Shown here: positions 1 to 64,000 of the stretch, piece by piece
Layout of the letters: each line of letters opens with the position of its first letter
Numbering within the stretch: the stretch's first letter is position 1
DNA from: an uncultured Planctomycetales bacterium
GTDB taxonomy: Bacteria > Omnitrophota > Gorgyraeia > Zapsychrales > Aceulaceae
NCBI GenBank assembly: GCA_964648665.1
Contig: CAZYOA010000002.1
Location: 3,056 to 67,055, forward strand
Length of the DNA: 64,000 nucleotides
Direction: 5' to 3'
The notes under the pieces: model-generated
Databases searched by the model: none
The model's input: the letters and a program-made list of their open reading frames with translations, nothing else
What the model was told of the DNA's origin: nothing
Position numbers and translations under genes: made by a program

Positions 1-311
1 TTTGATCCAATCAAGGGATAGATTTCTGTAGACGGATCAAGATCAATATTAAAACGTTTTTTAGACCAGGTGGCAATTGTTTCACGAAGCCCTGAAAGAC
101 CGGCATCTAGTGCATAGTGATGATTATCTCCGTCTTGAGCGGCTTTCGTAAGCGCATCTATAATAAATTGTGGCGTTGGTGAGTCTGGATCTCCAATACC
201 AAGATCGATAATGTCTCTGCCTTCTGATTTTGCTTGACGTTTGGCTTTATCAATTTCAGCAAAAAGATATGGTGGTAGTTGTTTTAAGCGATCTGAAAAT
301 TCAATATTCAT
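1..311 (-). CDS. dapL: LL-diaminopimelate aminotransferase (DapL-type class-I aminotransferase), N-terminal 103 codons; 3' part lies beyond the window edge
   Basis: Not in the ORF track because it is truncated. The reverse complement from ATG at 309..311 reads MNIEFSDRLKQLPPYLFAEIDKAKRQAKSEGRDIIDLGIGDPDSPTPQFIIDAL... LPPYLFAEID and LGIGDPDxPTP are typical DapL/AspC-like N-terminal motifs. It is the last gene of a dap string that lacks dapD/C/E. Confidence 0.7.
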   Translation of the reverse strand, partial: MNIEFSDRLKQLPPYLFAEIDKAKRQAKSEGRDIIDLGIGDPDSPTPQFIIDALTKAAQDGDNHHYALDAGLSGLRETIATWSKKRFNIDLDPSTEIYPLIGS

Positions 312-330
312 AAAATCTGATACCTTTCTT

Positions 331-1050
331 CTACTTGATTCCTAAAACATCGTGCATGTTAAACAAACCTGTTTTGTGGTTTATGATAAATTTTGCGGCT
401 ACTAGTGAACCTTGAGAGAAAATATCTCTTGTTTTTGCATGATGACGAACTGTGATCGTGTCAACATCGCTTTCAAAAACAACATCATGATCACCGATAA
501 TCTCCCCTTCACGGATAGAGTCGATAGAATCAACTTTTTTTGCATTTTCTTTTTCGATGTAATTGGCAAGAGTTTTGGCTGTTCCAGAAGGTGCGTCTTT
601 CTTGTGAATATGATGCGCCTCAGTAATGCGAACTTTGTAGTTATTCCCCGTCCTCTGAGAAAGTTCTTCAGCCATCTTAAATACAATATTAACACCAACA
701 GACATGTTCGATGAAAATACAATTCCTGTTTTTGAAGCAGCATTTTCAATGGTTTTGATGTCGCTTTGGGCAAGACCCGTTGTTCCAATTATGATTTTGA
801 TATTATTTTGTGCGCAAAAAGATACATTTTTAGTCGTTGATTCAGGTGATGTAAAATCGATTAATACATCGGCATTCTTTAGCTCTTCAAGATGCGACGT
901 GACATCGATTCCATCAATTGTTTTTCCAATGTCTGGATGTTCTTTTCGCTCTAGCAAAGCAACAATATCAAAGTTGTTATCACTTTTTGCAAGTCGATAA
1001 ATGCTTTGGCCCATTCTTCCTAGTGATCCAGTGATAGCTAAACGAATCAT
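331..1050 (-). CDS. dapB: 4-hydroxy-tetrahydrodipicolinate reductase
   Basis: 239 aa with an N-terminal GSLGRMG Rossmann motif and EAHHIHKKDAPSGTAK, the DapB E-x-HH-x-x-K-x-DAPSGTA signature. Confidence 0.9.
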   Translation of the reverse strand: MIRLAITGSLGRMGQSIYRLAKSDNNFDIVALLERKEHPDIGKTIDGIDVTSHLEELKNADVLIDFTSPESTTKNVSFCAQNNIKIIIGTTGLAQSDIKTIENAASKTGIVFSSNMSVGVNIVFKMAEELSQRTGNNYKVRITEAHHIHKKDAPSGTAKTLANYIEKENAKKVDSIDSIREGEIIGDHDVVFESDVDTITVRHHAKTRDIFSQGSLVAAKFIINHKTGLFNMHDVLGIK

Positions 1051-1063
1051 AAGAGTTCCCTTC

Positions 1064-1942
1064 TTATTTTAATAAACCGTAGTTTTTTAAAGCTGTTTTT
1101 AATTTGTCAACATTTGAAGTTGCCATTGGCGACAACGGTAAGCGTAACTCGTCAGAGCACATGCCTAAAATACCCATTGCTGTTTTAATTGGTGCTGGGT
1201 TTGTTTCAACAAACATGGCTTTGACAAGTGGCAATAGTTTGTAGTGAAGCTCTTGTGCAGTTTTTAAATCTCCTTTTTCCATCGCAGCGCAAAGACTTGC
1301 AGTTTCTTTAGGAAGAATATTGGCAATAACTGAAACAACGCCAGAACCGCCAACAGCCATTGTTGGAAGCGTTAGAGCGTCATCACCAGAAAAGATTAAA
1401 AAATCTTTTGGGCAAAGGGCCTTAATCGCACTTGTTTGATCAAGCGATCCAGACGCTTCTTTAACACCGATAATATTTTTGCAGTCTTTTGCAAGTCGAG
1501 CAATTGTTTCTGGTTCAATGTTGCGTGCTGTGCGGCCTGCAATATTATAAAGCATGATTGGAATATTAACGCTTTCGGCAACAGCCTTAAAATGTTGATA
1601 AAGTCCTTCTTGCATTGGTTTGTTGTAGTATGGTGTTACCTGTAAAGAAGCATCAGCTCCAGCTTGAGCAGCATGTTTTGTAAGTTCAATAGCTTCTGCT
1701 GTTGAATTTGATCCAGTTCCTGCAAGAATTAGGATTCTTTTGTTAGAAGCCTTAATACAGATCTCAATAACTTTTTCGTGTTCTTTAGGAGATAATGTTG
1801 GAGATTCCCCGGTTGTGCCACATGGTAGAATCGCATTTGTTCCACTCTCGATATGAAATTCAACGAGCTCTTGTAATTTTTGCTCATCAACTAAGCCATT
1901 CTTAAAAGGCGTAACGATAGCAACGATAGATCCTTTAAACAT
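1064..1942 (-). CDS. dapA: 4-hydroxy-tetrahydrodipicolinate synthase
   Basis: 292 aa with the GTTGESPTLS motif and the Schiff-base lysine context IIGVKEASG. Adjacent to dapB and dapF. Confidence 0.92.
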   Translation of the reverse strand: MFKGSIVAIVTPFKNGLVDEQKLQELVEFHIESGTNAILPCGTTGESPTLSPKEHEKVIEICIKASNKRILILAGTGSNSTAEAIELTKHAAQAGADASLQVTPYYNKPMQEGLYQHFKAVAESVNIPIMLYNIAGRTARNIEPETIARLAKDCKNIIGVKEASGSLDQTSAIKALCPKDFLIFSGDDALTLPTMAVGGSGVVSVIANILPKETASLCAAMEKGDLKTAQELHYKLLPLVKAMFVETNPAPIKTAMGILGMCSDELRLPLSPMATSNVDKLKTALKNYGLLK

Positions 1943-2774
1943 TTTTTCCTCCGTTAATTAAAAAACTTCCATCTGCAATAAAATTTGCACTGCCGGTTAA
2001 CCAAACATTTGTAATTTTATCTTCATTTAAATCAAAAGAAATTGAAAGCACTTCACCGCTTTTTGTTTTAACTTTTATAGCAGCATTTGTTTTAGCTGTT
2101 ATTTCTGGATTTGCTTTTAGTAAGGCCACAATGCCGCTTGCAACACTTCCTGTGCCGCAGGCGCGTGTTTCAGCTTCAACTCCTCGTTCATACGTGCGAA
2201 CAGAAACAAGACGCTTGTTTGATTGTTCAACGAAGTTGACATTTGTTCCTCGAGGCTGAAATTTTTCAGAGAATCGAATTTTTTCGCCCAACGTGTTTAC
2301 GTCAATGTTGCTTAAATTATCTACAAAACAAATAACATGTGGAACGCCTGTATCAATATAGCTTACGTGAAGCGGACGATTGTTAATAGAAATTGCAATA
2401 TCTTCAGTATAATCTTTAGGATCGCTTAGCCGAACACTAATTAGTTTTCCTTTTTTCTCAGCTAAAATAATTCCAGATTTTGTTTCCATGCTAAATATTT
2501 TTTTCTTAAGTTTTTTTGTTTTAAAAATATAAGCTGCCATGCATCTTGCGCCGTTGCCACACATTTCGGCTTCTGAGCCATCTGGATTGATAATACGCAT
2601 TTTATAATCAGCTTTTTTAGATTTATCTAAAATCATCAATCCATCTGCGCCAATTCCATCTGTACGATGGCAGATTTTCTTGGCAACGCTTTTGGCATTT
2701 AGTTTAGGAAAAGCATTGATGATAATAAAATCATTACCTGCACCATTCATTTTTGTAAAAGAAAGACTCTTCAT
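1935..2774 (-). CDS. dapF: diaminopimelate epimerase
   Basis: 279 aa with an MNGAGNDFIII N-terminus and the two catalytic Cys contexts EMCGNGARC and RACGTGSVA. Confidence 0.9.
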   Translation of the reverse strand: MKSLSFTKMNGAGNDFIIINAFPKLNAKSVAKKICHRTDGIGADGLMILDKSKKADYKMRIINPDGSEAEMCGNGARCMAAYIFKTKKLKKKIFSMETKSGIILAEKKGKLISVRLSDPKDYTEDIAISINNRPLHVSYIDTGVPHVICFVDNLSNIDVNTLGEKIRFSEKFQPRGTNVNFVEQSNKRLVSVRTYERGVEAETRACGTGSVASGIVALLKANPEITAKTNAAIKVKTKSGEVLSISFDLNEDKITNVWLTGSANFIADGSFLINGGKNV

Positions 2775-4024
2775 TTTAAAAACCCCGGAATTTTCTCACC
2801 GCGAACTAAATCGCTAAATGTTTCTCTTGATTTGATAATTTCGAATTTGTTTCCCTTAACCATGATTTCTGCAACTTTTGGTCGAACATTATAATTGCTG
2901 GCCATGGTTGATCCATAGGCGCCAGCACGCATTATAGCTAAAAGGTCATTTTTCTTAACACTGGCTAATCTTCTATCCTTTGCAAAGAAATCTCCGCTTT
3001 CACAAATCGGTCCTACAACATCAACTTTTACTTTCTTGACCGATGTTTTCTTTGTTGGCAAAATTTCATGATAAGCGTTATATAAAGATGGTCTAGCAAA
3101 ATCGTTCATTCCCCCATCAACAATAACAAATTTCTTAACGCCGTTGTCTTTGTTGTATAAAACTTTTGTTACAAAAATACCAGATGGTCCTGCAATAAAT
3201 CGTCCAGGTTCCAGTATAATTTCAAGACCTGTCATGCGTAAAAGCGGCAATAAAGCTTTTGCAAATTGTTTAGGTGTGATAGCTTTTTTATCATAAGAAA
3301 TGCCAAAACCGCCTCCGATATCTAGATATCTGAGGCAAATACTATCGCTGCAAAGAACTTCTAAGAATTTAATGATCTTTTTTAGAGCATCAACATATGG
3401 CTTAACTGATGTAATTTGTGATCCTAGGTGCATGTGAAGTCCATTAATCTTTATGTTCGAATATTTCTTTGTATTCTTAAGAATTTCTCGTGCTGTCTTT
3501 AGGTCAACGCCAAATTTATTCTTTAATGTTCCTGTTGTGATTTTTTTGTGGGTTGCTGCATTCACGTCTGGATTAATTCTAAGCGCAACCTGAACATTCT
3601 TTTTTAGTTTCTTTGCGATTCGGTTAATTTCTCCAAGTTCTTCTTTTGATTCGACATTAAAAAGCAAAATCCCTTTTTTAATCGCAAGAGTAATTTCTTC
3701 TTCTGTTTTTCCGGCAGATGCAAAACAAATTGTTTTTGGATTTGCACCTAATCTAATTGCTTTTTGAAGCTCTCCACCAGAAACAATATCAATGCCAGCG
3801 CCTTGATTAATTAGCGTTTTAACAACAGCGGCATTGCCATTGGATTTCATGGCAAAACATATCAATGGATTCGTTGAAGCAAAAGCATTTTCGATTTTTT
3901 TAAAATGATCAACAAGCGTTGCGTGACTGTATAGATAAAATGGCGTCCCCACTTTCTTAGCAACTGCCGAAACTTTTACGGATTCACAGTAAAGTTCATT
4001 ATTCTTAAACTTAAAATCATGCAT
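2771..4024 (-). CDS. lysA: diaminopimelate decarboxylase
   Basis: 417 aa with group-IV PLP decarboxylase motifs FAMKSN (PLP lysine), DIGGGFGI and PICESGD. Confidence 0.9.
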   Translation of the reverse strand: MHDFKFKNNELYCESVKVSAVAKKVGTPFYLYSHATLVDHFKKIENAFASTNPLICFAMKSNGNAAVVKTLINQGAGIDIVSGGELQKAIRLGANPKTICFASAGKTEEEITLAIKKGILLFNVESKEELGEINRIAKKLKKNVQVALRINPDVNAATHKKITTGTLKNKFGVDLKTAREILKNTKKYSNIKINGLHMHLGSQITSVKPYVDALKKIIKFLEVLCSDSICLRYLDIGGGFGISYDKKAITPKQFAKALLPLLRMTGLEIILEPGRFIAGPSGIFVTKVLYNKDNGVKKFVIVDGGMNDFARPSLYNAYHEILPTKKTSVKKVKVDVVGPICESGDFFAKDRRLASVKKNDLLAIMRAGAYGSTMASNYNVRPKVAEIMVKGNKFEIIKSRETFSDLVRGEKIPGFLK

Positions 4025-5393
4025 TGAGTTTTTTCTTCCATTTTAAAAGTTGATTATGGACTAAGCTTGGATTTGTTGATCCTGCTGACTTTTTACTTAC
4101 AACTGATGCCTTTGCGTTAAGAAGTTTTTTAACATCGTTAGAAAACTTTGGCGAATAACTTTTAAGCTGCTGAATTGAAAGATCAGAAATCTTTTGATTC
4201 TCATCTAAGCATTCTTTAACTATTTTACCAATGGTGTCATGAGCCTCTCGATAAGAAACGCCTTTTTTAATCAGATATTCCATGATGTCTACAGAAAAAA
4301 GTGCTTCGTTCTCAGTTTTTTTATTAATGGATTCTTTTTTAATCTTCACTCCTTTAAAAAGAGCAGCCAAAACTTCAAGCATTTGTTTGACTGTATCGAT
4401 AGATTCAAACAAAGGTGGCTTATCAAGTTGCATGTCTCGATTGTATGTTAAAGGAAGACTTTTCATTAGGCTTAAGATTTCAGATAAATTTCCATAAATT
4501 TTTCCAGTCGTCCCTCGAATTAATTCTAAGATATCCGGATTTTTTTTGTGTGGCATGATTGATGAGCCTGTACAAAACGCTCCATCGATATCAATAAAAT
4601 TAAATTCATTGGTTACCCACAAAATAAGATCTTCAGAAATGCGCGAAAGATGCATGGCAGCAATGGAAAGCGATGAAATAATTTCAATAACAAAATCTCG
4701 ATCAGAAACAGCATCAATGCTATTTTCACAAATACCTTTTAATCCTAATTTCTTAGCAACAAAATCTCGATCAGTTTTCAGTGTTGTTCCTGACAATGCA
4801 CAGCTTCCTAAAGGAGAGAGATCTAAGCGCTCACCGGCATCGAGAAGTCGTGCTTTATCTCGCTGAAGCATTTCAACGTAAGCTAACATATGATGTGCAA
4901 GTAAAACAACTTGAGCTGATTGCAAATGAGTATACGCAGGCACAATGACATCTTTGTTTTTTAGCGCAAAGCCAAGAATTGAAGATTGAAGATTGTTGAT
5001 TCCTTTAAAAAGCAAGGCAATCTGATCAAGGCAATATAGGCGAATATCAAGAGCGATTTGATCATTTCGAGATCGTGCTGTATGTAGCTTATCGGCTGCT
5101 GATCCAATTTGTTTTTTTAAAACATTTTGGATGTTTGTATGGATGTCCTCTGCTTTTGCGTCAAATTTGAATTTGCCGCCTAAGATTTGCTTTTGAATCT
5201 TTTTTAATCCAGAAACAATCTTATCAGAATCTTTTTTAGAGATAATTTTACATTTTCCAAGCATTTGAGCATGTGCGATGCTTCCTGCAACGTCATACTT
5301 TGCAAGACATTTATCGTATGAGATGCTAAATGAAAAGTCATCAGCAAGCTTGCTCGACTTTTTTGTAAAACGTCCTCCCCATAATTTACTCAT
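4017..5393 (-). CDS. argH: argininosuccinate lyase
   Basis: 458 aa with N-terminal KLWGGRF and the fumarate-lyase signature GSSIMPHKKNPD. Confidence 0.93.
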   Translation of the reverse strand: MSKLWGGRFTKKSSKLADDFSFSISYDKCLAKYDVAGSIAHAQMLGKCKIISKKDSDKIVSGLKKIQKQILGGKFKFDAKAEDIHTNIQNVLKKQIGSAADKLHTARSRNDQIALDIRLYCLDQIALLFKGINNLQSSILGFALKNKDVIVPAYTHLQSAQVVLLAHHMLAYVEMLQRDKARLLDAGERLDLSPLGSCALSGTTLKTDRDFVAKKLGLKGICENSIDAVSDRDFVIEIISSLSIAAMHLSRISEDLILWVTNEFNFIDIDGAFCTGSSIMPHKKNPDILELIRGTTGKIYGNLSEILSLMKSLPLTYNRDMQLDKPPLFESIDTVKQMLEVLAALFKGVKIKKESINKKTENEALFSVDIMEYLIKKGVSYREAHDTIGKIVKECLDENQKISDLSIQQLKSYSPKFSNDVKKLLNAKASVVSKKSAGSTNPSLVHNQLLKWKKKLNA

Positions 5394-5417
5394 TATTTGC
5401 TCCCTTTTAATTTCTTA

Positions 5418-6587
5418 CTATTTGCTAAACGGCATTGCCCAAAGATGGTTGAAGCCTTCAGCTAATTTTTGATCAAATTTATCTTTTTTGCCATACGTTG
5501 CTAGTTCTTCTTTGTATCGAGAGTGTTTTGATTTACGACCAACTACCATGCAGCTTCCCTTATAAAGCTTGAGACGAACAACACCCGTTGTAAATGCATG
5601 CACTTTATTAAAGTATGCATCAAGTTGTTCTTTTAGTGGAGTAAGCCACAGGCCGTTGTAGGTTAGCTCTGCATATTTTTGAGAAGCTTGAGTCTTGTAT
5701 CGCATAGTTTCGCGATCTAAAACAAGATTTTCAAGATCAGCTAAAGCTGTGTGTAAAATTGTTCCTGCAGGATTTTCGTATATTTCTCGTGACTTAATTC
5801 CTACAAGACGATTTTCTATCATATCAACACGTCCAACTCCGTTTTTACCGCCGATTTCGTTTAGCTTTTTTATGAGCGAGAATGGCTTATACGGTGTTCC
5901 GTTTATTTTTATTGGTATTCCTTTATTAAAAGTCACTTCAATGTATGTTGCTTTATTGGGTGCTTTCAAAGGAGATTGTGTCATCGTATAAATATTTTCT
6001 GGCGGTTCATTCCATGGGTTTTCCAAAACACCACACTCTATTGCGCGACCGTATATATTTGTATCAATGCTATAGGGACTTTTTTTAGTGACATTAACAG
6101 GTACGCCCATTTTTTTGGCATAATCCATTTCGTCTTCGCGCGTTTTAAATTCCCATGTTCGAACTGGTGCCATTATTTCCATTTTTGGAGCCATTAAGCG
6201 AAAGGTAGTTTCAAATCGTACCTGATCATTACCTTTTCCTGTGCATCCATGTGCAAGCGCATCAGCTTTTTCTTTTTTTGCAATTTTTACCTGATGTTTT
6301 GCTATTAATGGACGAGACAGAGCGCAAGCCAAATTGTATTTGCCTTCATACAGAGCGCCTGCTTTCAAAGCCAAAAGAACATAATTTTCTATGAGCTCCT
6401 TTTGAAGGTCAAGGCAATACACTTTTGACGCCCCGGACTTAAGAGCTTTTCTTTCGATCTTCTTGAAATCGCTACCCTGACCAACATTTCCAATAACGGC
6501 TATTGTGTTATAGCCTTTATTTTTTAACCAAGGTATTATGCATGAGGTGTCTAGTCCGCCCGAATAAGCTAAAACAACTTTTTTCAT
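5418..6587 (-). CDS. argG: argininosuccinate synthase
   Basis: 389 aa with the AYSGGLDTS PP-loop and GCTGKGNDQVRFE motifs. Confidence 0.93.
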   Translation of the reverse strand: MKKVVLAYSGGLDTSCIIPWLKNKGYNTIAVIGNVGQGSDFKKIERKALKSGASKVYCLDLQKELIENYVLLALKAGALYEGKYNLACALSRPLIAKHQVKIAKKEKADALAHGCTGKGNDQVRFETTFRLMAPKMEIMAPVRTWEFKTREDEMDYAKKMGVPVNVTKKSPYSIDTNIYGRAIECGVLENPWNEPPENIYTMTQSPLKAPNKATYIEVTFNKGIPIKINGTPYKPFSLIKKLNEIGGKNGVGRVDMIENRLVGIKSREIYENPAGTILHTALADLENLVLDRETMRYKTQASQKYAELTYNGLWLTPLKEQLDAYFNKVHAFTTGVVRLKLYKGSCMVVGRKSKHSRYKEELATYGKKDKFDQKLAEGFNHLWAMPFSK

Positions 6588-7511
6588 TTACTTGTCTCCT
6601 TTTGCTAAAAAGAATGCCAGAATTGCTTTCTGGACATGCATGCGATTTTCTGCTTGGTCGAAAACAACTGAATTTGGCCCATCAATCACATCTGCTGAAA
6701 CTTCCATTCCGCGATGAGCTGGAAGACAATGCATGAAAATATAATCAGATTGAGCCCCTTTAATTAATTCTGAGTTAATTTGGAATCCTTTAAAATCTTT
6801 TTTTCGTTTCTTGTCTTCTTCTTCTTGTCCCATACTTACCCAGACATCAGAGTAAATAGCATCGGCATTGCTAACAGCTTCAGCTGGATCATTTAAGATT
6901 GTAATTTGAGATCCTGTTTTTTGTGCAATGTCTTGAGCAACATCTAAAATACCTTGCTTCGGTTCATATTTCTTTGGTGTTGCAATGTTTAAGTCATATC
7001 CCATATGTGCACATGCTAAAATAAGTGAATGACAAACATTGTTTCCATCGCCGATATAAGAAATTAAGACTTTTTTATCGCCAAACTTTTCTTTGACTGT
7101 TAAAACATCGGCTAAAGCCTGGCACGGATGAAAAAGATCTGAAAGCCCGTTTATAATGACAGCAGAGGCATTTTCAGCAAGTTCAGTTAAATCTGTATGT
7201 AAAAATGTTCGTGCAACAATACAATCAAGATAACGTGATAATGTTTTGGCAACATCAGAAACTGATTCACGTTTACCCAGATTGATTTCCTGAGGCGCTA
7301 AATAAAGACATTTTCCACCAAGCTGCCAAATTGCAATTTCACATGAAACGCGTGTTCGATTTGATGGTTTTTGAAATAATAGTCCAACGGCTTTATTTTC
7401 TAAATGACTTGTTATTTTTGAACCACTATTTTTTAGCTCGATCGCAAGATCAATGATCTTTTTTACTTCATCGGAATTTAAATCTTGCAAGCTTAAAAGG
7501 TCTCGTTTCAT
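6588..7511 (-). CDS. argF: ornithine carbamoyltransferase
   Basis: 307 aa with SNRTR carbamoyl-phosphate site, FHPCQALAD and HCLPAHRGMEV motifs. Sits between argD and argG. Confidence 0.9.
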   Translation of the reverse strand: MKRDLLSLQDLNSDEVKKIIDLAIELKNSGSKITSHLENKAVGLLFQKPSNRTRVSCEIAIWQLGGKCLYLAPQEINLGKRESVSDVAKTLSRYLDCIVARTFLHTDLTELAENASAVIINGLSDLFHPCQALADVLTVKEKFGDKKVLISYIGDGNNVCHSLILACAHMGYDLNIATPKKYEPKQGILDVAQDIAQKTGSQITILNDPAEAVSNADAIYSDVWVSMGQEEEDKKRKKDFKGFQINSELIKGAQSDYIFMHCLPAHRGMEVSADVIDGPNSVVFDQAENRMHVQKAILAFFLAKGDK

Positions 7512-8692
7512 TTTGTCACCTTTTCAAAAGATTTCTTAAAGATAAAAAAAGCTTTATCTATTTGTTTTTTTGTCACATTTAAAGCAGGCATAATGCGCAG
7601 AATATTTCCTTGTGTGCAATTAATAATAAGCCCGTTATTAAAGCATTCATCAAAAATAGGTTGTCCGTCGATGTTAAGTTCGATGGCAAGCATTAGTCCT
7701 AGGCCTCGAATTTCTGTAATGCATGAAAATTCATTTTTAAGTTCTTTAAATTTTTCAATGGCATAGCTTCCCATTTTCTTCGTATTCTTAAGCATGTTGT
7801 CTTTTTTAATAGCCTTAAAAACGCCTAAAGCTGCTTTGCAAACAATCGGGCTTCCACCAAAAGTCGAAGCGTGCATGCCAGGTTTGAAAGTGTCTGAGAT
7901 TTCTTTTTTAACAACAATAGCGCCAATAGGAAGACCTCCTCCTAAGGATTTTGCTAAAATCATAATGTCAGGTACTACGTCATAATGTTTGTATGCAAAC
8001 ATTTCACCTGTTCGACCAAGGCCTGTTTGAACTTCATCAAAAATAAGTAAAATATCTTTTTCATCGCAAATCTTTTTAAGTTCCTTAACATATTGTTTAT
8101 CGGCAATATTAATTCCGCCTTCTCCTTGCACAAGCTCAAGCAGGATGGCTATTGTTTTATCATTGATATTTTCTTTAACGGCCTCAATATCATTGAAAGG
8201 AACAATTCGAAATCCTTCGACAAGCGGTGAAAACCCATTTTGATATTTCTTTTGGCCTGTTGCTGACAAGGCACCCAGTGTTCGCCCGTGAAACGATTTC
8301 TTCATGCTAATAATTTCATAGCGCTTTTCTTTGCCATAGATGCGCGAGAATTTTATTGCAGCTTCACATCCTTCTGTACCACTATTGCAGAAGAATATTT
8401 TTGAAGGAAAAGACCAATGTACAATTTCTTTGGCTAATTTTAATTGATTTGGATGATAAAAGTTGTTTGGAATATGAATCAGCTTCTTAACTTGATCATA
8501 TACGGCTGATACAACTTTTGTGTGACAATGTCCAACGTTGCTCACGCCCCATCCAGGAAAGAAGTCTAAATATTTTTTTCCAGTAATATCAGTTAAAGTC
8601 ATGCCCTTGCCTTTAACAAAAATACTTGGCGTACGTGTATAGGTTGTTAAAATATAATTATCGTATTCTTTTAAGATTTCGAGTTTTCGCAT
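7508..8692 (-). CDS. argD: acetylornithine aminotransferase (class-III)
   Basis: 394 aa with FDEVQTGLGRTG and the PLP-lysine context ILAKSLGGGLPIG. Arg operon context. Confidence 0.88.
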   Translation of the reverse strand: MRKLEILKEYDNYILTTYTRTPSIFVKGKGMTLTDITGKKYLDFFPGWGVSNVGHCHTKVVSAVYDQVKKLIHIPNNFYHPNQLKLAKEIVHWSFPSKIFFCNSGTEGCEAAIKFSRIYGKEKRYEIISMKKSFHGRTLGALSATGQKKYQNGFSPLVEGFRIVPFNDIEAVKENINDKTIAILLELVQGEGGINIADKQYVKELKKICDEKDILLIFDEVQTGLGRTGEMFAYKHYDVVPDIMILAKSLGGGLPIGAIVVKKEISDTFKPGMHASTFGGSPIVCKAALGVFKAIKKDNMLKNTKKMGSYAIEKFKELKNEFSCITEIRGLGLMLAIELNIDGQPIFDECFNNGLIINCTQGNILRIMPALNVTKKQIDKAFFIFKKSFEKVTK

Positions 8693-9543
8693 TTTTTTAT
8701 AATCTGGGTTCCGACACCATGGTCGGTAAAGATTTCAAGTAAGATTGCGTGCTGCATGCGCGCATCAATAATATGAGTTTTACGAACGCCTCCATTAAGC
8801 GTTTCGATACATGCATCAACTTTTGGAATCATGCCTGCATGAACAATCTTTTTCTTTTTAAGTTGATCAACTTCTTCGGTTGTTAGTGTTGAAATTAATG
8901 AATTCGGATTTTTTGGATCTCGCAAAACACCTAAAACATTTGTTAATAAAACAAGCTTTTCAGCTTTCATTGAGACTGCAATTGCGCTTGCAACTTCATC
9001 GGCATTAATATTGTGCGGTTGTTTTGCTCCACAAATTCCCATAGGTGAAATAACTGTAATATGACCTTTTTTAAGATGAGTTTCAATGGCTTCTTTATTG
9101 ATGGTTTTAACTTCACCCACAAAACCAAGATCATGTTCAGCGACTTTTTTTTCAACATGAATAATGTTTTCATGACCAATAAGACCAGTGGCGTCACCTT
9201 TAAGATCTTTAATTTCACGCACAATTTTTTGATTTAATTTTCCAAGCTCATCGCTAACAATATTAAGAGTATGTTTGTCTGTTACTCGAATACCATCATG
9301 AAAGATAGCTTTTTTTCCATCCTCTTTTAAGCGAGCGTTAATAAAAGGTCCACCGCCATGAACTAAAATAGTTCGGATTCCGACATAGCTTAAGAAAACA
9401 AGATCTTCGAAAATATATTTTCGAATTCTATCATTCTCTAAAATGCTCCCCCCGTATTTAATAACGAAAACTTTTCGACGAAATGCATGAATATACGGAA
9501 GTGCTTCAACAAGAATACTGGCTTTTTTAATTATATTTTCCAT
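8671..9543 (-). CDS. argB: acetylglutamate kinase
   Basis: 290 aa with amino-acid-kinase motifs VIKYGGS and LVHGGGP. Confidence 0.9.
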   Translation of the reverse strand: MENIIKKASILVEALPYIHAFRRKVFVIKYGGSILENDRIRKYIFEDLVFLSYVGIRTILVHGGGPFINARLKEDGKKAIFHDGIRVTDKHTLNIVSDELGKLNQKIVREIKDLKGDATGLIGHENIIHVEKKVAEHDLGFVGEVKTINKEAIETHLKKGHITVISPMGICGAKQPHNINADEVASAIAVSMKAEKLVLLTNVLGVLRDPKNPNSLISTLTTEEVDQLKKKKIVHAGMIPKVDACIETLNGGVRKTHIIDARMQHAILLEIFTDHGVGTQIIKKCENSKS

Positions 9544-10666
9544 TAATTTTCACGTAACCGGTTGACAAGTCTGATGTGTAGACAGTCCACTGTGCGGATC
9601 CTGCGCCCAAATCAACATTGATACCGATATCTTTCTTTTCAAAAGAACTGAATTTTATTTTTAATTGTTTTTCTGTTATGTTTAATCCAAGTGATCCTAC
9701 TGCAGCGGCAACGCGTCCCCAGTTGGGATTGCTACCGTATGCAGCTGTTTTAACAAGGTTTGAGTTTGCAATAACAAAGGCGATCTTTTTTGCTAGAGCA
9801 TCTGTTTTTGCACCTGTTACTGAAATCGTGATAAATTTAGTTGCCCCTTCTCCATCGATGACAATCTTTTTTGCAAGATCAAGGCAGATGTGTTCTAACG
9901 CCTCATAAAACTTTTTATAGCTTGGTCCTTTTTTTGTAATCTTTTTATTTTTAGCAAGACCATTAGCCATGACGATAACCATATCATTTGTGCTCATGCA
10001 GTTATCGACTGTAATGCTGTTAAAAGATATGCTACAAGCATCTTTAAGCGCTAACTTTAAGATTGGTGCACTAATTGCAACATCTGTTGTAATGTAAGCA
10101 AGCATAGTTGCCATATTGGGAGCAATCATTCCAGAGCCCTTAGCCATAGCTCCAATTTTAACTTTTTTCTTTCCTATCATGATCTCAACAGCAATTTCTT
10201 TTTCAAATGTATCTGTTGTTAAAATTCCCTTTGCTGAAATATTTGCTCCTGAACGAGATAGTCCTTTAACAAGAGCTGGTACAGATTTTTTTATCTTTTT
10301 AAAAGGTAATGGTTTCCCGATAATTCCTGTTGAAGAAACTAAGACATCATTTTTTGATATATTTAAAAATTTAGCTGCAAGCTCTGATGTTTTTTCAGCA
10401 TAAGTTAGTCCAAACTTTCCTGTAAAGCAATTTGCATTTCCACTGTTGGTAATAATGGCTTGAGCTTTATTGTTTTTTATCTTTTTCTTTGTAACAACAA
10501 GCGGAGCTGCAATAATTGAGTTTTTTGTGAAAACGCCAACGCATGTAGATAAAATTTCGCTAAAGATAAGTGATAAATCAGGTTTTCCTGATTTTTTAAT
10601 TCCACACCAAAGACCGCTTGCTTGAAATCCTTGGGTTGCTGTGACCCCGCCTTTTATTTTTTTCAT
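9527..10666 (-). CDS. argJ: bifunctional ornithine acetyltransferase / N-acetylglutamate synthase
   Basis: 379 aa with the autoprocessing site context PNMATMLAYITTD typical of ArgJ. Confidence 0.9.
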   Translation of the reverse strand: MKKIKGGVTATQGFQASGLWCGIKKSGKPDLSLIFSEILSTCVGVFTKNSIIAAPLVVTKKKIKNNKAQAIITNSGNANCFTGKFGLTYAEKTSELAAKFLNISKNDVLVSSTGIIGKPLPFKKIKKSVPALVKGLSRSGANISAKGILTTDTFEKEIAVEIMIGKKKVKIGAMAKGSGMIAPNMATMLAYITTDVAISAPILKLALKDACSISFNSITVDNCMSTNDMVIVMANGLAKNKKITKKGPSYKKFYEALEHICLDLAKKIVIDGEGATKFITISVTGAKTDALAKKIAFVIANSNLVKTAAYGSNPNWGRVAAAVGSLGLNITEKQLKIKFSSFEKKDIGINVDLGAGSAQWTVYTSDLSTGYVKINGKYN

Positions 10667-10675
10667 TTTTAACCT

Positions 10676-11689
10676 TTAAGAAATTCCTGTATTTTCTTTG
10701 AATCCACAAATAAGATTCATATTCTGAACAGCCTGACTTGAAGCGCCTTTCATTAAGTTGTCAATGGCGCTTGTAATAACAAGCATGTTATTTTTAACAG
10801 CAAGGCCAATGTCGCAATAATTTGTATTTGTGACATTCTTTGTTTCTGGTTGTTGCCCGGGCTTTAAAATGCGAACAAATTCTTCGGTTTTATAAAATTT
10901 TTGATAAAGTTTATAGACATCATTTATTGTTATCGATTTCTTAAGCTGAATATAAATTGTTTCTAAGATTCCGTAATTCATTGGAATTAAATGTGGAACG
11001 AATGTTATTTTAATATCTTTTTGTGCAAGCCGTGATAAATAAATGGAAATTTCAGGGGTATGTTGATGACATAGAACTTTGTAGGCTTTTAAGTTTTCAT
11101 TGGCTTCTGCATAGATAAGATTGATAGCGGTTTTTCGCCCTGCTCCTGAAACACTAGATTTTGCATCAATAATAATTGAATTAATTTTTTTGCCATGTAT
11201 GGCGACTAAAGGTGCAAGTGCTAAAATTGCTGCTGTTGGATAGCATCCTGGATTTGCAATAAAAGTTGATTTTTTAATTTCTTCACGATAAAGTTCGGGA
11301 AGCCCATAAACAGATTTTGGTAAATTCTTTTTATCTTTATGTGTGACTTTGTACCACTTTTTATAAGTTGCTGAATTCTTAATTCGATAATCAGCACTTA
11401 AATCAATAACCATTTTTTTGGCCTTGAGTAATCCTGGAGTGATTTCCATAGATTTTGTATGTGGGACAGCAACAAAGAAAAGATCGCAAAGACTTTTTGC
11501 TTTAGATAGATTAAACTTCTCACAGACTAGACGAGTTTTGCCTGCAAGCTCTGGATGAATATCAGAAATTTTACCTGTAGTTGTATTAGCGCTAGCATAA
11601 GTTACTCGTACTTCAGGGTGATTTAAAAGAATTTTTAAAAGTAACTTTCCCGAATAACCGCTGATACCAATAATTCCAACATTAAGCAT
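10676..11689 (-). CDS. argC: N-acetyl-gamma-glutamyl-phosphate reductase
   Basis: 337 aa with an N-terminal GISGYSG NAD(P) motif and catalytic Cys context ANPGCYPTA. First gene of the arg string. Confidence 0.9.
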   Translation of the reverse strand: MLNVGIIGISGYSGKLLLKILLNHPEVRVTYASANTTTGKISDIHPELAGKTRLVCEKFNLSKAKSLCDLFFVAVPHTKSMEITPGLLKAKKMVIDLSADYRIKNSATYKKWYKVTHKDKKNLPKSVYGLPELYREEIKKSTFIANPGCYPTAAILALAPLVAIHGKKINSIIIDAKSSVSGAGRKTAINLIYAEANENLKAYKVLCHQHTPEISIYLSRLAQKDIKITFVPHLIPMNYGILETIYIQLKKSITINDVYKLYQKFYKTEEFVRILKPGQQPETKNVTNTNYCDIGLAVKNNMLVITSAIDNLMKGASSQAVQNMNLICGFKENTGIS

Positions 11690-11739
11690 TTTTAGCTCCC
11701 GTTGATATATGTACTTTATAGAATGTTTTATAATAAAAG

Positions 11740-11790
11740 AAAAAGCCTATCTCGTCAACTTTTTTATCGAGGGAGATAGGCTTTTAAAAT
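11740..11790 (-). terminator. intrinsic terminator after rpsI
   Basis: A 10-bp perfect stem AGCCTATCTC (11744..11753) / GAGATAGGCT (11773..11782). In gene orientation it is followed by TTTTTCTTTT. The loop is rather long at 19 nt. Confidence 0.55.
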
Positions 11791-11811
11791 ACTGCTATAT
11801 TTTGATATGGA

Positions 11812-12207
11812 TTAACGTTTAACCCATTGAAATTTCTTTCGTGCCCCCTTTTGTCCAGGCTTTTGTCTTTCTTTAATTCTTGCGTCGCGTCTTAAGAAAA
11901 GTGCTTTTTTAAGAGCACCTTTTGTGCTCTCGTCACATAGCGTAAGTGCGCGAGATAAACCTAGTTTAATTGCATCTGCTTGACCGGCAATTCCTCCTCC
12001 GGAAACTTTTGCATTGATATCAAATTTATCAAGATTATTTGTGATCTCTAAAGGCGCTAATACAGTAATGCGATCTGTCTCGGAAGGAAAATAATCTTCG
12101 AATGAACGTTTATTAATTTTAATAGCTCCTGTCCCTGGAGCAATATTAACACGTGCAACGGCACTTTTTCGACGGCCTGTTGCCGCATATTTAACAACTT
12201 CAACCAT
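11812..12207 (-). CDS. rpsI: 30S ribosomal protein S9
   Basis: 131 aa with a basic C-terminus ending ...GARKKFQWVKR. Directly downstream of rplM, which is the conserved gene pair. Confidence 0.95.
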   Translation of the reverse strand: MVEVVKYAATGRRKSAVARVNIAPGTGAIKINKRSFEDYFPSETDRITVLAPLEITNNLDKFDINAKVSGGGIAGQADAIKLGLSRALTLCDESTKGALKKALFLRRDARIKERQKPGQKGARKKFQWVKR

Positions 12208-12212
12208 ATTAA

Positions 12213-12653
12213 TTAGACCTCCAAAGGTATAGGTTTTTGGGCAACGTGTGTATGTTTGTCCCCGACATAAATTTTAAGCTTTTTACCCATTTTTGATCCA
12301 AGAGCTCCTTTTGGGAGCATTCCTGTAATGGCATGTTTTAAAACAACCGTTGGCTTTTTAGCTAGCATATCTTTCATAAGAACGCTTTTTTGACCAGATG
12401 GATATCCAGAAAAACGGTGATATGTTTTTTTGTTAAGCTTTGTTCCCGTAACGCGAATTTTTTCTGCGTTAATGATAATAACCATATCTCCAGTGTCAAC
12501 ATGTGGAGTATAAATTGCTTTATGTTTACCTCGTAAAATTGATGCCACGCGAGATGCAACGCGCCCTAGAATTTTGTCTTTTGCATCAACAAGATAGCAT
12601 GCCCTTTCAATCTCAGTAGGCTTTGCCATAAATGTCTTTGTCTTTCGAATCAT
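12213..12653 (-). CDS. rplM: 50S ribosomal protein L13
   Basis: 146 aa with the [16 protein letters not shown]...LRGKHK motif characteristic of L13. Confidence 0.95.
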
Positions 12654-12693
12654 AATTTCCTCAATTTAATTAGTTGTCGTACAATAGACCGAA

Positions 12694-12721
12694 AGTATAA
12701 CAGTTTTTAACAGAATGTCAA
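12694..12721 (-). promoter_or_regulatory. sigma70-type promoter of rplM-rpsI
   Basis: In gene orientation it reads TTGACA (12716..12721), a 16-nt spacer ending in TGT, then TATACT (12694..12699). This is a consensus -35 plus an extended -10, about 40 nt upstream of the rplM start. Confidence 0.6.
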
Positions 12722-12791
12722 CTGAAAAAGTTAGGTTTGCGTAGTTTAAGATGCACATAATTAATATAGGATTCTGATAAGGATAAGGAGC

Positions 12792-14234
12792 TTAGATCTT
12801 TATAGCTTGATTGGGCTCGATGAGCTCAGATTGACTAAATTGTTGATTTTGATCGTTTGTAGTTTTATCTAAGTCTAAAACACCTATAAAATTTGTTAAG
12901 GGGGTAATATTGATGATGATTGGTACAAAGCCATCAAAGGATGTAGGGTCGATATCTTGAAGATCCAACGGAATTGTAAATTCAATCTCTCCACCTATTG
13001 TCGTAATATTCATACTTTTTTCATTAAAATCAATACCGCCTTTTGTAAAGCTTGTTTTGTGGGATTGGATATTTGTAGTAATAATTTCATTTTCAGATCT
13101 TGATTTTATGGCGGATGATGAATTTGCGCTTAGAGAAGGAATCCAGAAAAATGTTTTATTCGAACGAATGCCTTTGATAGGAGTAAAGCGATCATTTTGC
13201 GCATGAAGGCTTTCTAGATGTGGGGCCTGATTATTTTTTGGATTGATTTGATTATTTAATGCAATGGTATTCATTAAAAAGATAAGCCATTTATCTGACA
13301 TTTTATTAATCAAATTAAATGCATTAGGATAGTTTTCGTAAAGTTTAATAATTAAATCTTTGTTGTTCATTAGAGTGTCGATATGTTCTTGTGTAAAATT
13401 TTCAGTCATTGCATCATAAACTTTTTGATCTTTAAGAAAAAGACGGAAAGCATTTAACTTGGCACGAACTTCACTGGGATCACTAAAATATTCAACGTGA
13501 GGATCGTTATAGTTGTCGTCGTAAATAGAGTGAAAAAGATAATTACTTGTTGATTCGAAAAGAAAATTTCCTGCTGCGTCCGAGGTATGCGACGCTTCCT
13601 CGACAAACGTTGATGGCGGTGCGTCTTCCCAGACTCCTGTAATCATAAGGCCGTTATCATGAAATCCTCTAACTTCTGCACTATCACTTTCTTTATAGCT
13701 TGAACTCTTTTTATAAAATTCTTGCAGAGAATCATATGGGAGGATTTTAAATTTAACGGCTTTATAATATTGCTTTCGCGCTGCATCAAGTTGTTCTGCC
13801 AATAATTCGACTTGTTCAACAGCCGCGCTGTCTCCAAGATAGAGGCGGGCTTCTTTTGTGAGTCGTTCAAAATATTTTGGTGAGTTCATGTAGGATTCAA
13901 AAAATTCTAATCCCTCGTTCTTTATGTTTTTTGTTTTCGTCGTATCTCCTGAGGTTTCATTGAATTTAGATTTAGAATCTTGATTCGCATATTGATCATT
14001 AAAATTAAATTTCTGATTTAAAATTTTAGATATTGGTAAAGAGTTTAAAAGATCGCGACTTTTCGCATTAACGTTTTGGATATTTAGAAATGCAAGAAAA
14101 AGAAAAGTTAAAAGTGAAGTTTTAAATATAGATTTCGATCTATGATGTTTTGAGGTTCTTATCATGCTGCTTGCGCTAGCAAAACTTTCTTTCGTTAATT
14201 CAAAATTACTTGAAGCGATATTGTTGGGGTTCAA
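12792..14234 (-). CDS. downstream (C-terminal) half of split giant paralog A; carries the family tail module
   Basis: The track ORF starts at a TTG. The same frame is stop-free for a further 144 codons up to 14666 with no ATG or GTG. The first ATG (14163..14165) precedes a signal-peptide-like segment MIRTSKHHRSKSIFKTSLLTFLFLAFLNIQNVNA|KS. The C-terminus carries GGIDFNEKSMNITTIGGEIEFTIPLDLQDIDPTSFDGFVPIIINITP (12870..13040), shared with the two other giants. Confidence 0.8.
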   Translation of the reverse strand: MNPNNIASSNFELTKESFASASSMIRTSKHHRSKSIFKTSLLTFLFLAFLNIQNVNAKSRDLLNSLPISKILNQKFNFNDQYANQDSKSKFNETSGDTTKTKNIKNEGLEFFESYMNSPKYFERLTKEARLYLGDSAAVEQVELLAEQLDAARKQYYKAVKFKILPYDSLQEFYKKSSSYKESDSAEVRGFHDNGLMITGVWEDAPPSTFVEEASHTSDAAGNFLFESTSNYLFHSIYDDNYNDPHVEYFSDPSEVRAKLNAFRLFLKDQKVYDAMTENFTQEHIDTLMNNKDLIIKLYENYPNAFNLINKMSDKWLIFLMNTIALNNQINPKNNQAPHLESLHAQNDRFTPIKGIRSNKTFFWIPSLSANSSSAIKSRSENEIITTNIQSHKTSFTKGGIDFNEKSMNITTIGGEIEFTIPLDLQDIDPTSFDGFVPIIINITPLTNFIGVLDLDKTTNDQNQQFSQSELIEPNQAIKI

Positions 14235-14635
14235 GAAGAAAGTGTTTTTGTATCCAACGCCAAGTAGACCTTCATTAGCAAGGAGATTTTCAAGTTCTGA
14301 ATTTAATACACCCTGGTTAAAGAAATCGTATTTTTGATTTTGCGAAGGGTCTGCGGAGGATTGATAGGTGTCAACTTTCTTTGAATCTAGTTCATATAAA
14401 ACATCTATGACTTTTGAATTCTCAAAAATTAATTTTAGATGTTCAAAATTATATTTTGGGGTAAAAATCCCATCTCGTTTTGTTTGTGGAAAAGCTTTTC
14501 TTGTGGCATTTCCGATACTATTTTTATTCTTTTTGCCCCTGTTTCCCGTGCCACATGACCAATAAATAACTCCACCATTTTTCTTAAGTACATTTTTTGA
14601 TTTTGATTTTGGATAATTAATAAGATATTGTGCGT

Positions 14636-17600
14636 CTAGAGTTCGAGGGGAAACTTTTTTTCTTTTTTATTTTCTTTTGGCACGCCAAAACTAGGCAATA
14701 ATTCAGATAAATCAACACCATCGGCACCATCAAGATAACCGAGATCTCCAGTCTTAAGGTCGAAAGTGTTATTGTTAAAAGAATCGCCGAGTATAACCGC
14801 GCTCCCGCTATCGCCGCCATGTCCTGCAATATTTAAATAATCAGTTGGAATCGTATTTTCAAGAATCCAATTAAATTCTTTTAGTCCTGAAGCCTCATAA
14901 TATAAAACTTGATATCCTCGCTTATCAAAATCTAAAATTGCATCTTCAACACTGTAGTGATTTTTGCTCTTAGAAAAATGAGGACCATCGCTTCTGCCAA
15001 TAATGAAAGTTGCTGTAGGGTGATTTTGATTTGGATTTTTTCTATTTTTGAGAATGATTTTAAGTGCTTCGGTAGAAAAGCGACTTGGAATAAGGATGCT
15101 GTGTTGTGCGAGTTCATAAATAAGCTTTAAGTCTTTAGGTGTCGATTGTTGAATGCCGCCCAAATTATCAATTGTTCTTTCTAGCTTTTTAACAGGAAGG
15201 TGATTTGTATTTTCTAAAAGAAGATTTGTTGCTTGCTTGTTTCCCGTTAAGGCAAGGCCGACAAGTTTTTGTAGAGCTGGTTCATTTACCTTTAAAGTTC
15301 CATCTTCGTTTTCGCTGTAGTGGTCAAAAACCATGCTTGCAAGAATAGCAATGTTTTTGGGGATCGGATTCTCAAAATAGAAATCTAGATTAAGATTCTG
15401 AAACTTATCAATAATTTTAAGTCTTGAAATAAATGAGTCATTTGTTGCAAGAACATCAAATGCTTCAATGTTGCCACTTTCTACTTCTGAAAAGAGCCAA
15501 TCTGCAAAATTTAGCAATATTTCTTGATTTTCTTCGTTGTTTTCAGAACCAAAAGAAAGAACATTAAGATTCCAGTCGATGAGGCTAAGATTGTTTTTGT
15601 ATTGTTCGATGATAGACTCAAGATCAAGATCATTAAAAACTTTTTCAGCTTTTTCAATATAGTAAGTATCAGCTAATAAATCTAGTGTTCGTATAGATTC
15701 CGGGTCCCCTTGGTTGCATTTCTGTTCAAGAAGCGAGTAATCCATTTCTTCAAATTTTTCTTTAAGGCTTTTATCTTGTCTAAAGCCTTCTCCTATAGTG
15801 CCATACGAGAAGATAAGAAGATTAAATATAGTATTATAGTTTCCTTGTTGGGCTGCCTTAATGTATAAATCGTGTGAATCATGAAAGTTTTTCTCAAGAT
15901 CTTCTATTGCTTTCTTAGCTTTCGGGTTCCAGGCCTCTAGGTCTCCCAAAGCGTTTAAGGCTGTGGGATCACCACTCTGAGCCTTTTGAATAATTATCGA
16001 TAAATCTAAGTTTCTAAGAAGTTTCATGTGAAGTTGAGCAGACCTTCCAAAAGTACCTTGTGGTCCCAAGGCGATGCATGCGGCAAAGATGACATCGTCT
16101 AGAGCTTTAACGCTTTCAATGTCTCCTTGTTCAATGCTATTTTGAAAGTATTCGTATCCTCCCTTTTGCATCCAATCTAGGAAATCTTCTGACAATTCAA
16201 GTTTCCATTTTTCTGATCCTTCAGCAATCAATTTTCGAGCAGCAATAATTGGCGCATAGGGGTTATTTTGAGTAACTTGATCCATAATGTCTTGATTGTC
16301 CATTTGCCTGATAGTTTCTTTTTCGGCAGAGCCTTCAGTGCTAACAATTCCTGTTAAATCTTCATACGCTTGTGCGTTGTGTTGTGACTTCATGTATTTA
16401 TTAGAAAATTTTACATCAAAGCCATTGCTTGAGATATGATCGTAGCTAAATTTATCAAAAGTCTTTTTTGAGACACTGTATCTATGGCCATCGATTTTTA
16501 TTGAATAATCATCGGCTCCGATGCTGTATCTACCACTGCTAAACATTCTGCTAGGAGAAGCGTTTTCTTTCCGTTTAGAATATTTATACTGATTCCATGT
16601 TTTAGATCGATGTACATATTTATTTTTTCGATTTGTAAGTTTTTTACTTATATATTCGTCTTCTAGCGTATAAAAATCATTGGCTTGGACATCGACTGTT
16701 TTATCTCCAATAGTGATTGTGTATTTCCATTCTTTAGTTGTTGCGTTATTTTGAGGGCCTTGAGAGAAATCAATTATTTCGCTAGATGTGAGGATATTTT
16801 CTAGTATATTTTCTATTTGAGATTTTTGTGATGAACTATTTCTTGCTTGCTCAGACTTAATGGGATCAATCTGACCATTCTGGTATGCTTGGGCTATAGC
16901 GCTTCCTGAAAATGTTAGCGCAATTGAAACAAGTGTGATGGCTGTTGCTTTTTTAAATTTCTTAATAATGGAGCTTGCGCTTTTTCTCCCCTTCGTACTG
17001 TTTGGTTTTATAATTTCAACATTTTTTGCACTGAAATTTCCAATAAGACCTCCAGAGAAATATCTGCGTTTGACATTTTTCTGTAAATAGGGGTCATATT
17101 CCTTCCGAACATAATTACAGACACCTTTATCCATAGCTGTAATGTATTGATCATAAATTTTATTTGAAATATCATCAACATCAATACCTTTAATTTTTTG
17201 TTTATCAGAATAAATTTTATTAATTATGAAATCTTTGAGATTATTCTTAAACCAATAAGCTAAAACTAAGGAATTGTAGATTTGACGAAGTTTGGCAAAA
17301 TTCTTTCCATAGTTGATTTCTTTGGTGAGTTCAGGAATAATAATTTCTCGAACAATTTCAGAAGCTAGTTTATTTTCAGTTTTTCCTTCAAAGTCTTCAT
17401 CCTCCATCAACGCCAAGTAATCTTGCTCGAGCATGACTTTAAGTTCACTTTTAACAATGAAAGCCTTGTTGCCTTGAACATAAATTTCAGCTTTTTGTGG
17501 CATAATCCAAACTTTATTAAATGTATCAATAGGGATATTTGTTGTCCCATACGTTTCGTATGCTTGTTTGTAGATTTTTTTCCAAAACTTTTTTCCAAGT

Positions 17601-18046
17601 TCATCTTCTGGGTAAATGAGCGATGCTGTAATTTGTTTTAATAAATAGTCTTGGGATAGCATGTCCGTTCCCATCTCTGTTTGAGCAAGAGCTTCTGGGA
17701 TCATACGATCCTTTTCGTATGGGGAAAGATTAACCCAGAGATTGTTTTCGGGGATGGTTAGGGCTGTTAAGAAGTATTTAATAAGTCTTTCGGATTCATT
17801 CTTTAGTTCGGAATCGGAAAGTTTTGTGTCTCCAGAGTTAACAATGAAATCAAGCTTAAGGGCATTCTCAGGATGAATTTTTATGCCTTGTATTACGACA
17901 GGGTTAGATGATTGGCTTGGTTTTATTATTGATCCAGGTTGCGGTAAGATTAGCGTATTTTGGGCATGAACATGATCTGTAAAGGTTGTCATGAGTAAAA
18001 AACATATGGCAAGGCATATGCGTATACATTTTGTTAATATATTCAT
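14636..18046 (-). CDS. giant paralog A, upstream half (1136 aa): signal peptide, family head module, Sel1-like repeats, first half of a caspase-like domain
   Basis: Signal peptide MNILTKCIRICLAICFLLMTTFTDHVHA|Q. Residues ~30-335 align with the N-termini of 25732..32403 and 32545..39009. The ORF ends 60 codons after an AGHGG motif. RBS GGGGAAAAGG lies before the ATG. Confidence 0.9.
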   Translation of the reverse strand: MNILTKCIRICLAICFLLMTTFTDHVHAQNTLILPQPGSIIKPSQSSNPVVIQGIKIHPENALKLDFIVNSGDTKLSDSELKNESERLIKYFLTALTIPENNLWVNLSPYEKDRMIPEALAQTEMGTDMLSQDYLLKQITASLIYPEDELGKKFWKKIYKQAYETYGTTNIPIDTFNKVWIMPQKAEIYVQGNKAFIVKSELKVMLEQDYLALMEDEDFEGKTENKLASEIVREIIIPELTKEINYGKNFAKLRQIYNSLVLAYWFKNNLKDFIINKIYSDKQKIKGIDVDDISNKIYDQYITAMDKGVCNYVRKEYDPYLQKNVKRRYFSGGLIGNFSAKNVEIIKPNSTKGRKSASSIIKKFKKATAITLVSIALTFSGSAIAQAYQNGQIDPIKSEQARNSSSQKSQIENILENILTSSEIIDFSQGPQNNATTKEWKYTITIGDKTVDVQANDFYTLEDEYISKKLTNRKNKYVHRSKTWNQYKYSKRKENASPSRMFSSGRYSIGADDYSIKIDGHRYSVSKKTFDKFSYDHISSNGFDVKFSNKYMKSQHNAQAYEDLTGIVSTEGSAEKETIRQMDNQDIMDQVTQNNPYAPIIAARKLIAEGSEKWKLELSEDFLDWMQKGGYEYFQNSIEQGDIESVKALDDVIFAACIALGPQGTFGRSAQLHMKLLRNLDLSIIIQKAQSGDPTALNALGDLEAWNPKAKKAIEDLEKNFHDSHDLYIKAAQQGNYNTIFNLLIFSYGTIGEGFRQDKSLKEKFEEMDYSLLEQKCNQGDPESIRTLDLLADTYYIEKAEKVFNDLDLESIIEQYKNNLSLIDWNLNVLSFGSENNEENQEILLNFADWLFSEVESGNIEAFDVLATNDSFISRLKIIDKFQNLNLDFYFENPIPKNIAILASMVFDHYSENEDGTLKVNEPALQKLVGLALTGNKQATNLLLENTNHLPVKKLERTIDNLGGIQQSTPKDLKLIYELAQHSILIPSRFSTEALKIILKNRKNPNQNHPTATFIIGRSDGPHFSKSKNHYSVEDAILDFDKRGYQVLYYEASGLKEFNWILENTIPTDYLNIAGHGGDSGSAVILGDSFNNNTFDLKTGDLGYLDGADGVDLSELLPSFGVPKENKKEKKFPLEL
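14654..14660 (-). other. candidate -1 recoding site, or homopolymer indel site, joining the two halves of giant paralog A
   Basis: In gene orientation the sequence is ...GAA AAT AAA AAA GAA AAA AAG TTT CCC CTC GAA CTC TAG. The heptamer A_AAA_AAG lies in the zero frame of the upstream ORF. A -1 slip, or one extra A in the A7 run, reads on as GTT TCC CCT..., which is exactly the frame of ORF 12792..14234. Confidence 0.5.
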
Positions 18047-18141
18047 CCTTTTCCCCGTGGCTTGTTAATAATATTTTAATAAGTATATATATTAAATATA
18101 TCACATAGAAATATTGTTGTAAGGGGGTTTTGGTCAATTAA

Positions 18142-18157
18142 AGAAAGCGTTATCTTT
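18142..18157 (-). promoter_or_regulatory. conserved palindromic box upstream of giant paralog A
   Basis: Plus-strand text is AGAAAGCGTTATCTTT, 96 nt upstream of the start codon. Near-identical boxes lie at 32503..32518 and 39116..39131. Confidence 0.5.
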
Positions 18158-18420
18158 GTTTTTGGAGATTTAATTGATGTTTGATATTTGATTTTCAAAG
18201 GACAGCAGATCTTGTGCAGTCAAAATCGTAATATTTTTATTGTTTTAGGTTATTTTAAGAAATGACAAGTGTTATAAAAAGTGCTTGATAAATTTTTCAA
18301 ATCTTCTTAAATTAGGTCTCTTAAGCTTGGTATTGTTAAAATTAACTATAAATTGAATTTAAGAGAATTTTGAAAAATATTTTTTTTAAATGAGGATTCT
18401 TGTCAAAGGGAATAAAAAAT

Positions 18421-19179
18421 TTATCGATATTTAACTTTTAGCAAACAAAGACCCTTAGAGGGTGCTGTTGGACCTGCGAGTTTTCGATTTTCTGCTTTTA
18501 AAATTTTAGGTATCTTATTAGGGTTTATTTTGCCTAAACCGACTTCTATGAGAGTTCCGACAATATTTCGAACCATTTTATACAAGAAGCCGTCTGCTTC
18601 AACGTTTATTGTTATGATGTCGTTTCTTTTTTGAACATTAATTTTCTTAATTGTTCGAACAAAGTTAATTGTTTTTCCGGATTTTCTCTTTGCAACATCA
18701 ACAGCAACAACAGATTTAAAATTCTTCTTTCCAGCAAATTTCTGCGAAGCTTTTTTCATAGAAATAATATCTAAGGGTCTAGGATAATAAAGGCAAAATT
18801 TTTTTATCTGAGTTGATCGAGTAGCTCTATTTAAAATTGTATATTGATAGATTTTACTTTTTGCATTGTACTGTGAATGAAAATTGTGTTTTATTTTAAT
18901 AGCTTTAGTGATAACAACGTCGTCAGAAATATTTCCATTGATGGCTTTTAAGATTTTATTTGGAGTGAGAATAGAAGTTGTTTTGAAATGTGCTACTTGT
19001 CCGACGGCATGAACACCGGAATCGGTACGTCCAGCACCAATAAGTGTAATATCTTCATTTAAAACTTTATCTAAGGCTTTTTTGATTTCACCTTGAACGG
19101 TTCTCTCCCCTTTTGCTTGAATTTGCCAGCCAGAGAAATTTGTTCCATCGTATTCTATGGTCAGCTTAATTGTTTGCAT
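18421..19179 (-). CDS. truA: tRNA pseudouridine(38-40) synthase
   Basis: 252 aa with GAGRTDSGVHA, the catalytic Asp motif. Confidence 0.9.
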   Translation of the reverse strand: MQTIKLTIEYDGTNFSGWQIQAKGERTVQGEIKKALDKVLNEDITLIGAGRTDSGVHAVGQVAHFKTTSILTPNKILKAINGNISDDVVITKAIKIKHNFHSQYNAKSKIYQYTILNRATRSTQIKKFCLYYPRPLDIISMKKASQKFAGKKNFKSVVAVDVAKRKSGKTINFVRTIKKINVQKRNDIITINVEADGFLYKMVRNIVGTLIEVGLGKINPNKIPKILKAENRKLAGPTAPSKGLCLLKVKYR

Positions 19180-19189
19180 AAATCAAGGT

Positions 19190-20209
19190 TTAAGAATTCT
19201 TTTTGATAAGTTCTTCGGCAATTTGAATGGCGTTAAGGGCAGCGCCTTTTCGAAGATTGTCAGAAACAACCCAAAGATTTAGTCCGTTTTCAACAGTGTT
19301 GTCTTCTCTGATACGTCCAACAAATGTATCGTCTTTTCCTTCTGCGTAAAGCGGTGTTGGGTATTGATTATTTTCAAGATCATCAATAACGGTAATGCCA
19401 GGTGCATCTTTTAAGAGATCGATAGCTTTCTGACGAGTGATTTTCTTTTTTGTTTCAATATTGATTGATTCGGAATGAGCGCGAACAATAGGAACTCGAA
19501 CGCATGTTGCTGTTATCTTAATTGACTCGTCTCCCATAATCTTTTTTGTTTCGTTAACCATTTTAATTTCCTCTTTGGTGTAAAATCCTTCTTGAGGAAT
19601 ATCGATGTGAGGAATAAGATTATAGGCAATTTGATATTGAAATTTATTAATATCATTATCATTTATAGCTTCGCCATTCGCAATCTTTTTTTGTTGAGCG
19701 TTAAGCTCTGCAATGGCTGGTGCACCTGCTCCAGATACAGACTGATATGATGAAACAATAACTCGTTTAATCGTTGCGAAATCATGCAATGGTTTTAAAG
19801 CAACAACCATTTGAATTGTTGAGCAATTTGGATTGGCAATAATGCCTTTATTTTTGCTAATGTCGTTAGGATTAACTTCTGGAACGACCAAGGGAACATC
19901 TTCATTCATTCGAAATTGACTTGTGTTGTCAATTACAACAGCTCCAGCTTTTACAGCCGATGGTGCGTATTCTTTGCTAATGGCAGATCCAGGAGAAAAA
20001 AGAGCAATTTCTACGCCTTTAAAGGCATCATGTGTCAGCTTAACAGCTTTAAATTTTCGTCCTTGAAGTTCATATTCAGGGCATTCTTCTGGTCGAGATG
20101 ACATCGGATAAAGTTCGTTAATAGGAAAATTGCGCTCGTCAAGAATTTTAAGCATTTCTTGACCTACCGCTCCTCGAATACCTACAATAGCAACATTATA
20201 TTTCTTCAT
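19190..20209 (-). CDS. asd: aspartate-semialdehyde dehydrogenase
   Basis: 339 aa with an N-terminal IVGIRGAVGQ motif and catalytic Cys context ANPNCSTIQ. Confidence 0.92.
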   Translation of the reverse strand: MKKYNVAIVGIRGAVGQEMLKILDERNFPINELYPMSSRPEECPEYELQGRKFKAVKLTHDAFKGVEIALFSPGSAISKEYAPSAVKAGAVVIDNTSQFRMNEDVPLVVPEVNPNDISKNKGIIANPNCSTIQMVVALKPLHDFATIKRVIVSSYQSVSGAGAPAIAELNAQQKKIANGEAINDNDINKFQYQIAYNLIPHIDIPQEGFYTKEEIKMVNETKKIMGDESIKITATCVRVPIVRAHSESINIETKKKITRQKAIDLLKDAPGITVIDDLENNQYPTPLYAEGKDDTFVGRIREDNTVENGLNLWVVSDNLRKGAALNAIQIAEELIKKNS

Positions 20210-20222
20210 TTTCTCTTATTCT

Positions 20223-21278
20223 TTAAAGTGTTTGAACAACTAAATCGCCAACTTCGCTTGTGGAATATCCCATTTTTCCAGCAGCAAGACTTTTTAGTTT
20301 TGTCGTAACAACAGATCGTGCTGCTTTTTCAACTTTTTCGGAAGCTTCGTTTTCTCCGATTTCTTTAAGTAACATTGAAAGAGCACAAATCGCTGCCATT
20401 GGATTAATAACATTTTTTCCTGTATATTTAGGCGCAGATCCGCCAATAGGCTCGAACATAGAAACACCACTAGGATTAATGTTTCCGCCTGCAGCTACTC
20501 CCATGCCACCTTGAATCATAGCTCCTAAATCTGTGATGATATCGCCAAACATATTGTCAGTTACAATAACATCAAACCATTCAGGATTTTTTACAAACCA
20601 CATTGTTGTGGCATCAACGTGTGCATAATCAGTTTTTACGTCTGGATATTCTTTAGCAACTTCATAAAAAGTTCTTTCCCAAAGATCAAATGCATATGTT
20701 AATACATTTGTTTTTCCGCAAAGCGTTAGCATTTTCTTTTTTCCGTGTTTTTGAGTATATTCAAATGCATAACGTAGACATCTTTCAACGCCTTTTCTCG
20801 TGTTATATGAAACTTGAGTTGCAACTTCATCTTGAGTGCCTTTGTTCTGAAATTCTCCGATTCCTTTATAAAGGCCTTCAGAGTTTTCTCGCACAACAGT
20901 AAAGTTAATATCCTCTGGTTTTTTATCTTTTAGTGGACAAAATCTTTCATCGTAAAGTTGAACAGGTCTTAGATTAATATATTGATCAAGATCAAAGCGA
21001 GCTTTTAGCAGAATACCTTTTTCTAAAATACCTGGCTTGACGTCTGGATGTCCAATGGCGCCAAGATAAATTGAATCAAAAGTTTTTAGTTCTTCAACCG
21101 CAGAATCTGGTAAAATTTCTCCTGTTTTAAGATAGCGTTCGCCACCAAAATCGTAAGAAACGCTTTCGTATTTAAATCCGCATTTTTCAGAAATAGCCTC
21201 AAGGACTTTTAAGCCTTCATTGACGACTTCTGGGCCTGTTCCATCACCTGGGATAATTGCAAGTTTATAGTTTTTCAT
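20223..21278 (-). CDS. leuB: 3-isopropylmalate dehydrogenase family (isocitrate/isopropylmalate DH fold)
   Basis: 351 aa with [22 protein letters not shown] and [14 protein letters not shown] motifs. The leuB-asd-truA neighbourhood is a common synteny. Substrate specificity (IPM versus tartrate or homoisocitrate) is not certain. Confidence 0.75.
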
Positions 21279-21289
21279 TGTGCTCCTTA

Positions 21290-22534
21290 TTATTCTTGGA
21301 ATTTCTTAACAGCAAGAGTTGCGTTGTGTCCACCGAATCCAAGAGAATTTGATAAAGCAACATTAACGGTTGCCTTTCGCGCTTCATTAGGGACATAATC
21401 AAGATCGCATTCTGGATCAGGCGTTTCATAATTAATCGTTGGCGGAATCATGTCATTTTTAACTGCTAAAGCAGCTGCGACAAACTCAATTCCTCCTGCT
21501 GCGCCTAAAAGATGTCCTGTCATAGATTTTGTTGAGCTGATAGCTACTTTTTGAGCGTGTTCACCTAAAGCAATTTTGATAGCTAGTGTTTCAGTCTTAT
21601 CGTTTAAGATTGTTGATGTTCCGTGAGCGTTGATATAAGAAACGTCCTCTGAATTTAAGTCAGCATCTTTAAGCGCGTTCGTTATCGCCTTAGCTGCGCC
21701 ACGACCCGAAGGTTCTGGAGCTGTGATATGAAAAGCATCAGAAGTTCTTCCATATCCAACAAATTCTGCGATAATTGGTGCCCCTCTTTTTTTAGCATGC
21801 TCTAAAGTTTCTAAAACGACAATGCCTGCGCCTTCAGCCATAATAAATCCATCGCGATTTGAATCAAAAGGACGACTAGCTTTTTCAGGTTCATCATTTC
21901 TTTGCGATAACGCTTTAATGGCAGCAAAGCCTCCTACGCCCATTGGCGTATTTGCAGCTTCTGTTCCTCCTGCAATCATAATATCCATTTCACCAAATTG
22001 CATAAATCTTAAGGCATCTCCAATTGAATTTGTTCCAGATGCACAAGCGGTAACAACACATGTTGCCATTCCTTTTGCACCCGTTTCAATAGCGACTTGA
22101 CCAGCTGCTTCATTGACAATAAACTGAGGGATAAAAAATGGAGAAATCTTTCTTGGGCCACGAGACAATAAAAGCTCATGATTGCGTTCAATCGATTCTA
22201 GTGCGCCAACACCGGATCCAACAATAACGCCCATGCGATCTGCGTCCACAGATTTAACATCTAGCTTTGCGTTTTTAACAGCTTCGCGACATGCAACAAC
22301 AGCAAGTTGTACAAATCTTGAAAGTTTGCGTACGTCTTTAGAATCAAAATAATCTGCAAGATCTAAATCTGTAACATCTCCGCAGATTCGCGCGGAAAAC
22401 TTAGAGGCATCGAATCGGTCGATAGGATGAATACCGCTTTTTCCTTTTATCAGGGAGTCCCAAAATTTTTCAACACCAGTTCCGACAGGCGATGTGACGC
22501 CTAAACCTGTTATAACAACTCTTTGTTTTTCCAT
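21290..22534 (-). CDS. fabF: beta-ketoacyl-ACP synthase II
   Basis: 414 aa with active-site contexts TACASGTNS, NAHGTSTILND and GFGGHNATL. Confidence 0.93.
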   Translation of the reverse strand: MEKQRVVITGLGVTSPVGTGVEKFWDSLIKGKSGIHPIDRFDASKFSARICGDVTDLDLADYFDSKDVRKLSRFVQLAVVACREAVKNAKLDVKSVDADRMGVIVGSGVGALESIERNHELLLSRGPRKISPFFIPQFIVNEAAGQVAIETGAKGMATCVVTACASGTNSIGDALRFMQFGEMDIMIAGGTEAANTPMGVGGFAAIKALSQRNDEPEKASRPFDSNRDGFIMAEGAGIVVLETLEHAKKRGAPIIAEFVGYGRTSDAFHITAPEPSGRGAAKAITNALKDADLNSEDVSYINAHGTSTILNDKTETLAIKIALGEHAQKVAISSTKSMTGHLLGAAGGIEFVAAALAVKNDMIPPTINYETPDPECDLDYVPNEARKATVNVALSNSLGFGGHNATLAVKKFQE

Positions 22535-22614
22535 AGGATAAATTTTCCGATAAATAACTTTGCCCCGACGAAGATCTGCCGAGGCAAAATTTAATGTTAA
22601 ATGAATGGATTTAA

Positions 22615-22854
22615 TTATTTACTAGTAGCTTTTTCTGCGACGTATTTAATAACGTCAGAAACTTTGCTCATTTTTTCAGCATCTTCATCAGGAATTTCAA
22701 CATTAAACTCTTCCTCTAAAGCCATAATAAGCTCAACCGTATCTAACGAGTCAGCTCCTAGATCATCGACGAATGATGATTCTGGATTCACCTCTTCCAC
22801 TTTTACTCCAAGTTGTTCTGCGATAATCGATTTTATCTTTTCCTCGTTTGCCAT
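22615..22854 (-). CDS. acpP: acyl carrier protein
   Basis: 79 aa with [19 protein letters not shown], the phosphopantetheine serine motif. Confidence 0.95.
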
Positions 22855-22888
22855 TCACTGCCTCCTTTTTGATCCTTCTTCTACTAAA

Positions 22889-23629
22889 TTAGATAGCCAT
22901 TCCACCATCAACTCTGATGGTTTGACCTGTAATATACTGTGCTTCTTTTGAAGCAAGAAATAAACATGCTCCAGCAACATCTTCTGGAGTTCCCATCTTC
23001 CGGAGAGGAACGCTTTTTAAGATTTCCTGGCGGGTCTCTTCCTTAAGCTGATCGGTCATCTCTGTCTTAATATATCCTGGTGCGATAGCGTTGACATTAA
23101 TGCTGCGTGATGCAAATTCCCTAGCCAATGATTTTGTAAGCCCAATAATGCCGGCTTTGCTAGCTGCGTAATTTGCCTGCCCGATGTTTCCTAAAATACC
23201 AATGACCGATGCAATGCTAATAATTTTTCCCTTTCGGGCCTTTAGCATTGGCCTAGCAATTGCTTTGCAGCAATTAAAGGTTCCTTTAAGGTTGACCTTG
23301 ATGACTGCATCCCAATCCTCTTCTTTCATTCGTAAAAAAAGATTATCTTTGGCGATGCCTGCATTGTTAATCAATATATCAACACGTTTATATTTGTCAA
23401 GGATTTTATTGATCATTTCCTCAACGGCAACTAAACTTGTAACATCGCATGGAAAATTATCAGCAGAAAGTTTTGATTCAACAAACTCGCTGACTGTTTT
23501 CTTGCAGGACTCTTCATTGATATCTGAAATAATTACAGTTGCTCCTTGTTTTGCAAATGCAAGCGCGATTTCTTTGCCGATACCGCGTGCAGAACCCGTA
23601 ACTAAAACAATCTCATCTTTAAATTGCAT
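22889..23629 (-). CDS. fabG: 3-oxoacyl-ACP reductase (SDR)
   Basis: TGSARGIGK cofactor motif and the YAASKAG catalytic motif. I prefer the ATG at 23627..23629 (MQFKDEIVLVTG, preceded by GGGGA) over the track's GTG at 23641. Confidence 0.9.
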   Translation of the reverse strand: MQFKDEIVLVTGSARGIGKEIALAFAKQGATVIISDINEESCKKTVSEFVESKLSADNFPCDVTSLVAVEEMINKILDKYKRVDILINNAGIAKDNLFLRMKEEDWDAVIKVNLKGTFNCCKAIARPMLKARKGKIISIASVIGILGNIGQANYAASKAGIIGLTKSLAREFASRSINVNAIAPGYIKTEMTDQLKEETRQEILKSVPLRKMGTPEDVAGACLFLASKEAQYITGQTIRVDGGMAI

Positions 23630-23689
23630 TCTTGTCCCCACGATCTTAATAATAAATAAAATTTGTATTCATTAACTTTGAATGAACTT

Positions 23690-23717
23690 ATATTATCAAT
23701 ATCATGCTAATTTGCAA
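23690..23717 (-). promoter_or_regulatory. sigma70-type promoter of fabG-acpP-fabF
   Basis: In gene orientation it reads TTGCAA (23712..23717), a 16-nt spacer, then TAATAT (23690..23695). An inverted repeat TTCATT-N7-AATGAA (23668..23686) lies just downstream. Confidence 0.45.
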
Positions 23718-23796
23718 GGAAAAAAATAAAAAAAAGTTTTATAGATTAAAAATGATTAAATTTGGATTGGAAAACTTAAAGCGGAAAATGTTTTGA

Positions 23797-24198
23797 TTAT
23801 AAAAATTCAAGCTTAACTTCAATTAAGCCGCGATTGGTTGGATCAAGTTTTTTAAAAGCAGTTTTGGTAAGATCAATAACTCGCCCTTTTCGAACATAGC
23901 GTTCATGCGGACCGCGATCATTAACGCGAACGGTAATAATTTTTCCATTTTCGATATTAGTAACGCGAATTTCCCGATTAAATCCAACTCCCCAGATAGC
24001 ACATGTCATAGCACTGTCGTCAAAGATCTCGTTGTTGGCAGTTTTTTGTTTGATGCCTGGAGACTTTTGCGAATACCAAGAAGCTTTTCCATGGCGGATG
24101 GCTTTTGGTTTTTTAAAAGGTGTTGTTATGCTTGCCATCGCCTTTGGTAGAGCAACGCTCAATGCCAAAAGTACGACAATAATTAGAATTTTTTTCAT
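23797..24198 (-). CDS. RlpA-like double-psi beta-barrel lipoprotein/secreted protein
   Basis: 133 aa with a signal peptide MKKILIIVVLLALSVALPKAMA. GKASWYS...TANNEIFD...VRVNDRGP is the RlpA/DPBB pattern. Confidence 0.8.
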   Translation of the reverse strand: MKKILIIVVLLALSVALPKAMASITTPFKKPKAIRHGKASWYSQKSPGIKQKTANNEIFDDSAMTCAIWGVGFNREIRVTNIENGKIITVRVNDRGPHERYVRKGRVIDLTKTAFKKLDPTNRGLIEVKLEFL

Positions 24199-24288
24199 AT
24201 ATGATATGTCCTTCAGGAATTATTTCCTGAAAGAATAGCACATGAATGGGAAATGTCAAGCTAGAATTTAATTTTAAGAGAAATTCTT

Positions 24289-24705
24289 CTAGTCTTCGTT
24301 TTCGCTCGAAATAGATTCAACTGTAATGGCGCTAGAGCCACAATTAAGACTTGATTTAAACTTTTTCTGAAGCCAAATTTTTAGAAGTGCTCGCGTGAAG
24401 GGAATTAAAAGAATAAAGCCAAAAATATCTGTTAATAGCCCTGGTGTTAGTAGAGTTAGTCCTCCCACAAGGATCATAACACCGTCAATCATCTGATCTG
24501 TAGGCATATTTCCGCTGCTAAGTTCTTTTTGTATGTTTTGGACAACCTTAAACCCTTGATGGCGGGCAATATGAGCTCCTAGCACGCCTGTGCCGATGAC
24601 TAGAATGAATGTATTAAAGATTCCAAATGATTCTCCAAGCTTAATGAAAATAAATAATTCAGTTGCTGGAATAACGGTAAATAATAAAACAAGTGTTAGA
24701 AACAT
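24289..24705 (-). CDS. fxsA: FxsA family membrane protein
   Basis: 138 aa with the pattern PATELFIFIKLGE...GTGVLGAHIARHQG...LVGGLTLLTPGLLTDIFGFILLIPFTR typical of FxsA. Confidence 0.8.
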   Translation of the reverse strand: MFLTLVLLFTVIPATELFIFIKLGESFGIFNTFILVIGTGVLGAHIARHQGFKVVQNIQKELSSGNMPTDQMIDGVMILVGGLTLLTPGLLTDIFGFILLIPFTRALLKIWLQKKFKSSLNCGSSAITVESISSENED

Positions 24706-24739
24706 ATTTTTCTCCCAAAAGTGAAAAAATAAAAGCCCT

Positions 24740-25090
24740 TTACCTCTTGTGGCTCATTTTGATCGATATTGATTGTGCTGATGAAATTGCAGTAGGCTTA
24801 TAGACAACAACAGTTGCTTTTTTGATGCGATTTTCATTCATGACGATATTTAAGATGTAATCAGCTAATTTCTCAATTAGAAAAAACTGGGTTTGTTCAA
24901 TTTTACTTTTAATATTGCTTGTTAGCGCTTCATAATCAATAGCATCAGCCAAATCATCACTTTTTTGTGCTAGATCGCTATCATATATAAAGGAAAGATC
25001 GATTAAGATATTTTGTGGTTCATTGCGCTCGCAATGCTTTGTTCCCACAATGACAGATAGCTGAAGTTTTTCAATTAAGATTTCGGCCAT
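24740..25090 (-). CDS. folB: dihydroneopterin aldolase
   Basis: The start is taken at ATG 25088..25090 ([34 protein letters not shown]...FLIEKLADYI, the FolB pattern). This ATG overlaps the folE stop as TAATG. The first 52 codons of the track ORF overlap folE and were discarded. Confidence 0.8.
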   Translation of the reverse strand: MAEILIEKLQLSVIVGTKHCERNEPQNILIDLSFIYDSDLAQKSDDLADAIDYEALTSNIKSKIEQTQFFLIEKLADYILNIVMNENRIKKATVVVYKPTAISSAQSISIKMSHKR

Positions 25091-25638
25091 TATTTGATGA
25101 GGCTCAAGAATTCGGAGCGAGTTGAGATTTCTTCGCGAAATGCGCCAAGCATACAAGATGTTTTCGTGATAGAGTTTTGCTTTTCTACCCCTCTCATCAT
25201 CATACACAGATGTTGAGCTTCCACAACAACGGCTATTCCTTTGCATCCTGTAGTTTCCATGATAGCTTGAGCAATTTGTTTGGTTAAATTTTCTTGGATT
25301 TGAAGCCTTCGCGCAAAAACGTCAACAATGCGGGCAATCTTTGAAAGCCCGATAATTTTTCCATCTGGAATGTAGCCGACATGACATTTTCCAAAGAACG
25401 GCAGAAGATGATGTTCGCACATTGAGTAGACTTCAATATCTTTAACAATAACCATCTCATCGGAGTCAGATTCAAAAATTGCATTGTTAATAACGGTTTG
25501 AACATCTTCTTTGTATCCCTTGGTGAGATATTGAAATGCTCTGGCGGCACGTTTTGGTGTATCTTTAAGGCCTTCGCGCTCGATATCTTCGCCAATATTT
25601 TTAAGTAAATCTTTGTAAAAGTTTTCCATGAATAACAA
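25090..25638 (-). CDS. folE: GTP cyclohydrolase I
   Basis: 182 aa with CEHHLLPF and HLCMMMRGV zinc/active-site motifs. The start could instead be the 4th codon, also a Met. Confidence 0.93.
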
Positions 25639-25687
25639 CCTTTGTCTTTTTTAATATTTAAATTTCATTTAGATTTAACAATAAAGA

Positions 25688-25716
25688 ACTATATCATAGA
25701 GATTTTAGGGTGTCAA
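25688..25716 (-). promoter_or_regulatory. sigma70-type promoter of folE-folB
   Basis: In gene orientation it reads TTGACA (25711..25716), a 17-nt spacer, then TATAGT (25688..25693), about 50 nt upstream of folE. Confidence 0.55.
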
Positions 25717-25731
25717 ACGTATCACGCTTGC

Positions 25732-28700
25732 TTATTGGATAAGGGTAGAAACGCTAGGAGCAGGAGAAATGCTGATAATCATAGGCCAAAAGCCCTCAAC
25801 TATATTCCAGTCTATGTTTTCGAATTCCCTTGGAATACGAAATGCTATACTGTTCCCTGATGTTTTTATATTCATATTTTTATCATTAAAATCGATACCA
25901 CCTTTTCGCATCTCGTTGTTTGTTGTAAGAAGCGAAGATGCTGATTTTGGATTGATATTAGAATTCCCGCTTTCTGTAGAATTTTGAATTCCTGGATTCT
26001 TGACTTGAACTGTATTTGTTTCATTTTGCGATGTCGATGGGATAACGGGCTCTGTAGCGTTAGAAGAACCGTTCGCTGGCTGCTCTGCCGTAGAATTTTC
26101 TATAAGCGGTTTTATTAAGCTGTCTAAATTTCTTAATTTATTCGAAAGTTCTTTAGCGCTCATGTTTTCAAAAAGATAACTAGCTGATATAAGCGCTTTT
26201 ACGACCGAATGCATTTGATCATATGTTGAGCGCGTAATAATCTTTAATCTTCTTAAAGTTTTTAAGAAGCTTAAAACTTTATTTATATGGCCAATGGCGC
26301 CTCCATTTTTTGAAGTATTATTTTTTTTAATAATTTTGCCAAGAATGGGAATGTTCTCATATTTCTTTACAGTGTTTTGAAAGTTGCTTAAGAAATTGAG
26401 TATTCTCTTTTTATTTCGATCGCTAATGCGCGCAACTCCACCCAAATCAATGATGTTTATTTTTTCAGAACTAATAATAACGTTTCCAGTATGAAGATCC
26501 AAATGGAAAACACCATCAATAAATATTTCAGCTAAAAGTTCATCTCGTAATTCGCCTAGCACTTCATCTGCTCGCGGATCATTTTGTTTTAGAAATTCTT
26601 TTAAGCTTATGCCTTCAACATAAGGTTCCAGGATAGCTGTATTGTTAATCGTTATCTCTGCGACCGGACAGTTAATCTTGCTTCCTCGTTTCTTCATGTT
26701 GGCACTTAGGGTCTCTTGATTGATTTTTTCGCCTTTAAAATTAAGCTCATCTAAAATCATGTTCTCAATGGCCTTTGAAAGTCCTTCTGGAAGATCTATG
26801 AATTTTTCACGCTTTAATTGTCTTAAAGATCGCCTTAAAATCTTAAAATCTTCTTTCCAGACTTTATCTACTTCTGGTCTTTTAATTTTTAAAACCCAAA
26901 GCTTTTCATCGATCTCAACTAAAAAAACATTTTTAATGGATGCATCTCCTAGTCGTTTTTTAATTTTAACGATTTTTCCAGGAAATAATTTCTTTGCATA
27001 ATCTAAAACTGTTCCTATCTCTGATGGATTCGCTTGATCTTTTAAGGAGCTAAGGGCATCTTTTATTTCGTCAGAAAAATTTAATCCTGGGATATCAACA
27101 AGAAGCTGTCCAAGCTTAACGCCGATAACACCATATATTTCTAGAAATTGTTTTATAAAAACGGCTTTTTGTTTTTGTTCAGAGCTTTTTTGAGTAAAAT
27201 CAATTTTTTGTTGCCCATTAATAAGGGCGAGCAAAACAGATTTTTTCTTTTCTGCAGAGCTGAACTTTAAAACAGTGTCGAAAATGGTTTTGAGCCCTTT
27301 GTTCTCAGATGAACCTTCTGGTATAAATTTTTCAAAAACTGTATCTAAAATTTCTTTATAAATAATATCGTCGGCTACAACGCCTCCTGGACCATCAAGA
27401 AACATTTCAAGCATTTTTTTATGAGATACGTTTCCAATGCTTGGATAATAGGATGATTTTAACTCTTCAAGATTTTCCTTTAAATATGTTAGATTGATTT
27501 CGTACTTTTGTTCAATTACAGATAAAGGTTCAGGCTTTTTATCTGATATGCCCATAAGCCAAAGAAGGATATTCTTTTTGCTTCTTGGATTCATGTCTCG
27601 GATAAGCTCAAAGACCTTATCTTCAAGAAAGGTAAATTTTCGATGTTTTTCTTGATCGGCGCTGCTTAAAAAAGAAAGCATATATTGTCGCGTTTTTGCA
27701 TAGATGGAAGAATCCAGAATGTTTTCATCTTTAAGAAAATCATTGAGAATGTCATCTCTTAAATAAGACGGATCCGGAAAATATATTTCAGTGATTTTGG
27801 CGAGATGTTTTTCGGGATCTTTAAAATCTTCAGGGTTTAGCTGCCGGTCCTTTTCAAGAGCTAGAAGTGAATACTTTTCTTTAAAATGAATACTTGAGAA
27901 AATATGCATGACTGTTTTAAAGCGTTCGAATGTGCCATCTTCAAATTTCATTAATTCTGTCAAATAATAATCTCGAACTCTGCTTTCTTCTGGAAATAGA
28001 TCTGTGATATATGATAACTTAGAATCAAAATCCATTTTATTGTCTTTTACCACTTCATCTAAATATGGCTTAAACATATGTGGAATTCCGATTTCAACAT
28101 GAAGAAAGTTTCCATAGATATCATCAAACAAAGGATTTTTAAGTTTGTCTTCGGGTATTTTTTTATTATTCTTGCTTTCGGCTTTCTTCTGATCATCATC
28201 TTCTTCTTTGTTTCTTTGGGTTGCCTCAATCACAAGAAGAAGCAACTCTTTAAAGCCAAACTCTTCGCTTAGTAATTCAGGCATGACATGTCGTATAAGA
28301 AATCCATATTTTTCTCGTAAGACTTCTTTCTTTTCCTCTGTATAGGCATCCCCTATTAGAATGATAAATTTTCTTATAAAGGAAGGTACGTATTTTGACC
28401 AGTCACCAAATAGAACTTTATAGATTGATCGTGCTGTTTTATTAAAAAATAGATTTTTTGAAATGTAATCTTGAGTAAATTTTTTTCCTTCATTCTTAAT
28501 AACATCGGCGTTTTTAATATCGTCTAGAAGAGGCTCATAATCTAAATGCTTAACAATGTTTTTCCATTTCTCGAGTATTTCTTTTATTGATTTGTCATTC
28601 TTGTCTTTGGCTGTTGTATTCAACATTGCGGCATTAACAGCTTTAAGATCAAATTTATTAACAGCATCAGGCAGGATAGATTTCAGATTTCGATCGTAAA

Positions 28701-31700
28701 ATATTGCGTAAACAAAAAGATTGATAACGTGTTTTGGCACTTTGTACATCTTCATCAAATCTGCCATTTCTTCGCATGTGCCATCAAAGCTTAAACGATC
28801 AAAAAATCTAAAGTCTGACCACATGTCACCCTCCTCTGGCGAAAGAATTCTCTTAAGTCTTTCTTTGTCTTGAGTTACATAAAAGGCTCTATACCACGAA
28901 AAGATTCCAAAAAGGTCTAAACTTTCATGCTGAAATCCGTAAGCTACAGAAACACCATTGCTGCCGTCAAGTGCCCAAAATAAGTTTTCTGTATATGTGT
29001 TTATGTCATATCCAAAAGGTAGCTCATAGTTAGGGTCTAGTTTGATTTCTCGAGATCTGATAACTTTTTTTAGTAAAATCTTTTCTTCTTCAGACCAGTT
29101 TTCTCTTCTCATGTTAGCTGCTTGATTAATAAACCAGAAATAATAAATGAGAGCCGCAGCTTTCCAAGATATAGTATTTATGTCAATGTTTGCGTCTCTA
29201 ATTTTCAAATCTTTAATTTTTGACAACACAAATTCTTTGCCACCATTTATATCTGGAACGTAACTTTTTAATTCTTTATAACCACTAGACCCTAGCCAAT
29301 TTATTATGGTTTCATTTTTTTCAGCTTTTTCTTTTTTGTTGTTAGGGATTTTTCTTTCGAGAAGCTCATAAAGTAAGTCAAAAAGTTTTTCTTTAGGCAG
29401 ATTACTATTTGTGTACAGATAATTAAAGCGTGAATAAACCCACGTATCGTTATCAATAAATCCAATAGTTAAGTATTCTCTTAGATCATCGAGATTGTCG
29501 TAGTCAATATTTTCTTGCTTAAGGAAGGATGTAAAGTTAGACGGAAAAGATCGATCTTTAAAGTTTGAACGAGAATATTTGTCGTAAAGTATTTCAAAAA
29601 GCCATTTGCGGGAATTTGGACTCTTTTTCATTAGTTCTTCAAGAAAGAAGTATTCGTTATTCTGTCCGTAAAAGGTTCCTCTGCCTGCATTTCCTAAATC
29701 GATATACAGAGATAAAAAGGGTTTAGTTAAATTTTTAGTTTTTGCCATAAACGAGAACACAAGTTCTTGTGCATCTCCAGCGCCTCTGAAAGAATTTTCT
29801 TTAATCTTATGATTCTTATTCTTGATACTTGCTATTTTATTTAAGAGTAAAATAAATTTTTTAAGTTGATTGATGTCAACGCTTTCGTTTGCATAAACCT
29901 GACCAGCTTTTTGCATGAGATAGGTATCTTCAAACCAAAATAAACTTTCGTAAAGATCACCTAAATCTAGATTAAGATGGCTTTCGATATCGTCATAGGA
30001 TAGGGCTTCAAAGTCTTTGTACCAGTCGGTTTTTGGTTTAAGATAATTTGAAATCATTAATTGTATAATTTTGTCTGTAACATGAGGCAATCGCTCGGTG
30101 ATTGCATTTTTTAGTGAATCTGAAATTTCCTCTTTCTCGGTAAATACCGAACGTTGATTGATCCTTTCCTCGATAGACATATTCATGTTTGAAATGTTGT
30201 TAAATGATGCATTGTGGTGCTCAACGGTTCGAAATCGTGCCTTTTGAAAAAGATTTAATAAATCAACTTGAAAGCTTTTATCTGTAGGGTTAAGTGACTG
30301 GATTTCTTTAATATAATCTTTTTCTGTAAACACTATTCCTTTATTTTTTTTAATGCGTTTTTTTAAAGTTTTTGTATCTTGAAAGAAATCGGCGGAGAAC
30401 TTTTGTGGTTTTAAGTCATATGTTGGCCAGTATTGATTTAAAAGAGCATCTTCAAGCCTCGCAACTCTTCTAGCTAAGGTTGGATAATGAATTCCTGCAA
30501 GACTAACGGCTTTGCTTGACATCCCTTTTATTTTTAAACGTTCGCTAAAGAACTTTGTTGATTCCTGAACATTAAATCCTGCTTTTTCCATCAATGAAAG
30601 AATTGCTAAGTCTGATGCTGTTTCATTTGAATATCGATCGACAATTCCATTGATAGTTTTTATAACATTATTATGGCCTTTTTCTTTCTCTTTTTTCTTT
30701 CGATTTTCTTCTGGGTGTGCTATGGCTCTTAAAATATGTCCAGTTTCGTGTGCCAATATTGACGCCAAAACATCTTTAGAGAAGTTTTTTTCTGTCATGT
30801 GGGACAACAAGCCCGCGTTGACAATAATATGACTGCTATGTGGAATGATGCAAGCATTGACAGATGGATCACCAACAATTGATAATTCAAAAAGTTGTGG
30901 ATCCAAACCTGCTGCAGTCAGAATTTTGTCTAGTATTTCTCTAACTTCTTTATGCATTTTATTCTGCTTGCTTAGTTTTCCAGCTTCACTGATCCATTCT
31001 CGCATATATTTATCAGCATCTTCTTGAAGAAAAAAATAGTCATCAAGGCTAATGTTACCATTTTCTTGGATTTCAGGCTCAGATCCTGGAATAACCATAT
31101 TAAAAATATTCTTAACAGATGAGATGTTGTTCGATGCTGATAAGTTTGAAGATATAGAACGAAAGCCTGATTCACCATTTTCATCTTTAGAAGGATTTGC
31201 AACGAACATGATATTTGTTAGATCTTGATTGCCGTATTTGCTTAACAGCATGGATCTAGATCTTGCGCTTTGTGTGAAATTTATATTTTCTCCGATTTCT
31301 AAGTTTGTGACATTGACACCACCAGAAAAATATTTTCTTGGAACATTTTTTTTCTCGTATTTATCGTATTCAACTTTAACAAAGTCACAAATTCCCTTTT
31401 TAAAGGATTTTATATATTGTTCGTAGATGTCTTTTGATAGGTTGGCAGCACTTACTCCTTCTATTTTAATCTTATCAGTATAAACTTTACTAAAGATAGA
31501 ATTTTTAAAACTATTTTTAAACCAATACGCTAAGATTAAAGAATTATAAATCTGTCTAAGTTGAGCGAAGTTTTTGCCCTGATTGACTTCTTTTTCTAGA
31601 GCAGGGATGACAACCTCACGGACAATTTCGGAAGCAAGTTTATTGTTGGCTTTCTTATTAGTATTACTTGATTGAACTATGTCCCTTGCTTTTAGCGCTT

Positions 31701-32403
31701 GGGACTGCGAAGCGTCCCCTGTGGATTCCTCATCGTGCTGTAATGCTACATAATCCTCTTCAAGCATAACCTTTAGTCGCGCTTGTACGATAAATGCCCG
31801 ATCATTTTTTACATAAACTTCGGCATAGTCCGGAATGATCCAAACTTTGTTAAAAGTGTCAATTGGGATATTGGTCGTGCCGTATTTCTCATAAGATTTT
31901 TTATAAATTCTTCGCCAGAATTCTTTTCCTAATTCATCTTCAGGGTAGATTAAAGAGGCCGTAACTTGTTTCAGCAAATAATCTTGAGCTAGCATATCTA
32001 TGCCGAGATCTGTTTTTGCAAGAGATTCTGGAATGATTCTATCTTTTTCATAGGGTGATAAGTTTACCCATAAATTGTCATCAGGAATTGTTAAAGAGGC
32101 CATAAAATATTTAATAAGTTTTAATGCTTCAGGCTTGAGATCATCAGATTTTAGTTCTGTATCGCCAGAATCAACAATAAAATCAAATTTAAATGCATTT
32201 TCGGGATGTAATTTAATTCCCCTTAATATGACGGGCGTAAAGCCAGAGCTTAAAGAAACGATATTCCCTGGCGCAGGTAGTCCTAATGTGCTGAGTTGGG
32301 CTAAGGCATAAGATGGGCAGAGGCTATTTATGCCAAAAAATAGAATTATGGCTAGACAGATAATTTTGAAAGTTTGCGATTTTTTATAATAAAAGTAAAA
32401 CAT
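25732..32403 (-). CDS. giant paralog B (2223 aa): signal peptide, family head, M48-like HExxH peptidase, long helical region, UbiB/ABC1-type kinase domain, family tail
   Basis: Signal peptide ...LCPSYALA|Q and head at aa ~36-362. The M48 pattern is VNACIIPHSSHIIVNAGLL...LASILAHETGHILRA (HETGH at 30736..30750) plus HYPTLARRVARLE. The ABC1 pattern is GVKLGQLL...LKDQANP...LGDASIKNVF...LKIKRPEV...ILDELNF...GVFHLDLHTGNVII...IIDLGG (26380..27147). The tail is GGIDFNDKNMNIKTSGNSIAFRIP...GFWPMIISISP at the very C-terminus. Confidence 0.9.
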   Translation of the reverse strand: MFYFYYKKSQTFKIICLAIILFFGINSLCPSYALAQLSTLGLPAPGNIVSLSSGFTPVILRGIKLHPENAFKFDFIVDSGDTELKSDDLKPEALKLIKYFMASLTIPDDNLWVNLSPYEKDRIIPESLAKTDLGIDMLAQDYLLKQVTASLIYPEDELGKEFWRRIYKKSYEKYGTTNIPIDTFNKVWIIPDYAEVYVKNDRAFIVQARLKVMLEEDYVALQHDEESTGDASQSQALKARDIVQSSNTNKKANNKLASEIVREVVIPALEKEVNQGKNFAQLRQIYNSLILAYWFKNSFKNSIFSKVYTDKIKIEGVSAANLSKDIYEQYIKSFKKGICDFVKVEYDKYEKKNVPRKYFSGGVNVTNLEIGENINFTQSARSRSMLLSKYGNQDLTNIMFVANPSKDENGESGFRSISSNLSASNNISSVKNIFNMVIPGSEPEIQENGNISLDDYFFLQEDADKYMREWISEAGKLSKQNKMHKEVREILDKILTAAGLDPQLFELSIVGDPSVNACIIPHSSHIIVNAGLLSHMTEKNFSKDVLASILAHETGHILRAIAHPEENRKKKEKEKGHNNVIKTINGIVDRYSNETASDLAILSLMEKAGFNVQESTKFFSERLKIKGMSSKAVSLAGIHYPTLARRVARLEDALLNQYWPTYDLKPQKFSADFFQDTKTLKKRIKKNKGIVFTEKDYIKEIQSLNPTDKSFQVDLLNLFQKARFRTVEHHNASFNNISNMNMSIEERINQRSVFTEKEEISDSLKNAITERLPHVTDKIIQLMISNYLKPKTDWYKDFEALSYDDIESHLNLDLGDLYESLFWFEDTYLMQKAGQVYANESVDINQLKKFILLLNKIASIKNKNHKIKENSFRGAGDAQELVFSFMAKTKNLTKPFLSLYIDLGNAGRGTFYGQNNEYFFLEELMKKSPNSRKWLFEILYDKYSRSNFKDRSFPSNFTSFLKQENIDYDNLDDLREYLTIGFIDNDTWVYSRFNYLYTNSNLPKEKLFDLLYELLERKIPNNKKEKAEKNETIINWLGSSGYKELKSYVPDINGGKEFVLSKIKDLKIRDANIDINTISWKAAALIYYFWFINQAANMRRENWSEEEKILLKKVIRSREIKLDPNYELPFGYDINTYTENLFWALDGSNGVSVAYGFQHESLDLFGIFSWYRAFYVTQDKERLKRILSPEEGDMWSDFRFFDRLSFDGTCEEMADLMKMYKVPKHVINLFVYAIFYDRNLKSILPDAVNKFDLKAVNAAMLNTTAKDKNDKSIKEILEKWKNIVKHLDYEPLLDDIKNADVIKNEGKKFTQDYISKNLFFNKTARSIYKVLFGDWSKYVPSFIRKFIILIGDAYTEEKKEVLREKYGFLIRHVMPELLSEEFGFKELLLLVIEATQRNKEEDDDQKKAESKNNKKIPEDKLKNPLFDDIYGNFLHVEIGIPHMFKPYLDEVVKDNKMDFDSKLSYITDLFPEESRVRDYYLTELMKFEDGTFERFKTVMHIFSSIHFKEKYSLLALEKDRQLNPEDFKDPEKHLAKITEIYFPDPSYLRDDILNDFLKDENILDSSIYAKTRQYMLSFLSSADQEKHRKFTFLEDKVFELIRDMNPRSKKNILLWLMGISDKKPEPLSVIEQKYEINLTYLKENLEELKSSYYPSIGNVSHKKMLEMFLDGPGGVVADDIIYKEILDTVFEKFIPEGSSENKGLKTIFDTVLKFSSAEKKKSVLLALINGQQKIDFTQKSSEQKQKAVFIKQFLEIYGVIGVKLGQLLVDIPGLNFSDEIKDALSSLKDQANPSEIGTVLDYAKKLFPGKIVKIKKRLGDASIKNVFLVEIDEKLWVLKIKRPEVDKVWKEDFKILRRSLRQLKREKFIDLPEGLSKAIENMILDELNFKGEKINQETLSANMKKRGSKINCPVAEITINNTAILEPYVEGISLKEFLKQNDPRADEVLGELRDELLAEIFIDGVFHLDLHTGNVIISSEKINIIDLGGVARISDRNKKRILNFLSNFQNTVKKYENIPILGKIIKKNNTSKNGGAIGHINKVLSFLKTLRRLKIITRSTYDQMHSVVKALISASYLFENMSAKELSNKLRNLDSLIKPLIENSTAEQPANGSSNATEPVIPSTSQNETNTVQVKNPGIQNSTESGNSNINPKSASSLLTTNNEMRKGGIDFNDKNMNIKTSGNSIAFRIPREFENIDWNIVEGFWPMIISISPAPSVSTLIQ

Positions 32404-32502
32404 AAAACGCCTTTCTTCGCATTAATCTTACATGGACATCCATCCCGACATATAAAGTATAAACTATATATATGTATATATAAGAGGTTTAGAGTGATTT
32501 CA

Positions 32503-32518
32503 AGAAAGCGTTTTCTTT
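32503..32518 (-). promoter_or_regulatory. conserved palindromic box upstream of giant paralog B
   Basis: Plus-strand text is AGAAAGCGTTTTCTTT, 100 nt upstream of the ATG at 32401..32403. The AGAAA/TTTCT arms are inverted repeats around GCGT. Confidence 0.5.
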
Positions 32519-32544
32519 TTTTAGGAGGGTTGTTTATAGGATTG

Positions 32545-35500
32545 TTATGTGCTTTGTAAGGCTAATTTTTGATCTTTGTTTTCTTGATCATCTAGGCCTA
32601 AAAGGCCTGTAAAGCTTGTTATAGGAGTTATATTAATGATGACAGGAGTGAATCCATCGATATTGGTGAGATCAACATTTTGCATATCAAGAGGAATATC
32701 AAAATCGATCTGCCCTCCTTTTGTTGTTATGTTCATATTTTCAGCGTTAAAGTCAATTCCGCCGGTTGACGAGATATTCTTTGAGGATTTTGTATCCGCG
32801 TTTGGCGCGTCACGAGATAGAATAGATTTAATCATTGGATTATTTTCTAAAAGCTCTTCCGAAATCACTCGAACTGTTTCCAAACCCGAATTTCTTGCTT
32901 TTTCGACTAAACTCTTTGCATCCTCAATATACAGAAGCTGCTTTAAGGACACAATGCCAATTCTATTACTTTGATCTAAAAGACTGTCTTGTGCCTTTAA
33001 GAATTCAAATAATCTCTGATAAACATTTGGGTCCTTTTTGCTGACGCCTAATATTATTGGGCTAATGCGTTTATATTTCGCTAAAAACTTTAGTTCATGC
33101 ATAGCCATTAATATATTGTAAGTTATGCTATGCATATTAGTAAAAATCTCTACTCTAAGGCCTTTTGCTTCTAATTTCTCCAATAATTCTTTTCTACCTT
33201 TTATAGGCTTATAGAATCTCACTAAGAAGTCTTGTAAGAGTGGTCTTTGTTTTTCTTTTTGTGCTAAATATATATTTCTTCTTCTATGTTGAACAGAATC
33301 CGGTGTATGTGCTGCAAACAACTCCTCCATGCTCCTTAAGGCATACTCCCAATATGCTTTCTCATATTCTGGTTTTGTTCTATATTTGGCAGCCTCCTCA
33401 CCTGTTTTGAATACATCTACTAATTTATTTATATCGCTAATGCCAAAATATTCTCCAATATATTCAATCCCTTCAGCTATGCCATCAGTAACGAGAGTGC
33501 CAGTTAAATCTGAAATAATCATTTTTACTTCTTTTGCTGTCGTCGCATCATCACCTGTACGTCTAGACCCCGGCTCGCCTACTGTTTTTATTTCCGATGA
33601 TGCAATCTGACTGCTTGAGGCTTTCTTTAATCCAGTAGATTTTTCAACTAAAAGCTGTCTTCCTTCGTTTTCAGTAAAAACCTCTAAATCTTTATTTTGT
33701 AAAATAGAAGTGAACATCATAGCTGTCATGTCGTAAAATTCAGAAGGAAGAAAAGTGTCTCCCTGGCTTACGCCAAGAATTTCTCCTTGATCCAAAATAT
33801 CTGTATTTAATTTTCCGAATAAAATATTGTTTTCGTTTACACTGTTATTCGGAGATAACGAGACCTGAAATGCTAATAATGGATTTTGATTTGCTTTCTT
33901 AGCATTTAAAATCCATCCTGTTTCCACTCCCCCCTCTGGCAGGTTGTCAACATTATCATTTTCATCAAAGAGCGCATTGTAATAATCTTCGCCTTTTTCG
34001 TTAAAGTGTTGAACAAAGAGATCCTTGATAATTTCTTTTCCTGGGAAAAAGAAAACAATTGGATGTTGTTTCTTTCGAACAGCATCTGTTTTTGCTGCTA
34101 AGAAGTGACGTCCAAAAATTGGTTTCTTTTCTTCGTCACTGCCTCGTTCTTTCCTAACTGTTTTTATTATGGACCTTAAGTAATCGGCCTCTTTTCCAGA
34201 CCCAGGTTCTCCTCTATCAGCTTCAGAAACTGTGACTTGTGGATTTTGTGAGAATTTCTGATTTAAGAAATGAGTAAAAGACCAATTGTGATTATAGGAA
34301 TCACAACTAAGATTGAAGAAGCGTGTTTGACTAAAATCTCCAGATTCACTTAGAGCGCTTGCTATTTCTTCGTAGTTTAGGTATTCTCCATAATCAAAGG
34401 CAAGGCGATTTGCTGTGATATCTAAGAAATGTGAAATTTTGTTAAATGCGTCTTGATCGTAAGCTGTTTTTAAATATTCTTTAATTTCATCTAAGTCTGC
34501 AATGAGTTTCATTTGCTCATGCTCTTCTTCTGCAAAGTTGTTGTCGACTAAATTTTTATGCAAAGCTTCCCAGCCAATGTCGTAGTTCTCCACTTCATCT
34601 CGTTCAAAAATTGGCGTATTGTGTCCTCTGAAAAGAACGACTCTTGACCCGCGGCTTGCTTTCAAGGCTTTAATAACATCTTCTTTTTTATCTTTCCCTC
34701 CTTTAAAAGAAAATATTTTATCTTCAAGAACTCCTCCTAATTCTGCAAGTTCTTCTGCTTCTTCGACGAGAAATTTTTCCTCTACGTTTAGAATGTTAAT
34801 GACTGTTGTGTTTTTGTCGTAATATATTTCGTTGCCGCTAATTTTTTGAAAATCAATAGCTAAGGAAATAGCATTGTTGATATGTTCGTTATCGTAAGGC
34901 ATTTTTGATCCCGCAAGAATTCTTAGCGAGGAGATGAGAAGTGAGATTTTTTCATTTTTTGTTTTCTTCTTAAGTTTTCTAGAAAAACCTAGATCTTTAC
35001 TAAAAAAGAAGTCTGAATTTCTTTGGACAATATTATCTGCGTATTCAAAAACAACATCAGGATTATTCTCAAGAATTTCAACGAGTCCACTTGTGAATTC
35101 TTCTTGAAGATCTTTTGATCTAAATTTTGCATTAAAGTTTTGAAGGCCAAAGATAGGAGATTTCCCGATAAGGCCGAGTAAGATTTGAGGTTGTTTTTCG
35201 CTTTCAAAATAAGAGTAAGCCCAAAATTTTATGGCAAGATCGGGGTGCTTGTTCATAGCATCTTTTAGTATTTCTCTAAAATCATTGATGTCTTTAAAAA
35301 ATGGTGCAATATCAAGAAAATTCTTAATGAGCTCTTTTGCATATTTGTCGGGGTTTTTCTTTATATTGTTAGCCAAGTTTATGTAATAAAGCTCTTCAGG
35401 ATCGGATATTTCTTTATTTTTATTTTTATTTGTTCTTTGGAATTTTATAGCTTGATCATTTTCTTTTTGAGGTTTCAAGTTTTGATTGCCTTGTTTTGCT

Positions 35501-38500
35501 TCTTGATTTTCTCTTTTATAAATTTCTTCTCTAATAAAATCTTCTAAGATTTCCTTAATTCCTTTCGCTTCTTTTCTTGCTGCTTTTGAAATTTCTTGAT
35601 GTTTTTCAGCAGCGGGTTGTTTAAAATTTCTTGGTTTTTTAACCTTAAGACTTAAGATTCCTAATCTTGAGAAACGCGGGTGTCCTGTGTAAGCTGTAAT
35701 ATCAATAACAGCACTATCTTCATATTTTTTAACTGCAGCAAAGACAAATCCTTGCTGCTGGAGCATTCTGCTTACAGAATAATCTGGGCCACTTGGTTGA
35801 GGATAAAACTGCATCCTTTCTGTGTCGCCTTTATTTTTGTTGATACCTGTATGAAAATGCATTGATGCAAAAGAAAATCCTTTTGGACCTCTTGGAGCCC
35901 AAACATCATCATTAAAAAGATATGACGGCCTATTTTCGAACATAAGGGAACCTTGAAGATCAATAAACATTACTTTTCCTGTTTCAGCCGTTTTATCAGC
36001 AACATCCTGATAGTAAAATTGAGCTATTGAATCAGTAAAGCTTTCATTTTGCAATGCTTCGTACATTGCCAGAGAACGCAATAAAAATAATGTAGAATAC
36101 TCATCGGTATCCTCTATGCTAAGTCTTGAATTTTTGTTTTTAGGGCTTGTCAAAGGTTTCGCATAGATTTTTGATTTAATTTCTTGCTCTAGAAGTTTTC
36201 GATTTGATAGTAGGTCATAAAAGTGCTTGTCTCTTGCAATATAATCGATAAGAAATAGATCGCTTATGGCTAGCCATTCTCCTTCATTTTCTAATTTTCT
36301 TACAATTTTATCGATTTTATCTTTATTAAAAGTTCGAGATAAAATAAGAAAAGGAACAGCCTCTTTAACAGAAAAGGTTTTGTCCGGAAATTTCTCGCGA
36401 ACATAATCAAGCGTTTCTTGGAATTGATCAGAATACAAAAGATCTCTGTATTCTGGATTGTCGCTAATAAAGTTATAGAGATCACAAGCTCCAAAGACGT
36501 CCTCTATATTTCGTATTCTTCGATCTTTAAAAATAGTGTCGTTAACTCGATAGTAAAATTTCTGAAAATCATCGCGGGCAATTATTTTGGCTATTCTAGG
36601 TTCTTTGGATAAAGCAATAATTTTCCAGGTGGGAATTTGATCAGCGTAGAAATTTTTGCCTAGAATGTCAAAATTCATATTAAAAAGTTTCTCTGCTGCC
36701 TTAAGGCTTTCTTTCGACAATCCATATTGTTTGGAAAGTTTTTCGAAATCTGTGGTGTCGTTATTAAAAAGGTAGAACCCTTCGGCCCAGCGTTTAAGAA
36801 AATATTCTTCAATTTTAGAAAAATCATAGCTTTCAATGTTGAGAGGCTTTTGATTAAAAGTATTAACATATAAAGAGTGTGCAGAGTTAGCAAGAGCAGA
36901 ACCTTGAATGGATTGCATAAAAAGAGATAACATTTCGTAGTTAAAGTAATAGTCACCATCGTTATATTTCTTTTCAATATCTTTTTTGTTTTGTTTTATA
37001 TATTCTTCTGCACTTCTTTTTTCTTGTTCCCTGTTGAAGATTTTTCTGCCATCTTGACTCACAATCCCGGGGTATTCAACGGCAAGTCTTAAAGATAATG
37101 TTTTTCTATAGATTTCCTTTTCTTTATTAATGACAAACTGTTTATAGCCAAGAGTGTCTAGGGTTTCTCCTGTAATCATCTGCGCTGCGAACGCATGCTG
37201 AATGGGCGTATTCGGACAATCTTGGAGGAGCAATAAATCCATCATGATTGTTTTAGGGTCTCGGCTGGAAGCCAGCATGGCTAGATAAGATTCAAATTCA
37301 TATGTTGTGTATGTTGATATATTTCCGTATGGGATATAGTATTTATCTAACAATTTATTGATATTCGCAATTTGATCATCGCTAAAGTCATTCTTTTCTC
37401 TTTGCTTATGTGTCATTTCATGAACGATAACTGCATGCATCCAGTCTTTTAAAAATTTAAGCTTTCCTTCTTTTGTTAGAAATATTTTTTGATTTAGGAT
37501 AGAGCCCATAAAGCTGTACGGACTTTGAACATATCCAGATATTCTTTCGATGTCTTGATAAAATGCTTCTAAATAGATTTCGATATTGTTTCCATCCACA
37601 CTTCTTCCAACGGCATCAACTGTTCCATCATCTAAGAATTTTACTTTTATATCTTGATCTAATATTTTAAATTCTTGCTCGTCAACGATTTCAGGGTTTT
37701 TATTTCTAGAGCTTTTTAAAGAATCTTTTTCTTTTGGAGATTGACTTAAAGAAAAAAGATTATCTTGAAACTCTAGTCGAGAAAAGCTTCCTAGATCTAC
37801 TTTATGAACCTGACTCTTATTGTTAGATTCTTGACTGTTTTCAAAAGATGGACTTGCAAGAGCAGCTACAGTTAAGCTTACTGTAACTAAAATAACCAAT
37901 GTTGCATTTGTTAGAAATTTCCTTAAGTTACTTCCCGCTCTCCTCCCTCTTCGACTGTCCGCTTTTGTCACTATAATATTGCTTGATGCAAAACTTCCAA
38001 CAACTCCACCTGAAAAATACTTTCTAGGAATATTCTTTCTTGTATATTGGTCGTATTCCACCTTAACAAAATCACACACACCTTTTTCAAAAGATTTAAC
38101 ATATTGATTATAGATGTCCTTTGAGATATCTTTGGTATCTACACCTTTAATCTTGCTTTGATCAGAATAAACCTTGTTTACAATAGATTCTTTTAAGTTA
38201 TTCTTAAACCAATAGGCTAAAACTAAAGAGTTATAAATCTGTCTAAGCTGAGCGAAGTTTTTGCCTTCATTGACTTCCTTTTCAAGAGCTGGAATAACAA
38301 TTTCACGAACGATTTCAGAAGCGAGTTTGTTGTCGGCTTTCTTGGCACTATTTTCAATAACAGAGCTATTTAATGCTACATAATCTTCTTCTAACATAAC
38401 CTTAAGTTTAGACTCAACTACGAAGGCTCTATCATCCTTTACATAGACTTCAGCCTTGTCAGGCATGATCCAGACCTTATTAAAAGTATCTACAGGGATG

Positions 38501-39009
38501 TTAGTAGTTCCATACTGCTCATAAGCTTTTTTATAGATCTTCTGCCAGAATTGTTTACCTAATTCATCTTCTGGGTAGATTAAAGAAGCTGTGATTTGTT
38601 TTAAGAGATAGTCTTGGGAGAGCATATCTGTACCCATATCTGTAACAGCTAGAGAATTAGGAATGATTCTGTCTTGTTCATGAGGAGATAGGTTAACCCA
38701 TAGGTTGTCTTCAGGAATAGTTAAAGCGGTTAGAAAGTACTTGATAAGACGTTCAGAAACATCTTTTAATTCAGATCCTTTAAGCCCGGTATCTCCAGAA
38801 TCGACGATAAAGTCGAATTTAAGAGCATTGTCAGGATAGACTCTTATTCCACGAAGAATGGCTGGGGTGAATTGCGGGCTGAGTCCTACCATGGATCCAG
38901 GAGCAGGTAAAGAAAAAGCACCTTGGGCCAGAGCTTGATTAGGTGTAACTATAGTTGCCAAAAAGCAAACTATAATTAAAATACATATTGTCTTTCTAAA
39001 TATTTTCAA
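32545..39009 (-). CDS. giant paralog C (2154 aa): signal peptide, family head, hydrophobic segment, HExxH zincin, JAB-like motifs, His/Cys motif pair, HAD-like domain, family tail
   Basis: TTG start preceded by GGAGGG, and signal peptide MKIFRKTICILIIVCFLATIVTPNQALA|Q. HEMTH lies at 37408..37422. The JAB-like set E...HFH...SGPD lies at 35782..35985. RVVLFRGHN (His 34621..34623) and FFNLSCDS (Cys 34303..34305) form the His/Cys pair. HAD motifs are MIISDLTGTLV, EIFTN, KKDPNVY and LLYIEDAKSLVEKARNSG (32860..33525). The tail is GGIDFNAENMNITTKGGQIDFDIP...GFTPVIINITP. Confidence 0.9.
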   Translation of the reverse strand: MKIFRKTICILIIVCFLATIVTPNQALAQGAFSLPAPGSMVGLSPQFTPAILRGIRVYPDNALKFDFIVDSGDTGLKGSELKDVSERLIKYFLTALTIPEDNLWVNLSPHEQDRIIPNSLAVTDMGTDMLSQDYLLKQITASLIYPEDELGKQFWQKIYKKAYEQYGTTNIPVDTFNKVWIMPDKAEVYVKDDRAFVVESKLKVMLEEDYVALNSSVIENSAKKADNKLASEIVREIVIPALEKEVNEGKNFAQLRQIYNSLVLAYWFKNNLKESIVNKVYSDQSKIKGVDTKDISKDIYNQYVKSFEKGVCDFVKVEYDQYTRKNIPRKYFSGGVVGSFASSNIIVTKADSRRGRRAGSNLRKFLTNATLVILVTVSLTVAALASPSFENSQESNNKSQVHKVDLGSFSRLEFQDNLFSLSQSPKEKDSLKSSRNKNPEIVDEQEFKILDQDIKVKFLDDGTVDAVGRSVDGNNIEIYLEAFYQDIERISGYVQSPYSFMGSILNQKIFLTKEGKLKFLKDWMHAVIVHEMTHKQREKNDFSDDQIANINKLLDKYYIPYGNISTYTTYEFESYLAMLASSRDPKTIMMDLLLLQDCPNTPIQHAFAAQMITGETLDTLGYKQFVINKEKEIYRKTLSLRLAVEYPGIVSQDGRKIFNREQEKRSAEEYIKQNKKDIEKKYNDGDYYFNYEMLSLFMQSIQGSALANSAHSLYVNTFNQKPLNIESYDFSKIEEYFLKRWAEGFYLFNNDTTDFEKLSKQYGLSKESLKAAEKLFNMNFDILGKNFYADQIPTWKIIALSKEPRIAKIIARDDFQKFYYRVNDTIFKDRRIRNIEDVFGACDLYNFISDNPEYRDLLYSDQFQETLDYVREKFPDKTFSVKEAVPFLILSRTFNKDKIDKIVRKLENEGEWLAISDLFLIDYIARDKHFYDLLSNRKLLEQEIKSKIYAKPLTSPKNKNSRLSIEDTDEYSTLFLLRSLAMYEALQNESFTDSIAQFYYQDVADKTAETGKVMFIDLQGSLMFENRPSYLFNDDVWAPRGPKGFSFASMHFHTGINKNKGDTERMQFYPQPSGPDYSVSRMLQQQGFVFAAVKKYEDSAVIDITAYTGHPRFSRLGILSLKVKKPRNFKQPAAEKHQEISKAARKEAKGIKEILEDFIREEIYKRENQEAKQGNQNLKPQKENDQAIKFQRTNKNKNKEISDPEELYYINLANNIKKNPDKYAKELIKNFLDIAPFFKDINDFREILKDAMNKHPDLAIKFWAYSYFESEKQPQILLGLIGKSPIFGLQNFNAKFRSKDLQEEFTSGLVEILENNPDVVFEYADNIVQRNSDFFFSKDLGFSRKLKKKTKNEKISLLISSLRILAGSKMPYDNEHINNAISLAIDFQKISGNEIYYDKNTTVINILNVEEKFLVEEAEELAELGGVLEDKIFSFKGGKDKKEDVIKALKASRGSRVVLFRGHNTPIFERDEVENYDIGWEALHKNLVDNNFAEEEHEQMKLIADLDEIKEYLKTAYDQDAFNKISHFLDITANRLAFDYGEYLNYEEIASALSESGDFSQTRFFNLSCDSYNHNWSFTHFLNQKFSQNPQVTVSEADRGEPGSGKEADYLRSIIKTVRKERGSDEEKKPIFGRHFLAAKTDAVRKKQHPIVFFFPGKEIIKDLFVQHFNEKGEDYYNALFDENDNVDNLPEGGVETGWILNAKKANQNPLLAFQVSLSPNNSVNENNILFGKLNTDILDQGEILGVSQGDTFLPSEFYDMTAMMFTSILQNKDLEVFTENEGRQLLVEKSTGLKKASSSQIASSEIKTVGEPGSRRTGDDATTAKEVKMIISDLTGTLVTDGIAEGIEYIGEYFGISDINKLVDVFKTGEEAAKYRTKPEYEKAYWEYALRSMEELFAAHTPDSVQHRRRNIYLAQKEKQRPLLQDFLVRFYKPIKGRKELLEKLEAKGLRVEIFTNMHSITYNILMAMHELKFLAKYKRISPIILGVSKKDPNVYQRLFEFLKAQDSLLDQSNRIGIVSLKQLLYIEDAKSLVEKARNSGLETVRVISEELLENNPMIKSILSRDAPNADTKSSKNISSTGGIDFNAENMNITTKGGQIDFDIPLDMQNVDLTNIDGFTPVIINITPITSFTGLLGLDDQENKDQKLALQST

Positions 39010-39066
39010 TGTTTCCCTCCGTGACTAAGAAAACACTATTTTCAGTTTAATTTCCTGACTATTAAA

Positions 39067-39088
39067 GTATATAATATATATATATATA
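39067..39088. repeat. TA dinucleotide tract in the divergent intergenic region upstream of giant paralog C
   Basis: GTATATA followed by an uninterrupted ATATATATATATATA (39074..39088). Shorter, interrupted TA tracts sit at the equivalent place upstream of paralogs A (18081..18101) and B (32455..32482). Confidence 0.8.
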
Positions 39089-39115
39089 AAAAATAAGCCC
39101 ATAATGGGCATTTTG

Positions 39116-39131
39116 AGAAAGCGTTTTCTTT
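39116..39131 (-). promoter_or_regulatory. conserved palindromic box upstream of giant paralog C
   Basis: Plus-strand text is AGAAAGCGTTTTCTTT, 107 nt upstream of the TTG start at 39007..39009, and identical to the copy at 32503..32518. Confidence 0.5.
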
Positions 39132-39177
39132 TTTATGAGCTTGCGATGGGTTTTTAGTGTGTTATAATATCATTTAT

Positions 39178-39984
39178 ATGAAGCCAATTAGCGATTATCA
39201 TAACCATACCATCCTTTGCGGACACGCAATCGGTGAACCTTTTGAGTATGTTGACCATGCTTTAAAGATCGGCTTAAAGGAAATAGGATTTTCGGATCAT
39301 GCGCCTTTGGTTTGCCATGACGATCCAACCGTTACAATGAGTTTTGAGCAACTTCCTCGTTATCATCAAATGATTGAAGAAGTGCAAGAGAAATATAGAG
39401 ATCAGGATATCAATATTCGCCTTGGAATTGAAGCTGATTTTGTTGTTGGTTTTGAAGAGAAGACAAAGTTGATTTTAGATAGTCATGCGTATGATTATGT
39501 TATAGGATCTGTGCATTTTATTGGTGATTTTGCGTTTGATGATCCAAATCAGAAAGATCGGCTAAAGACAAATGATATTGATAAGGTTTATTTGGATTAT
39601 CATAAACTTTTGCGTCAAAGTGCTGAATCAAGGCTTTTTGATATTATGGCACATGTTGACTTGGTTAAAAAATTTGGTGATCGACCGAATAGCGATTTGA
39701 GCGATGACATTCAAAAAACAGCAAAAGTTTTTAAAGATGCTGGTGTTGTTATTGAAATTAATTCATCAGGTTTGCGTAAGCCAGTAAAAGAAATCTATCC
39801 TTCTTTGTCGACTTTAAAGATCTATTGTGATGCTGGTGTTCCTATTACATTTGGATCTGATGCTCATGCACCTAATGAGGTTGGGTTAGGATTTAAAGAG
39901 GCAGTTGATCTTGCTCTTGAGGCTGGATATCAAGAATATGTATTATTTGAAAAGCGTCAGATATCAAAAAAAGTTTCCCTTTAG
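39178..39984 (+). CDS. PHP-family histidinol-phosphatase-like hydrolase
   Basis: PHP metal-binding motifs DYHNHT, GFSDHAP, GSVHF and GSDAHAP. I prefer the ATG at 39178 (MKPISDYHNHT) to the track's GTG at 39157. Confidence 0.75.
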   Translation: MKPISDYHNHTILCGHAIGEPFEYVDHALKIGLKEIGFSDHAPLVCHDDPTVTMSFEQLPRYHQMIEEVQEKYRDQDINIRLGIEADFVVGFEEKTKLILDSHAYDYVIGSVHFIGDFAFDDPNQKDRLKTNDIDKVYLDYHKLLRQSAESRLFDIMAHVDLVKKFGDRPNSDLSDDIQKTAKVFKDAGVVIEINSSGLRKPVKEIYPSLSTLKIYCDAGVPITFGSDAHAPNEVGLGFKEAVDLALEAGYQEYVLFEKRQISKKVSL

Positions 39985-40901
39985 CTCCTTTCTTTTATTA
40001 TTTCTAAACACTTTCTTAAGCCTTCTGTTGAAATAAAACGATGACTCTTTCTGATTTCAGCTTTCCATTTATTTTTGTCTTTTAAAACAATAATATCAAA
40101 TAATTGTGTTAAATGCGGTTCGCAAATAACAACTTTTTGTATCGCTTCGTTTTTCTTTTTATCAAAACTAAACTTTTTAAAAATAATATTCATATTGGGT
40201 TCTTTTTTATTTTTATATTTAATTTTATCTGGATCAAAGTTCAAAAGTACAACAGTGCCGATTTTAGCTTGTTTACTAATTGAAATATTGCTATGTTCTT
40301 TTTTCGTTAAAGTTAAAGAGAAAAAAAGATTTTGCCCTTCCTTAGACCACATGCGTTCGAATCGAGTATCAAATTGAGTTTCAATACGTTTTCTCTTGAT
40401 CGTAAAGCCTGTATTTGAAGCTTGTCGTATCGTCCATTCAAAATAAGGCTTAAAATCTGTAACAATTTGAAATTGCCCCTTAGATTTAAGTCGACTATTA
40501 ACGATCCTTAAAAAATCTTTATGAAATAAGCGTTTTTTGTGATGGCGTTTTTTTGGCCAAGGAAAAGGAAATAAAGAATAGCAGAATTGGATTGAGCGAT
40601 TCTTAAAAAGTCGATCAAAGGCTACGTAGGCATCGAGACATAAAAGTCTAATGTTTTTAACTTTTGATTTCTGAATTCTCTTGGTAATCTTTTTGATTAA
40701 ATGAAATTCAATTTCGATGCCAATAAAATTCTTATGAGGATATTTCTTAGCTTGAGAAACTAAGTAATCTCCATTTCCAAAACCGATTTCGACAATAAGT
40801 GGCGCCTTTCTTTTGAACGCTTTGTCCCAATCAATCGGATGCGTATCGCAAAAATGGTTGAGGAGAAATTTATTGGTATTTTTTTTGGATATATTGTTCA
40901 A
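39981..40901 (-). CDS. trmB: tRNA (guanine-N7)-methyltransferase with ~90-aa C-terminal extension
   Basis: 306 aa with SAM motif VEIGFGNGDYL and FPFPWPKKRHHKKRLF (the TrmB DPWxKxRHxKRR-type motif). The start overlaps the ispG 3' end by 32 nt, and the stop overlaps the convergent hydrolase gene by 4 nt. Confidence 0.8.
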   Translation of the reverse strand: MNNISKKNTNKFLLNHFCDTHPIDWDKAFKRKAPLIVEIGFGNGDYLVSQAKKYPHKNFIGIEIEFHLIKKITKRIQKSKVKNIRLLCLDAYVAFDRLFKNRSIQFCYSLFPFPWPKKRHHKKRLFHKDFLRIVNSRLKSKGQFQIVTDFKPYFEWTIRQASNTGFTIKRKRIETQFDTRFERMWSKEGQNLFFSLTLTKKEHSNISISKQAKIGTVVLLNFDPDKIKYKNKKEPNMNIIFKKFSFDKKKNEAIQKVVICEPHLTQLFDIIVLKDKNKWKAEIRKSHRFISTEGLRKCLEIIKERS

Positions 40902-42078
40902 GGATTTTTATAAAATCTGACGTGATAGATTTACTATTTAATTTTTTATATAATTTTCCATCAGCATAAACAACCGCAGTTTTTAATTCTCCTCGACCTG
41001 GTAAGCTTATGCCGATATTTGCATGCTGACTTTCTCCGGGACCGTTAACGATGCATCCCATAATGGCAATTTTTAATTGTACAACTTTAGGATATTTTTT
41101 AATCCATGAAGATAGCTTCTTTTGGATATGAGATTCAATTGAATTTGCTAAGAATTCAAATTTTTGGTTTTCTGTTCGTCCACATCCAGGGCAGCTGATG
41201 ACAGTAGGTTTAAATGAGCGAAATCCCATTGATTGCAAGAGCATTTGGCAGCATCGAACTTCTTCAGTTCTTGGCATATCCTTTTTTGGTGTTAATGATA
41301 TTCGAATCGTGTCACCAATACCTCTTTGCAGAAGAACTGATAATGCCGATGCGCTTTTAATGATTCCGGATAAGCCAGAGCCTGCTTCTGTTACGCCAAG
41401 ATGAAGCGCGTAAGAACATTCTTTTGAAAGCATTTCATAGGCTAAGATTGTATTTTGAGCATCTGACATTTTTACACTTAAGATAATTTTATTTTTAGTA
41501 AGCCCAAGTTTTTCAGCTTTTTTTGCACTTTGAATAGCACTTTGTACCATCGCCTCACGTAAGACTTGATGTGCTGTTTTTTTAATTTTTTTATTTTTAT
41601 TTCTTAAGCGAACTTGTTCGAGAATATTTTTATCAAGAGATCCGCTGTTAACGCCAATACGAATAGGCTTTTTATTTTTAATAGCAATTTTTATAATTTC
41701 AGAAAAAGGATCAGTGTCGCTGGATGCACAATTAACATTTCCAGGATTAATGCGATATTTGTCTAGGGCTTTAGCGCTTTCTGGAAAATCTTTGAGTAGC
41801 GTATGGCCGTTATAATGAAAATCGCCAATAATGGGCACATTGCATTTATTTTTTCGTAATCTTGATATGATCTTGGGAATGCATGCCATTGCTTCCCTAT
41901 TGTTAATTGTAAGACGAACCATTTCGCTTCCAGCGCATGCAAGTTCTTTGATTTGCTTGATAGTCTTTTGAGCGTTAGAAGTTTGAGTATTAGTCATAGA
42001 CTGGATACAAATTGGATGAGCGCTTCCAATTTTCATATTTCCAATCTGAATTGAGGGTGTTTTTTTGCGAGTAATCAT
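40870..42078 (-). CDS. ispG: 4-hydroxy-3-methylbut-2-en-1-yl diphosphate synthase
   Basis: 402 aa with the RINPGN motif and Fe-S ligand contexts SCPGCGRT and GCIVNGPGE. Confidence 0.92.
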   Translation of the reverse strand: MITRKKTPSIQIGNMKIGSAHPICIQSMTNTQTSNAQKTIKQIKELACAGSEMVRLTINNREAMACIPKIISRLRKNKCNVPIIGDFHYNGHTLLKDFPESAKALDKYRINPGNVNCASSDTDPFSEIIKIAIKNKKPIRIGVNSGSLDKNILEQVRLRNKNKKIKKTAHQVLREAMVQSAIQSAKKAEKLGLTKNKIILSVKMSDAQNTILAYEMLSKECSYALHLGVTEAGSGLSGIIKSASALSVLLQRGIGDTIRISLTPKKDMPRTEEVRCCQMLLQSMGFRSFKPTVISCPGCGRTENQKFEFLANSIESHIQKKLSSWIKKYPKVVQLKIAIMGCIVNGPGESQHANIGISLPGRGELKTAVVYADGKLYKKLNSKSITSDFIKILEQYIQKKYQ

Positions 42079-42096
42079 TTATGGACGAAAAAGTCA

Positions 42097-42125
42097 TTTT
42101 AAAAAAAGTTTAAAAGTGCTATAAT
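42097..42125 (+). promoter_or_regulatory. candidate extended -10 promoter of ispH
   Basis: TGCTATAAT (TATAAT at 42120..42125 preceded by TGC) with a weak -35 TTTTAA at 42097..42102. On the opposite strand, TTGCAT (42155..42160) and TATAAT (42132..42137) with a 17-nt spacer could serve ispG. Confidence 0.4.
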
Positions 42126-42159
42126 CTCAAAATTATACTTAAACTTATTGGATAATGCA

Positions 42160-43080
42160 ATGGAAATATATTTAGCTCATACACAAGGATTTTGTGCTGG
42201 TGTTTCGCGTGCAATTGATATTGTCGATCGTGTGTATCAAAAGTATGGCACCCCTCTGTTTGTTTTTCATGAAATTGTACATAATACTAAGGTTGTAAAT
42301 GATTTTAAGGAAAAAGGTGTTCAATTTGTTGATGATTTAGATGAAGCTCCAGATAACGCACGTATTATTTTTAGTGCGCATGGGGTTTCGCCTAAAATTA
42401 TTGAGAAAGCAAAAAATAAGAAATTAATTTTTTTCGATGCGACTTGTCCCCTTGTTAGTCACGTTCATAAGCGTGCTAAGAAATTTTCTGATAATGGAAT
42501 TGATGTTATTTTAATTGGCCATAAGAATCATCAAGAGGTTATTGGGACTAAGGGCTATGTGAATAAAGACCGTCTTCATATTATTGATAGTGAAAACCAA
42601 ATTGATAATCTTAAAATTGATTCATTGAAAGAAGTTGGATACGTAGTTCAGACGACGCTTTCGTCAGATGATACAAAAGAATTAGTTGCAAAATTAAGGT
42701 TACGATTCCCTTGTCTTGTAGAAACAAGTGCGGATGATGTTTGTTATGCAACTCAAAATCGACAAAATGCAATTAAAGATCTTTGTAGTATTTGTGACGT
42801 GGTTATTATTTGTGGATCGAAAGAAAGCTCGAATAGTAATCGATTGTGTGAATTAGCTAAGAAGCTTGGTGTTGAAAGTTATCTTGTTGATTCTTCAGAT
42901 GAGATTGATATAAAGACTTTAGAGGGAAAGCAAAGGCTTGGTATAAGTTCTGGGGCATCTGTTCCAGAGAGCATTGTTTTAGATATAGTTGAAAAAATAA
43001 AGAGTAATTTTTTGGTTTCAAAAATACATATTTCAGAAAGCCCTGAGAAGGAAATTTTATTCTCAGCTCTGGATATTTAA
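42160..43080 (+). CDS. ispH: 4-hydroxy-3-methylbut-2-enyl diphosphate reductase
   Basis: GFCAGVSRAI, HEIVHN, ATCPLVSHVH and SSGASVPE motifs. ATG at 42160 (MEIYLAHTQGFCAG) is preferred over the upstream TTG at 42148. Confidence 0.92.
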   Translation: MEIYLAHTQGFCAGVSRAIDIVDRVYQKYGTPLFVFHEIVHNTKVVNDFKEKGVQFVDDLDEAPDNARIIFSAHGVSPKIIEKAKNKKLIFFDATCPLVSHVHKRAKKFSDNGIDVILIGHKNHQEVIGTKGYVNKDRLHIIDSENQIDNLKIDSLKEVGYVVQTTLSSDDTKELVAKLRLRFPCLVETSADDVCYATQNRQNAIKDLCSICDVVIICGSKESSNSNRLCELAKKLGVESYLVDSSDEIDIKTLEGKQRLGISSGASVPESIVLDIVEKIKSNFLVSKIHISESPEKEILFSALDI

Positions 43081-43092
43081 AAGGAGATTATT

Positions 43093-43347
43093 TTGTTTAA
43101 ATTAATTATTGATCAGGCAGAATACGATATTTTAGACGATGGGTTGATTGTTTCAGCTTGTAAGGATGCCGGCATTCGCTTTGATTGTAATAGCGGTGTT
43201 TGTGGGTCATGTCACATTAAAATATTAGAAGGTGCTGATAATTTAACAGAATTAACACAAGAAGAAAATGATCTCGGCATGGATAAAGATAATCGATTGG
43301 CGTGTCAGTGTGTTATTAAAACCGGAACTGTAAAGATTACCTTTTAA
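43093..43347 (+). CDS. 2Fe-2S ferredoxin
   Basis: 84 aa with the Cys pattern CNSGVCGSCHIKILEG...RLACQC. TTG start 6 nt after a strong AAGGAG RBS (43081..43086). Confidence 0.8.
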   Translation: MFKLIIDQAEYDILDDGLIVSACKDAGIRFDCNSGVCGSCHIKILEGADNLTELTQEENDLGMDKDNRLACQCVIKTGTVKITF

Positions 43348-43348
43348 A

Positions 43349-44272
43349 ATGAATCTATCTTTTCTTAAATCAATTGATGGAATTATATTAAAAGAAGACG
43401 TTAATCTGTCTGACTATACAACTTTTAATATTGGGGGAAATTGTCCTTGTGTTATTACTTGCTCGAGCATTAAAGGGCTTGAGCCATGTATTCATTTTTT
43501 AAGACAATCTGAAATTCCTTTTCTTTTAATTGGTGAAGGCTCTAATCTGCTCATTTCAGATCAAGGGTTTAAAAGTGTTGTTGTGCGGTTTATTTCAAAA
43601 GAACCAGACATTAAGATGGATCGGTTTAAGATTACAGCATCAGCGTGCACAAACCTTGATGATGTTGCTTTGTGTGCGGCGCGAAACGGACTCAAAGGTT
43701 TAAACTTTGTAAGCGGAATTCCTGGTACTGTTGGAGGCGCAATTTGTGGTAATGCTGGTGCATTTGGTCAGCAGATAAGCGATAAATTGTTTTATATTAA
43801 ACTTTTGGGTTTAAATGGTAAGAAGCGTATTGTTGAAAAGGATACTCTTGAATTTGAATATAGAAATTCAAATATTCTGAAAAATAACGATATTATTCTT
43901 TCAGCAACTTTTAATCTTAGTTTTGAAGATCCTAGCCTTCTTCTGGCTGAACGTACAAAGATTTTAAAAGAAAGAAAAGAAAAACATCCAGATTATAAAA
44001 AGACACCTTGTGCTGGAAGTTTTTTTAAGAATATTGAATTAGACGGTATGCGTAAAGCTTCAGGAGCACTTTTAGATCAGGCTGGAGCAAGAAAAATGTC
44101 TGTTGGAGGTGCGTCTGTTTTTGAAAAACATGCTAATATTATTATTAAGAAGACAGATCAGTGCACAGCTAAAGATGTTTTTGATTTATCTTTGGAGATG
44201 GCTCGGGCTGTTAAAAAGAATTTTAATATTGAATTAAAACGTGAAGTTCGTTTTGTTGGAAAGTTTGATTAA
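43349..44272 (+). CDS. murB: UDP-N-acetylenolpyruvoylglucosamine reductase
   Basis: 307 aa with GEGSNLLISD, GIPGTVGGAI and CAGSFFKN motifs. Confidence 0.9.
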   Translation: MNLSFLKSIDGIILKEDVNLSDYTTFNIGGNCPCVITCSSIKGLEPCIHFLRQSEIPFLLIGEGSNLLISDQGFKSVVVRFISKEPDIKMDRFKITASACTNLDDVALCAARNGLKGLNFVSGIPGTVGGAICGNAGAFGQQISDKLFYIKLLGLNGKKRIVEKDTLEFEYRNSNILKNNDIILSATFNLSFEDPSLLLAERTKILKERKEKHPDYKKTPCAGSFFKNIELDGMRKASGALLDQAGARKMSVGGASVFEKHANIIIKKTDQCTAKDVFDLSLEMARAVKKNFNIELKREVRFVGKFD

Positions 44273-44302
44273 TAGCATATCGATGATTCCTTGATCTTGT
44301 AA

Positions 44303-45343
44303 TTACCCGCCAATTTTATACATTTCAATTTTATTTCGTTTTTTATTGTCAGAAGAAAATCTTATTTCAGAATATTTATCTTCTCTTTGTTTCCACATTT
44401 CTTGAATTAATTGTGAAAGTGCTAAATCGTCACAATGTAAATGCTTTCTAATGTCAAATGAATTCTCAGAAAAAAGGCAATTGTAAAGTTTTCCATCAGA
44501 TGAAAGACGTAGACGATGACAGTCTTGGCAAAAAGGTTGACTGACTGATGAAATAAATCCAATTTCTCCTTTTCCGTCTTCGTAGGCATAGCGATTAGCA
44601 ACCTCACCCTGATAATTCTTATTTAAAGCTGAAACAGGAAAAAAGTGGTTTATGCTCTTTAAGATTTTGCTTGACGAGACGACATCTTTCTCGTCCCAAT
44701 GATTTTCTGTTCCAACGTCCATATATTCGATAAAGCGAAGAATGTGTCCGGTTCCTCTGAAATATTTTACTAGTGGAATAATTTCATCTTCATTAATTGT
44801 TTTTTTAACTAATACATTAATTTTAATTTGTTTAAATCCATTTTGCTCACAAGTTTTGATTGCATTTAAAATAGCTTGAGGAGATTGACGAGTTCCGGTC
44901 ATTTTTTGAAAGATGTTTTGATTTAAAGCATTTAAACTAACTGTGATGCGATCTAATCCATTTTTTTTAAGTAATCGTGCAAAATTTTCAAGAAGAAATC
45001 CGTTTGTTGTTAATGCAAGATCTTCGATGCCTAAATTCTTAAGGCCCAAAATAAGCTTAGGCAGTCCAACTCGCAAAAGTGGCTCTCCTCCGGTTAAACG
45101 AACCTTCTTAATGCCTATAGTGACAAGAATTTTAGAAATTCTTAAGATCTCATTAAATGTAAGTTGATTTTTACTTGCGCAAGAATATTTTTGTTTGCGG
45201 TTTGGCTTACAATGAGGACAATAAAAATTACATTGCTCTGTGACTGAGATACGAACATCTCGCAATGGGCGGTGAAGCTTGTCGCGAAAATCATTCTTTT
45301 CTGATTTTATGCAATCAGGATAAGCTTGAAGGGTTGAAGACAT
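44303..45343 (-). CDS. moaA: GTP 3',8-cyclase (radical SAM, molybdenum cofactor biosynthesis)
   Basis: 346 aa with CNFYCPHC radical-SAM cluster, LTGGEPLL, and the C-terminal second cluster context CQDCHRLRLSSDGKLYNCLF. Confidence 0.88.
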   Translation of the reverse strand: MSSTLQAYPDCIKSEKNDFRDKLHRPLRDVRISVTEQCNFYCPHCKPNRKQKYSCASKNQLTFNEILRISKILVTIGIKKVRLTGGEPLLRVGLPKLILGLKNLGIEDLALTTNGFLLENFARLLKKNGLDRITVSLNALNQNIFQKMTGTRQSPQAILNAIKTCEQNGFKQIKINVLVKKTINEDEIIPLVKYFRGTGHILRFIEYMDVGTENHWDEKDVVSSSKILKSINHFFPVSALNKNYQGEVANRYAYEDGKGEIGFISSVSQPFCQDCHRLRLSSDGKLYNCLFSENSFDIRKHLHCDDLALSQLIQEMWKQREDKYSEIRFSSDNKKRNKIEMYKIGG

Positions 45344-45585
45344 TACTCAGCTATTTGAACTTTAATGTTTGGATTATAATGTTCTTGAAGCGCTGCTTCA
45401 ATAGTCATAAGAGTTCCCGTTTTAGCATGAGGACATCCGCCACAAGCTCCCTGATACGAAATTGTTAAGACGTTATCTTTAAGGCTAATAAGTTGTAAGT
45501 CTCCTCCATCTTGCTTCATAAAGGGGCGAACAGTATGATTTAAAACATCGTTAATTTTTTCAAATTCTGGATTTTCTGTTGTCAT
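45343..45585 (-). CDS. NifU-like (Nfu-type) Fe-S cluster domain protein
   Basis: 80 aa with VRPFMKQDGGDLQLISL...GACGGCPHA, the NifU C-terminal domain pattern. Confidence 0.85.
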   Translation of the reverse strand: MTTENPEFEKINDVLNHTVRPFMKQDGGDLQLISLKDNVLTISYQGACGGCPHAKTGTLMTIEAALQEHYNPNIKVQIAE

Positions 45586-46142
45586 TTTTCTACTCCTTGT
45601 TTTTTGTGTTGTGAATGGTGTATTTTAATAATATTTTCATCACATTCAAGTGATATATCTGCAATAACCTCTAGGCAGTCTGGAATAGCCGGAAATACGG
45701 CTTCTAAACATTGTGCAATGGCGCTAGGGTTTCCTGGTAAATTCAAAATCAAAGTCTTGTTTCTAATGCCAGCTGTTTGACGCGACAAGATTGCTGTTGG
45801 CACATATTTCAATGAAACGCTTCGCATTAGCTCGCCAAAACCTGGCAATATTTTCTCGCAAACAGATTCTGTTGCCTCTGGAGTAACGTCTCTCTGAGCT
45901 GGTCCTGTCCCGCCCGTTGTTACAACTAAACAGCAGTTTTCTTGATCGCTTAATTTTATTAATTCTGATGCAATTTTTTGTTTATCATCGGATACAATGT
46001 TGCATACAGAATTCCAAGAATTCTTTAAATAGGTTGTTAAAATTTCTTCAATTGCTTTTCCGGAAATGTCTTCATATTCGTTTTTAGCAGCACGATCTGA
46101 GATCGTTAGAATTCCAATTTTAATTTTATTTTCTGAAATCAT
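45582..46142 (-). CDS. mog: molybdopterin adenylyltransferase (MogA/MoaB family)
   Basis: 186 aa with ISDR...VVTTGGTGPAQRDVTPEA...LPGNP motifs. Confidence 0.85.
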   Translation of the reverse strand: MISENKIKIGILTISDRAAKNEYEDISGKAIEEILTTYLKNSWNSVCNIVSDDKQKIASELIKLSDQENCCLVVTTGGTGPAQRDVTPEATESVCEKILPGFGELMRSVSLKYVPTAILSRQTAGIRNKTLILNLPGNPSAIAQCLEAVFPAIPDCLEVIADISLECDENIIKIHHSQHKKQGVEK

Positions 46143-46148
46143 TTGAGT

Positions 46149-46328
46149 CTAACCGAGAAGTTTGTCACCAACGGCCCAATTTTCACCGTTGACTTCATCA
46201 AAAACAACGTAGGTGTGATCTTTTGGCTTATTTGCAACTTTTTCTAAAGTTTCAGTAAACTCAGCTGCAATCCTTTGCTTCTGCTCTTTAGTTATTTTTC
46301 CGACTAATTTAATATTGATATAAGGCAT
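46149..46328 (-). CDS. 4-oxalocrotonate tautomerase family protein
   Basis: 59 aa beginning MPYINIKL (catalytic Pro1 after Met removal) in a beta-alpha-beta tautomerase pattern. The track ORF's extra 18 N-terminal codons overlap metW and were discarded. Confidence 0.75.
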   Translation of the reverse strand: MPYINIKLVGKITKEQKQRIAAEFTETLEKVANKPKDHTYVVFDEVNGENWAVGDKLLG

Positions 46329-46330
46329 TA

Positions 46331-46918
46331 TTAACTTTTCGATAATTGAAAAATTCCAACATGGGCAAATAAATTTGGCCAAAAAGTAATTTCTTGATTG
46401 CGTGATAGTGCGCGTTTTTTCTCAACAATAATATTATGATGATCGCAAAAGCTTTGAAAATCTTTAATACTTAAGAACTTTAAGTTTGGCGTGCTGTACC
46501 ATTGATCAGGTAATTTTTTCGTAACTGGAACATTCCCCTTAAAAAATACTTGAAAACGGCCATTGATATGGCAAAAATTTGGAATTGCAACAATAACTTT
46601 TTTTCCAACGCGTAAAGACTCAAGGATAACTTTTTTAGGATTTAAGACTTGCTGTAAACTTTCATATAAAACAATATAGTCAAAGCGCTTGCTTGAATAA
46701 TCTAAAAGCTCAGCGTCAATATCTCCATGAACTACGGTTAAGCCTTTTTCCATGCAGCGATAAACAGCTTTTTCGTTGATTTCTATTCCAGCCCCTCTGA
46801 CATTCTTCTTTTCTTTAAGAAGAGACAATAGATCCCCGTCTCCACATCCAAGATCTAAGACTCTGGAGTTTGGCTTAATAAAATCTGCGATGATTTCATA
46901 ATCTAGGCGATATGTCAT
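46331..46918 (-). CDS. metW: methionine biosynthesis protein MetW
   Basis: 195 aa with the VLDLGCGDGDLL SAM-fold motif. Immediately downstream of metX, the canonical metXW pair. Confidence 0.88.
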   Translation of the reverse strand: MTYRLDYEIIADFIKPNSRVLDLGCGDGDLLSLLKEKKNVRGAGIEINEKAVYRCMEKGLTVVHGDIDAELLDYSSKRFDYIVLYESLQQVLNPKKVILESLRVGKKVIVAIPNFCHINGRFQVFFKGNVPVTKKLPDQWYSTPNLKFLSIKDFQSFCDHHNIIVEKKRALSRNQEITFWPNLFAHVGIFQLSKS

Positions 46919-46919
46919 C

Positions 46920-48038
46920 TTATTTTCTTTCTCTTTTTAGAAAGTTTCTAATTAGGCTTGACTGTCCGTCAACTTCAATTAAGAATGAATCATGCCCGTA
47001 AGAGCTTTTGATTTCACAACTTGAAACATCAATATCATTTATTTTAAGTGCTTTAATCATTGATTTTAGCTGATGTGTTGGATATAACCAATCTGATGTA
47101 AACGTAATTACAAGAAAACTAGCTTTTGCATCTTGAAAAACTTCTTCTAAGCTTTCTTCTTCGGATAGATTAAAATAGTCAAGAGCTTTTGAGATGTAAA
47201 GATATGAATTTGGATCAAATCTTTGCACAAAGCTATCTCCCCTGTATTTTAAGTAGCTTTCTACTTGAAAATCTTGTGAGAAATCAAAACCAACACGTTC
47301 TTTGTTGATTAATTGACGTCCAAATTTTTTGTCCATAGATTCATCGCTCATATATGTAATATGACCAATCATGCGCGCAAGTCCAATACCTATTGATGGA
47401 GGTTTTTGATCGTAATAATCTCCATTGTTCCATTTTGGATCAGTCATGATGGCATGACGCCCAACTTCGTGAAAAGCAATTTGCTGAGCAGTATGACCTG
47501 TGTTTGTTGCAATGACGATTGCGGAATTAATAATATTCGGATAAAGAACAGACCATTTCAGGACTTGCATTCCTCCCATTGAGCCACCAGCAACAGCATG
47601 CAATTTTTTTATGCCTAAGTGATCAATAAGAGATTTCTGAACAACAACCATGTCCTTGATTGTGACGACTGGAAAACTCAAACCATAAGGTTTTTTTGTT
47701 TCAGGGTTAATTGAAGAAGGGCCAGTTGTCCCTTTGCATCCGCCTAAAACATTTGAGCAGATCACAAAATATTTATTTGTATCAAATGCCTTATTTGGGC
47801 CAATCATGTTATCCCACCAGCCAGGCTTTTTATCATCTTTGTGAAAACCTGCGGCATGTGCATCGCCAGATAAGGCATGACAAATTAGAATAGCATTTGA
47901 TTTATCTTGATTGAGCGTTCCGTATGTTTCGTATGCAATCGTGATAGGACCAAGCTTGAGTCCGCTTTTAAGCGTTAAAAGATTTGGTGGCTCAAAGCAA
48001 GTAACTTGTTGAGTTTTAACAGTTCCTAATGTATCCAA
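46920..48038 (-). CDS. metX: homoserine O-acetyltransferase
   Basis: 372 aa with nucleophile elbow GGSMGGMQ and FTSDWLYP motifs. TTG start downstream of AAGGAG. Confidence 0.9.
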
Positions 48039-48068
48039 AGTTTTAAATCTCCTTTAATTAACCTCAAA

Positions 48069-48097
48069 ATATTAACATAGCGTTTTTAAGGTGTCAA
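48069..48097 (-). promoter_or_regulatory. sigma70-type promoter of metX-metW string
   Basis: In gene orientation it reads TTGACA (48092..48097), a 17-nt spacer, then TAATAT (48069..48074). Confidence 0.55.
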
Positions 48098-48114
48098 CCT
48101 ATCTCAAAATAGGC

Positions 48115-49425
48115 TTAATTGATCAAATTCCCCTTTAGACCAAAGGCAGACGCGCTTTTTATTTTAATATTTACAAATTGTTTGGGTGCGCAATTCTGAG
48201 CTTGGAAAGAAACTGTTTTGTTTGTTTTAGTTCGACCGCAGAAATTTCCAGAACCTTTCTTTTTGTCTATAAATTCGATTAAGACTTCTTGAGTTGTTCC
48301 GACTAGTTTTTGATTCTTTTTGCAGGAAATCTCTTTTTGTAATTCATTTAGCTTAACAATGCGTTTTGTTTTCTTTTCTGGCGTCACATCGTCTTTATAT
48401 TTTTTGGTTGCAACAGTTCCTGTGCGAGGTGAATATTTAAAAATAAATGCTGCATCAAATTGAATCTTTTTCATTACTCGAACGGTATCATTAAAATCTT
48501 TTTCGTTTTCTGTTGGAAATCCGACGATGATGTCTGTTGTGATTGCAATGTCTGGACATGCCTTTCTTATTTTCTCAGCAAGCTTTAAATACGCTTGCTG
48601 TGTATAAGTTCGGTTCATTTTCTTTAAAATTCGACTACTTCCTGCTTGAAGAGGCAAATGAACATGATTTATGCTTTTTGGATTATTGGTAATAACTTTG
48701 ATAAGTTTATCCGGAAAATCTTTTGGATGTGGCGACATAAAATGAATGCGTTTAATTTTGTCAATTTTGCTAATTTCATTAATAAGATCTGGAAAATCTT
48801 TTTTGCCATCTTGATAAGAGTTGACATTTTGACCTAAAAGAGTCACTTGTGGATAACCTTCTTTTGCTAATTTCTTAACTTCTTTAATGATGCCATTAAA
48901 ATCACGACTTCTTTCGCGACCTCGGACATAGGGAACGATGCAGTATGTGCAAAAATTATTACACCCACGAGAGATAGCTACCCAAGCGTTTATGCCCTCT
49001 TCCCTTTTTGGATAAATATTTGAATAAGTTTCGGTGTCAGATAACTCGTAATCAAATGTTTTAAGTTTTGTTTTTTGTGCTTTTCTGATGAGTCCTGAAA
49101 GTTTCTTGTAGCTATCAGGACCTGCGATAAAATTAACGCCAAGATTCTTTTGGGTCAAAAGCTCTTCTTTTTTATCTGCAGCCATGCATCCTAAAATTCC
49201 AATCAAAACAGGTTTACCTTTTAGGTCATGACGAATTTTATGAATAAGCCCAATAATCTTTCGATTTGCATTTTCTCGTACTGAGCAGGTGTTAAGCATA
49301 ATAATGTCGGCTTTGCACTTTTGATCAACAAAATTAAATCCTTTTTTGAGGAGAATTGAACGTATGAGTTCTGAATCATATTCGTTCATTTGACAACCGA
49401 AAGTTTGAAGAAATATTTTATTCAT
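48115..49425 (-). CDS. miaB: tRNA-2-methylthio-N6-dimethylallyladenosine synthase
   Basis: 436 aa with an N-terminal TFGCQMNEYDSE motif, radical-SAM cluster CNNFCTYCIVP, and a C-terminal TRAM-like region. Confidence 0.9.
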   Translation of the reverse strand: MNKIFLQTFGCQMNEYDSELIRSILLKKGFNFVDQKCKADIIMLNTCSVRENANRKIIGLIHKIRHDLKGKPVLIGILGCMAADKKEELLTQKNLGVNFIAGPDSYKKLSGLIRKAQKTKLKTFDYELSDTETYSNIYPKREEGINAWVAISRGCNNFCTYCIVPYVRGRERSRDFNGIIKEVKKLAKEGYPQVTLLGQNVNSYQDGKKDFPDLINEISKIDKIKRIHFMSPHPKDFPDKLIKVITNNPKSINHVHLPLQAGSSRILKKMNRTYTQQAYLKLAEKIRKACPDIAITTDIIVGFPTENEKDFNDTVRVMKKIQFDAAFIFKYSPRTGTVATKKYKDDVTPEKKTKRIVKLNELQKEISCKKNQKLVGTTQEVLIEFIDKKKGSGNFCGRTKTNKTVSFQAQNCAPKQFVNIKIKSASAFGLKGNLIN

Positions 49426-49536
49426 TTAGGTGTTCCCTTTTTTAAGTTTTTTGGTGCATGCAAAGCGAGGCTTAAACGCAAAGCGCGAAAAGCGAGTGCG
49501 GTGCAGTCATATGTTTTAATAGTATTCTTTGCATAG

Positions 49537-49902
49537 CTATTTTGTTGTTAGGCACTCTCTAGTCGCAATAAGATTGACGCCGAGGTCAAGAAAGTTTCTT
49601 TGAATAACCTCTCCACAATAAATAGAGTTATGTATGCGTATTTTCTTTATTTCATTCATTGCATCAAAAAGTTTTGACTTTGGAATTGGCTTGCTTGTGC
49701 GTACGGAAATCATTTTCAATGGAAGGCCTTTAGACAAAACTGATGAGGTCAAAACTCTCGTTGGATTTTCTATTTCCGAGCGCACATAGATCTCGCCTTT
49801 TTCGCAATCATTTCCTGTAATTTCAGAAATTTTATTATCAGCAAGTGTAACTGTAATATTGCATCCTTTTGGGCATTCAATGCAGATAAACTTTTTCATC
49901 AT
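49537..49902 (-). CDS. DUF1667 domain protein (third subunit of G3P-dehydrogenase-like cluster)
   Basis: 121 aa with an N-terminal CIECPKGC...GNDCEKG Cys motif. Overlaps the upstream oxidoreductase gene by 4 nt. Confidence 0.75.
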   Translation of the reverse strand: MMKKFICIECPKGCNITVTLADNKISEITGNDCEKGEIYVRSEIENPTRVLTSSVLSKGLPLKMISVRTSKPIPKSKLFDAMNEIKKIRIHNSIYCGEVIQRNFLDLGVNLIATRECLTTK

Positions 49903-50876
49903 GAGCGGTTCCTTAAATATTCTGCAGCTTGTTTTCCTGCAATTTCGCTATCGCGTGAAACAGAGTCAGCCAAATCATAAACCTTAAAAGAATTTCCGCA
50001 GACAAATAAGCCGCTAATCGACGTTGTGTTAAGCTCACTTGATGTAGGACAATTTGTCTTTTTATCCATAGCGACGCCGGCCATTTCAATGAGTTCATTT
50101 TCAGGAATAAGTCCAACAGAAACCAAAACGGTATCACAATCAATAGTAAATTCTGATCCACTTACAGAATTCAAATGATCGTCAACCTTAACGACGTCTA
50201 CTTTTTCAACACGCTTTTTGCCATAAATATGTGAAATTTTATGATTATAATAAAGAGGTATATCAAAATCGTTTAAGCACTGAACAACATTGCGAATAAG
50301 CCCCCGACTTTCTTTTTGAATTTCGATAACAGCTTTGACCTCTGCGCCCTCAAGCGTTAAGCGTCGTGCCATTATTAATCCAATATCTCCAGAACCAACA
50401 ATGACAACTTTTTTTCCAGGAAGAAATCCTTCAATATTAATTAACTTTTGAGCAAGCCCAGCAGAAAATATACCCGCGGGCCTTGTTCCTGGGATATGCA
50501 CCATCTCTCGTGTTTTTTCTCGGCATCCTGTTGCCATGATTAAAGCTTTTGCTTTAATTTGTTCGAGAGCCCCAGGCTTCAAAACAGTTAAAATTTTGTT
50601 CTGCGTTAAGCGGACGACGAAAGAACGCAAGCTGATTTCAATTTCGGGAATAGATCTTATTTTTTCAATGGCTTTTTGAGCATATTCCGGTCCGGTTAGG
50701 ATCTCTTTAAAATATTCAAGACCAAAACCAGGATGAATACATTGATTAAGTATTCCACCTAAATGCTTATCACGTTCGATGACGAGGATATTTTTTACGC
50801 CGTTTTTATGTGCATAAATTGCAGCTGCCATGCCTGCAGGGCCGCCGCCAACAATAACAAGATCTTTTTTAAGCAT
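49899..50876 (-). CDS. NAD(P)/FAD-dependent pyridine nucleotide-disulfide-type oxidoreductase
   Basis: Two dinucleotide-binding motifs, VIVGGGPAGMAAA and VVIVGSGDIGL. The start is taken at ATG 50874..50876 (MLKKDLVIVGGG). Confidence 0.8.
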   Translation of the reverse strand: MLKKDLVIVGGGPAGMAAAIYAHKNGVKNILVIERDKHLGGILNQCIHPGFGLEYFKEILTGPEYAQKAIEKIRSIPEIEISLRSFVVRLTQNKILTVLKPGALEQIKAKALIMATGCREKTREMVHIPGTRPAGIFSAGLAQKLINIEGFLPGKKVVIVGSGDIGLIMARRLTLEGAEVKAVIEIQKESRGLIRNVVQCLNDFDIPLYYNHKISHIYGKKRVEKVDVVKVDDHLNSVSGSEFTIDCDTVLVSVGLIPENELIEMAGVAMDKKTNCPTSSELNTTSISGLFVCGNSFKVYDLADSVSRDSEIAGKQAAEYLRNRS

Positions 50877-52317
50877 GATCGCGCTCCTGTGCAACAATTT
50901 CTGAACCTGCACCATTCTTTGTAATTTCAGTTGGAGCTTTTTTTAAATTTTCTGAAAGAATCTTTAATATTCGTGTTGTGCAGAATCCGCCATGACAACG
51001 TCCAGCTTGAGCACGTGTTCGAAATTTTATGCCATCGAGAGTGGTTGCGCCACGGGCAATAGCATCCTCAATTTCTTTTCTAGAAACCATCTCACATCGG
51101 CAAACAATATCGCCATAAGAAGAATCCTTCTTGATAAAGTTTTTTATTTTTCTAAGCGAAGATGCAAACAAGTGAATTGTTTTCTTTCGATGAGAATGAA
51201 ATATTTTTCTTTTTTTTAGTTTTAATCCAGCAGATTTAAGAATATCGCAAACCATAAGTGCAATAGCAGGTGCTGCAGTTAACCCCGGAGACTGTATACC
51301 TGCAACATTAATAAAGCCAGGGACCTTATCTTCATGGCGAATAATGAAGTCATCGCCAGCCGAAGGACGCAATCCAGCAAAATACGCAATAATATCGTTT
51401 TCGCTTATTGATGGAATCATTCGGCGGACACCATCTAAGACTTTTTTTAGGCCTTCATCGGAAGTTGATAAGTCTTCTTTACTGTCAACATCTTGCGCGG
51501 TAGGTCCGATCATCGGATTTCCGTCTGACGTTTTAATGACTAAGATACCCTTAGAAGTTTTAGACGGAAGAGGAAAAAGTAAGTGATTGGTAATGTGCTC
51601 TCGCTTTTTGTCTAATATAAACTCTTCACCTTTTCGTGGATGAATTTTAAAATTATCAATCCCAACTAAGCGTGAAATTTCATCAGCAAATAAACCTGCT
51701 GAGTTAATGACATATCTTGCGTTAAGTGTTCCGTTTGGTGTTGTAATTTCAAAAGGCGCTTGAGAATCTCTTTCTGTTTCAAGTTGCTTAATATGCGTAA
51801 CTGGTGAATTTGTATAAATTTTTACATTGTTTTGCACCGCGTTTTCAGCCAAATCATAAGCTAATCGATAAGGGCTTACAATACCCGCTGTAGGTGCATA
51901 AAGAGCAGCAACGGCTGTTTTTGAGAGATTTGGCTCATGTTTCTGAAGCCATGCTTGATTTACAATTTTTAACCTTGGAACGCCAAGTTTTTTGCCGTCA
52001 TCTTCAAGTTTTTCTAAGAGAGAAATGTCTTCTTCGTTAAAAGCGACAATGAGTTCGCCAACTTCTTTAAAGTCAACACCGAGTTCTCTGGAAATTTTGC
52101 GAATGAGCTTGTTGCCTTGAACACAAAGTTTTCCCTTGAGCGATTCTGGAGAATTTTGAGTACCAGGATGAATAATGCCGCTGTTAGATTTAGAGACACC
52201 AAAAGCGAGTTCTTCTTCTTTTTCAACAATAGCGATTTTTAATTGATATCTGGATAGTTCACGTGCTATGGATGTTCCAACAACGCCTGCACCAATAATA
52301 ATAATGTCGTAGATCAT
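50869..52317 (-). CDS. FAD-dependent glycerol-3-phosphate dehydrogenase/oxidase-like protein with BFD-like 2Fe-2S domain
   Basis: 482 aa with an N-terminal IIIIGAGVVGTSIA motif and C-terminal CRCEMVS...AGRCHGGFC. Directly downstream of glpK. Confidence 0.75.
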   Translation of the reverse strand: MIYDIIIIGAGVVGTSIARELSRYQLKIAIVEKEEELAFGVSKSNSGIIHPGTQNSPESLKGKLCVQGNKLIRKISRELGVDFKEVGELIVAFNEEDISLLEKLEDDGKKLGVPRLKIVNQAWLQKHEPNLSKTAVAALYAPTAGIVSPYRLAYDLAENAVQNNVKIYTNSPVTHIKQLETERDSQAPFEITTPNGTLNARYVINSAGLFADEISRLVGIDNFKIHPRKGEEFILDKKREHITNHLLFPLPSKTSKGILVIKTSDGNPMIGPTAQDVDSKEDLSTSDEGLKKVLDGVRRMIPSISENDIIAYFAGLRPSAGDDFIIRHEDKVPGFINVAGIQSPGLTAAPAIALMVCDILKSAGLKLKKRKIFHSHRKKTIHLFASSLRKIKNFIKKDSSYGDIVCRCEMVSRKEIEDAIARGATTLDGIKFRTRAQAGRCHGGFCTTRILKILSENLKKAPTEITKNGAGSEIVAQERDHA

Positions 52318-52318
52318 T

Positions 52319-53794
52319 TTATGTGAGTGTTCGCTTAACAGCTTGTAGCCAACCTGAATAAAGCGTGGTTGATGATTTTTTTGTTATTTTAGGAGAAAAT
52401 TCTTTGTCTTTTTTCCAGAATTTCTTGATTTCGTTTGTGTTACGCCAATATTTAACGGCAAGTCCGGCAAGATAAGCAGCGCCTAAAGATGTGGTTTCAA
52501 TTATTTCTGGACGAACAACATTGCTGCCTAATATGTCAGCTTGAAATTGGCATAAAAAATTATTGACTACAGCTCCGCCATCAATTTTTAAATGTTTGAT
52601 TTTTAACCCTGAGTCTTTTTGCATTGCAAGTACAACATCTTTGGTCTGATAGCACATAGATTCAAGGGCTGCACGTGTGATGTGATTTTTTGTTGTTCCT
52701 CGAGTTAACCCTGTGATGCTCCCTCGTGCATCTTGATCCCAGTATGGTGCTCCAAGTCCAACGAACGCAGGAACAAAATAAACGCCTTCATTGTCTTTTG
52801 TAGACGTTGCCATTTTTTCGGTTTGAGAAGCTTCTTTGAAAAGATTAAGTTCGTCACGCAACCATTGAATTGCCGCTCCTGCAACAAAAACAGCACCTTC
52901 CAAGACGTAGATATATTTTCCTTTAACGTCACAGCCTAAGGTTGTGATTAATCCGTGTTTCGACGTAATACGCTTTTTTCCTGTATTCATAAGTAGAAAG
53001 CAGCCTGTGCCATAAGTATTTTTTATTGTACCTGGTTCAAAACATGTTTGCCCGAATAATGCAGCTTGTTGATCGCCAGCAATTCCTGAGATCGGAATAC
53101 CTTGAGAAAGATTTCCAATTTTAATTGTATGGCCAAATATGCCTGACGATGGCTTGGCGATTGGTAGCATTATTTTTGGAATTCCAAATTTCTTTAAAAG
53201 AATAGCGTCCCAATCGAGTTTTTCAATATTAAAAATCATAGTTCGTGAAGCATTGGTATAATCTGTTGCATGCACTTTGCCGCCAGTTAGTTTCCATAAA
53301 ATCCAGGAATCTGTTGTTCCAAAGCAAAGCTTTCCTGCTCTTGCATCCTTTTTTGCTCCGGAGACATTTTTTAAAATCCATTCAATTTTTGTTGCTGAAA
53401 AATAGGCATCAATGGGAAGGCCAGTTTTTTTCTTAAAAAGAGAAATTGCTCCCTTTTGATTTTTTAGGTTTTTGCAACGCTGAGATGTTCGCCTGCATTG
53501 CCAAACAATTGCGTTATAAACAGGTTCACCAGATTCCTTATTCCAGACGACAGTTGTTTCTCTTTGATTTGTAATGCCAACAGCAGCAATTGAATTTTCT
53601 GGAATCTTTTTAATGACTTTTTGAATGGAATGAATGACACTTTTCCAGATCTCATCAGGATTATGTTCAACCCAGCCTGGTTTTGGAAAATATTGAGGGA
53701 ATTCTTCATAAGCACTAGCTTTAATTCTGCCATGCTTATCGTAAATGATAGCGCGACTACCTGTTGTTCCTTGATCTATAGAAAGTATAAACAT
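52319..53794 (-). CDS. glpK: glycerol kinase
   Basis: 491 aa with ILSIDQGTTGSR, GITNQRETTVVW and GDQQAALFGQ motifs. Confidence 0.93.
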   Translation of the reverse strand: MFILSIDQGTTGSRAIIYDKHGRIKASAYEEFPQYFPKPGWVEHNPDEIWKSVIHSIQKVIKKIPENSIAAVGITNQRETTVVWNKESGEPVYNAIVWQCRRTSQRCKNLKNQKGAISLFKKKTGLPIDAYFSATKIEWILKNVSGAKKDARAGKLCFGTTDSWILWKLTGGKVHATDYTNASRTMIFNIEKLDWDAILLKKFGIPKIMLPIAKPSSGIFGHTIKIGNLSQGIPISGIAGDQQAALFGQTCFEPGTIKNTYGTGCFLLMNTGKKRITSKHGLITTLGCDVKGKYIYVLEGAVFVAGAAIQWLRDELNLFKEASQTEKMATSTKDNEGVYFVPAFVGLGAPYWDQDARGSITGLTRGTTKNHITRAALESMCYQTKDVVLAMQKDSGLKIKHLKIDGGAVVNNFLCQFQADILGSNVVRPEIIETTSLGAAYLAGLAVKYWRNTNEIKKFWKKDKEFSPKITKKSSTTLYSGWLQAVKRTLT

Positions 53795-53871
53795 GTTTTA
53801 TTTTAACACGGCAACGGGGTTTCGGAGATGAAAAATTGTAAAAAGTTAATACTGATTCTACAAGATTCGCT

Positions 53872-54576
53872 TTAAGTTATTCCTTTTAGATAAGATTGTC
53901 TTTTTGTTTCTTCAAATCGTTCGATAGCGTATCTTAGCATTGTTCGCGGCATCTTTTTATAATGTTTCTTTAAAAATTTTTCCTCAACAGCTAAATCTCG
54001 TTTTCCGATTTCTCTAAGCATCCAGCCGACCGCCTTTTGAATTAGATCTTCTTTATCGAGTAAAAGAGTGTGCGCTATTCTTAGCATTTCGTTAAATTTG
54101 TAATTTCGTATATAACAAAATGTTGATAGCGCTGCAATTCTTCTTTCCCATAAACTTTTAGATTTAGCCAAATGGTAAATGGGTGCTTTGTTTTTATTCA
54201 TCAAAAATGATCCGACAATATGGTGTGCCGACAGATCAATCAAATCCCAATTGTTGATATATTTGGAATGTTTTAAATATATTTTATATATCTCCTCTTT
54301 TTCTAATAAATCCGCTTTTTGATATTTTAGAATAAGGATAAACAAAGATAATAAGCGATGTTCGTGAATTTTTGATTTTAGTAGTTGCAGCGTTTCTTTT
54401 ATTGCTAAGCTCTGATATTCTTTGGAGAACTCTCGTAACACCGGAACAGTTATTCCACAAAAAATATCTCCTTGGCCGTATTCTCCGGGTCCAGTCTTAA
54501 AAAATCGCTGCAGAATTTTAGCTTTTTTCTTGCTGCTCTGTTTTTGTAAATCAATTTTTAGTTTTTTTAGTGACAT
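53872..54576 (-). CDS. DNA alkylation repair protein (AlkD/AlkC-like HEAT-repeat glycosylase family)
   Basis: 234 aa with RFFKTGPGEYGQGDIFCGITVP, NNWDLIDLSA and KAVGWMLREIGKRD, typical of the family. Confidence 0.75.
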   Translation of the reverse strand: MSLKKLKIDLQKQSSKKKAKILQRFFKTGPGEYGQGDIFCGITVPVLREFSKEYQSLAIKETLQLLKSKIHEHRLLSLFILILKYQKADLLEKEEIYKIYLKHSKYINNWDLIDLSAHHIVGSFLMNKNKAPIYHLAKSKSLWERRIAALSTFCYIRNYKFNEMLRIAHTLLLDKEDLIQKAVGWMLREIGKRDLAVEEKFLKKHYKKMPRTMLRYAIERFEETKRQSYLKGIT

Positions 54577-54617
54577 AAAATTTTTTTCCCAAAGGTGCGG
54601 AATCCTTATTTTGAAAT

Positions 54618-55343
54618 TTACTCTTTTCGTCCCTGTATAAATGTTGCTTTAATGTTTTCTGCTTTTGCTGTACAAATGAGTTTATCGTGCAAAGACAATC
54701 TTAAATCCCCTGAATCCGTAGACACAAGCTTGTTGCTCCTATACAATGCCAATATGAAAATTCCGTTTTCGTGAAAATAAGGATCATCAATTTTCTTGTC
54801 AAGCGCAGGGCTGTTTTCCATAATTTCAACGTTAACAAGGCTAAAGCCGTCAGGTGTAAGCGCAATTTCTTCTAAATGCCATGGTGCAAAAATACCTTTT
54901 TTTATAAAATAAGCTCTTGCGCAATTGCTTAAATAATTTACTAATTTAGAGCGAACAGATAGTTTGTATAATACAAAAAGAACAAATAGGACTACGATTA
55001 AATTTGTTAAAGGTAGGAATTTCTCTGGAAGAATAAAATCAATAAAAGGAATATGAATCTCGCCTACATATTTAGGAACCTTTATCGCATTGATAGCCGT
55101 AGCGATTAAACTAACAAATCCAGCATAACCCATAATCATCAACACAGAGGCAATTTTTCGTCTCTGAGAGTTTCTTACGATAAGCTCTGACTCTCGTGTG
55201 GTAAAACCTGTTCCGGTAAAACAGGAAATTGCCTGAAATCGCGCTACGGGTAGTTTTAGGCCAGTCAGCTCAAAAGCAATCGTGCCGATCTTCACCACAA
55301 TAATCAGCATAAAAATAAAAATTACAAATAAGAATAAATGCAT
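54618..55343 (-). CDS. membrane protein with a single TrkH/KtrB-like pore-loop unit and a C-terminal TrkA-C (RCK_C)-like domain
   Basis: 241 aa: TM1, then ARFQAISCFTGTGFTTRESE, then TM2 (IASVLMIMGYAGFVSLIATAI) and a third TM. The C-terminal ~80 aa fit the TrkA_C pattern (VEIMENSPALDKKI...GIFILALYRSNKLV...LHDKLICTA). Confidence 0.55.
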   Translation of the reverse strand: MHLFLFVIFIFMLIIVVKIGTIAFELTGLKLPVARFQAISCFTGTGFTTRESELIVRNSQRRKIASVLMIMGYAGFVSLIATAINAIKVPKYVGEIHIPFIDFILPEKFLPLTNLIVVLFVLFVLYKLSVRSKLVNYLSNCARAYFIKKGIFAPWHLEEIALTPDGFSLVNVEIMENSPALDKKIDDPYFHENGIFILALYRSNKLVSTDSGDLRLSLHDKLICTAKAENIKATFIQGRKE

Positions 55344-55462
55344 AGAATGCTCCTCTTTTAAAATTAATTAAGGTTTTCTCTTTTTTGACTAGTTATTTTA
55401 ACACGGAATGAAATTGAATTTTAGAAAGTATGAAGATTCTTAAAAGTGTACAAAAAATTGTT

Positions 55463-56149
55463 TTAAACAAAAAAATCGTGAAACGTTGAGGAAATTTCGG
55501 AAATGGTGAGTGAGTAGTCTCTGTTACAAAAAAGGATAACGTCTGCCCAGGCTTTTGTGTCTGAGCCATATTTTTCGAACTCATGGATATTGCTTCCGAC
55601 AAAAGTTTCAAGAGTTTTGTCTATTGTGTATCCACGTGATTGAACGTCTCGGTTCATTCTGGCTTGCAATTGTGTATCAAGATCAGAGTCAATAAATATA
55701 TGAAAATCAATAATATCAGAGAAATCTTTGTATGTAGAAACTTCTCCTTCAATGATATTGAAGCGCTTAGGATAATATTTCTCGGTTTTTGTTGCACGCC
55801 CAACGTCTGAACAATAAACCGGCTTATCAATCACAAGATTACTTCTTATCATTGAAAGGTGCTCGTTAATGAGATCCATCTCATTAGCTTGCGGATGTGG
55901 TCCAAAAATTCCAAGATCTTTTCGAAGGTATCGACATGTCTTATAATCGTCGAGGTGTAAAATATTTGTTTCTTCAAGGGCGTTGGCTAATTTTTTGCTA
56001 AAAGTAGATTTGCCAGTTCCTCCTGCTCCACCAATTGCAATTAAGCGTGGAGTGTCGTTGTCTTTGAAATAGCGACTAATGATGCTTGCAAGCTGACATT
56101 CAATTAATGTTGAATCAGCGCGTGTTTGTTGTTTAGAGTCTTGATTCAT
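55463..56149 (-). CDS. uridine kinase / phosphoribulokinase family P-loop kinase
   Basis: 228 aa with Walker A IAIGGAGGTGKST, then LHLDDY...HP.A.E.DL...IIEGE...IFIDSDLDTQLQARMNRD, as in the Udk/PRK family. Confidence 0.7.
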   Translation of the reverse strand: MNQDSKQQTRADSTLIECQLASIISRYFKDNDTPRLIAIGGAGGTGKSTFSKKLANALEETNILHLDDYKTCRYLRKDLGIFGPHPQANEMDLINEHLSMIRSNLVIDKPVYCSDVGRATKTEKYYPKRFNIIEGEVSTYKDFSDIIDFHIFIDSDLDTQLQARMNRDVQSRGYTIDKTLETFVGSNIHEFEKYGSDTKAWADVILFCNRDYSLTISEISSTFHDFFV

Positions 56150-56163
56150 GATTAGAAATAAGA

Positions 56164-56685
56164 TTATCTTGGTTTTTTAAAGAATTTCTTATTTTTACTA
56201 GGAGAGCTTCTGTTGCTGCTTTTTCCCTTATTTGATGGGCGACCATGATAAAACTTTTCTTCGCTAGAACCTTCTTCTTTTCGCGGTACATAGTTTCGTT
56301 CTTTTGGACGACTAGAGCGATCGTAATCGCTAGTTTCTCTTGGGCGGTTAGGGCGATCATATTCGCTAGCTTCTCTTGGGCGGCTATATTCGCTGCGCTC
56401 TCTTGGACGACTTGGGCGATCGTATCCGCTGCTGCGTTCTCTTGGACGACTTGGGCGATCGTATCCGCTGCTGCGTTCTCTTGGACGACTAGATCGATTA
56501 TATCCTTCTCTTGGCCTTGAGAAGCGTTTGTCTTCAAAAGTTTTTGGTTTTGATTTTTGAATCAGAGATTCAATCTTTTCTTCAAGAGAATCTAAACGCT
56601 TTTGCATGTTTTTAAGTAAAGAAATGACTTCCTGACTGTTGTTTGAAGAAATTTCAGTATTTTCTAAATTTGTTTTTTCGCTCAT
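56164..56685 (-). CDS. Arg/Ser/Pro/Glu/Tyr-rich tandem-repeat protein with N-terminal coiled-coil-like segment
   Basis: 173 aa with seven RP(R/K)E-x-S-x-Y(D)R(P/S)(S/N) units at aa 56-134 and a basic tail ...NKKFFKKPR. This is the only frame through the repeat that starts near a plausible start and runs full length. Confidence 0.7.
   Translation of the reverse strand: MSEKTNLENTEISSNNSQEVISLLKNMQKRLDSLEEKIESLIQKSKPKTFEDKRFSRPREGYNRSSRPRERSSGYDRPSRPRERSSGYDRPSRPRERSEYSRPREASEYDRPNRPRETSDYDRSSRPKERNYVPRKEEGSSEEKFYHGRPSNKGKSSNRSSPSKNKKFFKKPR
56284..56520 (-). repeat. coding tandem repeat (39-nt unit, about 6-7 degenerate copies)
   Basis: Two copies are perfect: 56401..56439 equals 56440..56478 (TCTTGGACGACTTGGGCGATCGTATCCGCTGCTGCGTTC). 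Flanking copies are diverged. Confidence 0.9.
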
Positions 56686-56706
56686 TTTATACTCCAGTTT
56701 AAACTT

Positions 56707-56940
56707 CTATTTTGAATTGTAAAATTTTTTTCCTCTATTTTTTATAATAAGACCGTTTAAGAACTTTCTTAATATTTGATGACCGCATTTGATGTAATTT
56801 TTATGATCTTCCTTTCTAAATAACGCTGATAATTGCGATTTTGTTATTTCAAAATCAGCTAGCTTTAAGATATCGATAATGTCAGTATCTTTAAGACTCA
56901 AGGCAACTCTAAGTTTCTTTAATATGTCATTATTTGTCAT
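56707..56940 (-). CDS. DUF1456 (YehS-like) family protein
   Basis: 77 aa with MTNNDILKKLRVALSLKDTDIIDILKLADFEITKSQLSALFRKEDHKNY matching the DUF1456 repeat pattern. Confidence 0.7.
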   Translation of the reverse strand: MTNNDILKKLRVALSLKDTDIIDILKLADFEITKSQLSALFRKEDHKNYIKCGHQILRKFLNGLIIKNRGKKFYNSK

Positions 56941-56964
56941 AAATAAAAATCCGTCTTTAAAATG

Positions 56965-58584
56965 TTAACGAACACCAAGTTCTTGACGACGTTTCTGAAT
57001 GCCTTCATCTTCGAAGTATTCATCCAATGTTGTATGAACGCGATCAATGTAGCCGTTAGGTGTAATTTCAATAATACGGTTAGCTACAGACTGTATAAGC
57101 TTATGATCGTGAGATGAAAAAAGAAGCGTTCCTCTAAATTTTTCAAGACCGCTATTAAGCGCGGTAATGGATTCTAAGTCTAAGTGATTTGTCGGTTCGT
57201 TTAAAATGAGTACGTTTGCTTGCACAAGCATCATGCGCGAAAGCATACATCGAACTTTTTCACCCCCAGATAAAACTTGAACTGATTTGAAAGAATCTTC
57301 TCCAGTAAAAAGCATTCGTCCTAAGAATCCGCGCACAAAGTTTTCATCTGTATTGTCAGAATATTGACGCAACCAATCGATAATATTGTAATCAACATCA
57401 AAGTATTTTGCATTATCTTTTGGATAATATGCACGCGAAGTAGAGGCGCCCCATTTAAAGCTGCCGGTATCTGTTTTAATTTCATTCATTAAAACTTGAA
57501 ACAAGGTTGTTTTGGCGAGATCGTTAGGGCCAATAAAAGCAATTTTATCCCCTTTTTCAACGGATATGTTTAAGTTTTCAAATGCAAGTTGGTTATTAAC
57601 AGATTTTGATAGCCCCTCGATATGCAAAACATCATTCCCCGCTTCTCTCTCTTGTTCAAAACCAACATAGGGATATTTTCTCGTGGAAGGCTTAACATCT
57701 TCTACAGTAAGTTTTTCTAAAATTTTCTTACGGCTAGTTGCCTGTCTTGACTTAGATGCGTTGGCGCTAAATCGAGCAATAAAATCCTGAAGCTCTTTTC
57801 TTTTATCGGAAATCTTTTTGTTTGTTTCGCTACGTTGTTTTGATACAAGTTGACTTGATTCTTGCCAAAAGGTGTAATTGCCAGGATAAAGCTGAATTTT
57901 TTCAAAATCAATATCAGCAACATGTGTACAAACTTTATCTAAAAAATGGCGATCATGAGAAACAATAATAGCTGTATTTTCAAAGTTGCATAAGAATTCC
58001 TCTAGCCACATATTAGTTTCAAGATCTAAATGATTAGTTGGCTCATCTAAAAGTAAAATATCTGGATTTCCAAACAATGCTTGCGCTAAAAGAACTCTAA
58101 TCTTGATACCTGCTTCTAGTTGTTTCATTGGTTTTTCATGTAGTTCTTCCGGGATGTCTAGTTCGCTCAATATTTTTCCTGCGTCAGATTCAACATTCCA
58201 TCCATCTAAGTCAGCAAATTCTCCTTCAAGCTCGGCTGCCCTCTCTCCATCTTTATCCGAAAAGTCTGGCTTGCTATAAAGAGTATCTTTTTCAGTCATA
58301 ATATCATAAAGCTTTTTGTGTCCCATGATAACTGTTGTGAGTGCAGTATATTCATCAAAAGCAAACTGATCTTGTTTTAGGATAGAAATTCTTTCTCCAG
58401 GTGTGACGTTGACGTCTCCTGTTGTGGTATCAATTTCCCCAGAAAGAATTTTTAGAAACGTAGATTTACCTGAGCCATTGGCTCCAATAAGGCCGTAGCA
58501 ATTGCCAGAATTAAAGACAATATTGACCTTAGAAAAAAGTTTTTGCTGCCCGTATTGTAAAGATACGTCATTACATGAAATCAC
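56965..58584 (-). CDS. ABC-F family ATPase (YbiT/EttA-like, no membrane domain)
   Basis: 539 aa with two NBDs. The first has Walker A GANGSGKST, and the second has signature LSGGEKVR. Both have Walker B LLDEPTNHLD / ILNEPTNHLD. The second Walker A is atypical (GPNDLAKTT). GTG start. Confidence 0.88.
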   Translation of the reverse strand: MISCNDVSLQYGQQKLFSKVNIVFNSGNCYGLIGANGSGKSTFLKILSGEIDTTTGDVNVTPGERISILKQDQFAFDEYTALTTVIMGHKKLYDIMTEKDTLYSKPDFSDKDGERAAELEGEFADLDGWNVESDAGKILSELDIPEELHEKPMKQLEAGIKIRVLLAQALFGNPDILLLDEPTNHLDLETNMWLEEFLCNFENTAIIVSHDRHFLDKVCTHVADIDFEKIQLYPGNYTFWQESSQLVSKQRSETNKKISDKRKELQDFIARFSANASKSRQATSRKKILEKLTVEDVKPSTRKYPYVGFEQEREAGNDVLHIEGLSKSVNNQLAFENLNISVEKGDKIAFIGPNDLAKTTLFQVLMNEIKTDTGSFKWGASTSRAYYPKDNAKYFDVDYNIIDWLRQYSDNTDENFVRGFLGRMLFTGEDSFKSVQVLSGGEKVRCMLSRMMLVQANVLILNEPTNHLDLESITALNSGLEKFRGTLLFSSHDHKLIQSVANRIIEITPNGYIDRVHTTLDEYFEDEGIQKRRQELGVR

Positions 58585-58639
58585 TATAAGCCGCCATATT
58601 AATTATATTGTTAATACTGATGAGTTTCTTAGGAAAGTC

Positions 58640-58668
58640 AGCATACACAATCTAGAGTCATTTGTAAA
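58640..58668 (-). promoter_or_regulatory. candidate promoter of the ABC-F gene
   Basis: In gene orientation it reads TTTACA (58663..58668), a 17-nt spacer, then TATGCT (58640..58645). Confidence 0.4.
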
Positions 58669-58695
58669 GGATTAAAAGCTTGATCGAAATATGAC

Positions 58696-58729
58696 AAAAA
58701 GAGCCAATGATTGCATCATTGGCTCTTTT
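58696..58729 (-). terminator. intrinsic terminator closing the antiporter/membrane-protein/small-ORF string
   Basis: A perfect 12-bp stem AGAGCCAATGAT (58700..58711) / ATCATTGGCTCT (58715..58726) with a 3-nt loop, followed by TTTTT in gene orientation. An A-run on the other side makes it potentially bidirectional. Confidence 0.8.
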
Positions 58730-58807
58730 AGAAAGATCTTAAGCTGTTTACATAGCTTTTTTATTGCACGCATTTTGTAACTTTTAGAATAAGTTTTTAT
58801 AGGTATA

Positions 58808-58876
58808 TTATTTTGCAGTTTTTTTTGGTTTTTTATTCTTTTTCTTGTCTTTCTTACCTTTACTTTTCTCTCCCAT
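58808..58876 (-). CDS. 22-aa lysine-rich small protein (candidate)
   Basis: ATG preceded by AAAGGAGAA (7-nt spacing). It encodes MGEKSKGKKDKKKNKKPKKTAK and is followed ~80 nt later by the strong terminator. Not in the ORF track because it is too short. Confidence 0.35.
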   Translation of the reverse strand: MGEKSKGKKDKKKNKKPKKTAK

Positions 58877-58900
58877 TTTTATTCTCCTTTCGATAGCTTT

Positions 58901-59050
58901 TTAGCTGTTTTCTTGAACTTGATCAGAAGTAGGACTGGAATTTGCCTCTATTGCTTTCTTTTCTAGTTTCTTTTTCTTTTTTTCATCTGCCTTCTTTTTT
59001 TTAGCTAATTCTTTTTGATACTTTTGATATGAATAATTATCTTTAGCCAA
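58901..59050 (-). CDS. 49-aa lysine-rich small protein (candidate)
   Basis: TTG start 6 nt after AAGGAG. It encodes (M)AKDNYSYQKYQKELAKKKKADEKKKKKLEKKAIEANSSPTSDQVQENS and begins 22 nt after the stop of the upstream membrane-protein gene. Confidence 0.4.
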   Translation of the reverse strand: MAKDNYSYQKYQKELAKKKKADEKKKKKLEKKAIEANSSPTSDQVQENS

Positions 59051-59072
59051 AACACTCTCCTTTCATTTTCGC

Positions 59073-59738
59073 TTACGGTTTTTTATTGTCTTCTTTTGAA
59101 GTATTTAAATTTAATCTTTTTATAATAATATTATAAAGAATCACTGCCAAGAGACATGAGCCTATGAAAATAATCTTTTCGATATCTTTTTCTAACGAGA
59201 AAGCGTTAAGGTTCATTATAAGTATACCAAAAAGAGGGAAAATGATTACTGCGATTGTCTGTTTTGATAAAGGCGGAAAGTTTTCTTCAGGAAAGGTAAT
59301 TTTAGTTAACCATTTTCCAAGCTTCCTATAGAGGAACACCCCGGCAATTATAAAAAAACCAAATATTGCTTCAAGAGTTAAGTTTTCTAGATTGTTTATT
59401 GTAGGGTCAGGTAGACGGCTCGGATCTCCCAACAAGAGAAGATAGACCATACATAAAGCATTCAATAAAAGAAAAATCATTATTCCGCAGAGGCGTCTAA
59501 CAGATTGAGAAGAAAATGATTTCCATGACCGATATGTGGTAACCACGCAGAAGATTCCAAATATAGGTATAAGCAACGTAAACAAAGATAGGCCTAAGAT
59601 AGATAAGTAGCCATCGCCGCTTATAATTTGCTCAATGATCATTTCGCCGTATAACCAAATGAGGTAAGCGCCAATTACTCCAACAATTATGCTTAAAGTT
59701 TTAAGATATTTCTGAGCAATTTCTTTTGTTATTTTCAT
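59073..59738 (-). CDS. hypothetical polytopic membrane protein
   Basis: 221 aa with about six hydrophobic helices and no motif I recognise. Confidence 0.6.
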   Translation of the reverse strand: MKITKEIAQKYLKTLSIIVGVIGAYLIWLYGEMIIEQIISGDGYLSILGLSLFTLLIPIFGIFCVVTTYRSWKSFSSQSVRRLCGIMIFLLLNALCMVYLLLLGDPSRLPDPTINNLENLTLEAIFGFFIIAGVFLYRKLGKWLTKITFPEENFPPLSKQTIAVIIFPLFGILIMNLNAFSLEKDIEKIIFIGSCLLAVILYNIIIKRLNLNTSKEDNKKP

Positions 59739-59779
59739 TAACCGCTTTTTCTTTTTTAATTATTCAGCCTTCTTCGAGC

Positions 59780-60769
59780 TTATTTTAATATCTGTGAAAT
59801 CTGATACAAAACGCCTTCTGCAACCTTGCTGTCGGGGGTTAGCATTTTTCTGGCTCTTACTCGGATTTCTATTTCTCGTTCTGATTTCTGTAAAATAATT
59901 ACGCGAACATCTGATGCATGAACTTTTGCATGAATAGTTTTAGTTGTTAAAGTAGTTTTTCTGATGCTTCCAATCTCTCCAAGAAGCTTAAGAATTTTAT
60001 CAAAGGCCTTGTTAGGTGAATATTTAAATACGCCGGTTGCTGTATCCTTGCCGATAAGAACGCCTGCGACGCCGGCAGGCAGGAAAGCAACCCCTAGCGC
60101 GGTTGAAGCGCCATAAAGAGCGGCACTTTTAAGCCCTATAGGGCTAACGCCTTCAAGTATAATCATAGTCACAAGCCTCGGAATGCTCGTAATGTTTCGG
60201 TAAACCTTATTTTTTATTCCGATGCTGTATCCATGAACAGTCGGAATCTTTCTTTTTGAATAATCTTTTACAAAAACTTTTCCAAGATTCAAATGCGCTT
60301 CGTTAATTAAAAGGGGCATTCTTTTTTCTGGTTTTAAGTTTTCATTCTTCTTGTGCTTTTTGTTTTCAGCACCCTCTCGGATAACTTTAAGTGAGTCAAC
60401 ATTAAGAAGCCCTTCTTGATTTTTAACAATAAGTATTTCTTTTAAATCTAAAATAACAACTGGAAAATGAAGTTTTCCTTTTAGGATTGAAGGTAAATCG
60501 TATTGAACCCCAATTTTATTGATATCGATTAAAATTCCTTCTGGGAAATCTTCGGGGTTGTAAACCTTGAGGCCAGAAATTTCTGCAGTAGTTTCGAGTA
60601 TTCCGATGTCGATCTTATCGATATGAACTTTTGTTCCTAGAATATTTGATAAGCTTATTGTTGCAATAATTCGAATGACTTGAGTTTTGATTGGTCCAAG
60701 AAAAAGAATGAGAACTAAAATAATAATGACAGTTTTTTGCCATCTTTTTTTAAATAGAAGAAATCTCAT
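59780..60769 (-). CDS. hypothetical membrane-anchored protein (possibly AsmA/DUF748-like N-terminus)
   Basis: 329 aa with an N-terminal anchor WQKTVIIILVLILFLGPI and a beta-rich region. The start overlaps the antiporter stop by 4 nt. The family assignment is a weak impression only. Confidence 0.55.
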   Translation of the reverse strand: MRFLLFKKRWQKTVIIILVLILFLGPIKTQVIRIIATISLSNILGTKVHIDKIDIGILETTAEISGLKVYNPEDFPEGILIDINKIGVQYDLPSILKGKLHFPVVILDLKEILIVKNQEGLLNVDSLKVIREGAENKKHKKNENLKPEKRMPLLINEAHLNLGKVFVKDYSKRKIPTVHGYSIGIKNKVYRNITSIPRLVTMIILEGVSPIGLKSAALYGASTALGVAFLPAGVAGVLIGKDTATGVFKYSPNKAFDKILKLLGEIGSIRKTTLTTKTIHAKVHASDVRVIILQKSEREIEIRVRARKMLTPDSKVAEGVLYQISQILK

Positions 60770-61986
60770 TTAGGAATCTCTCCTGCTTTTTGAAGTGCTA
60801 TTTTTGCACAAATTGGACCAACGAGCTCGTGAATAACAGTTGCGCCAATGATAACGCTAATAATGGTGTCCGAGATGTGATGAAATGCTGGATTTTGCTC
60901 GACAACAAGTGCAAGGCCAATAACGATACCCCCTTGAGGAATAAGTCCACCTGCAGTGTATTTTCGGATGTTTTTCGATGATTTTGCAATGGTTGCACCA
61001 ATAAATGTTCCGAGAAATTTCCCAGAAGCCCTAAGTACAACAAATAGCAAAACAATTGTAGCCGATGAAAATAAAACTGAGAAATTCAGATGCATGCCGC
61101 TTAATGTAAAGAATAAAATAAAAACAAGTTCATCAACGTATCTCTCCATAAGTTTAAAAATTTTATCTTGTTTCTTGTTAAAATTAACAACAATTGCGCC
61201 TAAAGTCATAATCGCTAAAAGAGCATCTGCTTCAATTGCGCGACATAAACCAAAACAAATGGTTAAAAGACCAAAAACAACAACGATGTGAACTCCTTCG
61301 CTTTCCTTAGCGATTAAGTTCGTAACACCATTAAAAATAACACCAAATACTGCACCAAGAGCAACGGAGCCTAAAATAATTGCAACAGGCTGAAGAACAA
61401 TATTGCCAAAGCTAAATGTTGTGGATGTTGCAAACGCTGCTGCAACAACAACCGCAACGCTGTAATTAATGATCCCTAAGACATCATCAAAAGCAGCAGC
61501 TCCAAGCATAGTCGAAGAAACTTCGCCAACGGGCTTGTATTCTTGCTTGATGGCAAGTGTTGCTGATGGATCTGTAGGCGATCCAAGCGATCCCAGCAAA
61601 AGACCCATTGGGATAATTACGGAAAACCAACTTGTAGAAGCTTCGCCTATAATCATGGGTCCTAAGAAAATAAATCCTAAAGCGATAGCGATAAAAGCAA
61701 ATTCGGCCTCAAAAAGTGTTATGAGGAGCAATCCTTTGCCGAGCTTTTTTATATTTGAATATAAAAGTGAACCGCCAATGGAAAAAGTAATAAATGCTAA
61801 TGCAATGTTTGTTATAGGATTCGTTGCCTCTGGAAAGCTTTTTGGAATAAACGGCACGATGCTAGGATTAAGCAGAACGCCAGCAATAATATACCCTGTG
61901 ATTTTTGGGAGTTTAATTTTTTGAGCAATTTCTCCCAGAATAAATCCGCTAGAAACAATAATGCCAACAATCAAAATAGAATTCAT
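60766..61986 (-). CDS. cation:proton antiporter (Na+/H+ exchanger family)
   Basis: 406 aa with ~11-12 TM helices and an N-terminal LGEIAQKIKLPKITGYIIAGVLLNPS pattern typical of CPA-type exchangers. Confidence 0.8.
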   Translation of the reverse strand: MNSILIVGIIVSSGFILGEIAQKIKLPKITGYIIAGVLLNPSIVPFIPKSFPEATNPITNIALAFITFSIGGSLLYSNIKKLGKGLLLITLFEAEFAFIAIALGFIFLGPMIIGEASTSWFSVIIPMGLLLGSLGSPTDPSATLAIKQEYKPVGEVSSTMLGAAAFDDVLGIINYSVAVVVAAAFATSTTFSFGNIVLQPVAIILGSVALGAVFGVIFNGVTNLIAKESEGVHIVVVFGLLTICFGLCRAIEADALLAIMTLGAIVVNFNKKQDKIFKLMERYVDELVFILFFTLSGMHLNFSVLFSSATIVLLFVVLRASGKFLGTFIGATIAKSSKNIRKYTAGGLIPQGGIVIGLALVVEQNPAFHHISDTIISVIIGATVIHELVGPICAKIALQKAGEIPK

Positions 61987-62000
61987 AATTAGCTGACCTT

Positions 62001-62489
62001 TTAGTAAAGACGTTTATTTTTATTTTTATTAAAAAGTTCAAAAACTTGAATATTTTCTTTGCGCATAAAGTTTTTAATAATTTTAACGGGACTCTTTCCT
62101 TTTTTCTTCAGTGTTGTATTTGAAATACAAAGTTCATTGAATCCGTATTTTTTAGCATCTGATATTTTTGCTCCGTAAACAATTTTTTTAATTTTAGCCC
62201 AATGACAAGCGCTAAAACACATCGGACATGGTTCACATGTTGAATAAATTGTGCAGTCGGACAAATCAATTGTTTTTAGTTTCTTGCATGCTAAGCGAAT
62301 AGCAGCAATCTCAGCATGTGCAGTAATATCAGTTGTTTTCCAGACGACATTGTGAGCGCAAGCAACAACCTTATCGTTTTTAATGATGCAAGCCCCGAAT
62401 GGCGTTTGTCCGCTTTTGATACCTTTTTTTGCAAATGAAATTGCTTTCTGCATAAATTCTTTATCTAATTTTAAGTTTATTTTTTTCAT
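62001..62489 (-). CDS. nucleoside/guanine deaminase (CMP/dCMP-type zinc deaminase fold)
   Basis: 162 aa with HAE (TAHAEIAAI) and PCPMC zinc motifs. Confidence 0.8.
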   Translation of the reverse strand: MKKINLKLDKEFMQKAISFAKKGIKSGQTPFGACIIKNDKVVACAHNVVWKTTDITAHAEIAAIRLACKKLKTIDLSDCTIYSTCEPCPMCFSACHWAKIKKIVYGAKISDAKKYGFNELCISNTTLKKKGKSPVKIIKNFMRKENIQVFELFNKNKNKRLY

Positions 62490-62493
62490 TTTT

Positions 62494-64000
62494 TTAAGGT
62501 GTTTTTAGTTTTTGTGTAATGTCGTAAAAGTCATAAATATGATTTTCATCTTTAAAAATAAAATTAGTTTCTGGAAGCAATGGTATGGGAACATTGAAAT
62601 AATTACGCAAAATAATTCGAAAAGTATTAATAGGAGTCATGTCTTGATGAAGAACCCCTTTTTCTTTTAAATTAGGCAGATAAAGAGCATTTAAAATTCC
62701 CATTTTCTTCCTTAATTGGGCTTTTGTAGCTTTTGTCCAATCAAACTTCTTAGGTGAACGTGCATATTCGATAGGAAATTCTCCTTCGTCACTTTGAATA
62801 ATGATAATTGGCTGTAATTTAGATTTTTTTTGAAGTTGTTCAACTAATTTTAGAATTTTCTTATTTAAGTAAGCAACTTGGCGTACGTAGCCTTCCTTAG
62901 AGAATTCTTCTTCAACAGAATCATTTTTTGGTGCAGCGTAGCTTCCGTCGATATTAAAAACATGCGGTGGATGAGGACACAACATATGCATAAAAGTAAA
63001 AGTTGGCTCTTCTCGCTCTGGAATTTCTGCTAATCGATCAAAGACCCAAGGAACCCGAAGCCAATTGGCGTATGCCTTTGAAGGTTTATTAAAAAGAGAA
63101 ATACCTTTTTGTTTTAATATAATTGAAATAGGCATCAAAAAAGATTTTTTAAATAGAATTTCTTTAAACATCGGCTGATAAAGATAAGTGAAGCTAAAAT
63201 CAGCATTAGAATTTTTAGCTGTGGGAGGCCAGTAAGATCCAAATTGAATAATTTGATAACCTTGAGATTTTAAGAATTTAAAAATTTCTGGATTCTTAAG
63301 AAGAAGCATATACATAGGGCGCCAGTCTGGTGAATTGGGCCCCATAATCTTTGTTAGCCAACTAAGATAACGCATATTTAAAGATGAAGATAAAGAATTT
63401 GCTGTTTTAGGGTAGTTGGATGTACTTCGCTCTGCTGTATGAAACCCTAGTTTTCTTAAGTTTTCAAGAAAATCTGAATTGTCGAAATCGTAAAATTCTT
63501 TTAGATTTTCTGTATTTCCATAGCGGTCAAAAATAAGATAATAAATGTCCCTTTGGCCGTTAGAATTTTCTACAGTAGAAAACTTTGGTAGATTAGTTTT
63601 TTGAAGATCTAGAGAATTTGGCTGGCCTTTTTTGAATATAATTTGATTCCCTAGGGTTAATAGCGGAAAAATGATTAAAATAAGCCCAATCGCGTTTAAG
63701 ATTTGAGTAGATTTAGGGTAATTTGATTTTCTGCTTCTTATTAAAAACCATGTTAATAATCCATATAATAAAATCCAAAATACAAATAAAATCCAATATG
63801 TTGGAGAAATAATTTTAGAATCCATTGTTGGAGGATTTTTAATTAGAATAGATGCAAAATGTCCAAATGAAAAGAATAGGAAGATGCTGAGAGAAGCAAG
63901 AATTCCTGGTTTTTGATAACTTTTAAAAAGATATCTTGAAAGAAATAGAAAAATTCCAATCAGCGCAAATAAAACAAAAATTGGAAAAAGAATGTTTGAG
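62494..64000 (-). CDS. membrane-anchored alkaline-phosphatase-superfamily (sulfatase/LTA-synthase-like) protein; 5' end beyond window
   Basis: The track ORF starts at Met 63825, but the frame stays open to the window edge and encodes further TM helices (...ILFPIFVLFALIGIFLFLSRY...GILASLSIFLFFSFGHF...). The catalytic-domain hints are YYLIFDRYG, PKTANSLSSSLN, CPHPPH and QSDEGE. Confidence 0.7.
   Translation of the reverse strand, partial: SNILFPIFVLFALIGIFLFLSRYLFKSYQKPGILASLSIFLFFSFGHFASILIKNPPTMDSKIISPTYWILFVFWILLYGLLTWFLIRSRKSNYPKSTQILNAIGLILIIFPLLTLGNQIIFKKGQPNSLDLQKTNLPKFSTVENSNGQRDIYYLIFDRYGNTENLKEFYDFDNSDFLENLRKLGFHTAERSTSNYPKTANSLSSSLNMRYLSWLTKIMGPNSPDWRPMYMLLLKNPEIFKFLKSQGYQIIQFGSYWPPTAKNSNADFSFTYLYQPMFKEILFKKSFLMPISIILKQKGISLFNKPSKAYANWLRVPWVFDRLAEIPEREEPTFTFMHMLCPHPPHVFNIDGSYAAPKNDSVEEEFSKEGYVRQVAYLNKKILKLVEQLQKKSKLQPIIIIQSDEGEFPIEYARSPKKFDWTKATKAQLRKKMGILNALYLPNLKEKGVLHQDMTPINTFRIILRNYFNVPIPLLPETNFIFKDENHIYDFYDITQKLKTP

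Follow-up and report, generated by a model that had tools for sequence, protein, structure and literature searches.

A divergent caspase-fold domain divided between two reading frames in a giant modular gene of an uncultured Omnitrophota bacterium

Gene A (18046..12792, minus strand) is one of three giant paralogous genes, here called A, B, and C, of an uncultured Omnitrophota bacterium; all positions refer to the window, by which we mean the whole stretch of DNA that was analysed (64 kb; 64,000 nt). The gene belongs to a family of large, modular envelope proteins of Omnitrophota, in which a signal peptide, a conserved N-terminal domain of ~330 aa, a transmembrane (TM) segment, a middle part with variable enzymatic content, and a conserved C-terminal domain of ~90 aa follow one another. 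In A this layout is distributed over two frames (Table 1): the signal peptide, the family N-terminal domain, the TM segment, a repeat region, and the N-terminal half of a protease domain are encoded by the upstream ORF, whose exact 1136-aa product is carried by five public contigs, and the family C-terminal module lies in the downstream frame. The N-terminal module is 55-60% identical to those of B and C (blastp) and 39-52% identical to nine loci in MAGs labelled Candidatus Omnitrophota or uncultured Planctomycetales (tblastn). Paralogs of the N-terminal domain, the sole matches in a genome scan, lack the protease module, and residues 400-985 of A showed no significant homology to the HEAT-repeat regions found in homologs of the protease domain.

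Table 1. Features of gene A in window coordinates
Feature	Position	Strand	Remarks
Upstream ORF of gene A	14636..18046	-	1136 aa; ends with TAG 14638..14636
Conserved N-terminal module of A, aa 1-392	16871..18046	-	Includes signal peptide; TM segment aa 367-385 (hydropathy)
Protease domain, N-terminal half	14783..15115	-	Leading helix; strands hhhIG(R)SD, GYQVLYYEA, YLNIAGHG
Putative catalytic His codon CAT (His1076), Gly next	14819..14821	-	H-G invariant in 14/14; aligns with His of caspase S-H-G
Lys-rich loop insert specific to A, FGVPKENKKEKK/VSPRTLDAQYLINYPKS	14604..14689	-	Contains the frame break; absent from 13/13 homologs (alignment)
A6-G-A7 tract AAAAAAGAAAAAAAG	14654..14668	-	Site of the -1 frame change
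Downstream open frame of A	12792..14666	-	624 codons, -1 relative to upstream ORF; stop at 12792
Protease domain, C-terminal half (-1 frame)	14358..14609	-	Strand GGVIYWSCGTG, helix NATRKAFPQ, strand GIFTP, closing beta-hairpins
Putative catalytic Cys codon TGT (Cys1165)	14553..14555	-	C-x-x-G invariant in 14/14; aligns with caspase-1 Cys285
Internal signal-peptide-like or short hydrophobic segment MIRTSKHHRSKSIFKTSLLTFLFLAFLNIQNVNA	14064..14165	-	Gene callers' start of downstream gene
Family C-terminal domain in downstream frame	12795..13130	-	

The change of frame is confined to 31 nt, bounded by a TAA in the -1 frame (14669..14667) and the terminal TAG of the 0 frame, with the two open frames overlapping at 14666..14636. 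Within this overlap, at 14660..14654, an A_AAA_AAG heptamer stands in slippery phase (0-frame codons GAA AAA AAG), and the 0-frame stop follows within five codons. Minimum free energy was 0.0 kcal/mol for both the 40 and the 60 nt after the heptamer, with no stem-loop or pseudoknot, and a direct reading of the 25 nt upstream (GGCGTGCCAAAAGAAAATAAAAAAG) revealed no motif resembling a Shine-Dalgarno (SD) sequence. Ordinary genes of the window, asd and leuB among them, contain the same heptamer in slippery phase ~20 times, with 33% of in-frame AAA-AAG pairs in that phase against 35% expected, so that it is not avoided. In this genome, the presence of the heptamer in A does not argue for programmed frameshifting.

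Three other assemblies have exactly the same A6-G-A7 tract, so the break is not an assembly error. These assemblies provide the contigs L010, L011, and L012 (sample accessions ERZ27316756, ERZ27316679, and SRR8862235), which come from pipelines yielding megahit-style k141 contigs or from Logan; outside the tract, a few SNPs separate each of them from the window, and L010 also has a 1-nt indel in leuB relative to it. The population sampled in this way is nearly clonal (~99.95% identity). An intact version of A was found neither in protein collections comprising 1.84 billion representative proteins nor on the four contigs. Breaks are also carried by other family members in other MAGs. Reassignment of a stop codon was considered for the in-frame stops in the loci L003 and L009 and rejected, given that the codons are TAA and TAG, which mostly stand at ordinary gene ends.

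The initial annotation proposed that the two ORFs had once been one gene, and comparison with relatives agrees: homologs run contiguously across the position of the break, and the N- and C-terminal domains of the family are on separate ORFs in A. A protein of Candidatus Aceula meridiana (P0009) is collinear with joined A and has an unbroken protease module. By these sequence criteria the two ORFs are a single gene, whose joined product would be 1751 aa long with the putative catalytic residues at His1076 and Cys1165. In the -1 frame there is no ATG, GTG, or TTG between 14666 and 14235, so the half of the domain with the Cys can be obtained only by continuing from the upstream frame. Public annotation of the downstream frame consists of just a 457-aa piece beginning at ATG 14165. 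Separate expression of the downstream part from this ATG was rejected as an explanation, since such a product would exclude the Cys and no SD-like sequence precedes the codon, unlike in many genes of the window. The public calls of 1136 aa and 457 aa should be corrected to a single 1751-aa gene, of which each covers one part; the codon of the putative catalytic Cys lies within ~430 nt of coding sequence that the current annotation misses.

The domain that is interrupted was initially recognized from a few peptides, and these peptides, the coordinates of the His and Cys codons, and the arrangement in two frames are all correct on the minus strand. The upstream ORF contains TATFIIGRSDGPHF, GYQVLYYEA, and YLNIAGHGGDSG in this order, its end reading NIAGHGG, and the -1 frame contains NGGVIYWSCGTGN, which includes VIYWSCGTG and has the Cys at codon 38 of that frame. 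From the motifs, the order in A would be strand 1 with hhhIGxSD, strand 2 with GYxVxYYE, strand 3 leading to G-H-G (His1076), and strand 4 leading to S-C-x-T-G (Cys1165). An exhaustive phmmer search of the 1.84 billion representative proteins recovered 13 homologs from Omnitrophota, Margulisbacteria, and unbinned metagenome contigs, all of them "hypothetical" proteins, and each has both halves of the domain in one contiguous sequence. A profile HMM was built from these 13 homologs, which are from unrelated genomes, with A left out, and all 914 six-frame fragments of the window were searched with it. The upstream frame of A matched HMM positions 6-116 (E 3.9e-14) and the downstream frame positions 135-216 (E 3.6e-19); no third fragment matched, the next best having an E-value of 0.44, and paralogs B and C were without a match. 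The two frames of A are consecutive halves of one domain, and the match is far beyond chance. Other searches added no relatives: a scan of JGI metagenome contigs found no ortholog of the joined A segment, and in a word-indexed homolog search A had no matches, with the profile and P0003 as queries returning only P0004 and P0003 themselves.

Although the 14 aligned sequences (the 13 homologs and A) are only ~30% identical, the H and G of the first motif and the C and G of the second are invariant in all of them. In A these residues stand in the contexts YLNIAG-H-G and GVIYWS-C-GTG, the His preceding the Cys and each following hydrophobic strand residues. The break falls after the His strand and before the Cys strand, as the initial annotation had placed it, and in the Lys-rich insert that only A possesses. 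The distance from His to Cys is 89 aa in A vs 45-55 aa in the homologs.

Similarity searches relate this domain to clan CD, as had been suspected, with the link for A itself being indirect. The joined A segment had no match in Pfam, NCBIfam, PADLOC, or PDB-sequence searches, and no Pfam match even at E <= 10 whether or not the loop insert was retained. Pfam matches were obtained for its relatives, with DUF4347 in nine of the 14 members (two above the gathering score), CHAT in five, Peptidase_C14 in two, and Peptidase_C80 in one. The family consensus exceeds two gathering scores, those of DUF4347 (27.2 vs 24.6 bits) and Peptidase_C14 (27.1 vs 21.4 bits). Because joined A has no direct Pfam match, its connection to clan CD is transitive, through the family HMM; the expectation that the joined sequence would match a clan CD, CHAT, or C14 model thus failed for A alone and held for the family profile. 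When the family profile was compared with PDB sequences, ~40 of the 49 chains matched were caspases (best E 0.001; range 0.001-1), and the His and Cys of the family were placed on His237 and Cys285 of caspase-1, within the caspase SHG and QAC motifs. We conclude from these sequence relationships that the domain of A is a divergent caspase-fold (clan CD-type) domain related to DUF4347, and probably a cysteine protease.

An AF2 model built with the family alignment (pTM 0.77) has the expected beta-alpha-beta order, and its N-terminal half is predicted as strand-helix-strand-helix-strand with pLDDT 87-97. In the same model the loop insert of A (model residues 141-174) has pLDDT < 50; prediction from the single sequence of A gave pLDDT 32.6. 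A Foldseek search against the PDB, which the initial annotation had offered as a check, returned no significant match (best E 0.078) and listed some unrelated alpha/beta folds. The cysteine protease domain (CPD) of TcdB was among the top, non-significant Foldseek matches. Alignment of the family with caspase-3 by hhalign gave 2.8% probability with the His again aligned, and is uninformative with a template of a single sequence.

Taken together, we favor the reading (probability ~0.6) that a divergent caspase-fold domain in A has been split by an inactivating homopolymer frameshift, leaving either a pseudogene of recent origin or a slippage-prone tract in its OFF state. The gene would have been split when the A6-G-A7 tract of the lineage-specific Lys-rich insert lost one base or underwent an equivalent shift to -1. 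The protein translated as encoded, 1136 aa long, would then end halfway through the protease domain and lack both the catalytic Cys and the C-terminal module, so that the protease would be off. Spontaneous slippage on A_AAA_AAG would yield full-length product at a few percent at most. The break is probably recent, as all 624 downstream codons are still open and every family-invariant residue is intact, and a recent, possibly reversible inactivating frameshift is the likeliest description of A. From this pattern we infer both when the mutation arose and that recoding is not programmed. However, persistence and intactness do not discriminate between readings, because the sampled population is nearly clonal.

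Programmed -1 ribosomal frameshifting on A_AAA_AAG, which would produce the 1136-aa protein without protease and, as a minor product, a 1751-aa protein with active protease and the C-terminal module, is unlikely despite several features that suit it. The heptamer is a textbook one, in the correct phase and with a 0-frame stop five codons downstream; the downstream frame is open with its catalytic motifs intact; no alternative start codon serves it; and the sequence is the same in four assemblies. If frameshifting is used, a heptamer with a near stop, an intact downstream frame, and the same allele everywhere would be equally expected. The identical A_AAA_AAG in correct phase with a nearby 0-frame stop is also found at dnaX and IS3-type sites; unlike those, the site in A has no stimulatory structure (0 kcal/mol over 60 nt) or SD-like element 5' of it, and the heptamer is not under-represented in genes, its frequency in housekeeping genes being that of chance, so that it gives no distinctive signal here. 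Further, the break lies inside the catalytic domain rather than at a domain boundary, and the short product would stop halfway through a folded domain, which the products of known two-product frameshift genes do not. The site is shared with no ortholog or paralog (the searched collections contain no ortholog with the region), and the breaks in family members of other MAGs also speak against a dedicated signal in A. It is correspondingly improbable that A_AAA_AAG is a working recoding switch, with a set-rate -1 frameshift or slippage on the A tract as the sole route to the catalytic Cys. If it were, the cell would make mostly a protease-dead scaffold together with a small dose of a fusion of the active caspase-fold protease with the C-terminal module, which would amount to a translational safety catch inside the protease active site of a giant envelope protein, in a probably host-dependent Omnitrophota nanobacterium.

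Another reading is phase variation, in which slipped-strand mispairing would switch the full-length protein ON (A8) or OFF (A7), all consensus assemblies having captured the OFF state. Genes for large, signal-peptide-bearing paralogous proteins are commonly phase-variable in other bacteria, and the break in A lies exactly in a homopolymer of such a family, with the remainder of the gene intact. However, A7 is short for efficient slipped-strand switching, and the tract is not special because the 64-kb window has > 80 A or T runs of at least 7 bases. The ON allele is absent from the 1.84 billion representative proteins and from the four contigs, and we regard a dedicated ON/OFF switch as doubtful.

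That the real gene is uninterrupted, one A having been dropped from the homopolymer by sequencing or assembly, is very improbable: homopolymer indels are a common class of error, and the leuB indel in L010 demonstrates that indel discrepancies between these assemblies occur, but the tract is the same in four contigs from different sample accessions and two pipelines, which largely refutes an artefact, and the protein collections contain no intact version. There is equally little to recommend the view that chance His and Cys motifs sit on a Rossmann-like domain that is not a protease, for although the PDB search by Foldseek was without a significant match and listed unrelated alpha/beta folds, hhalign against the single caspase-3 sequence gave a low probability, and A has no direct Pfam match, the His-Gly and Cys-x-x-Gly are invariant in 14 sequences of only ~30% identity, the family consensus exceeds the Peptidase_C14 gathering score, nearly all PDB sequence matches are caspases, in which both catalytic residues align, and the homolog spacing of 45-55 aa compares with 48 in caspase-1.

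A divergent caspase-fold domain disabled by a homopolymer frameshift thus accounts best for A, and the frame break itself most likely reflects the usual decay of genes in a paralog family with rapid turnover. Of wider consequence is the domain: a set of unannotated "hypothetical" proteins is now linked to the caspase fold, related to DUF4347, and has a clear invariant His/Cys dyad, so that a putative cysteine protease offers a testable function for part of the variable cargo of the giant modular proteins of Omnitrophota. In the papers on Omnitrophota giant genes that a literature search returned, neither this domain nor the break is described.

Of the Pfam families, DUF4347 (PF14252) gives the homologs their highest scores, 36.2 bits for P0003 and 28.3 bits for P0008 (gathering score 24.6). 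The match covers their GYxVxYYE, GHG, and SCSTG strands; outside this matched region, the family has an extra N-terminal helix (RFS..L..I.KNR) and C-terminal beta-hairpins with an FPQA motif. On sequence, A is best described as a divergent relative, not a scoring member, of DUF4347. In the literature searched, DUF4347 appears just as an uncharacterised domain with no established function; one of the proteins that have it is PA0256 of Pseudomonas aeruginosa, a putative T6SS effector delivered by Hcp (PMC8262886).

With caspases and metacaspases (Peptidase_C14, MEROPS clan CD) the family shares the order of a strand with His-Gly followed, ~45-55 residues on, by a strand with Cys; the 48 residues of caspase-1 are those from H237 to C285 in the established numbering. 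The SHG motif of caspase-3/6 is also aligned by the family profile, and the predicted beta-alpha-beta order is common to both. Unlike in caspases, no p20/p10 linker or Asp-specificity residues are identifiable, the spacing in A is 89, and the similarity is remote.

The matches of five members to CHAT (PF12770) extend over the His/Cys region (best E 4.6e-5), and all score under the gathering threshold of 24 bits (best member 21.4; consensus 21.7; none for A). CHAT domain proteases are often fused to TPR or HEAT-type repeats. HEAT repeats precede the protease domain in homologs P0002, P0006, and P0014, a CHAT-like architecture of repeats plus caspase fold; PADLOC defence models gave no match.

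Finally, the C80 CPD of MARTX and of TcdA/TcdB is of the same fold class and is likewise embedded in a secreted modular protein of very large size, whose termini are conserved and whose enzymatic modules vary. This resemblance had suggested a self-processing protease in a multi-effector protein, an idea that the comparison does not sustain, as just one of the 14 members matches Peptidase_C80, and that marginally (E 0.005), A has no match, and B and C are without the domain. Because B and C share the termini and lack the domain, the protease of A would be one variable cargo module among others in these giant proteins, unlike a processing engine that serves the whole family.

Gene A, one of three tandem-region paralogs, is open in two frames. 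The final 150 residues of its upstream ORF run ...TATFIIGRSDGPHF...KRGYQVLYYEASGLKEFNWILENTIPTDYLNIAGHGGDSG...PKENKKEKKFPLEL to the stop, and the -1 frame reads KRKKVSPRTLDAQYLINYPKSKSKNVLKKNGGVIYWSCGTGNRG.... The frame change is bounded by 31 nt, from a -1-frame TAA (14669..14667) to a 0-frame TAG (14638..14636), an interval that holds AAAAAAGAAAAAAAG. Fusing the frames at the heptamer gives a conceptual 1751-aa product (joined A) with His1076 and Cys1165. All details quoted for A in the initial annotation, which proposed a caspase-like His/Cys domain cut by the A_AAA_AAG break, proved correct when re-read from the minus-strand frames.

Coordinates of the giant paralogs and of the features of gene A in the window
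Feature	Position	Strand
Paralog A	12792..18046	minus
Paralog B, 2223 aa	32403..25732	minus
Paralog C, 2154 aa	39009..32545	minus
Upstream ORF of A, 1136 aa	18046..14636	minus
His codon, upstream ORF of A	14821..14819	minus
Heptamer A_AAA_AAG, slippery phase, 0-frame codons GAA AAA AAG	14660..14654	minus
-1 frame of A, 624 open codons	14666 to stop at 12792	minus
Cys codon, -1 frame of A	14555..14553	minus

A word-indexed homolog search with A gave no matches. Exhaustive phmmer comparison with 1.84 billion representative proteins returned A's own upstream ORF and 13 weak matches (E 4e-6 to 8e-4), most of them as two stretches, one on either side of the break. When aligned, the protease domain is unbroken in 13/13 homologs, and H, G, C, and G are invariant despite ~30% pairwise identity; the homologs have in common the motifs RF..L..I.KNR, GRPLAVIVYxKxDhNGAF, GYRVMYYEA, LLVxGGHG, GxIVLxSCSTGxG, NIANxLRxxFPQA, and GIFAPT. 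The decisive HMM was built solely from these 13 outside sequences and run on the whole window translated in six frames (914 fragments). It matched exactly two of these, the upstream frame of A at HMM positions 6-116 (E 3.9e-14) and the downstream frame at positions 135-216 (E 3.6e-19), with the next-ranked fragment at E 0.44; therefore, the two ORFs carry consecutive halves of one domain. No protease domain was detected in paralogs B and C among the same fragments. The break falls within a loop that is enlarged in A (His-to-Cys spacing of 89 residues vs. 45-55 in every homolog), where the extra Lys-rich stretch, FGVPKENKKEKK followed by VSPRTLDAQYLINYPKS, has pLDDT <50 in the AF2 model. The 13 homologs, which word-indexed search did not recover, are mostly singleton clusters and are unnamed everywhere ("hypothetical protein" or no name at all); their named sources are Ca. 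Aceula meridiana and Candidatus Omnitrophota and Candidatus Margulisbacteria MAGs.

Joined A has no match of its own in Pfam, NCBIfam, PADLOC, or PDB-sequence searches, and the type of domain was read from its family. Nine of the 14 family members match the Pfam family DUF4347, two of them above its gathering score of 24.6 bits (P0003, 36.2 bits; P0008, 28.3 bits), and others match CHAT (five), Peptidase_C14 (two), or Peptidase_C80 (one), in all cases over the His/Cys region. Scored as a consensus, the 13 outside homologs reach 27.2 bits against DUF4347, 27.1 bits against Peptidase_C14 (gathering score 21.4), and 21.7 bits against CHAT. Against all PDB chain sequences, the family profile finds 49 chains at E <=10, ~40 of which are caspases (best E 0.001), with the family GGHG aligned onto the caspase S-H-G; in the caspase-1 alignment "vill.SC" falls on "VIIIQAC," and His237 and Cys285 are the corresponding residues. 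The AF2 model from the 14-sequence alignment (pLDDT 73.8, pTM 0.77) has the order strand-helix-strand-helix-strand(His)...strand(Cys)-helix-strand-hairpins, as expected of the caspase-hemoglobinase fold. These matches, together with the homolog-only HMM, uphold the core of the proposed interrupted caspase-like domain: with a probability of about 0.9, A encodes a predicted, divergent clan-CD-type cysteine protease domain. By profile similarity, its nearest curated family is DUF4347, which the literature has yet to characterise functionally. The domain is very divergent but within an already known kind.

The family N-terminus lies on the upstream ORF and the family C-terminus on the downstream frame. 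Further, joined A is collinear over three blocks (N-terminal domain, protease module, and C-terminal domain) with P0009, a 2046-aa hypothetical protein of Ca. Aceula meridiana (MDP8266488.1) in which the module is unbroken (A 917-1231 = P0009 1217-1506, E 1e-9). It follows that the two ORFs belong to a single gene, as the initial annotation had argued. There is no ATG, GTG, or TTG in the -1 frame from 14666 to 14235, so the Cys half is translatable only by ribosomes coming from the upstream frame, which leaves frameshifting or no active protease. About 50 aa past the protease domain, an internal Met precedes a signal-peptide-like segment (MIRTSKHHRSKSIFKTSLLTFLFLAFLNIQNVNA, 14064..14165, minus strand), at which public gene calls begin a 457-aa gene with no SD-like sequence upstream. 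P0009 likewise has a short hydrophobic stretch directly after its protease module, so full-length A may cross the membrane a second time at this segment.

The break is probably an inactivating homopolymer frameshift that recently made A a pseudogene, with slippage no higher than background. Programmed frameshifting at A_AAA_AAG would account for the correct heptamer in the right phase, the nearby 0-frame stop, and the intact downstream frame, but it is unlikely. The sampled genomes are ~99.95% identical, so allele persistence and the intact downstream frame weigh neither way. The heptamer is neither avoided nor special in the window: it occurs ~20 times in slippery phase in ordinary genes (including asd and leuB) of this 35% GC genome, making up 33% of in-frame AAA-AAG pairs vs. 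35% expected from third-position A usage, and A or T runs of at least seven bases number >80. No structure is predicted in the 60 nt that follow the heptamer, an SD-like element is absent 5' of the heptamer on direct reading, and the 0-frame product would stop halfway through the domain. Family members are also broken at two loci from other Omnitrophota or "Planctomycetales" MAGs, which fits a rapidly turning-over family. In one (L005), the frame changes directly after the N-terminal domain (11286..11395); in the other (L009), an in-frame TAA at 10430 and a frame change at about 10812..10915 lie inside that domain. Each reflects either a pseudogene or an error in MAG assembly. The homopolymer frameshift in A is ordinary-looking. 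Phase variation of A is also unlikely, only marginally less probable than a programmed shift.

A sequencing or assembly artefact is highly improbable, and the break is real. The exact 1136-aa and 457-aa products occur on five public contigs. Three were compared, L010 (ENA ERZ27316756), L011 (ENA ERZ27316679, 124.6 kb), and L012 (Logan assembly, SRR8862235); each differs from the window at 4-9 positions outside gene A, and the A6-G-A7 tract and gene A are identical in all. Searches of the representative proteins and of JGI metagenomes found no intact A. In L010, a single missing T at 20681 splits leuB into 213-aa and 126-aa calls, and asd has seven clustered substitutions (20122..20168); L011 and L012 share four clustered substitutions near 5496..5559. 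Such clustering points to recombination over short tracts or to collapsed strain variants.

Flanked by housekeeping genes (rplM, rpsI, truA, asd, leuB, fabF, fabG, and arg genes), A, B, and C have a common layout of signal peptide, N-terminal domain, TM segment near residue 370-390, variable middle, and C-terminal domain. Only the first ~390 aa (55-67% identity) and last ~90 aa are common; the middles are unrelated, that of B carrying Peptidase_M48 and an ABC1/UbiB-type kinase domain and that of C a HAD hydrolase domain. The N-terminal domain, which no Pfam model matches, recurs, often in multiple copies, in MAGs labelled Omnitrophota or "uncultured Planctomycetales." Directly upstream of the protease domain, a (Q/S)-G-(D/N)-x6-L motif occurs in A as six spaced copies (aa 640-945, about 15210..16128, minus strand; for example, QGDIESVKAL, SGDPTALNAL, and QGDPESIRTL) that resemble Sel1-like or HEAT-like helical repeats; Pfam gave no match for them, and they are not significantly similar to the homologs' HEAT regions.

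Outside the Omnitrophota giants, the protease module occupies the C-terminal end of far smaller proteins, some with HEAT or DUF4116 repeats and several with N-terminal hydrophobic leaders that we read as signal peptides. The module behaves as one cargo or effector module and not as the processing engine of the giant family. The idea of a self-processing protease in a multi-effector protein was not borne out, given that similarity to C80 is marginal (1/14 members) and that A and P0009 carry the module whereas B and C lack it. The likeness to polymorphic or MARTX-type toxins lies in the plan of the three paralogs, with conserved ends and swappable enzymatic middles.

Follow-up and report, generated by a model that had tools for sequence, protein, structure and literature searches.

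A conserved head domain and a paired C-terminal motif frame variable cargo in a family of predicted Sec-exported Omnitrophota proteins

Introduction

Three long genes (A, B and C), which take up about 29% of a 64,000-nucleotide stretch of DNA (the window), share a region of about 300 amino acids near their N-termini, here called the head (Table 1). The question raised by this locus is which role a head common to otherwise variable proteins could play; the original prediction was a trafficking, translocation or receptor-binding module. Omnitrophota, in which the head is widespread, are uncultivated, very small and probably predatory or parasitic bacteria, and their many huge, poorly annotated proteins constitute an open problem. 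Two main Omnitrophota studies describe cytoplasmic-type enzymes that are, puzzlingly, predicted outside the cell (bioRxiv 10.1101/2023.11.21.568195; 10.64898/2026.06.07.730766). The explanation favoured here, at about even probability, is that the head represents an extracytoplasmic and probably non-catalytic carrier module, constant across a very large family of modular, Sec-exported proteins.

Table 1. Positions of the features of genes A, B and C and of ORF D within the window
Feature	Position	Strand	Length or content	Basis
ORF A	14636..18046	minus	1136 aa	
ORF B	25732..32403	minus	2223 aa	
ORF C	32545..39009	minus	2154 aa	
Head domain of A	17048..17947	minus	aa 34-333, LPQPG to RRYFSGG	alignment, tblastn
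Predicted signal peptide (Sec-type) of A	17960..18046	minus	aa 1-29, ...HVHA↓Q	sequence inspection, Kyte-Doolittle scan
Head domain of B	31318..32280	minus	aa 42-362	alignment, tblastn
Predicted signal peptide region of B	32293..32403	minus	aa 1-37, ...YALA↓Q	sequence inspection, hydrophobicity scan
Head domain of C	38005..38910	minus	aa 34-335	alignment, tblastn, AF2 model
Predicted signal peptide of C	38923..39009	minus	aa 1-29, ...ALA↓Q	sequence inspection, hydrophobicity scan
CT motif of B	25735..25902	minus	GGIDFNDKNMNIKTSG...GFWPMIISISP...	BLASTP against C, family alignment, HMM scan
CT motif of C	32587..32763	minus	GGIDFNAENMNITTKG...GFTPVIINITP...LLGL	BLASTP against B, family alignment, HMM scan
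CT motif at the end of ORF D (D, 12792..14234)	12864..13040	minus		CT HMM scan
Heptamer joining the A frame to the D frame by a -1 shift	14654..14660	minus	A_AAA_AAG	
Cargo of B	25903..31317	minus	M48 peptidase aa 484-558, ABC1/UbiB-type kinase aa 1818-2009	Pfam/NCBIfam scans
Cargo of C	32764..38004	minus	hydrophobic segment aa 371-389 right after the head, HAD hydrolase aa 1828-2006	

Conservation of the head within the window

In tblastn searches the heads of A and C align with 64% identity over 345 residues (E 2e-156), those of A and B with 59% over 349 residues (E 4e-139) and those of B and C with 67% over 351 residues (E about 1e-160), the latter in agreement with the two-thirds identity estimated earlier by eye. 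Since the next matches in the window have E-values of at least 0.12, these similarities lie far above chance; a fourth copy of the head is absent from the window. Between the LPxPG and YFSGG motifs, amino acid identity amounts to 65% (A/B), 71% (A/C) and 74% (B/C). The corresponding nucleotide identity is 66–72%, with a longest identical aligned run of only 12–17 nt per pair, and identity at third codon positions is 41–50%. According to the Nei-Gojobori method, pS of the head pairs lies between 0.74 and 0.86 and dN between 0.18 and 0.25; dS is saturated for A/B and A/C and reaches 3.5 for B/C, where dN/dS is about 0.05. Saturated synonymous sites in combination with a low dN/dS, not near 1, indicate old paralogs under strong purifying selection, as had been proposed.

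The MAFFT alignment of the heads recovers every conserved block quoted in the original prediction, whose conversion of residue ranges to coordinates is correct, and the reported B/C run of 35 nt with one mismatch (31544..31578 versus 38231..38265) is exact. The insertion of about 30 residues attributed to B, however, turns out to be a loop that A and C also possess, and B is longer there by about 19–21 residues.

Predicted fold and search for a known family

No Pfam-A or NCBIfam model matches the heads of A, B and C, and a Pfam-A scan of 60 homologs likewise returned no family for the head. PDB sequence profiles gave no match to the head with alignment A2 or with the two-phylum alignment A6, nothing significant was retrieved by Foldseek from the PDB, and phage records contained no match. 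This bears out the expectation that the head does not belong to a known enzyme family. Moreover, the domain is undescribed in the literature found on Omnitrophota giant proteins, effectors and polymorphic toxins, Aceula, Velamenicoccus and XOO_2897. The AF2 model of the head of C, which is of moderate confidence (pLDDT 77), displays an alpha/beta architecture with two long beta-hairpins and long helices, in which the most conserved motif, WVNLSPYExDR, is modelled at low confidence. An internal duplication of the head was rejected, as hhalign of the two halves gave a probability of 3.8%.

In alignment A6, 34 head columns are invariant across both phyla, and none of them is Ser, Cys or His. Together with the missing family matches in Pfam, NCBIfam and the PDB, this suggests that the head is probably not an enzyme. 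The invariant Asp, Glu, Lys, Arg and Asn residues could still build an active site.

Predicted export signal and hydrophobic segments

Signal peptides were judged by eye and by a Kyte-Doolittle scan. On this basis A, B and C each start with a predicted n-h-c signal ending in an AxA↓Q cleavage site, as expected for Sec-dependent export, and we infer that the proteins leave the cytoplasm as a whole. The same scan detects no hydrophobic segment, helix or hairpin anywhere in the three heads. Behind the head, one or two hydrophobic, signal-peptide-like segments are found in about a quarter to a third of the members, A and C included, and would place part of such proteins in the cytoplasm. A transmembrane helix after the head is not a general trait, since just 8 of 77 homologs reach the threshold. 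In 39 of 57 complete members the whole stretch from the head to the C-terminal motif described below is free of hydrophobic segments, in line with export.

A large family with unrelated cargos

The head profile matches 8,404 protein clusters (clustered at 50% identity), 6,833 of them at E <= 1e-30, and at least 590 copies are present in species-representative genomes. In these clusters the head consistently comes right behind a predicted Sec-type signal peptide. The head is thus, as anticipated, common to a family, forming the constant part of proteins that are otherwise variable. All 150 matches listed contain a single copy that starts at residues 1–49 of proteins of 420–4,969 residues; the LPxPG motif has a median position of 42 in the family. 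The 80 copies listed come from metagenome-assembled genomes that contain several of them each and are named Omnitrophota or Omnitrophica, or go under another or a generic name. Across Omnitrophota, head identity is 50–60%.

The gene-specific remainder, or cargo, which lies between the head and the C-terminal motif, spans from 100 to more than 4,500 residues and consists mostly of cytoplasmic-type enzymes. Its domains comprise radical SAM with B12-binding, PGK (phosphoglycerate kinase), PPDK (pyruvate phosphate dikinase), SNF2 and DEAD helicases and SAM methyltransferases in addition to those of B and C. Except for true orthologs, cargos of different members have no detectable similarity; between C and its ortholog in Ca. 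Aceula meridiana, identity is 71% in the head, 59% in the cargo and 64% in the C-terminal motif. Such domains would not be expected to function away from a cytoplasm and therefore weigh against an exported carrier, unless the proteins act inside another cell; otherwise the topology has been predicted incorrectly. In one Omnitrophota locus the ORF behind the head gene matches MafB19-type deaminases. Pfam recognises no toxin domain in A, B or C.

The genes adjoining A, B and C in the window are housekeeping genes. Neighbour clustering over 81 loci returned only response regulators and kinases, ABC-F ATPases and a TlpA-like thioredoxin as recurrent neighbours; neither there nor in the window does an Omp85/TpsB or other secretion gene recur, and relevant conserved neighbours are likewise missing from the Actinomycetota loci.

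Coupling of the head to a C-terminal motif

Nearly every intact Omnitrophota head gene ends with a motif of about 55 residues, GGID[FL]...GFxPVIINIxP (CT). It was detected by BLASTP between the C-termini of B and C (39% identity over 87 residues, E 1e-13), which match neither Pfam nor NCBIfam models. In 1.29 Mb of loci plus the window, 101 ORFs contain a head and 80 a CT, with both in one ORF in 68 cases. Of the 33 ORFs with a head alone, 21 are truncated by the end of the locus. The 12 ORFs with a CT alone include 8 that come immediately behind a head-only ORF, and 3 of the remaining 4 lose their 5' end at the start of the locus. In the eight pairs, the two parts are separated by runs of masked N, by in-frame stops or by a frameshift. 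The head, to which the original prediction was confined, is therefore only half of what is conserved in Omnitrophota, where it is almost always paired with the CT.

Stand-alone head genes, which the original prediction proposed to look for elsewhere, proved to be broken genes or artefacts. One candidate (P0037) terminates just behind YFSGG, and another ORF comes 23 nt further on; in a second (P0079), an IS256-type transposase separates the head from the remaining part of the gene, which bears the CT. Four contain in-frame stops (L034, L019, L052, L080) and four are split by masked N runs (L025, L030, L038, L059).

The CT is not predicted to be an autonomous domain: the AF2 model from 69 sequences has a pTM of 0.21 and leaves the motif without regular secondary structure. 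Its tail in Omnitrophota is polar or acidic and contains no basic cluster. The invariant YFSGG forms the exact end of the head, and an invariant GG the start of the CT.

Within the window B and C carry their own CT, whereas A reaches a CT solely by a -1 frameshift into ORF D. A shift at the heptamer yields a protein of 1751 residues running from head to CT. Ahead of the first start codon of D, about 140 further codons in its frame are free of stops and contain no start codon; D is probably the 3' part of gene A. Programmed frameshifting was considered and found unsupported: the heptamer is canonical, but no stimulatory RNA structure follows it (folding z = +0.78). A clan-CD peptidase-like motif noticed by eye across the junction (AGHGG...SCGTG) was discarded after finding no Pfam match even at E = 10.

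Homologs in Actinomycetota

A homologous domain is found in Streptomyces, Frankia and Nocardia (HMM E 2.5e-48). There it belongs to the C-terminal half, preceded by a toxin-type deaminase and followed by a membrane or cell-wall anchor at the C-terminus, so that the predicted N-terminal placement of the head applies to Omnitrophota, directly after the signal peptide, but not to Actinomycetota. Ten of 63 actinobacterial members contain the XOO_2897-like deaminase PF14440, a clade described as a polymorphic-toxin domain (PMC3239186), and the consensus of the N-terminal region carries HSE...CxxC. Alternative N-terminal domains also occur, and many matches span the constant half only. The homologs further comprise a signal peptide, two invariant cysteines and a Pro/Gly/Ser-rich linker, and end in a transmembrane segment with an Arg-rich tail or in an LAxTG-type signal, the latter in one Streptomyces homolog below the model cut-off (NF041528, 26.7 bits versus 30). 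In five Streptomyces loci no conserved small downstream (immunity) gene was seen.

A GG(I/V)D(F/L)-type motif lies at the junction of toxin and domain in 120 of 120 actinobacterial proteins and at the end of the domain in 119 of 120. It takes the forms PGGIDF and YxYGGVDL in Actinomycetota and YFSGG and GGIDLN in Omnitrophota. Comparison of the CT with the segments after and before the actinobacterial domain gave hhalign probabilities of 18% and 44% over 14 and 28 columns, respectively, which is no more than suggestive of homology. The actinobacterial domain is contiguous and bracketed by these motifs.

Role of the head

As a carrier module, the head would most likely bind a conserved partner and thereby hold, present or deliver the variable cargo outside the cytoplasm. 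Candidates for this partner are an envelope component of the producer or of a target cell and possibly the CT itself. In this role the head would correspond to the constant regions found in polymorphic toxins. The low dN/dS together with the identity retained across the phylum fits a conserved partner and not a variable receptor. That neither phylum encodes dedicated machinery nearby agrees with a self-contained module relying on Sec alone. Trafficking, translocation and receptor binding are all compatible with the findings, although the data choose none of the three; translocation by membrane insertion fits least, because the head is devoid of hydrophobic segments.

Several other explanations account for part of these observations. 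It is unlikely that the head is a secretion-recognition domain of the two-partner secretion (TPS) kind. In that case an outer-membrane transporter would bind it on the periplasmic side and thread the long cargo to the surface, with the CT as a second sorting or anchoring signal. The outline is the same, with a Sec signal that is often long, a conserved N-terminal domain and a very long variable remainder; several paralogs per genome and strong conservation, as for a domain fitting one machine, also agree. However, no secretion gene recurs nearby, the predicted fold contains no beta-helix, and the homologs in monoderm Actinomycetota, which have no outer membrane, place the domain downstream of a toxin domain. 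A processing function, in which the GG(I/V)D(F/L)-type motifs at the constant/variable junctions serve as cleavage sites and the head cleaves them or presents them to a protease, releasing cargo or toxin, appears quite unlikely. Such a function would explain why the motif marks nearly all actinobacterial junctions and why head and CT are cut off precisely at invariant residues, and release modules adjoining toxin domains are common in polymorphic toxins (PMC3482391). Yet no Ser, Cys, His or Thr that could serve as a nucleophile is invariant in the head beside the motif, the head matches no peptidase family, and the motif may be nothing more than the beta-strand with which a structural element starts.

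Catalysis of another type, by an unrecognised enzyme that every member needs and that attacks, for example, a cell-envelope polymer, is very doubtful. Polar residues invariant across two phyla (N77, T94, D104, K108, E178, N218 and R227, A6 numbering), the very high conservation and an invariant loop of low model confidence, as often seen for active-site loops, would suit an enzyme; the searches by sequence, profile and Foldseek nevertheless found no match in Pfam, NCBIfam or the PDB, and the invariant positions include many Trp, Tyr, Phe, Gly or Pro residues, as is usual for a structural core or binding surface. A pore-forming head that takes cargo across a target membrane, like colicin, the diphtheria-toxin T-domain or ClyA-type proteins, is highly improbable. 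Although the model contains long helices and two long hairpins, and its best Foldseek matches are NheA and colicin Ia, the E-values of 0.08–0.3 and TM-scores of 0.12–0.16 amount to noise, and a hydrophobic helix or hairpin is missing. In its favour, cytoplasmic-type cargo would need to enter another cell, and macromolecule transfer from an Omnitrophota predator into prey has been reported (PMC13153191).

It is also conceivable, if rather unlikely, that a single structural unit is divided between head and CT, with cargo of up to thousands of residues inserted at the distal GG junction in Omnitrophota and the CT docking on the head as a donor strand. Intramolecular docking would then close the cargo into a loop, while intermolecular docking would chain members head-to-tail into an enzyme coat on very small cells. 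Such a unit would represent a phylum-wide, previously unrecognised platform for deploying cytoplasmic-type enzymes outside the cell or into prey.

Comparison with known systems

Giant proteins of Omnitrophota ('Archaeovorins' and others) come from the same phylum and, according to the two reports (10.1101/2023.11.21.568195; 10.64898/2026.06.07.730766), have in common with the head family a repertoire of PPDK, methyltransferase, HAD, glycolytic-enzyme and HEAT domains, as well as signal peptides and N-terminal regions without identifiable domains; a shared head or C-terminal motif is unmentioned in the searched text of both. These giants exceed 10,000 residues and possess many transmembrane helices and SecA-like domains, whereas the longest head proteins among the matches listed reach 4,969 residues, and others are cut by the end of the locus. 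The head/CT frame, found in more than 8,000 protein clusters, defines a family and offers a handle on the huge Omnitrophota proteins. It predicts one route and one partner for all members and provides two short invariant motifs to seek in proteomes. Since homologs occur in culturable Streptomyces beside a known toxin domain, the head domain is open to genetic and biochemical testing.

The TPS domain of TpsA proteins such as FHA and CdiA (type Vb) resembles the head in its Sec signal, its conserved N-terminal 250–300 residues and a long remainder that varies between paralogs, and both would be constant trafficking modules of polymorphic exoproteins. In contrast to the head, with its predicted alpha/beta fold and no Omp85 neighbour, the TPS domain folds as a right-handed beta-helix, carries NPNL/NPNGI motifs and is encoded next to a TpsB gene. 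Its Pfam model (Haemagg_act, PF05860) does not match A, B, C or the 60 homologs (hmmscan, Pfam-A), and only the head family has an obligatory C-terminal motif and homologs in monoderm bacteria.

Type IX cargo shares the Sec signal, the unrelated cargos and a C-terminal signal of about 60–80 residues common to many proteins per genome, but has no common N-terminal domain. The type IX C-terminal domain of Bacteroidota folds into a beta-sandwich for which Pfam and TIGRFAM models exist; for the CT, AF2 predicts no autonomous beta-sandwich of about 80 residues, and the C-termini of B and C match none of Por_Secre_tail, TIGR04183 and TIGR04131 (Pfam, NCBIfam). Sortase and exosortase signals (LPXTG, PEP-CTERM, GlyGly-CTERM) combine a motif with a transmembrane helix and a basic tail, unlike the polar or acidic tail of the Omnitrophota CT. 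To the folds of ClyA/Nhe/Hbl alpha-pore-forming toxins and colicin Ia, the head has no significant structural similarity. MARTX toxins likewise enclose variable internal effector domains between conserved N- and C-terminal regions; their type I secretion without a Sec signal, glycine-rich repeats and cysteine protease domain, however, have no counterpart in the head family.

Polymorphic toxins (Iyer et al. 2011, PMC3239186; Zhang et al. 2012, PMC3482391) join a constant module to interchangeable toxic or enzymatic modules. Classical members carry a C-terminal toxin and an adjacent immunity gene, whereas in the head family the toxin is N-terminal (Actinomycetota) or internal (Omnitrophota), and the cargo in Omnitrophota is not a single toxin but a large array of metabolic-type enzymes. 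The actinobacterial head homologs carry the same deaminase as the Sec-dependent XOO_2897-like toxins. A constant module combined with alternative modules is thus found in the head family as in polymorphic toxins, and part of the family also contains a recognised toxin domain.

The conserved head of A, B and C

The three large ORFs A, B and C each open with an n-h-c signal sequence of typical form, with AxA|Q at its end as read from the sequence, and their first 335-365 residues can be aligned over the whole length. The head, a domain of about 300 residues extending from LPxPG to YFSGG, contains all conserved blocks quoted in the original prediction. Identities in tblastn were 64% for A/C, 59% for A/B and 67% for B/C, with E values of 4e-139 to 1e-160, and no fourth head copy was found in the window by tblastn. 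Between LPxPG and YFSGG, the pairs share 65-74% of amino acids and 66-72% of nucleotides, and identity at third codon positions is only 41-50%. With Nei-Gojobori pS values of 0.74-0.86 (saturated), dN of 0.18-0.25 and a dN/dS of about 0.05 for B/C, the description of the shared heads as old paralogs under purifying selection is confirmed. The 35-nt run with one mismatch reported between B and C proved exact on re-check. The insertion claimed for B held up in part: B is longer, but only by about 20 residues, in a loop that is variable in A, B and C.

Positions of the family genes and associated features (window coordinates unless a fetched locus, L, is named)
Feature	Position	Strand	Description
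A	14636..18046	minus	large ORF, 1136 aa
B	25732..32403	minus	large ORF, 2223 aa
C	32545..39009	minus	large ORF, 2154 aa
D	12792..14234		next ORF downstream of A
A_AAA_AAG heptamer	14654..14660	minus	meeting point of A and D frames
Hydrophobic segment, A	16892..16948		aa 367-385, resembles signal peptide
Hydrophobic segment, C	37843..37899		aa 371-389, resembles signal peptide
Hydrophobic segment, D	~14090..14165		start of D, resembles signal peptide
NIAGHGGDSG / VIYWSCGTGN	~14560..14800		A+D aa ~1060-1165, spans frameshift
ABC1/UbiB-type atypical kinase and M48 metallopeptidase motif region, B	26377..26952 and 30730..30954		B predicted fully exported
HAD hydrolase match, C	32992..33528		aa 1828-2006
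Core biosynthetic operons	331..11689 and 18421..25246		dapB/dapA/dapF/lysA, argH/G/F/D/B/J, truA, asd, leuB, fabF/fabG, folB
In-frame stop, L019	18749..18751
In-frame stop, L052	4692..4694
In-frame stop, L080	8011..8019
In-frame stop, L034	~2906
IS256-type transposase gene, L082	3017..4309		~270 nt past head ORF stop; CT-bearing remainder in two ORFs
Antisense ORF over head, L057	~9998..11173
Streptomyces sp. Caat 7-52 plasmid homolog, L084	6852..9233

The C-terminal motif and the A/D split

The last 60-90 or so residues are likewise common to B and C (39% identity over 87 residues, E 1e-13) and carry the motif GGIDFN..NMNI.T.G..I.F.IP.......GF.P.II.I.P, referred to as CT. The A ORF itself lacks CT, which is located at the end of D. 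Ahead of the first possible start codon of D, its frame runs on for about 140 codons without a stop, and a -1 shift at the heptamer gives a single protein of 1751 residues running from head to CT. Since the probability of about 160 codons remaining stop-free by chance is near 7e-6 (hand calculation from base composition), A and D are interpreted as one gene. No RNA structure was detected downstream of the heptamer (folding z = +0.78), and programmed frameshifting at this junction is less likely than an indel in the A7 run; such an indel could represent phase variation, a pseudogene or an assembly (homopolymer) error. The motif pair spanning the frameshift looks by eye like the His/Cys dyad of a peptidase of clan CD (caspase/CPD-like); the region gave no Pfam match even at E = 10.

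A head/CT family in Omnitrophota

A word-indexed search with the C head retrieved 1,081 proteins, the best 120 of which are 48-65% identical to the query, originate nearly all from Omnitrophota MAGs and show no Pfam domain on the head. Among 1.84 billion cluster representatives, a head profile matched 8,404 clusters (6,833 at E <= 1e-30), and all 150 matches listed have one head, situated at the extreme N-terminus of proteins of 420-4,969 residues. At least 590 copies occur in species-representative genomes, with several in a single genome; Ca. Aceula meridiana has the closest one (78%). Some family members stem from MAGs that bear the names 'uncultured Planctomycetales', Heimdallarchaeota, Auribacterota or Elulimicrobium. 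The probable reasons are placeholder names, contamination during binning or differences in taxonomy, and not that the family is more widely distributed.

Scanning 81 loci and the window (1.29 Mb in total) with head and CT HMMs yielded 101 head ORFs and 80 CT ORFs, with both combined in 68. The locus end cuts 21 of the 33 head-only ORFs; a head-only ORF immediately precedes eight of the 12 CT-only ORFs, and three of the remaining four have their 5' end cut by the locus start. Since unpaired ORFs are mostly locus-end cuts or split pairs, head and CT are essentially obligatory partners. Masked N runs account for four of the splits and in-frame stops for three; the last is the frameshift between A and D. 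Seemingly stand-alone heads include a short one at L034, which is followed by an in-frame stop, and that of protein P0037, with the next ORF 23 nt downstream. In protein P0079 (L082), the head ORF ends just past YFSGG and is followed by an IS256-type transposase and then by the remainder with CT. The family appears prone to disruption. The stops breaking otherwise continuous head-to-CT frames are single or double (TAG, TAA, TGA plus TAA) and occur in several MAGs; as no one stop codon predominates, recoding is unlikely.

Two or three family copies are present at 14 fetched loci, and tandem arrangement is common, as for B and C. Arrays in the same orientation were observed at L006, L017, L019, L022, L027, L038, L039, L045, L047, L050, L051, L073, L077 and L080. 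At 25 loci, long conserved antisense ORFs cover the head coding region, most likely as shadow ORFs resulting from sense-strand conservation. Recurrent neighbouring machinery of head/CT genes was not found in the window and the fetched loci. Neighbours in the window are lysine/arginine biosynthesis genes, truA, asd, leuB, fabF/G, folB, trmB and ispG, and the family genes there sit amid core biosynthetic operons, with no obvious mobile island around them. At L001, L005, L008, L030 and L044, a gene for a TlpA/AhpC-like membrane-anchored thioredoxin lies directly upstream of the family gene, which may be synteny within one ortholog group.

Cargo and topology

The stretch between head and CT, termed cargo, varies in length from about 100 residues to over 4,500, the median being close to 950 in one sample, and displays no similarity between family members, true orthologs excepted. 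P0113, a short complete member of 533 aa, has a cargo of 104 aa. Between C and its Ca. Aceula meridiana ortholog, identity amounts to 71% for the head, 59% for the cargo and 64% for CT. Whole cargo modules appear to be gained or lost between close relatives. Residues 451-752 and 1797-2069 of C, the latter including the HAD hydrolase match, have no counterpart in this ortholog (L002). In 29 full-length members, the cargo gave Pfam matches to cytoplasmic-type enzymes, among them SAM methyltransferases, PPDK, phosphoglycerate kinase (E 3e-107), SNF2/ResIII/DEAD helicases, radical SAM with B12-binding, uridine kinase/PRK, phosphoribosyltransferase, UDPGP, CofD, NUDIX, metallophosphatase and HEAT repeats. 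Domain matches assign an M48 peptidase and an ABC1/UbiB-type kinase to the cargo of B and a HAD hydrolase to that of C.

Of 57 complete members, 39 lack hydrophobic segments between head and CT, and by standard topology rules most members are therefore predicted to be wholly exported. The other 18, A and C included, have one or two such segments; overall, roughly one quarter to one third of the family has internal segments. In these, a hydrophobic core has a basic flank and is followed by an AxA-type end, and they are located directly after the head in A and C and, for the segment of D, inside the fused A+D protein. Full export is hard to reconcile with cytoplasmic-type cargo unless the cargo acts inside another cell. 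Papers on Omnitrophota giant proteins pose the same puzzle (bioRxiv 10.1101/2023.11.21.568195, 10.64898/2026.06.07.730766).

Homologs in Actinomycetota

In tblastn against plasmids, the head matched six large Streptomyces plasmids with 24-31% identity over 72-85% of its length (best E 1e-30); phage records gave no match. The Omnitrophota head HMM recognized residues 425-680 of the 773 of S. fungicidicus WP_121549542, a homolog that carries a deaminase (2.5e-48), and a second protein (4.5e-26). With the Streptomyces protein as query, 220 proteins were retrieved, those with a named source being from Streptomyces, Kitasatospora, Frankia, Parafrankia, Actinacidiphila, Streptacidiphilus and Nocardia. 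These proteins are composed of a signal peptide, a variable N-terminal domain, the head-like domain bracketed by PGGIDF(S/T)xLELRYL (120 of 120) and Yx(Y/F)GGVD(L/F) (119 of 120), about 50 conserved residues, a Pro/Gly/Ser-rich linker, and a C-terminal transmembrane segment with Arg-rich tail or, in one case, an LAxTG-type signal. In 10 of 63 members the N-terminal domain is an XOO_2897-like deaminase (PF14440; HSE...CxxC in the consensus), a clade recognized as polymorphic-toxin deaminases (PMC3239186). The Caat 7-52 homolog carries another N-terminal domain with a D...E.K pattern, by eye like a PD-(D/E)xK nuclease, and has a LAxTG-type sortase signal and an ADP-ribosyltransferase-domain gene nearby. 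No neighbouring genes are shared across five Streptomyces loci.

Structure and proposed function of the head

An AF2 model of the head from 60 sequences (pLDDT 77, pTM 0.71) contains two long beta-hairpins, at residues 51-70 and 179-206, together with helices that are 18-30 residues long. Confidence is low at WVNLSPYExDR, the most conserved head motif, and at the terminal PRKYFSGG, and no duplication between the two halves was detectable. CT is not predicted to fold by itself: AF2 gave a pTM of 0.21 for CT alone, and the model has no regular secondary structure and is most confident on FTPVIINITP. CT behaves in this model like a linear motif or strand needing a partner. The recurrence of GG-type motifs at the junctions allows a more speculative reading. 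As the actinobacterial domain is contiguous, the head has YFSGG at its end and CT has GGIDLN at its start, the two may once have formed a single unit that an inserted cargo has split; hhalign support for this between profiles was weak (18-44% probability).

As judged from the sequences, the head domain represents in two phyla the constant part of Sec-exported proteins, the other part being interchangeable, enzymatic or toxic. It combines very strong conservation with a lack of dedicated neighbouring genes, typical catalytic residues and hydrophobic segments. The best-supported reading, which we give an even chance, is that of a non-catalytic extracytoplasmic carrier, which would bind a conserved partner and thereby present or deliver the cargo. 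The joint two-phylum alignment has 34 invariant columns, which include WVNL.P, G...L..D...K, P....G...W, WI.P..A, LR, A.W and Y..GG; none is Ser, Cys or His. An enzymatic role is conceivable but improbable. Membrane translocation has little in its favour, the head being devoid of any hydrophobic element. Recognition for outer-membrane secretion, as by a TPS-like domain, is less likely, given that the domain is shared with monoderm bacteria and has no linked transporter. The only hint of a processing role is that GG(I/V)D(F/L)-type motifs recur wherever a constant part meets a variable one.

Neither head nor CT is covered by a Pfam or NCBIfam model, and no description of the head domain was found in the literature searched, Omnitrophota genomics and giant-protein papers included. 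The principle of a constant module joined to polymorphic cargo is already known; what appears to be new is the module itself, the way it is paired with CT, the scale it reaches in Omnitrophota and a cargo of metabolic-type enzymes.

Follow-up and report, generated by a model that had tools for sequence, protein, structure and literature searches.

A CG-centred palindromic box at promoters of giant secreted proteins and Flp pilins in Omnitrophota: a probable operator of a dimeric transcription factor

A palindromic box is conserved at fixed promoter positions across the Omnitrophota and is therefore most likely the docking site of one transcription factor. The box was interpreted as the operator of a dimeric helix-turn-helix (HTH) factor, most likely of the LacI/GalR type, which would act according to its position and would serve a subset of a family of giant secreted proteins together with the Flp pilin operon. 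The probability of this reading was put at about 0.65.

The Omnitrophota are uncultured, mostly ultra-small bacteria that are thought to be predators or parasites, and giant secreted proteins and Tad pili are their main candidates for host attachment (PMC10066038; bioRxiv 10.1101/2023.11.21.568195). An operator common to the giant-protein family and the pilin operon would provide a first handle on their regulation and a testable link between pili and polymorphic secreted proteins. The box could also serve as a short probe for pull-down of the regulator, and its motif could be used to predict co-expressed paralogues in metatranscriptomes. There was no mention of a promoter or a palindromic motif in PMC10066038, bioRxiv 10.1101/2023.11.21.568195 or a 2026 preprint, and a full-text literature search for the 12-mer core returned no report of the motif in this phylum. 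As far as the searched literature goes, the regulon and the phylum-wide positional conservation are new; the kind of element itself is ordinary.

The box and the promoters of three giant genes

The window, that is the whole 64 kb stretch of DNA that was analysed, carries three giant genes on the minus strand: gene A (14636..18046, 1136 aa), gene B (25732..32403, 2223 aa) and gene C (32545..39009, 2154 aa, TTG start). All three encode a signal peptide and a conserved N-terminal domain of ~340-440 aa, which is 56-67% identical between copies; across the wider Omnitrophota family of secreted proteins to which they belong, only ~340 aa of this N-terminal domain are shared. The products of genes B and C also have ~90 C-terminal residues in common. 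The other regions of the three proteins are unrelated, with M48 peptidase-like and ABC1 kinase-like regions in B, a HAD hydrolase-like region in C and no recognisable domain in the interior of A. Judged from their sequences, the three proteins are polymorphic and built like cassettes. More than 1000 homologues of the N-terminal domain were found, of which the named ones are nearly all from Candidatus Omnitrophota MAGs, and at the genome level Candidatus Aceula meridiana and A. lacicola are the nearest relatives. This domain had no Pfam match, and its AF2 model (pLDDT 67.5) gave no meaningful PDB match. The neighbouring genes in the window encode housekeeping enzymes, and no transcription factor was found among 28 window ORFs scanned with Pfam.

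The preliminary description had located the box as AGAAAGCGTTATCTTT at 18142-18157 and AGAAAGCGTTTTCTTT at 32503-32518 and 39116-39131, lying 96, 100 and 107 nt upstream of the start codons of genes A, B and C (18046, 32403 and 39009). It had also noted a TATACTT in gene orientation starting at 18081, 32455 and 39065, and an rplM promoter with TATACT at 12694-12699. These strings, coordinates and distances were all correct, the rplM promoter reading TTGACA-16-TGtTATACT. The impression that there were no further copies in the window also held: a search with the 16-mer AGAAAGCGTTWTCTTT allowing ≤2 mismatches returned three matches in 64 kb, all of them the known boxes, against 0.42 expected, and none of 100 shuffles reached three.

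The core had been described as AGAAA-GCGT-TTTCT, with two arms around a spacer. The palindrome stood, but the spacer proved not to be arbitrary, the unit being a palindrome of 14-16 bp with a central CG. Based on a position weight matrix (PWM) built from family upstream sites, the refined element is AAGAAA[A/G]CG[T/C]TTTCTT. Box A, AAGATAACGCTTTCTT in gene orientation (18141..18156, PWM score 19.6), is a 16-bp palindrome with the central CG and one arm mismatch. Box B, AAGAAAACGCTTTCTT (32502..32517, PWM score 24.3), lies 27 nt downstream of the gene C stop codon, and Box C, AAGAAAACGCTTTCTC (39115..39130, PWM score 23.3), is situated in the divergent intergenic region common to gene C and a PHP-domain gene. 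The three copies are identical at 15-16 of 16 positions, and their flanks are not conserved. A weaker box-like sequence, GGAGAAGCGTTTTCTT (16554-16569, PWM score 14.9), falls within the coding region of gene A and is probably due to chance.

For each gene, a -35-like hexamer lies 17 nt after the box on the minus strand, namely CTTACA at 18118..18123 (gene A), CTTATA at 32479..32484 (gene B) and CTTATT at 39092..39097 (gene C). For gene B, the -10 hexamer TATACT (32456..32461, minus strand) follows 40 nt after the box, and the spacer between the two hexamers (32462-32478) is TA-rich. For gene C, TATACT (39066..39071, minus strand) follows 43 nt after the box with a 20-nt spacer. The TATACTT noted earlier thus contains the -10 hexamer assigned to genes B and C. 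For gene A, the working -10 is more likely TATATT (18095..18100, minus strand), which lies 40 nt after the box and is preceded by TGn (CTTACA-17-TGaTATATT), because the box-to--10 spacing is conserved in homologues; the TATACTT (18081-18087) proposed previously is 13 nt further downstream. Since the strong rplM promoter likewise uses TATACT(TT) as its -10, the box-associated -10 hexamers can be regarded as ordinary sigma-70-type elements.

Most of the gene C spacer (39072-39091) is occupied by a (TA)n tract of period 2 and 11 copies (39068..39088), which overlaps the -10 hexamer by 4 nt (39068-39071). This tract lengthens the spacer to 20 nt and shifts the gene C promoter by 3 nt from the conserved register. 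Within the window, TA tracts of ≥12 nt are confined to two promoter spacers, those of genes B and C (32465-32482 and 39068-39088). In the hif locus of Haemophilus influenzae, a (TA)n tract between -35 and -10 causes phase variation. Gene C likewise has a pure (TA)n between these elements, and slippage there could switch the gene on and off. In contrast to hif, no variation in tract length was seen, and the TA-rich spacers of the Omnitrophota homologues are shorter and interrupted, so that the gene C tract may simply reflect promoter composition. In L001, the sole other contig returned, the promoter region of gene A is identical and differences occur only >2 kb upstream.

Several smaller features accompany these promoters. 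In the gene C promoter, Box C is separated from the -35-like hexamer by a terminator-like hairpin, GCCCATTATGGGC followed by TTATTTTTTA (39097-39109, minus strand), and a G+C-rich patch occurs at the same spot, between the box and the -35-like hexamer, in several homologues. On the plus strand, a good divergent promoter, TTGCGA-16-TGtTATAAT (39141-39168), precedes the PHP-domain gene; since it is downstream of the listed GTG start (39157), the start of this gene is probably the ATG at 39178. The centre of Box C is ~52 nt upstream of the likely start site of the divergent promoter, and the box could affect the promoter of the PHP-domain gene as well.

Conservation across Omnitrophota and two promoter architectures

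A total of 80 homologous loci from species-representative genomes were collected, and the 400 nt upstream of each were examined. As a non-circular test, the 14-mer AGAAAACGCTTTCT, taken from the window alone, was searched with ≤2 mismatches. Of the 77 independent upstream regions (30 kb), 22 contained one match each, compared to only 2 matches in the remaining 405 kb, so that the upstream regions of the family are enriched more than 100-fold. The PWM scores were bimodal, being ≥15 in 32 of 79 upstream regions and below ~8 in nearly all others, and all 31 PWM matches in 450 kb of homologous loci fell within ~500 nt upstream of a family gene. All three window genes share the box, but only ~41% of the family genes are boxed, in two different positions relative to the promoter, and 59% are without the box.

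The consensus of 35 aligned sites over 16 columns is AAGAAAnCGnTTTCTT. The central CG is nearly invariant (34/35 sites), with C8 present in ≥90% of the sites and G9 invariant. The flanks of the box diverge among the homologous loci, and the box itself is kept across many genomes in which the N-terminal domains are only ~50-55% identical. Taken together, the enrichment, the position and the non-conserved flanks rule out both chance and simple inheritance from duplication. The bare 16-mer is a different matter: exact matches to AAGAAARCGYTTTCTT were found metagenome-wide at 119 loci or more in unrelated metagenomic DNA. Among the matches listed, none adjoins a family gene, about half are inside ORFs and the GC content ranges from 0.28 to 0.69. 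With matches in unrelated organisms and within ORFs, the bare 16-mer is not diagnostic, and these matches are uninformative about the promoters of the family.

The boxed promoters were sorted into two classes. Class 1 comprises the three window genes and 11 further loci (L002, L009, L012, L014, L023, L033, L039, L057, L063, L072 and L081). The order is box, 17 nt, -35-like hexamer (CTTATA, CTTACA or CTTGTT, with CC in front), 17-18 nt, and TATACT or TATATT followed by TT. The end of the box and the -10 are exactly 40 nt apart in nine family loci; two loci have 41 nt, and one each has 42 and 43 nt. The shared promoter architecture proposed in the preliminary description is supported by this fixed distance of 40-41 nt. 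Placed by consensus hexamers and counting the -10 as -12 to -7, the centre of the class 1 box would be at about -60.5 or -61.5. The class 1 promoters of the family have poor -35 hexamers and were not called by a sigma-70 scan.

Class 2 (L007, L017, L021, L035, L047, L059, L071, L077, L078, L080 and others) has a good promoter, ccTTGnnn-17-TGnTATnnT, upstream of the box, which begins 2-17 nt after the extended -10. Its centre would therefore lie at ~+3 to +19, as estimated from consensus hexamers only.

Three of the listed AAGAAARCGYTTTCTT matches (L082, L136 and L165) exhibited a class-1-like layout with strong promoters. In L082, the box precedes an array of ~8 Flp-type pilin genes. This locus belongs to the Omnitrophota, as its TadZ/TadA ATPase has homologues that are 82-88% identical and named Candidatus Omnitrophota. 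Further Tad loci were collected through TadA homologues, and in the six with a Flp pilin array (L082, L201, L202, L204, L207/L208 and L209) the box was found at the same place in every case, with scores of 12-24. The Tad loci without a pilin array (L203 and L206) had no box. The Flp promoters are arranged as box, 17-18 nt, TTGACA, ~18 nt, and TATATT or TATAGT, and several of the Flp sites retain the left half-site alone.

Immediately upstream of the Flp box is a gene of ~520 aa, restricted to the Omnitrophota, that sits between DUF192 and the Flp pilin array of the Tad loci (L082 6701-8269; L201 14083-15645; L202 12929-14488; L204 11737-13296; L207 12675-14234; L209 12892-14457). Because this gene is only 27-52% identical among these loci, the Flp box represents a phylogenetic footprint and not merely sequence that has yet to diverge. 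Several Tad loci adjoin GGDEF response regulators. A sigma-54 promoter was considered for the Flp leader and rejected: by eye, CGGTATCGGATCGGC shows a GG-N10-GC spacing but otherwise hardly resembles TGGCAC-N5-TTGC, and its conservation does not extend to L202 or L209.

The other two matches precede different genes. In L136, the box at 4514 has class 1 geometry (17 nt, TTGAAA, 18 nt, TATACT) and precedes a PilZ-domain gene (4671-5060); one of the genes beside it shares 53-60% identity with a gene of the Omnitrophota locus L062. In L165, the box at 3583 is accompanied by the promoter TTGACA-17-TGcTATACT and then by a c-di-GMP-I-GGC riboswitch (3429-3504, minus strand, 63.6 bits), downstream of which is a protein of >1000 aa without Pfam domains.

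The candidate regulator and the alternatives

The preliminary description had also proposed that the genes answer to a common dimeric DNA-binding regulator. This is supported by the recurrence of the box in many Omnitrophota genomes with diverging flanks, and further by arms that vary independently and a match to footprinted LacI-family operators. Across the 35 sites, the arms paired in 77.1% of cells compared to 77.0% after shuffling, with no excess covariation. Such independent variation of the two arms fits half-sites read by a protein and not an RNA stem; what the sites have in common would be a pair of half-sites on double-stranded DNA that a dimer recognises. The boxed genes would accordingly be expected to be co-regulated. 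What the sequences show directly is conservation, specificity of position, fixed spacing, no RNA covariation and identity to known LacI-family operators; we infer the promoters (assigned by consensus only), binding by a protein, the family to which the regulator belongs and whether it activates or represses.

The aligned sites resemble the operators of LacI/GalR-type factors. These operators are even-length palindromes of 14-22 bp with a central CG, and both features are found in the 16-column alignment of the 35 sites. Even palindromes with a central CG account for 1173 of 1303 LacI-family motifs, and the operators of this family occupy a range of -140 to -30 (PMC4052901), within which the boxes lie. 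Most of the papers that contained the 12-mer core in the full-text search dealt with the LacI family. There is also a direct sequence match to experimentally defined LacI-family operators, as AGAAAACGCTTTCT is a DNase-I-footprinted low-affinity site of the Bacillus subtilis LacI-family repressor IolQ (PMC5504672). The ideal palindrome proposed for IolQ is AGAAAGCGCTTTCT (PMC5504672), to which the box of L012 is equal. In addition, the cre box given for CcpA at yisS has the sequence AGAAAACGCTTTCT (PMC3463425).

For CcpA, a cre site upstream of the -35 activates and one that overlaps or lies downstream represses, in a manner that depends on the helix face (PMC3463425). By analogy, this rule offers a precedent for the two classes of box. 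A dimeric LacI/GalR-like factor would bind the 14-16 bp palindrome as a dedicated cis-element of the Omnitrophota. At class 1 and Flp promoters, with the box centred at about -60.5 or -61.5, the bound dimer could touch RNA polymerase, and such contact would mean either activation or a modulation like that at the GalR operator OE. At class 2 promoters (~+3 to +19), a protein bound downstream of the strong extended -10 would block transcription.

The likeness to the IolQ (DegA) and CcpA systems thus comprises an even palindrome with a central CG, the identical 14-mer AGAAAACGCTTTCT, an operator ~100 nt upstream of the start codon in both, and a position-dependent outcome, which for the Omnitrophota box is proposed only. 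The targets differ, being sugar catabolism genes in B. subtilis and giant secreted proteins and pilins here. The outermost bases of the Omnitrophota box are A...T as opposed to T...A in cre and, unlike in the IolQ and CcpA systems, the upstream Omnitrophota copies hold one exact distance to the promoter.

A geometric parallel is provided by the gal operon of Escherichia coli, where a GalR dimer bound at OE (-60.5) modulates RNA polymerase by contact and not by occlusion. The class 1 boxes would similarly be LacI-family operators centred ~60.5 bp upstream. The gal system also has a second operator, OI, and DNA looping, whereas the 16-mer search of the 64 kb and the PWM scan of the loci revealed no additional box close to the window genes.

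The identical 16-mer was also found next to LacI-family genes in unrelated metagenomic bacteria. In L184 (box at 6138) it has a LacI-family gene on one side and a sugar ABC transporter on the other, and in L158 it occurs twice (1719 and 1823) before an ABC transporter adjoining a LacI-family gene. These two loci, with their sugar or peptide ABC transporters, can be viewed as natural positive controls for a LacI-type operator.

Several observations count against the LacI/GalR assignment. Tblastn with LacI, PurR and CcpA as queries detected no LacI-family gene in ~700 kb of Omnitrophota DNA from partial genomes, and Pfam detected none among the 28 window ORFs. The Flp promoters have a perfect TTGACA with no obvious need of an activator. 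The A...T outer bases, the Flp sites with a half-site only, the 59% of family genes without a box and the common occurrence of the bare 16-mer also weigh against it, and a strictly fixed upstream position is characteristic of class I activators such as those of the CRP/FNR type more than of most LacI-family repressors.

Based on that distance, a factor of the CRP/FNR or LuxR type is a real alternative, although an unlikely one. The box would then be a class I activator site, AGAAA-N4-TTTCT, for a dimer of the CRP/FNR or NarL/LuxR type that recruits RNA polymerase through the alpha C-terminal domain, maybe in response to c-di-GMP. At lac, a class I promoter, CRP is centred at -61.5. The class 1 boxes are comparable in being palindromes of 14-16 bp with 5-bp arms at a fixed distance near -61 from weak -35 hexamers. 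The spacing between box and -10, strictly conserved in family as well as Flp promoters, and the poor -35 hexamers of the class 1 family promoters, missed by the sigma-70 scan, are in line with such an activator. A response to c-di-GMP would suit the boxed PilZ gene of L136, the riboswitch of L165 and the GGDEF regulators beside Tad loci. Against this stands the sequence itself. The half-site is AGAAA, with CG at the centre of the spacer, and not TGTGA or TTGAT around an unconstrained spacer; CRP/FNR spacers are normally unconstrained, and the central CG of the box is nearly invariant (34/35 sites). The set of class 2 sites downstream of the -10 and the identity to LacI-family operators also argue against a class I activator, and no CRP/FNR- or LuxR-type regulator gene was identified either.

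A further candidate binder is the ~520-aa protein encoded beside the Flp box, which may be a domesticated transposase according to its modelled fold. In each of the six Flp loci its gene directly adjoins the box, members of its family occur in the Omnitrophota only, and three orthologues had weak matches to HTH_32 or HTH_Tnp_Tc3, consistent with an N-terminal HTH. The AF2 model (pLDDT 86) gave full-length Tn5 transposase as the best PDB match with a probability of 0.85. However, the HTH matches were below the Pfam thresholds, the fold match was marginal (E = 1e-3, TM 0.2), and no homologue was present in the window or the 80 family loci. Moreover, the end-binding sites of transposases are not normally CG-centred palindromes, and adjacency alone is weak evidence. 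A role for this Tn5-transposase-like protein as the regulator that binds the box was considered improbable.

It is highly improbable that the box works as RNA, in the form of a small stem-loop in the transcript used for intrinsic termination, for stabilisation or for protein binding. The box is palindromic, a T run follows it on the plus strand and class 2 boxes would be transcribed. However, the hairpins predicted in gene orientation were very weak (-1.4 to -2.7 kcal/mol) and not clearly apart from shuffles (z -2.4 to 0.0), the arms vary independently without covariation, the class 1 and Flp boxes are upstream of the -35, and the bases of the would-be loop (CG) are the most conserved positions. 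There were no Rfam matches in the window, terminator scans did not call the box, and the stable G+C-rich stem and U run with covariation expected of a Rho-independent terminator were not seen.

Equally little credence was given to the view that the similarity reflects a recent duplication or recombination of 5' ends, or an A/T-rich UP-like element, with no specific regulator involved: the N-terminal coding regions are 56-67% identical, so that the 5' ends are related by descent, and the box is A/T-rich, but the near-identical boxes have unconserved flanks, and the box is retained both at ~50-55% identity of the N-terminal domain and at the unrelated Flp operon. A UP element would be at odds with the position (-68 to -53 or downstream of the -10) and with the invariant CG.

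A possible surface-contact regulon and accompanying motifs

A broader and rather doubtful proposal is that the box stands at the centre of a surface-contact regulon spanning the phylum, in which one factor would couple the Tad/Flp pilus, c-di-GMP effectors and the polymorphic family of giant secreted proteins. If this were true, the c-di-GMP effectors would be represented by the PilZ protein and the riboswitch-controlled large protein. The two opposite promoter architectures, with boxes at -60.5 and over the start site, would let one signal switch some paralogues on and others off, and slippage of TA repeats in the promoter spacer would give stochastic on/off control of individual paralogues.

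A second motif was seen in the leaders. Gene A has CCACGG (18055..18060, minus strand) just 5' of the Shine-Dalgarno sequence, and the related CACGG is present in the gene C leader (39019-39023). The CCACGG leader motif was found in 10 of 32 boxed family loci compared to 3 of 47 unboxed ones. In L007, L013, L017, L033, L077 and L080, (G)CCACGG(A) is located 10-15 nt 5' of the Shine-Dalgarno sequence, and it also occurs in the Flp pilin leaders of L082, L202, L204 and L209. The motif may be a site for a translational regulator. Finally, intein domains were detected by Pfam within DNA gyrase subunits of two Omnitrophota genomes, in gyrA of L201 (1-1046) and gyrB of L206 (1-2684).
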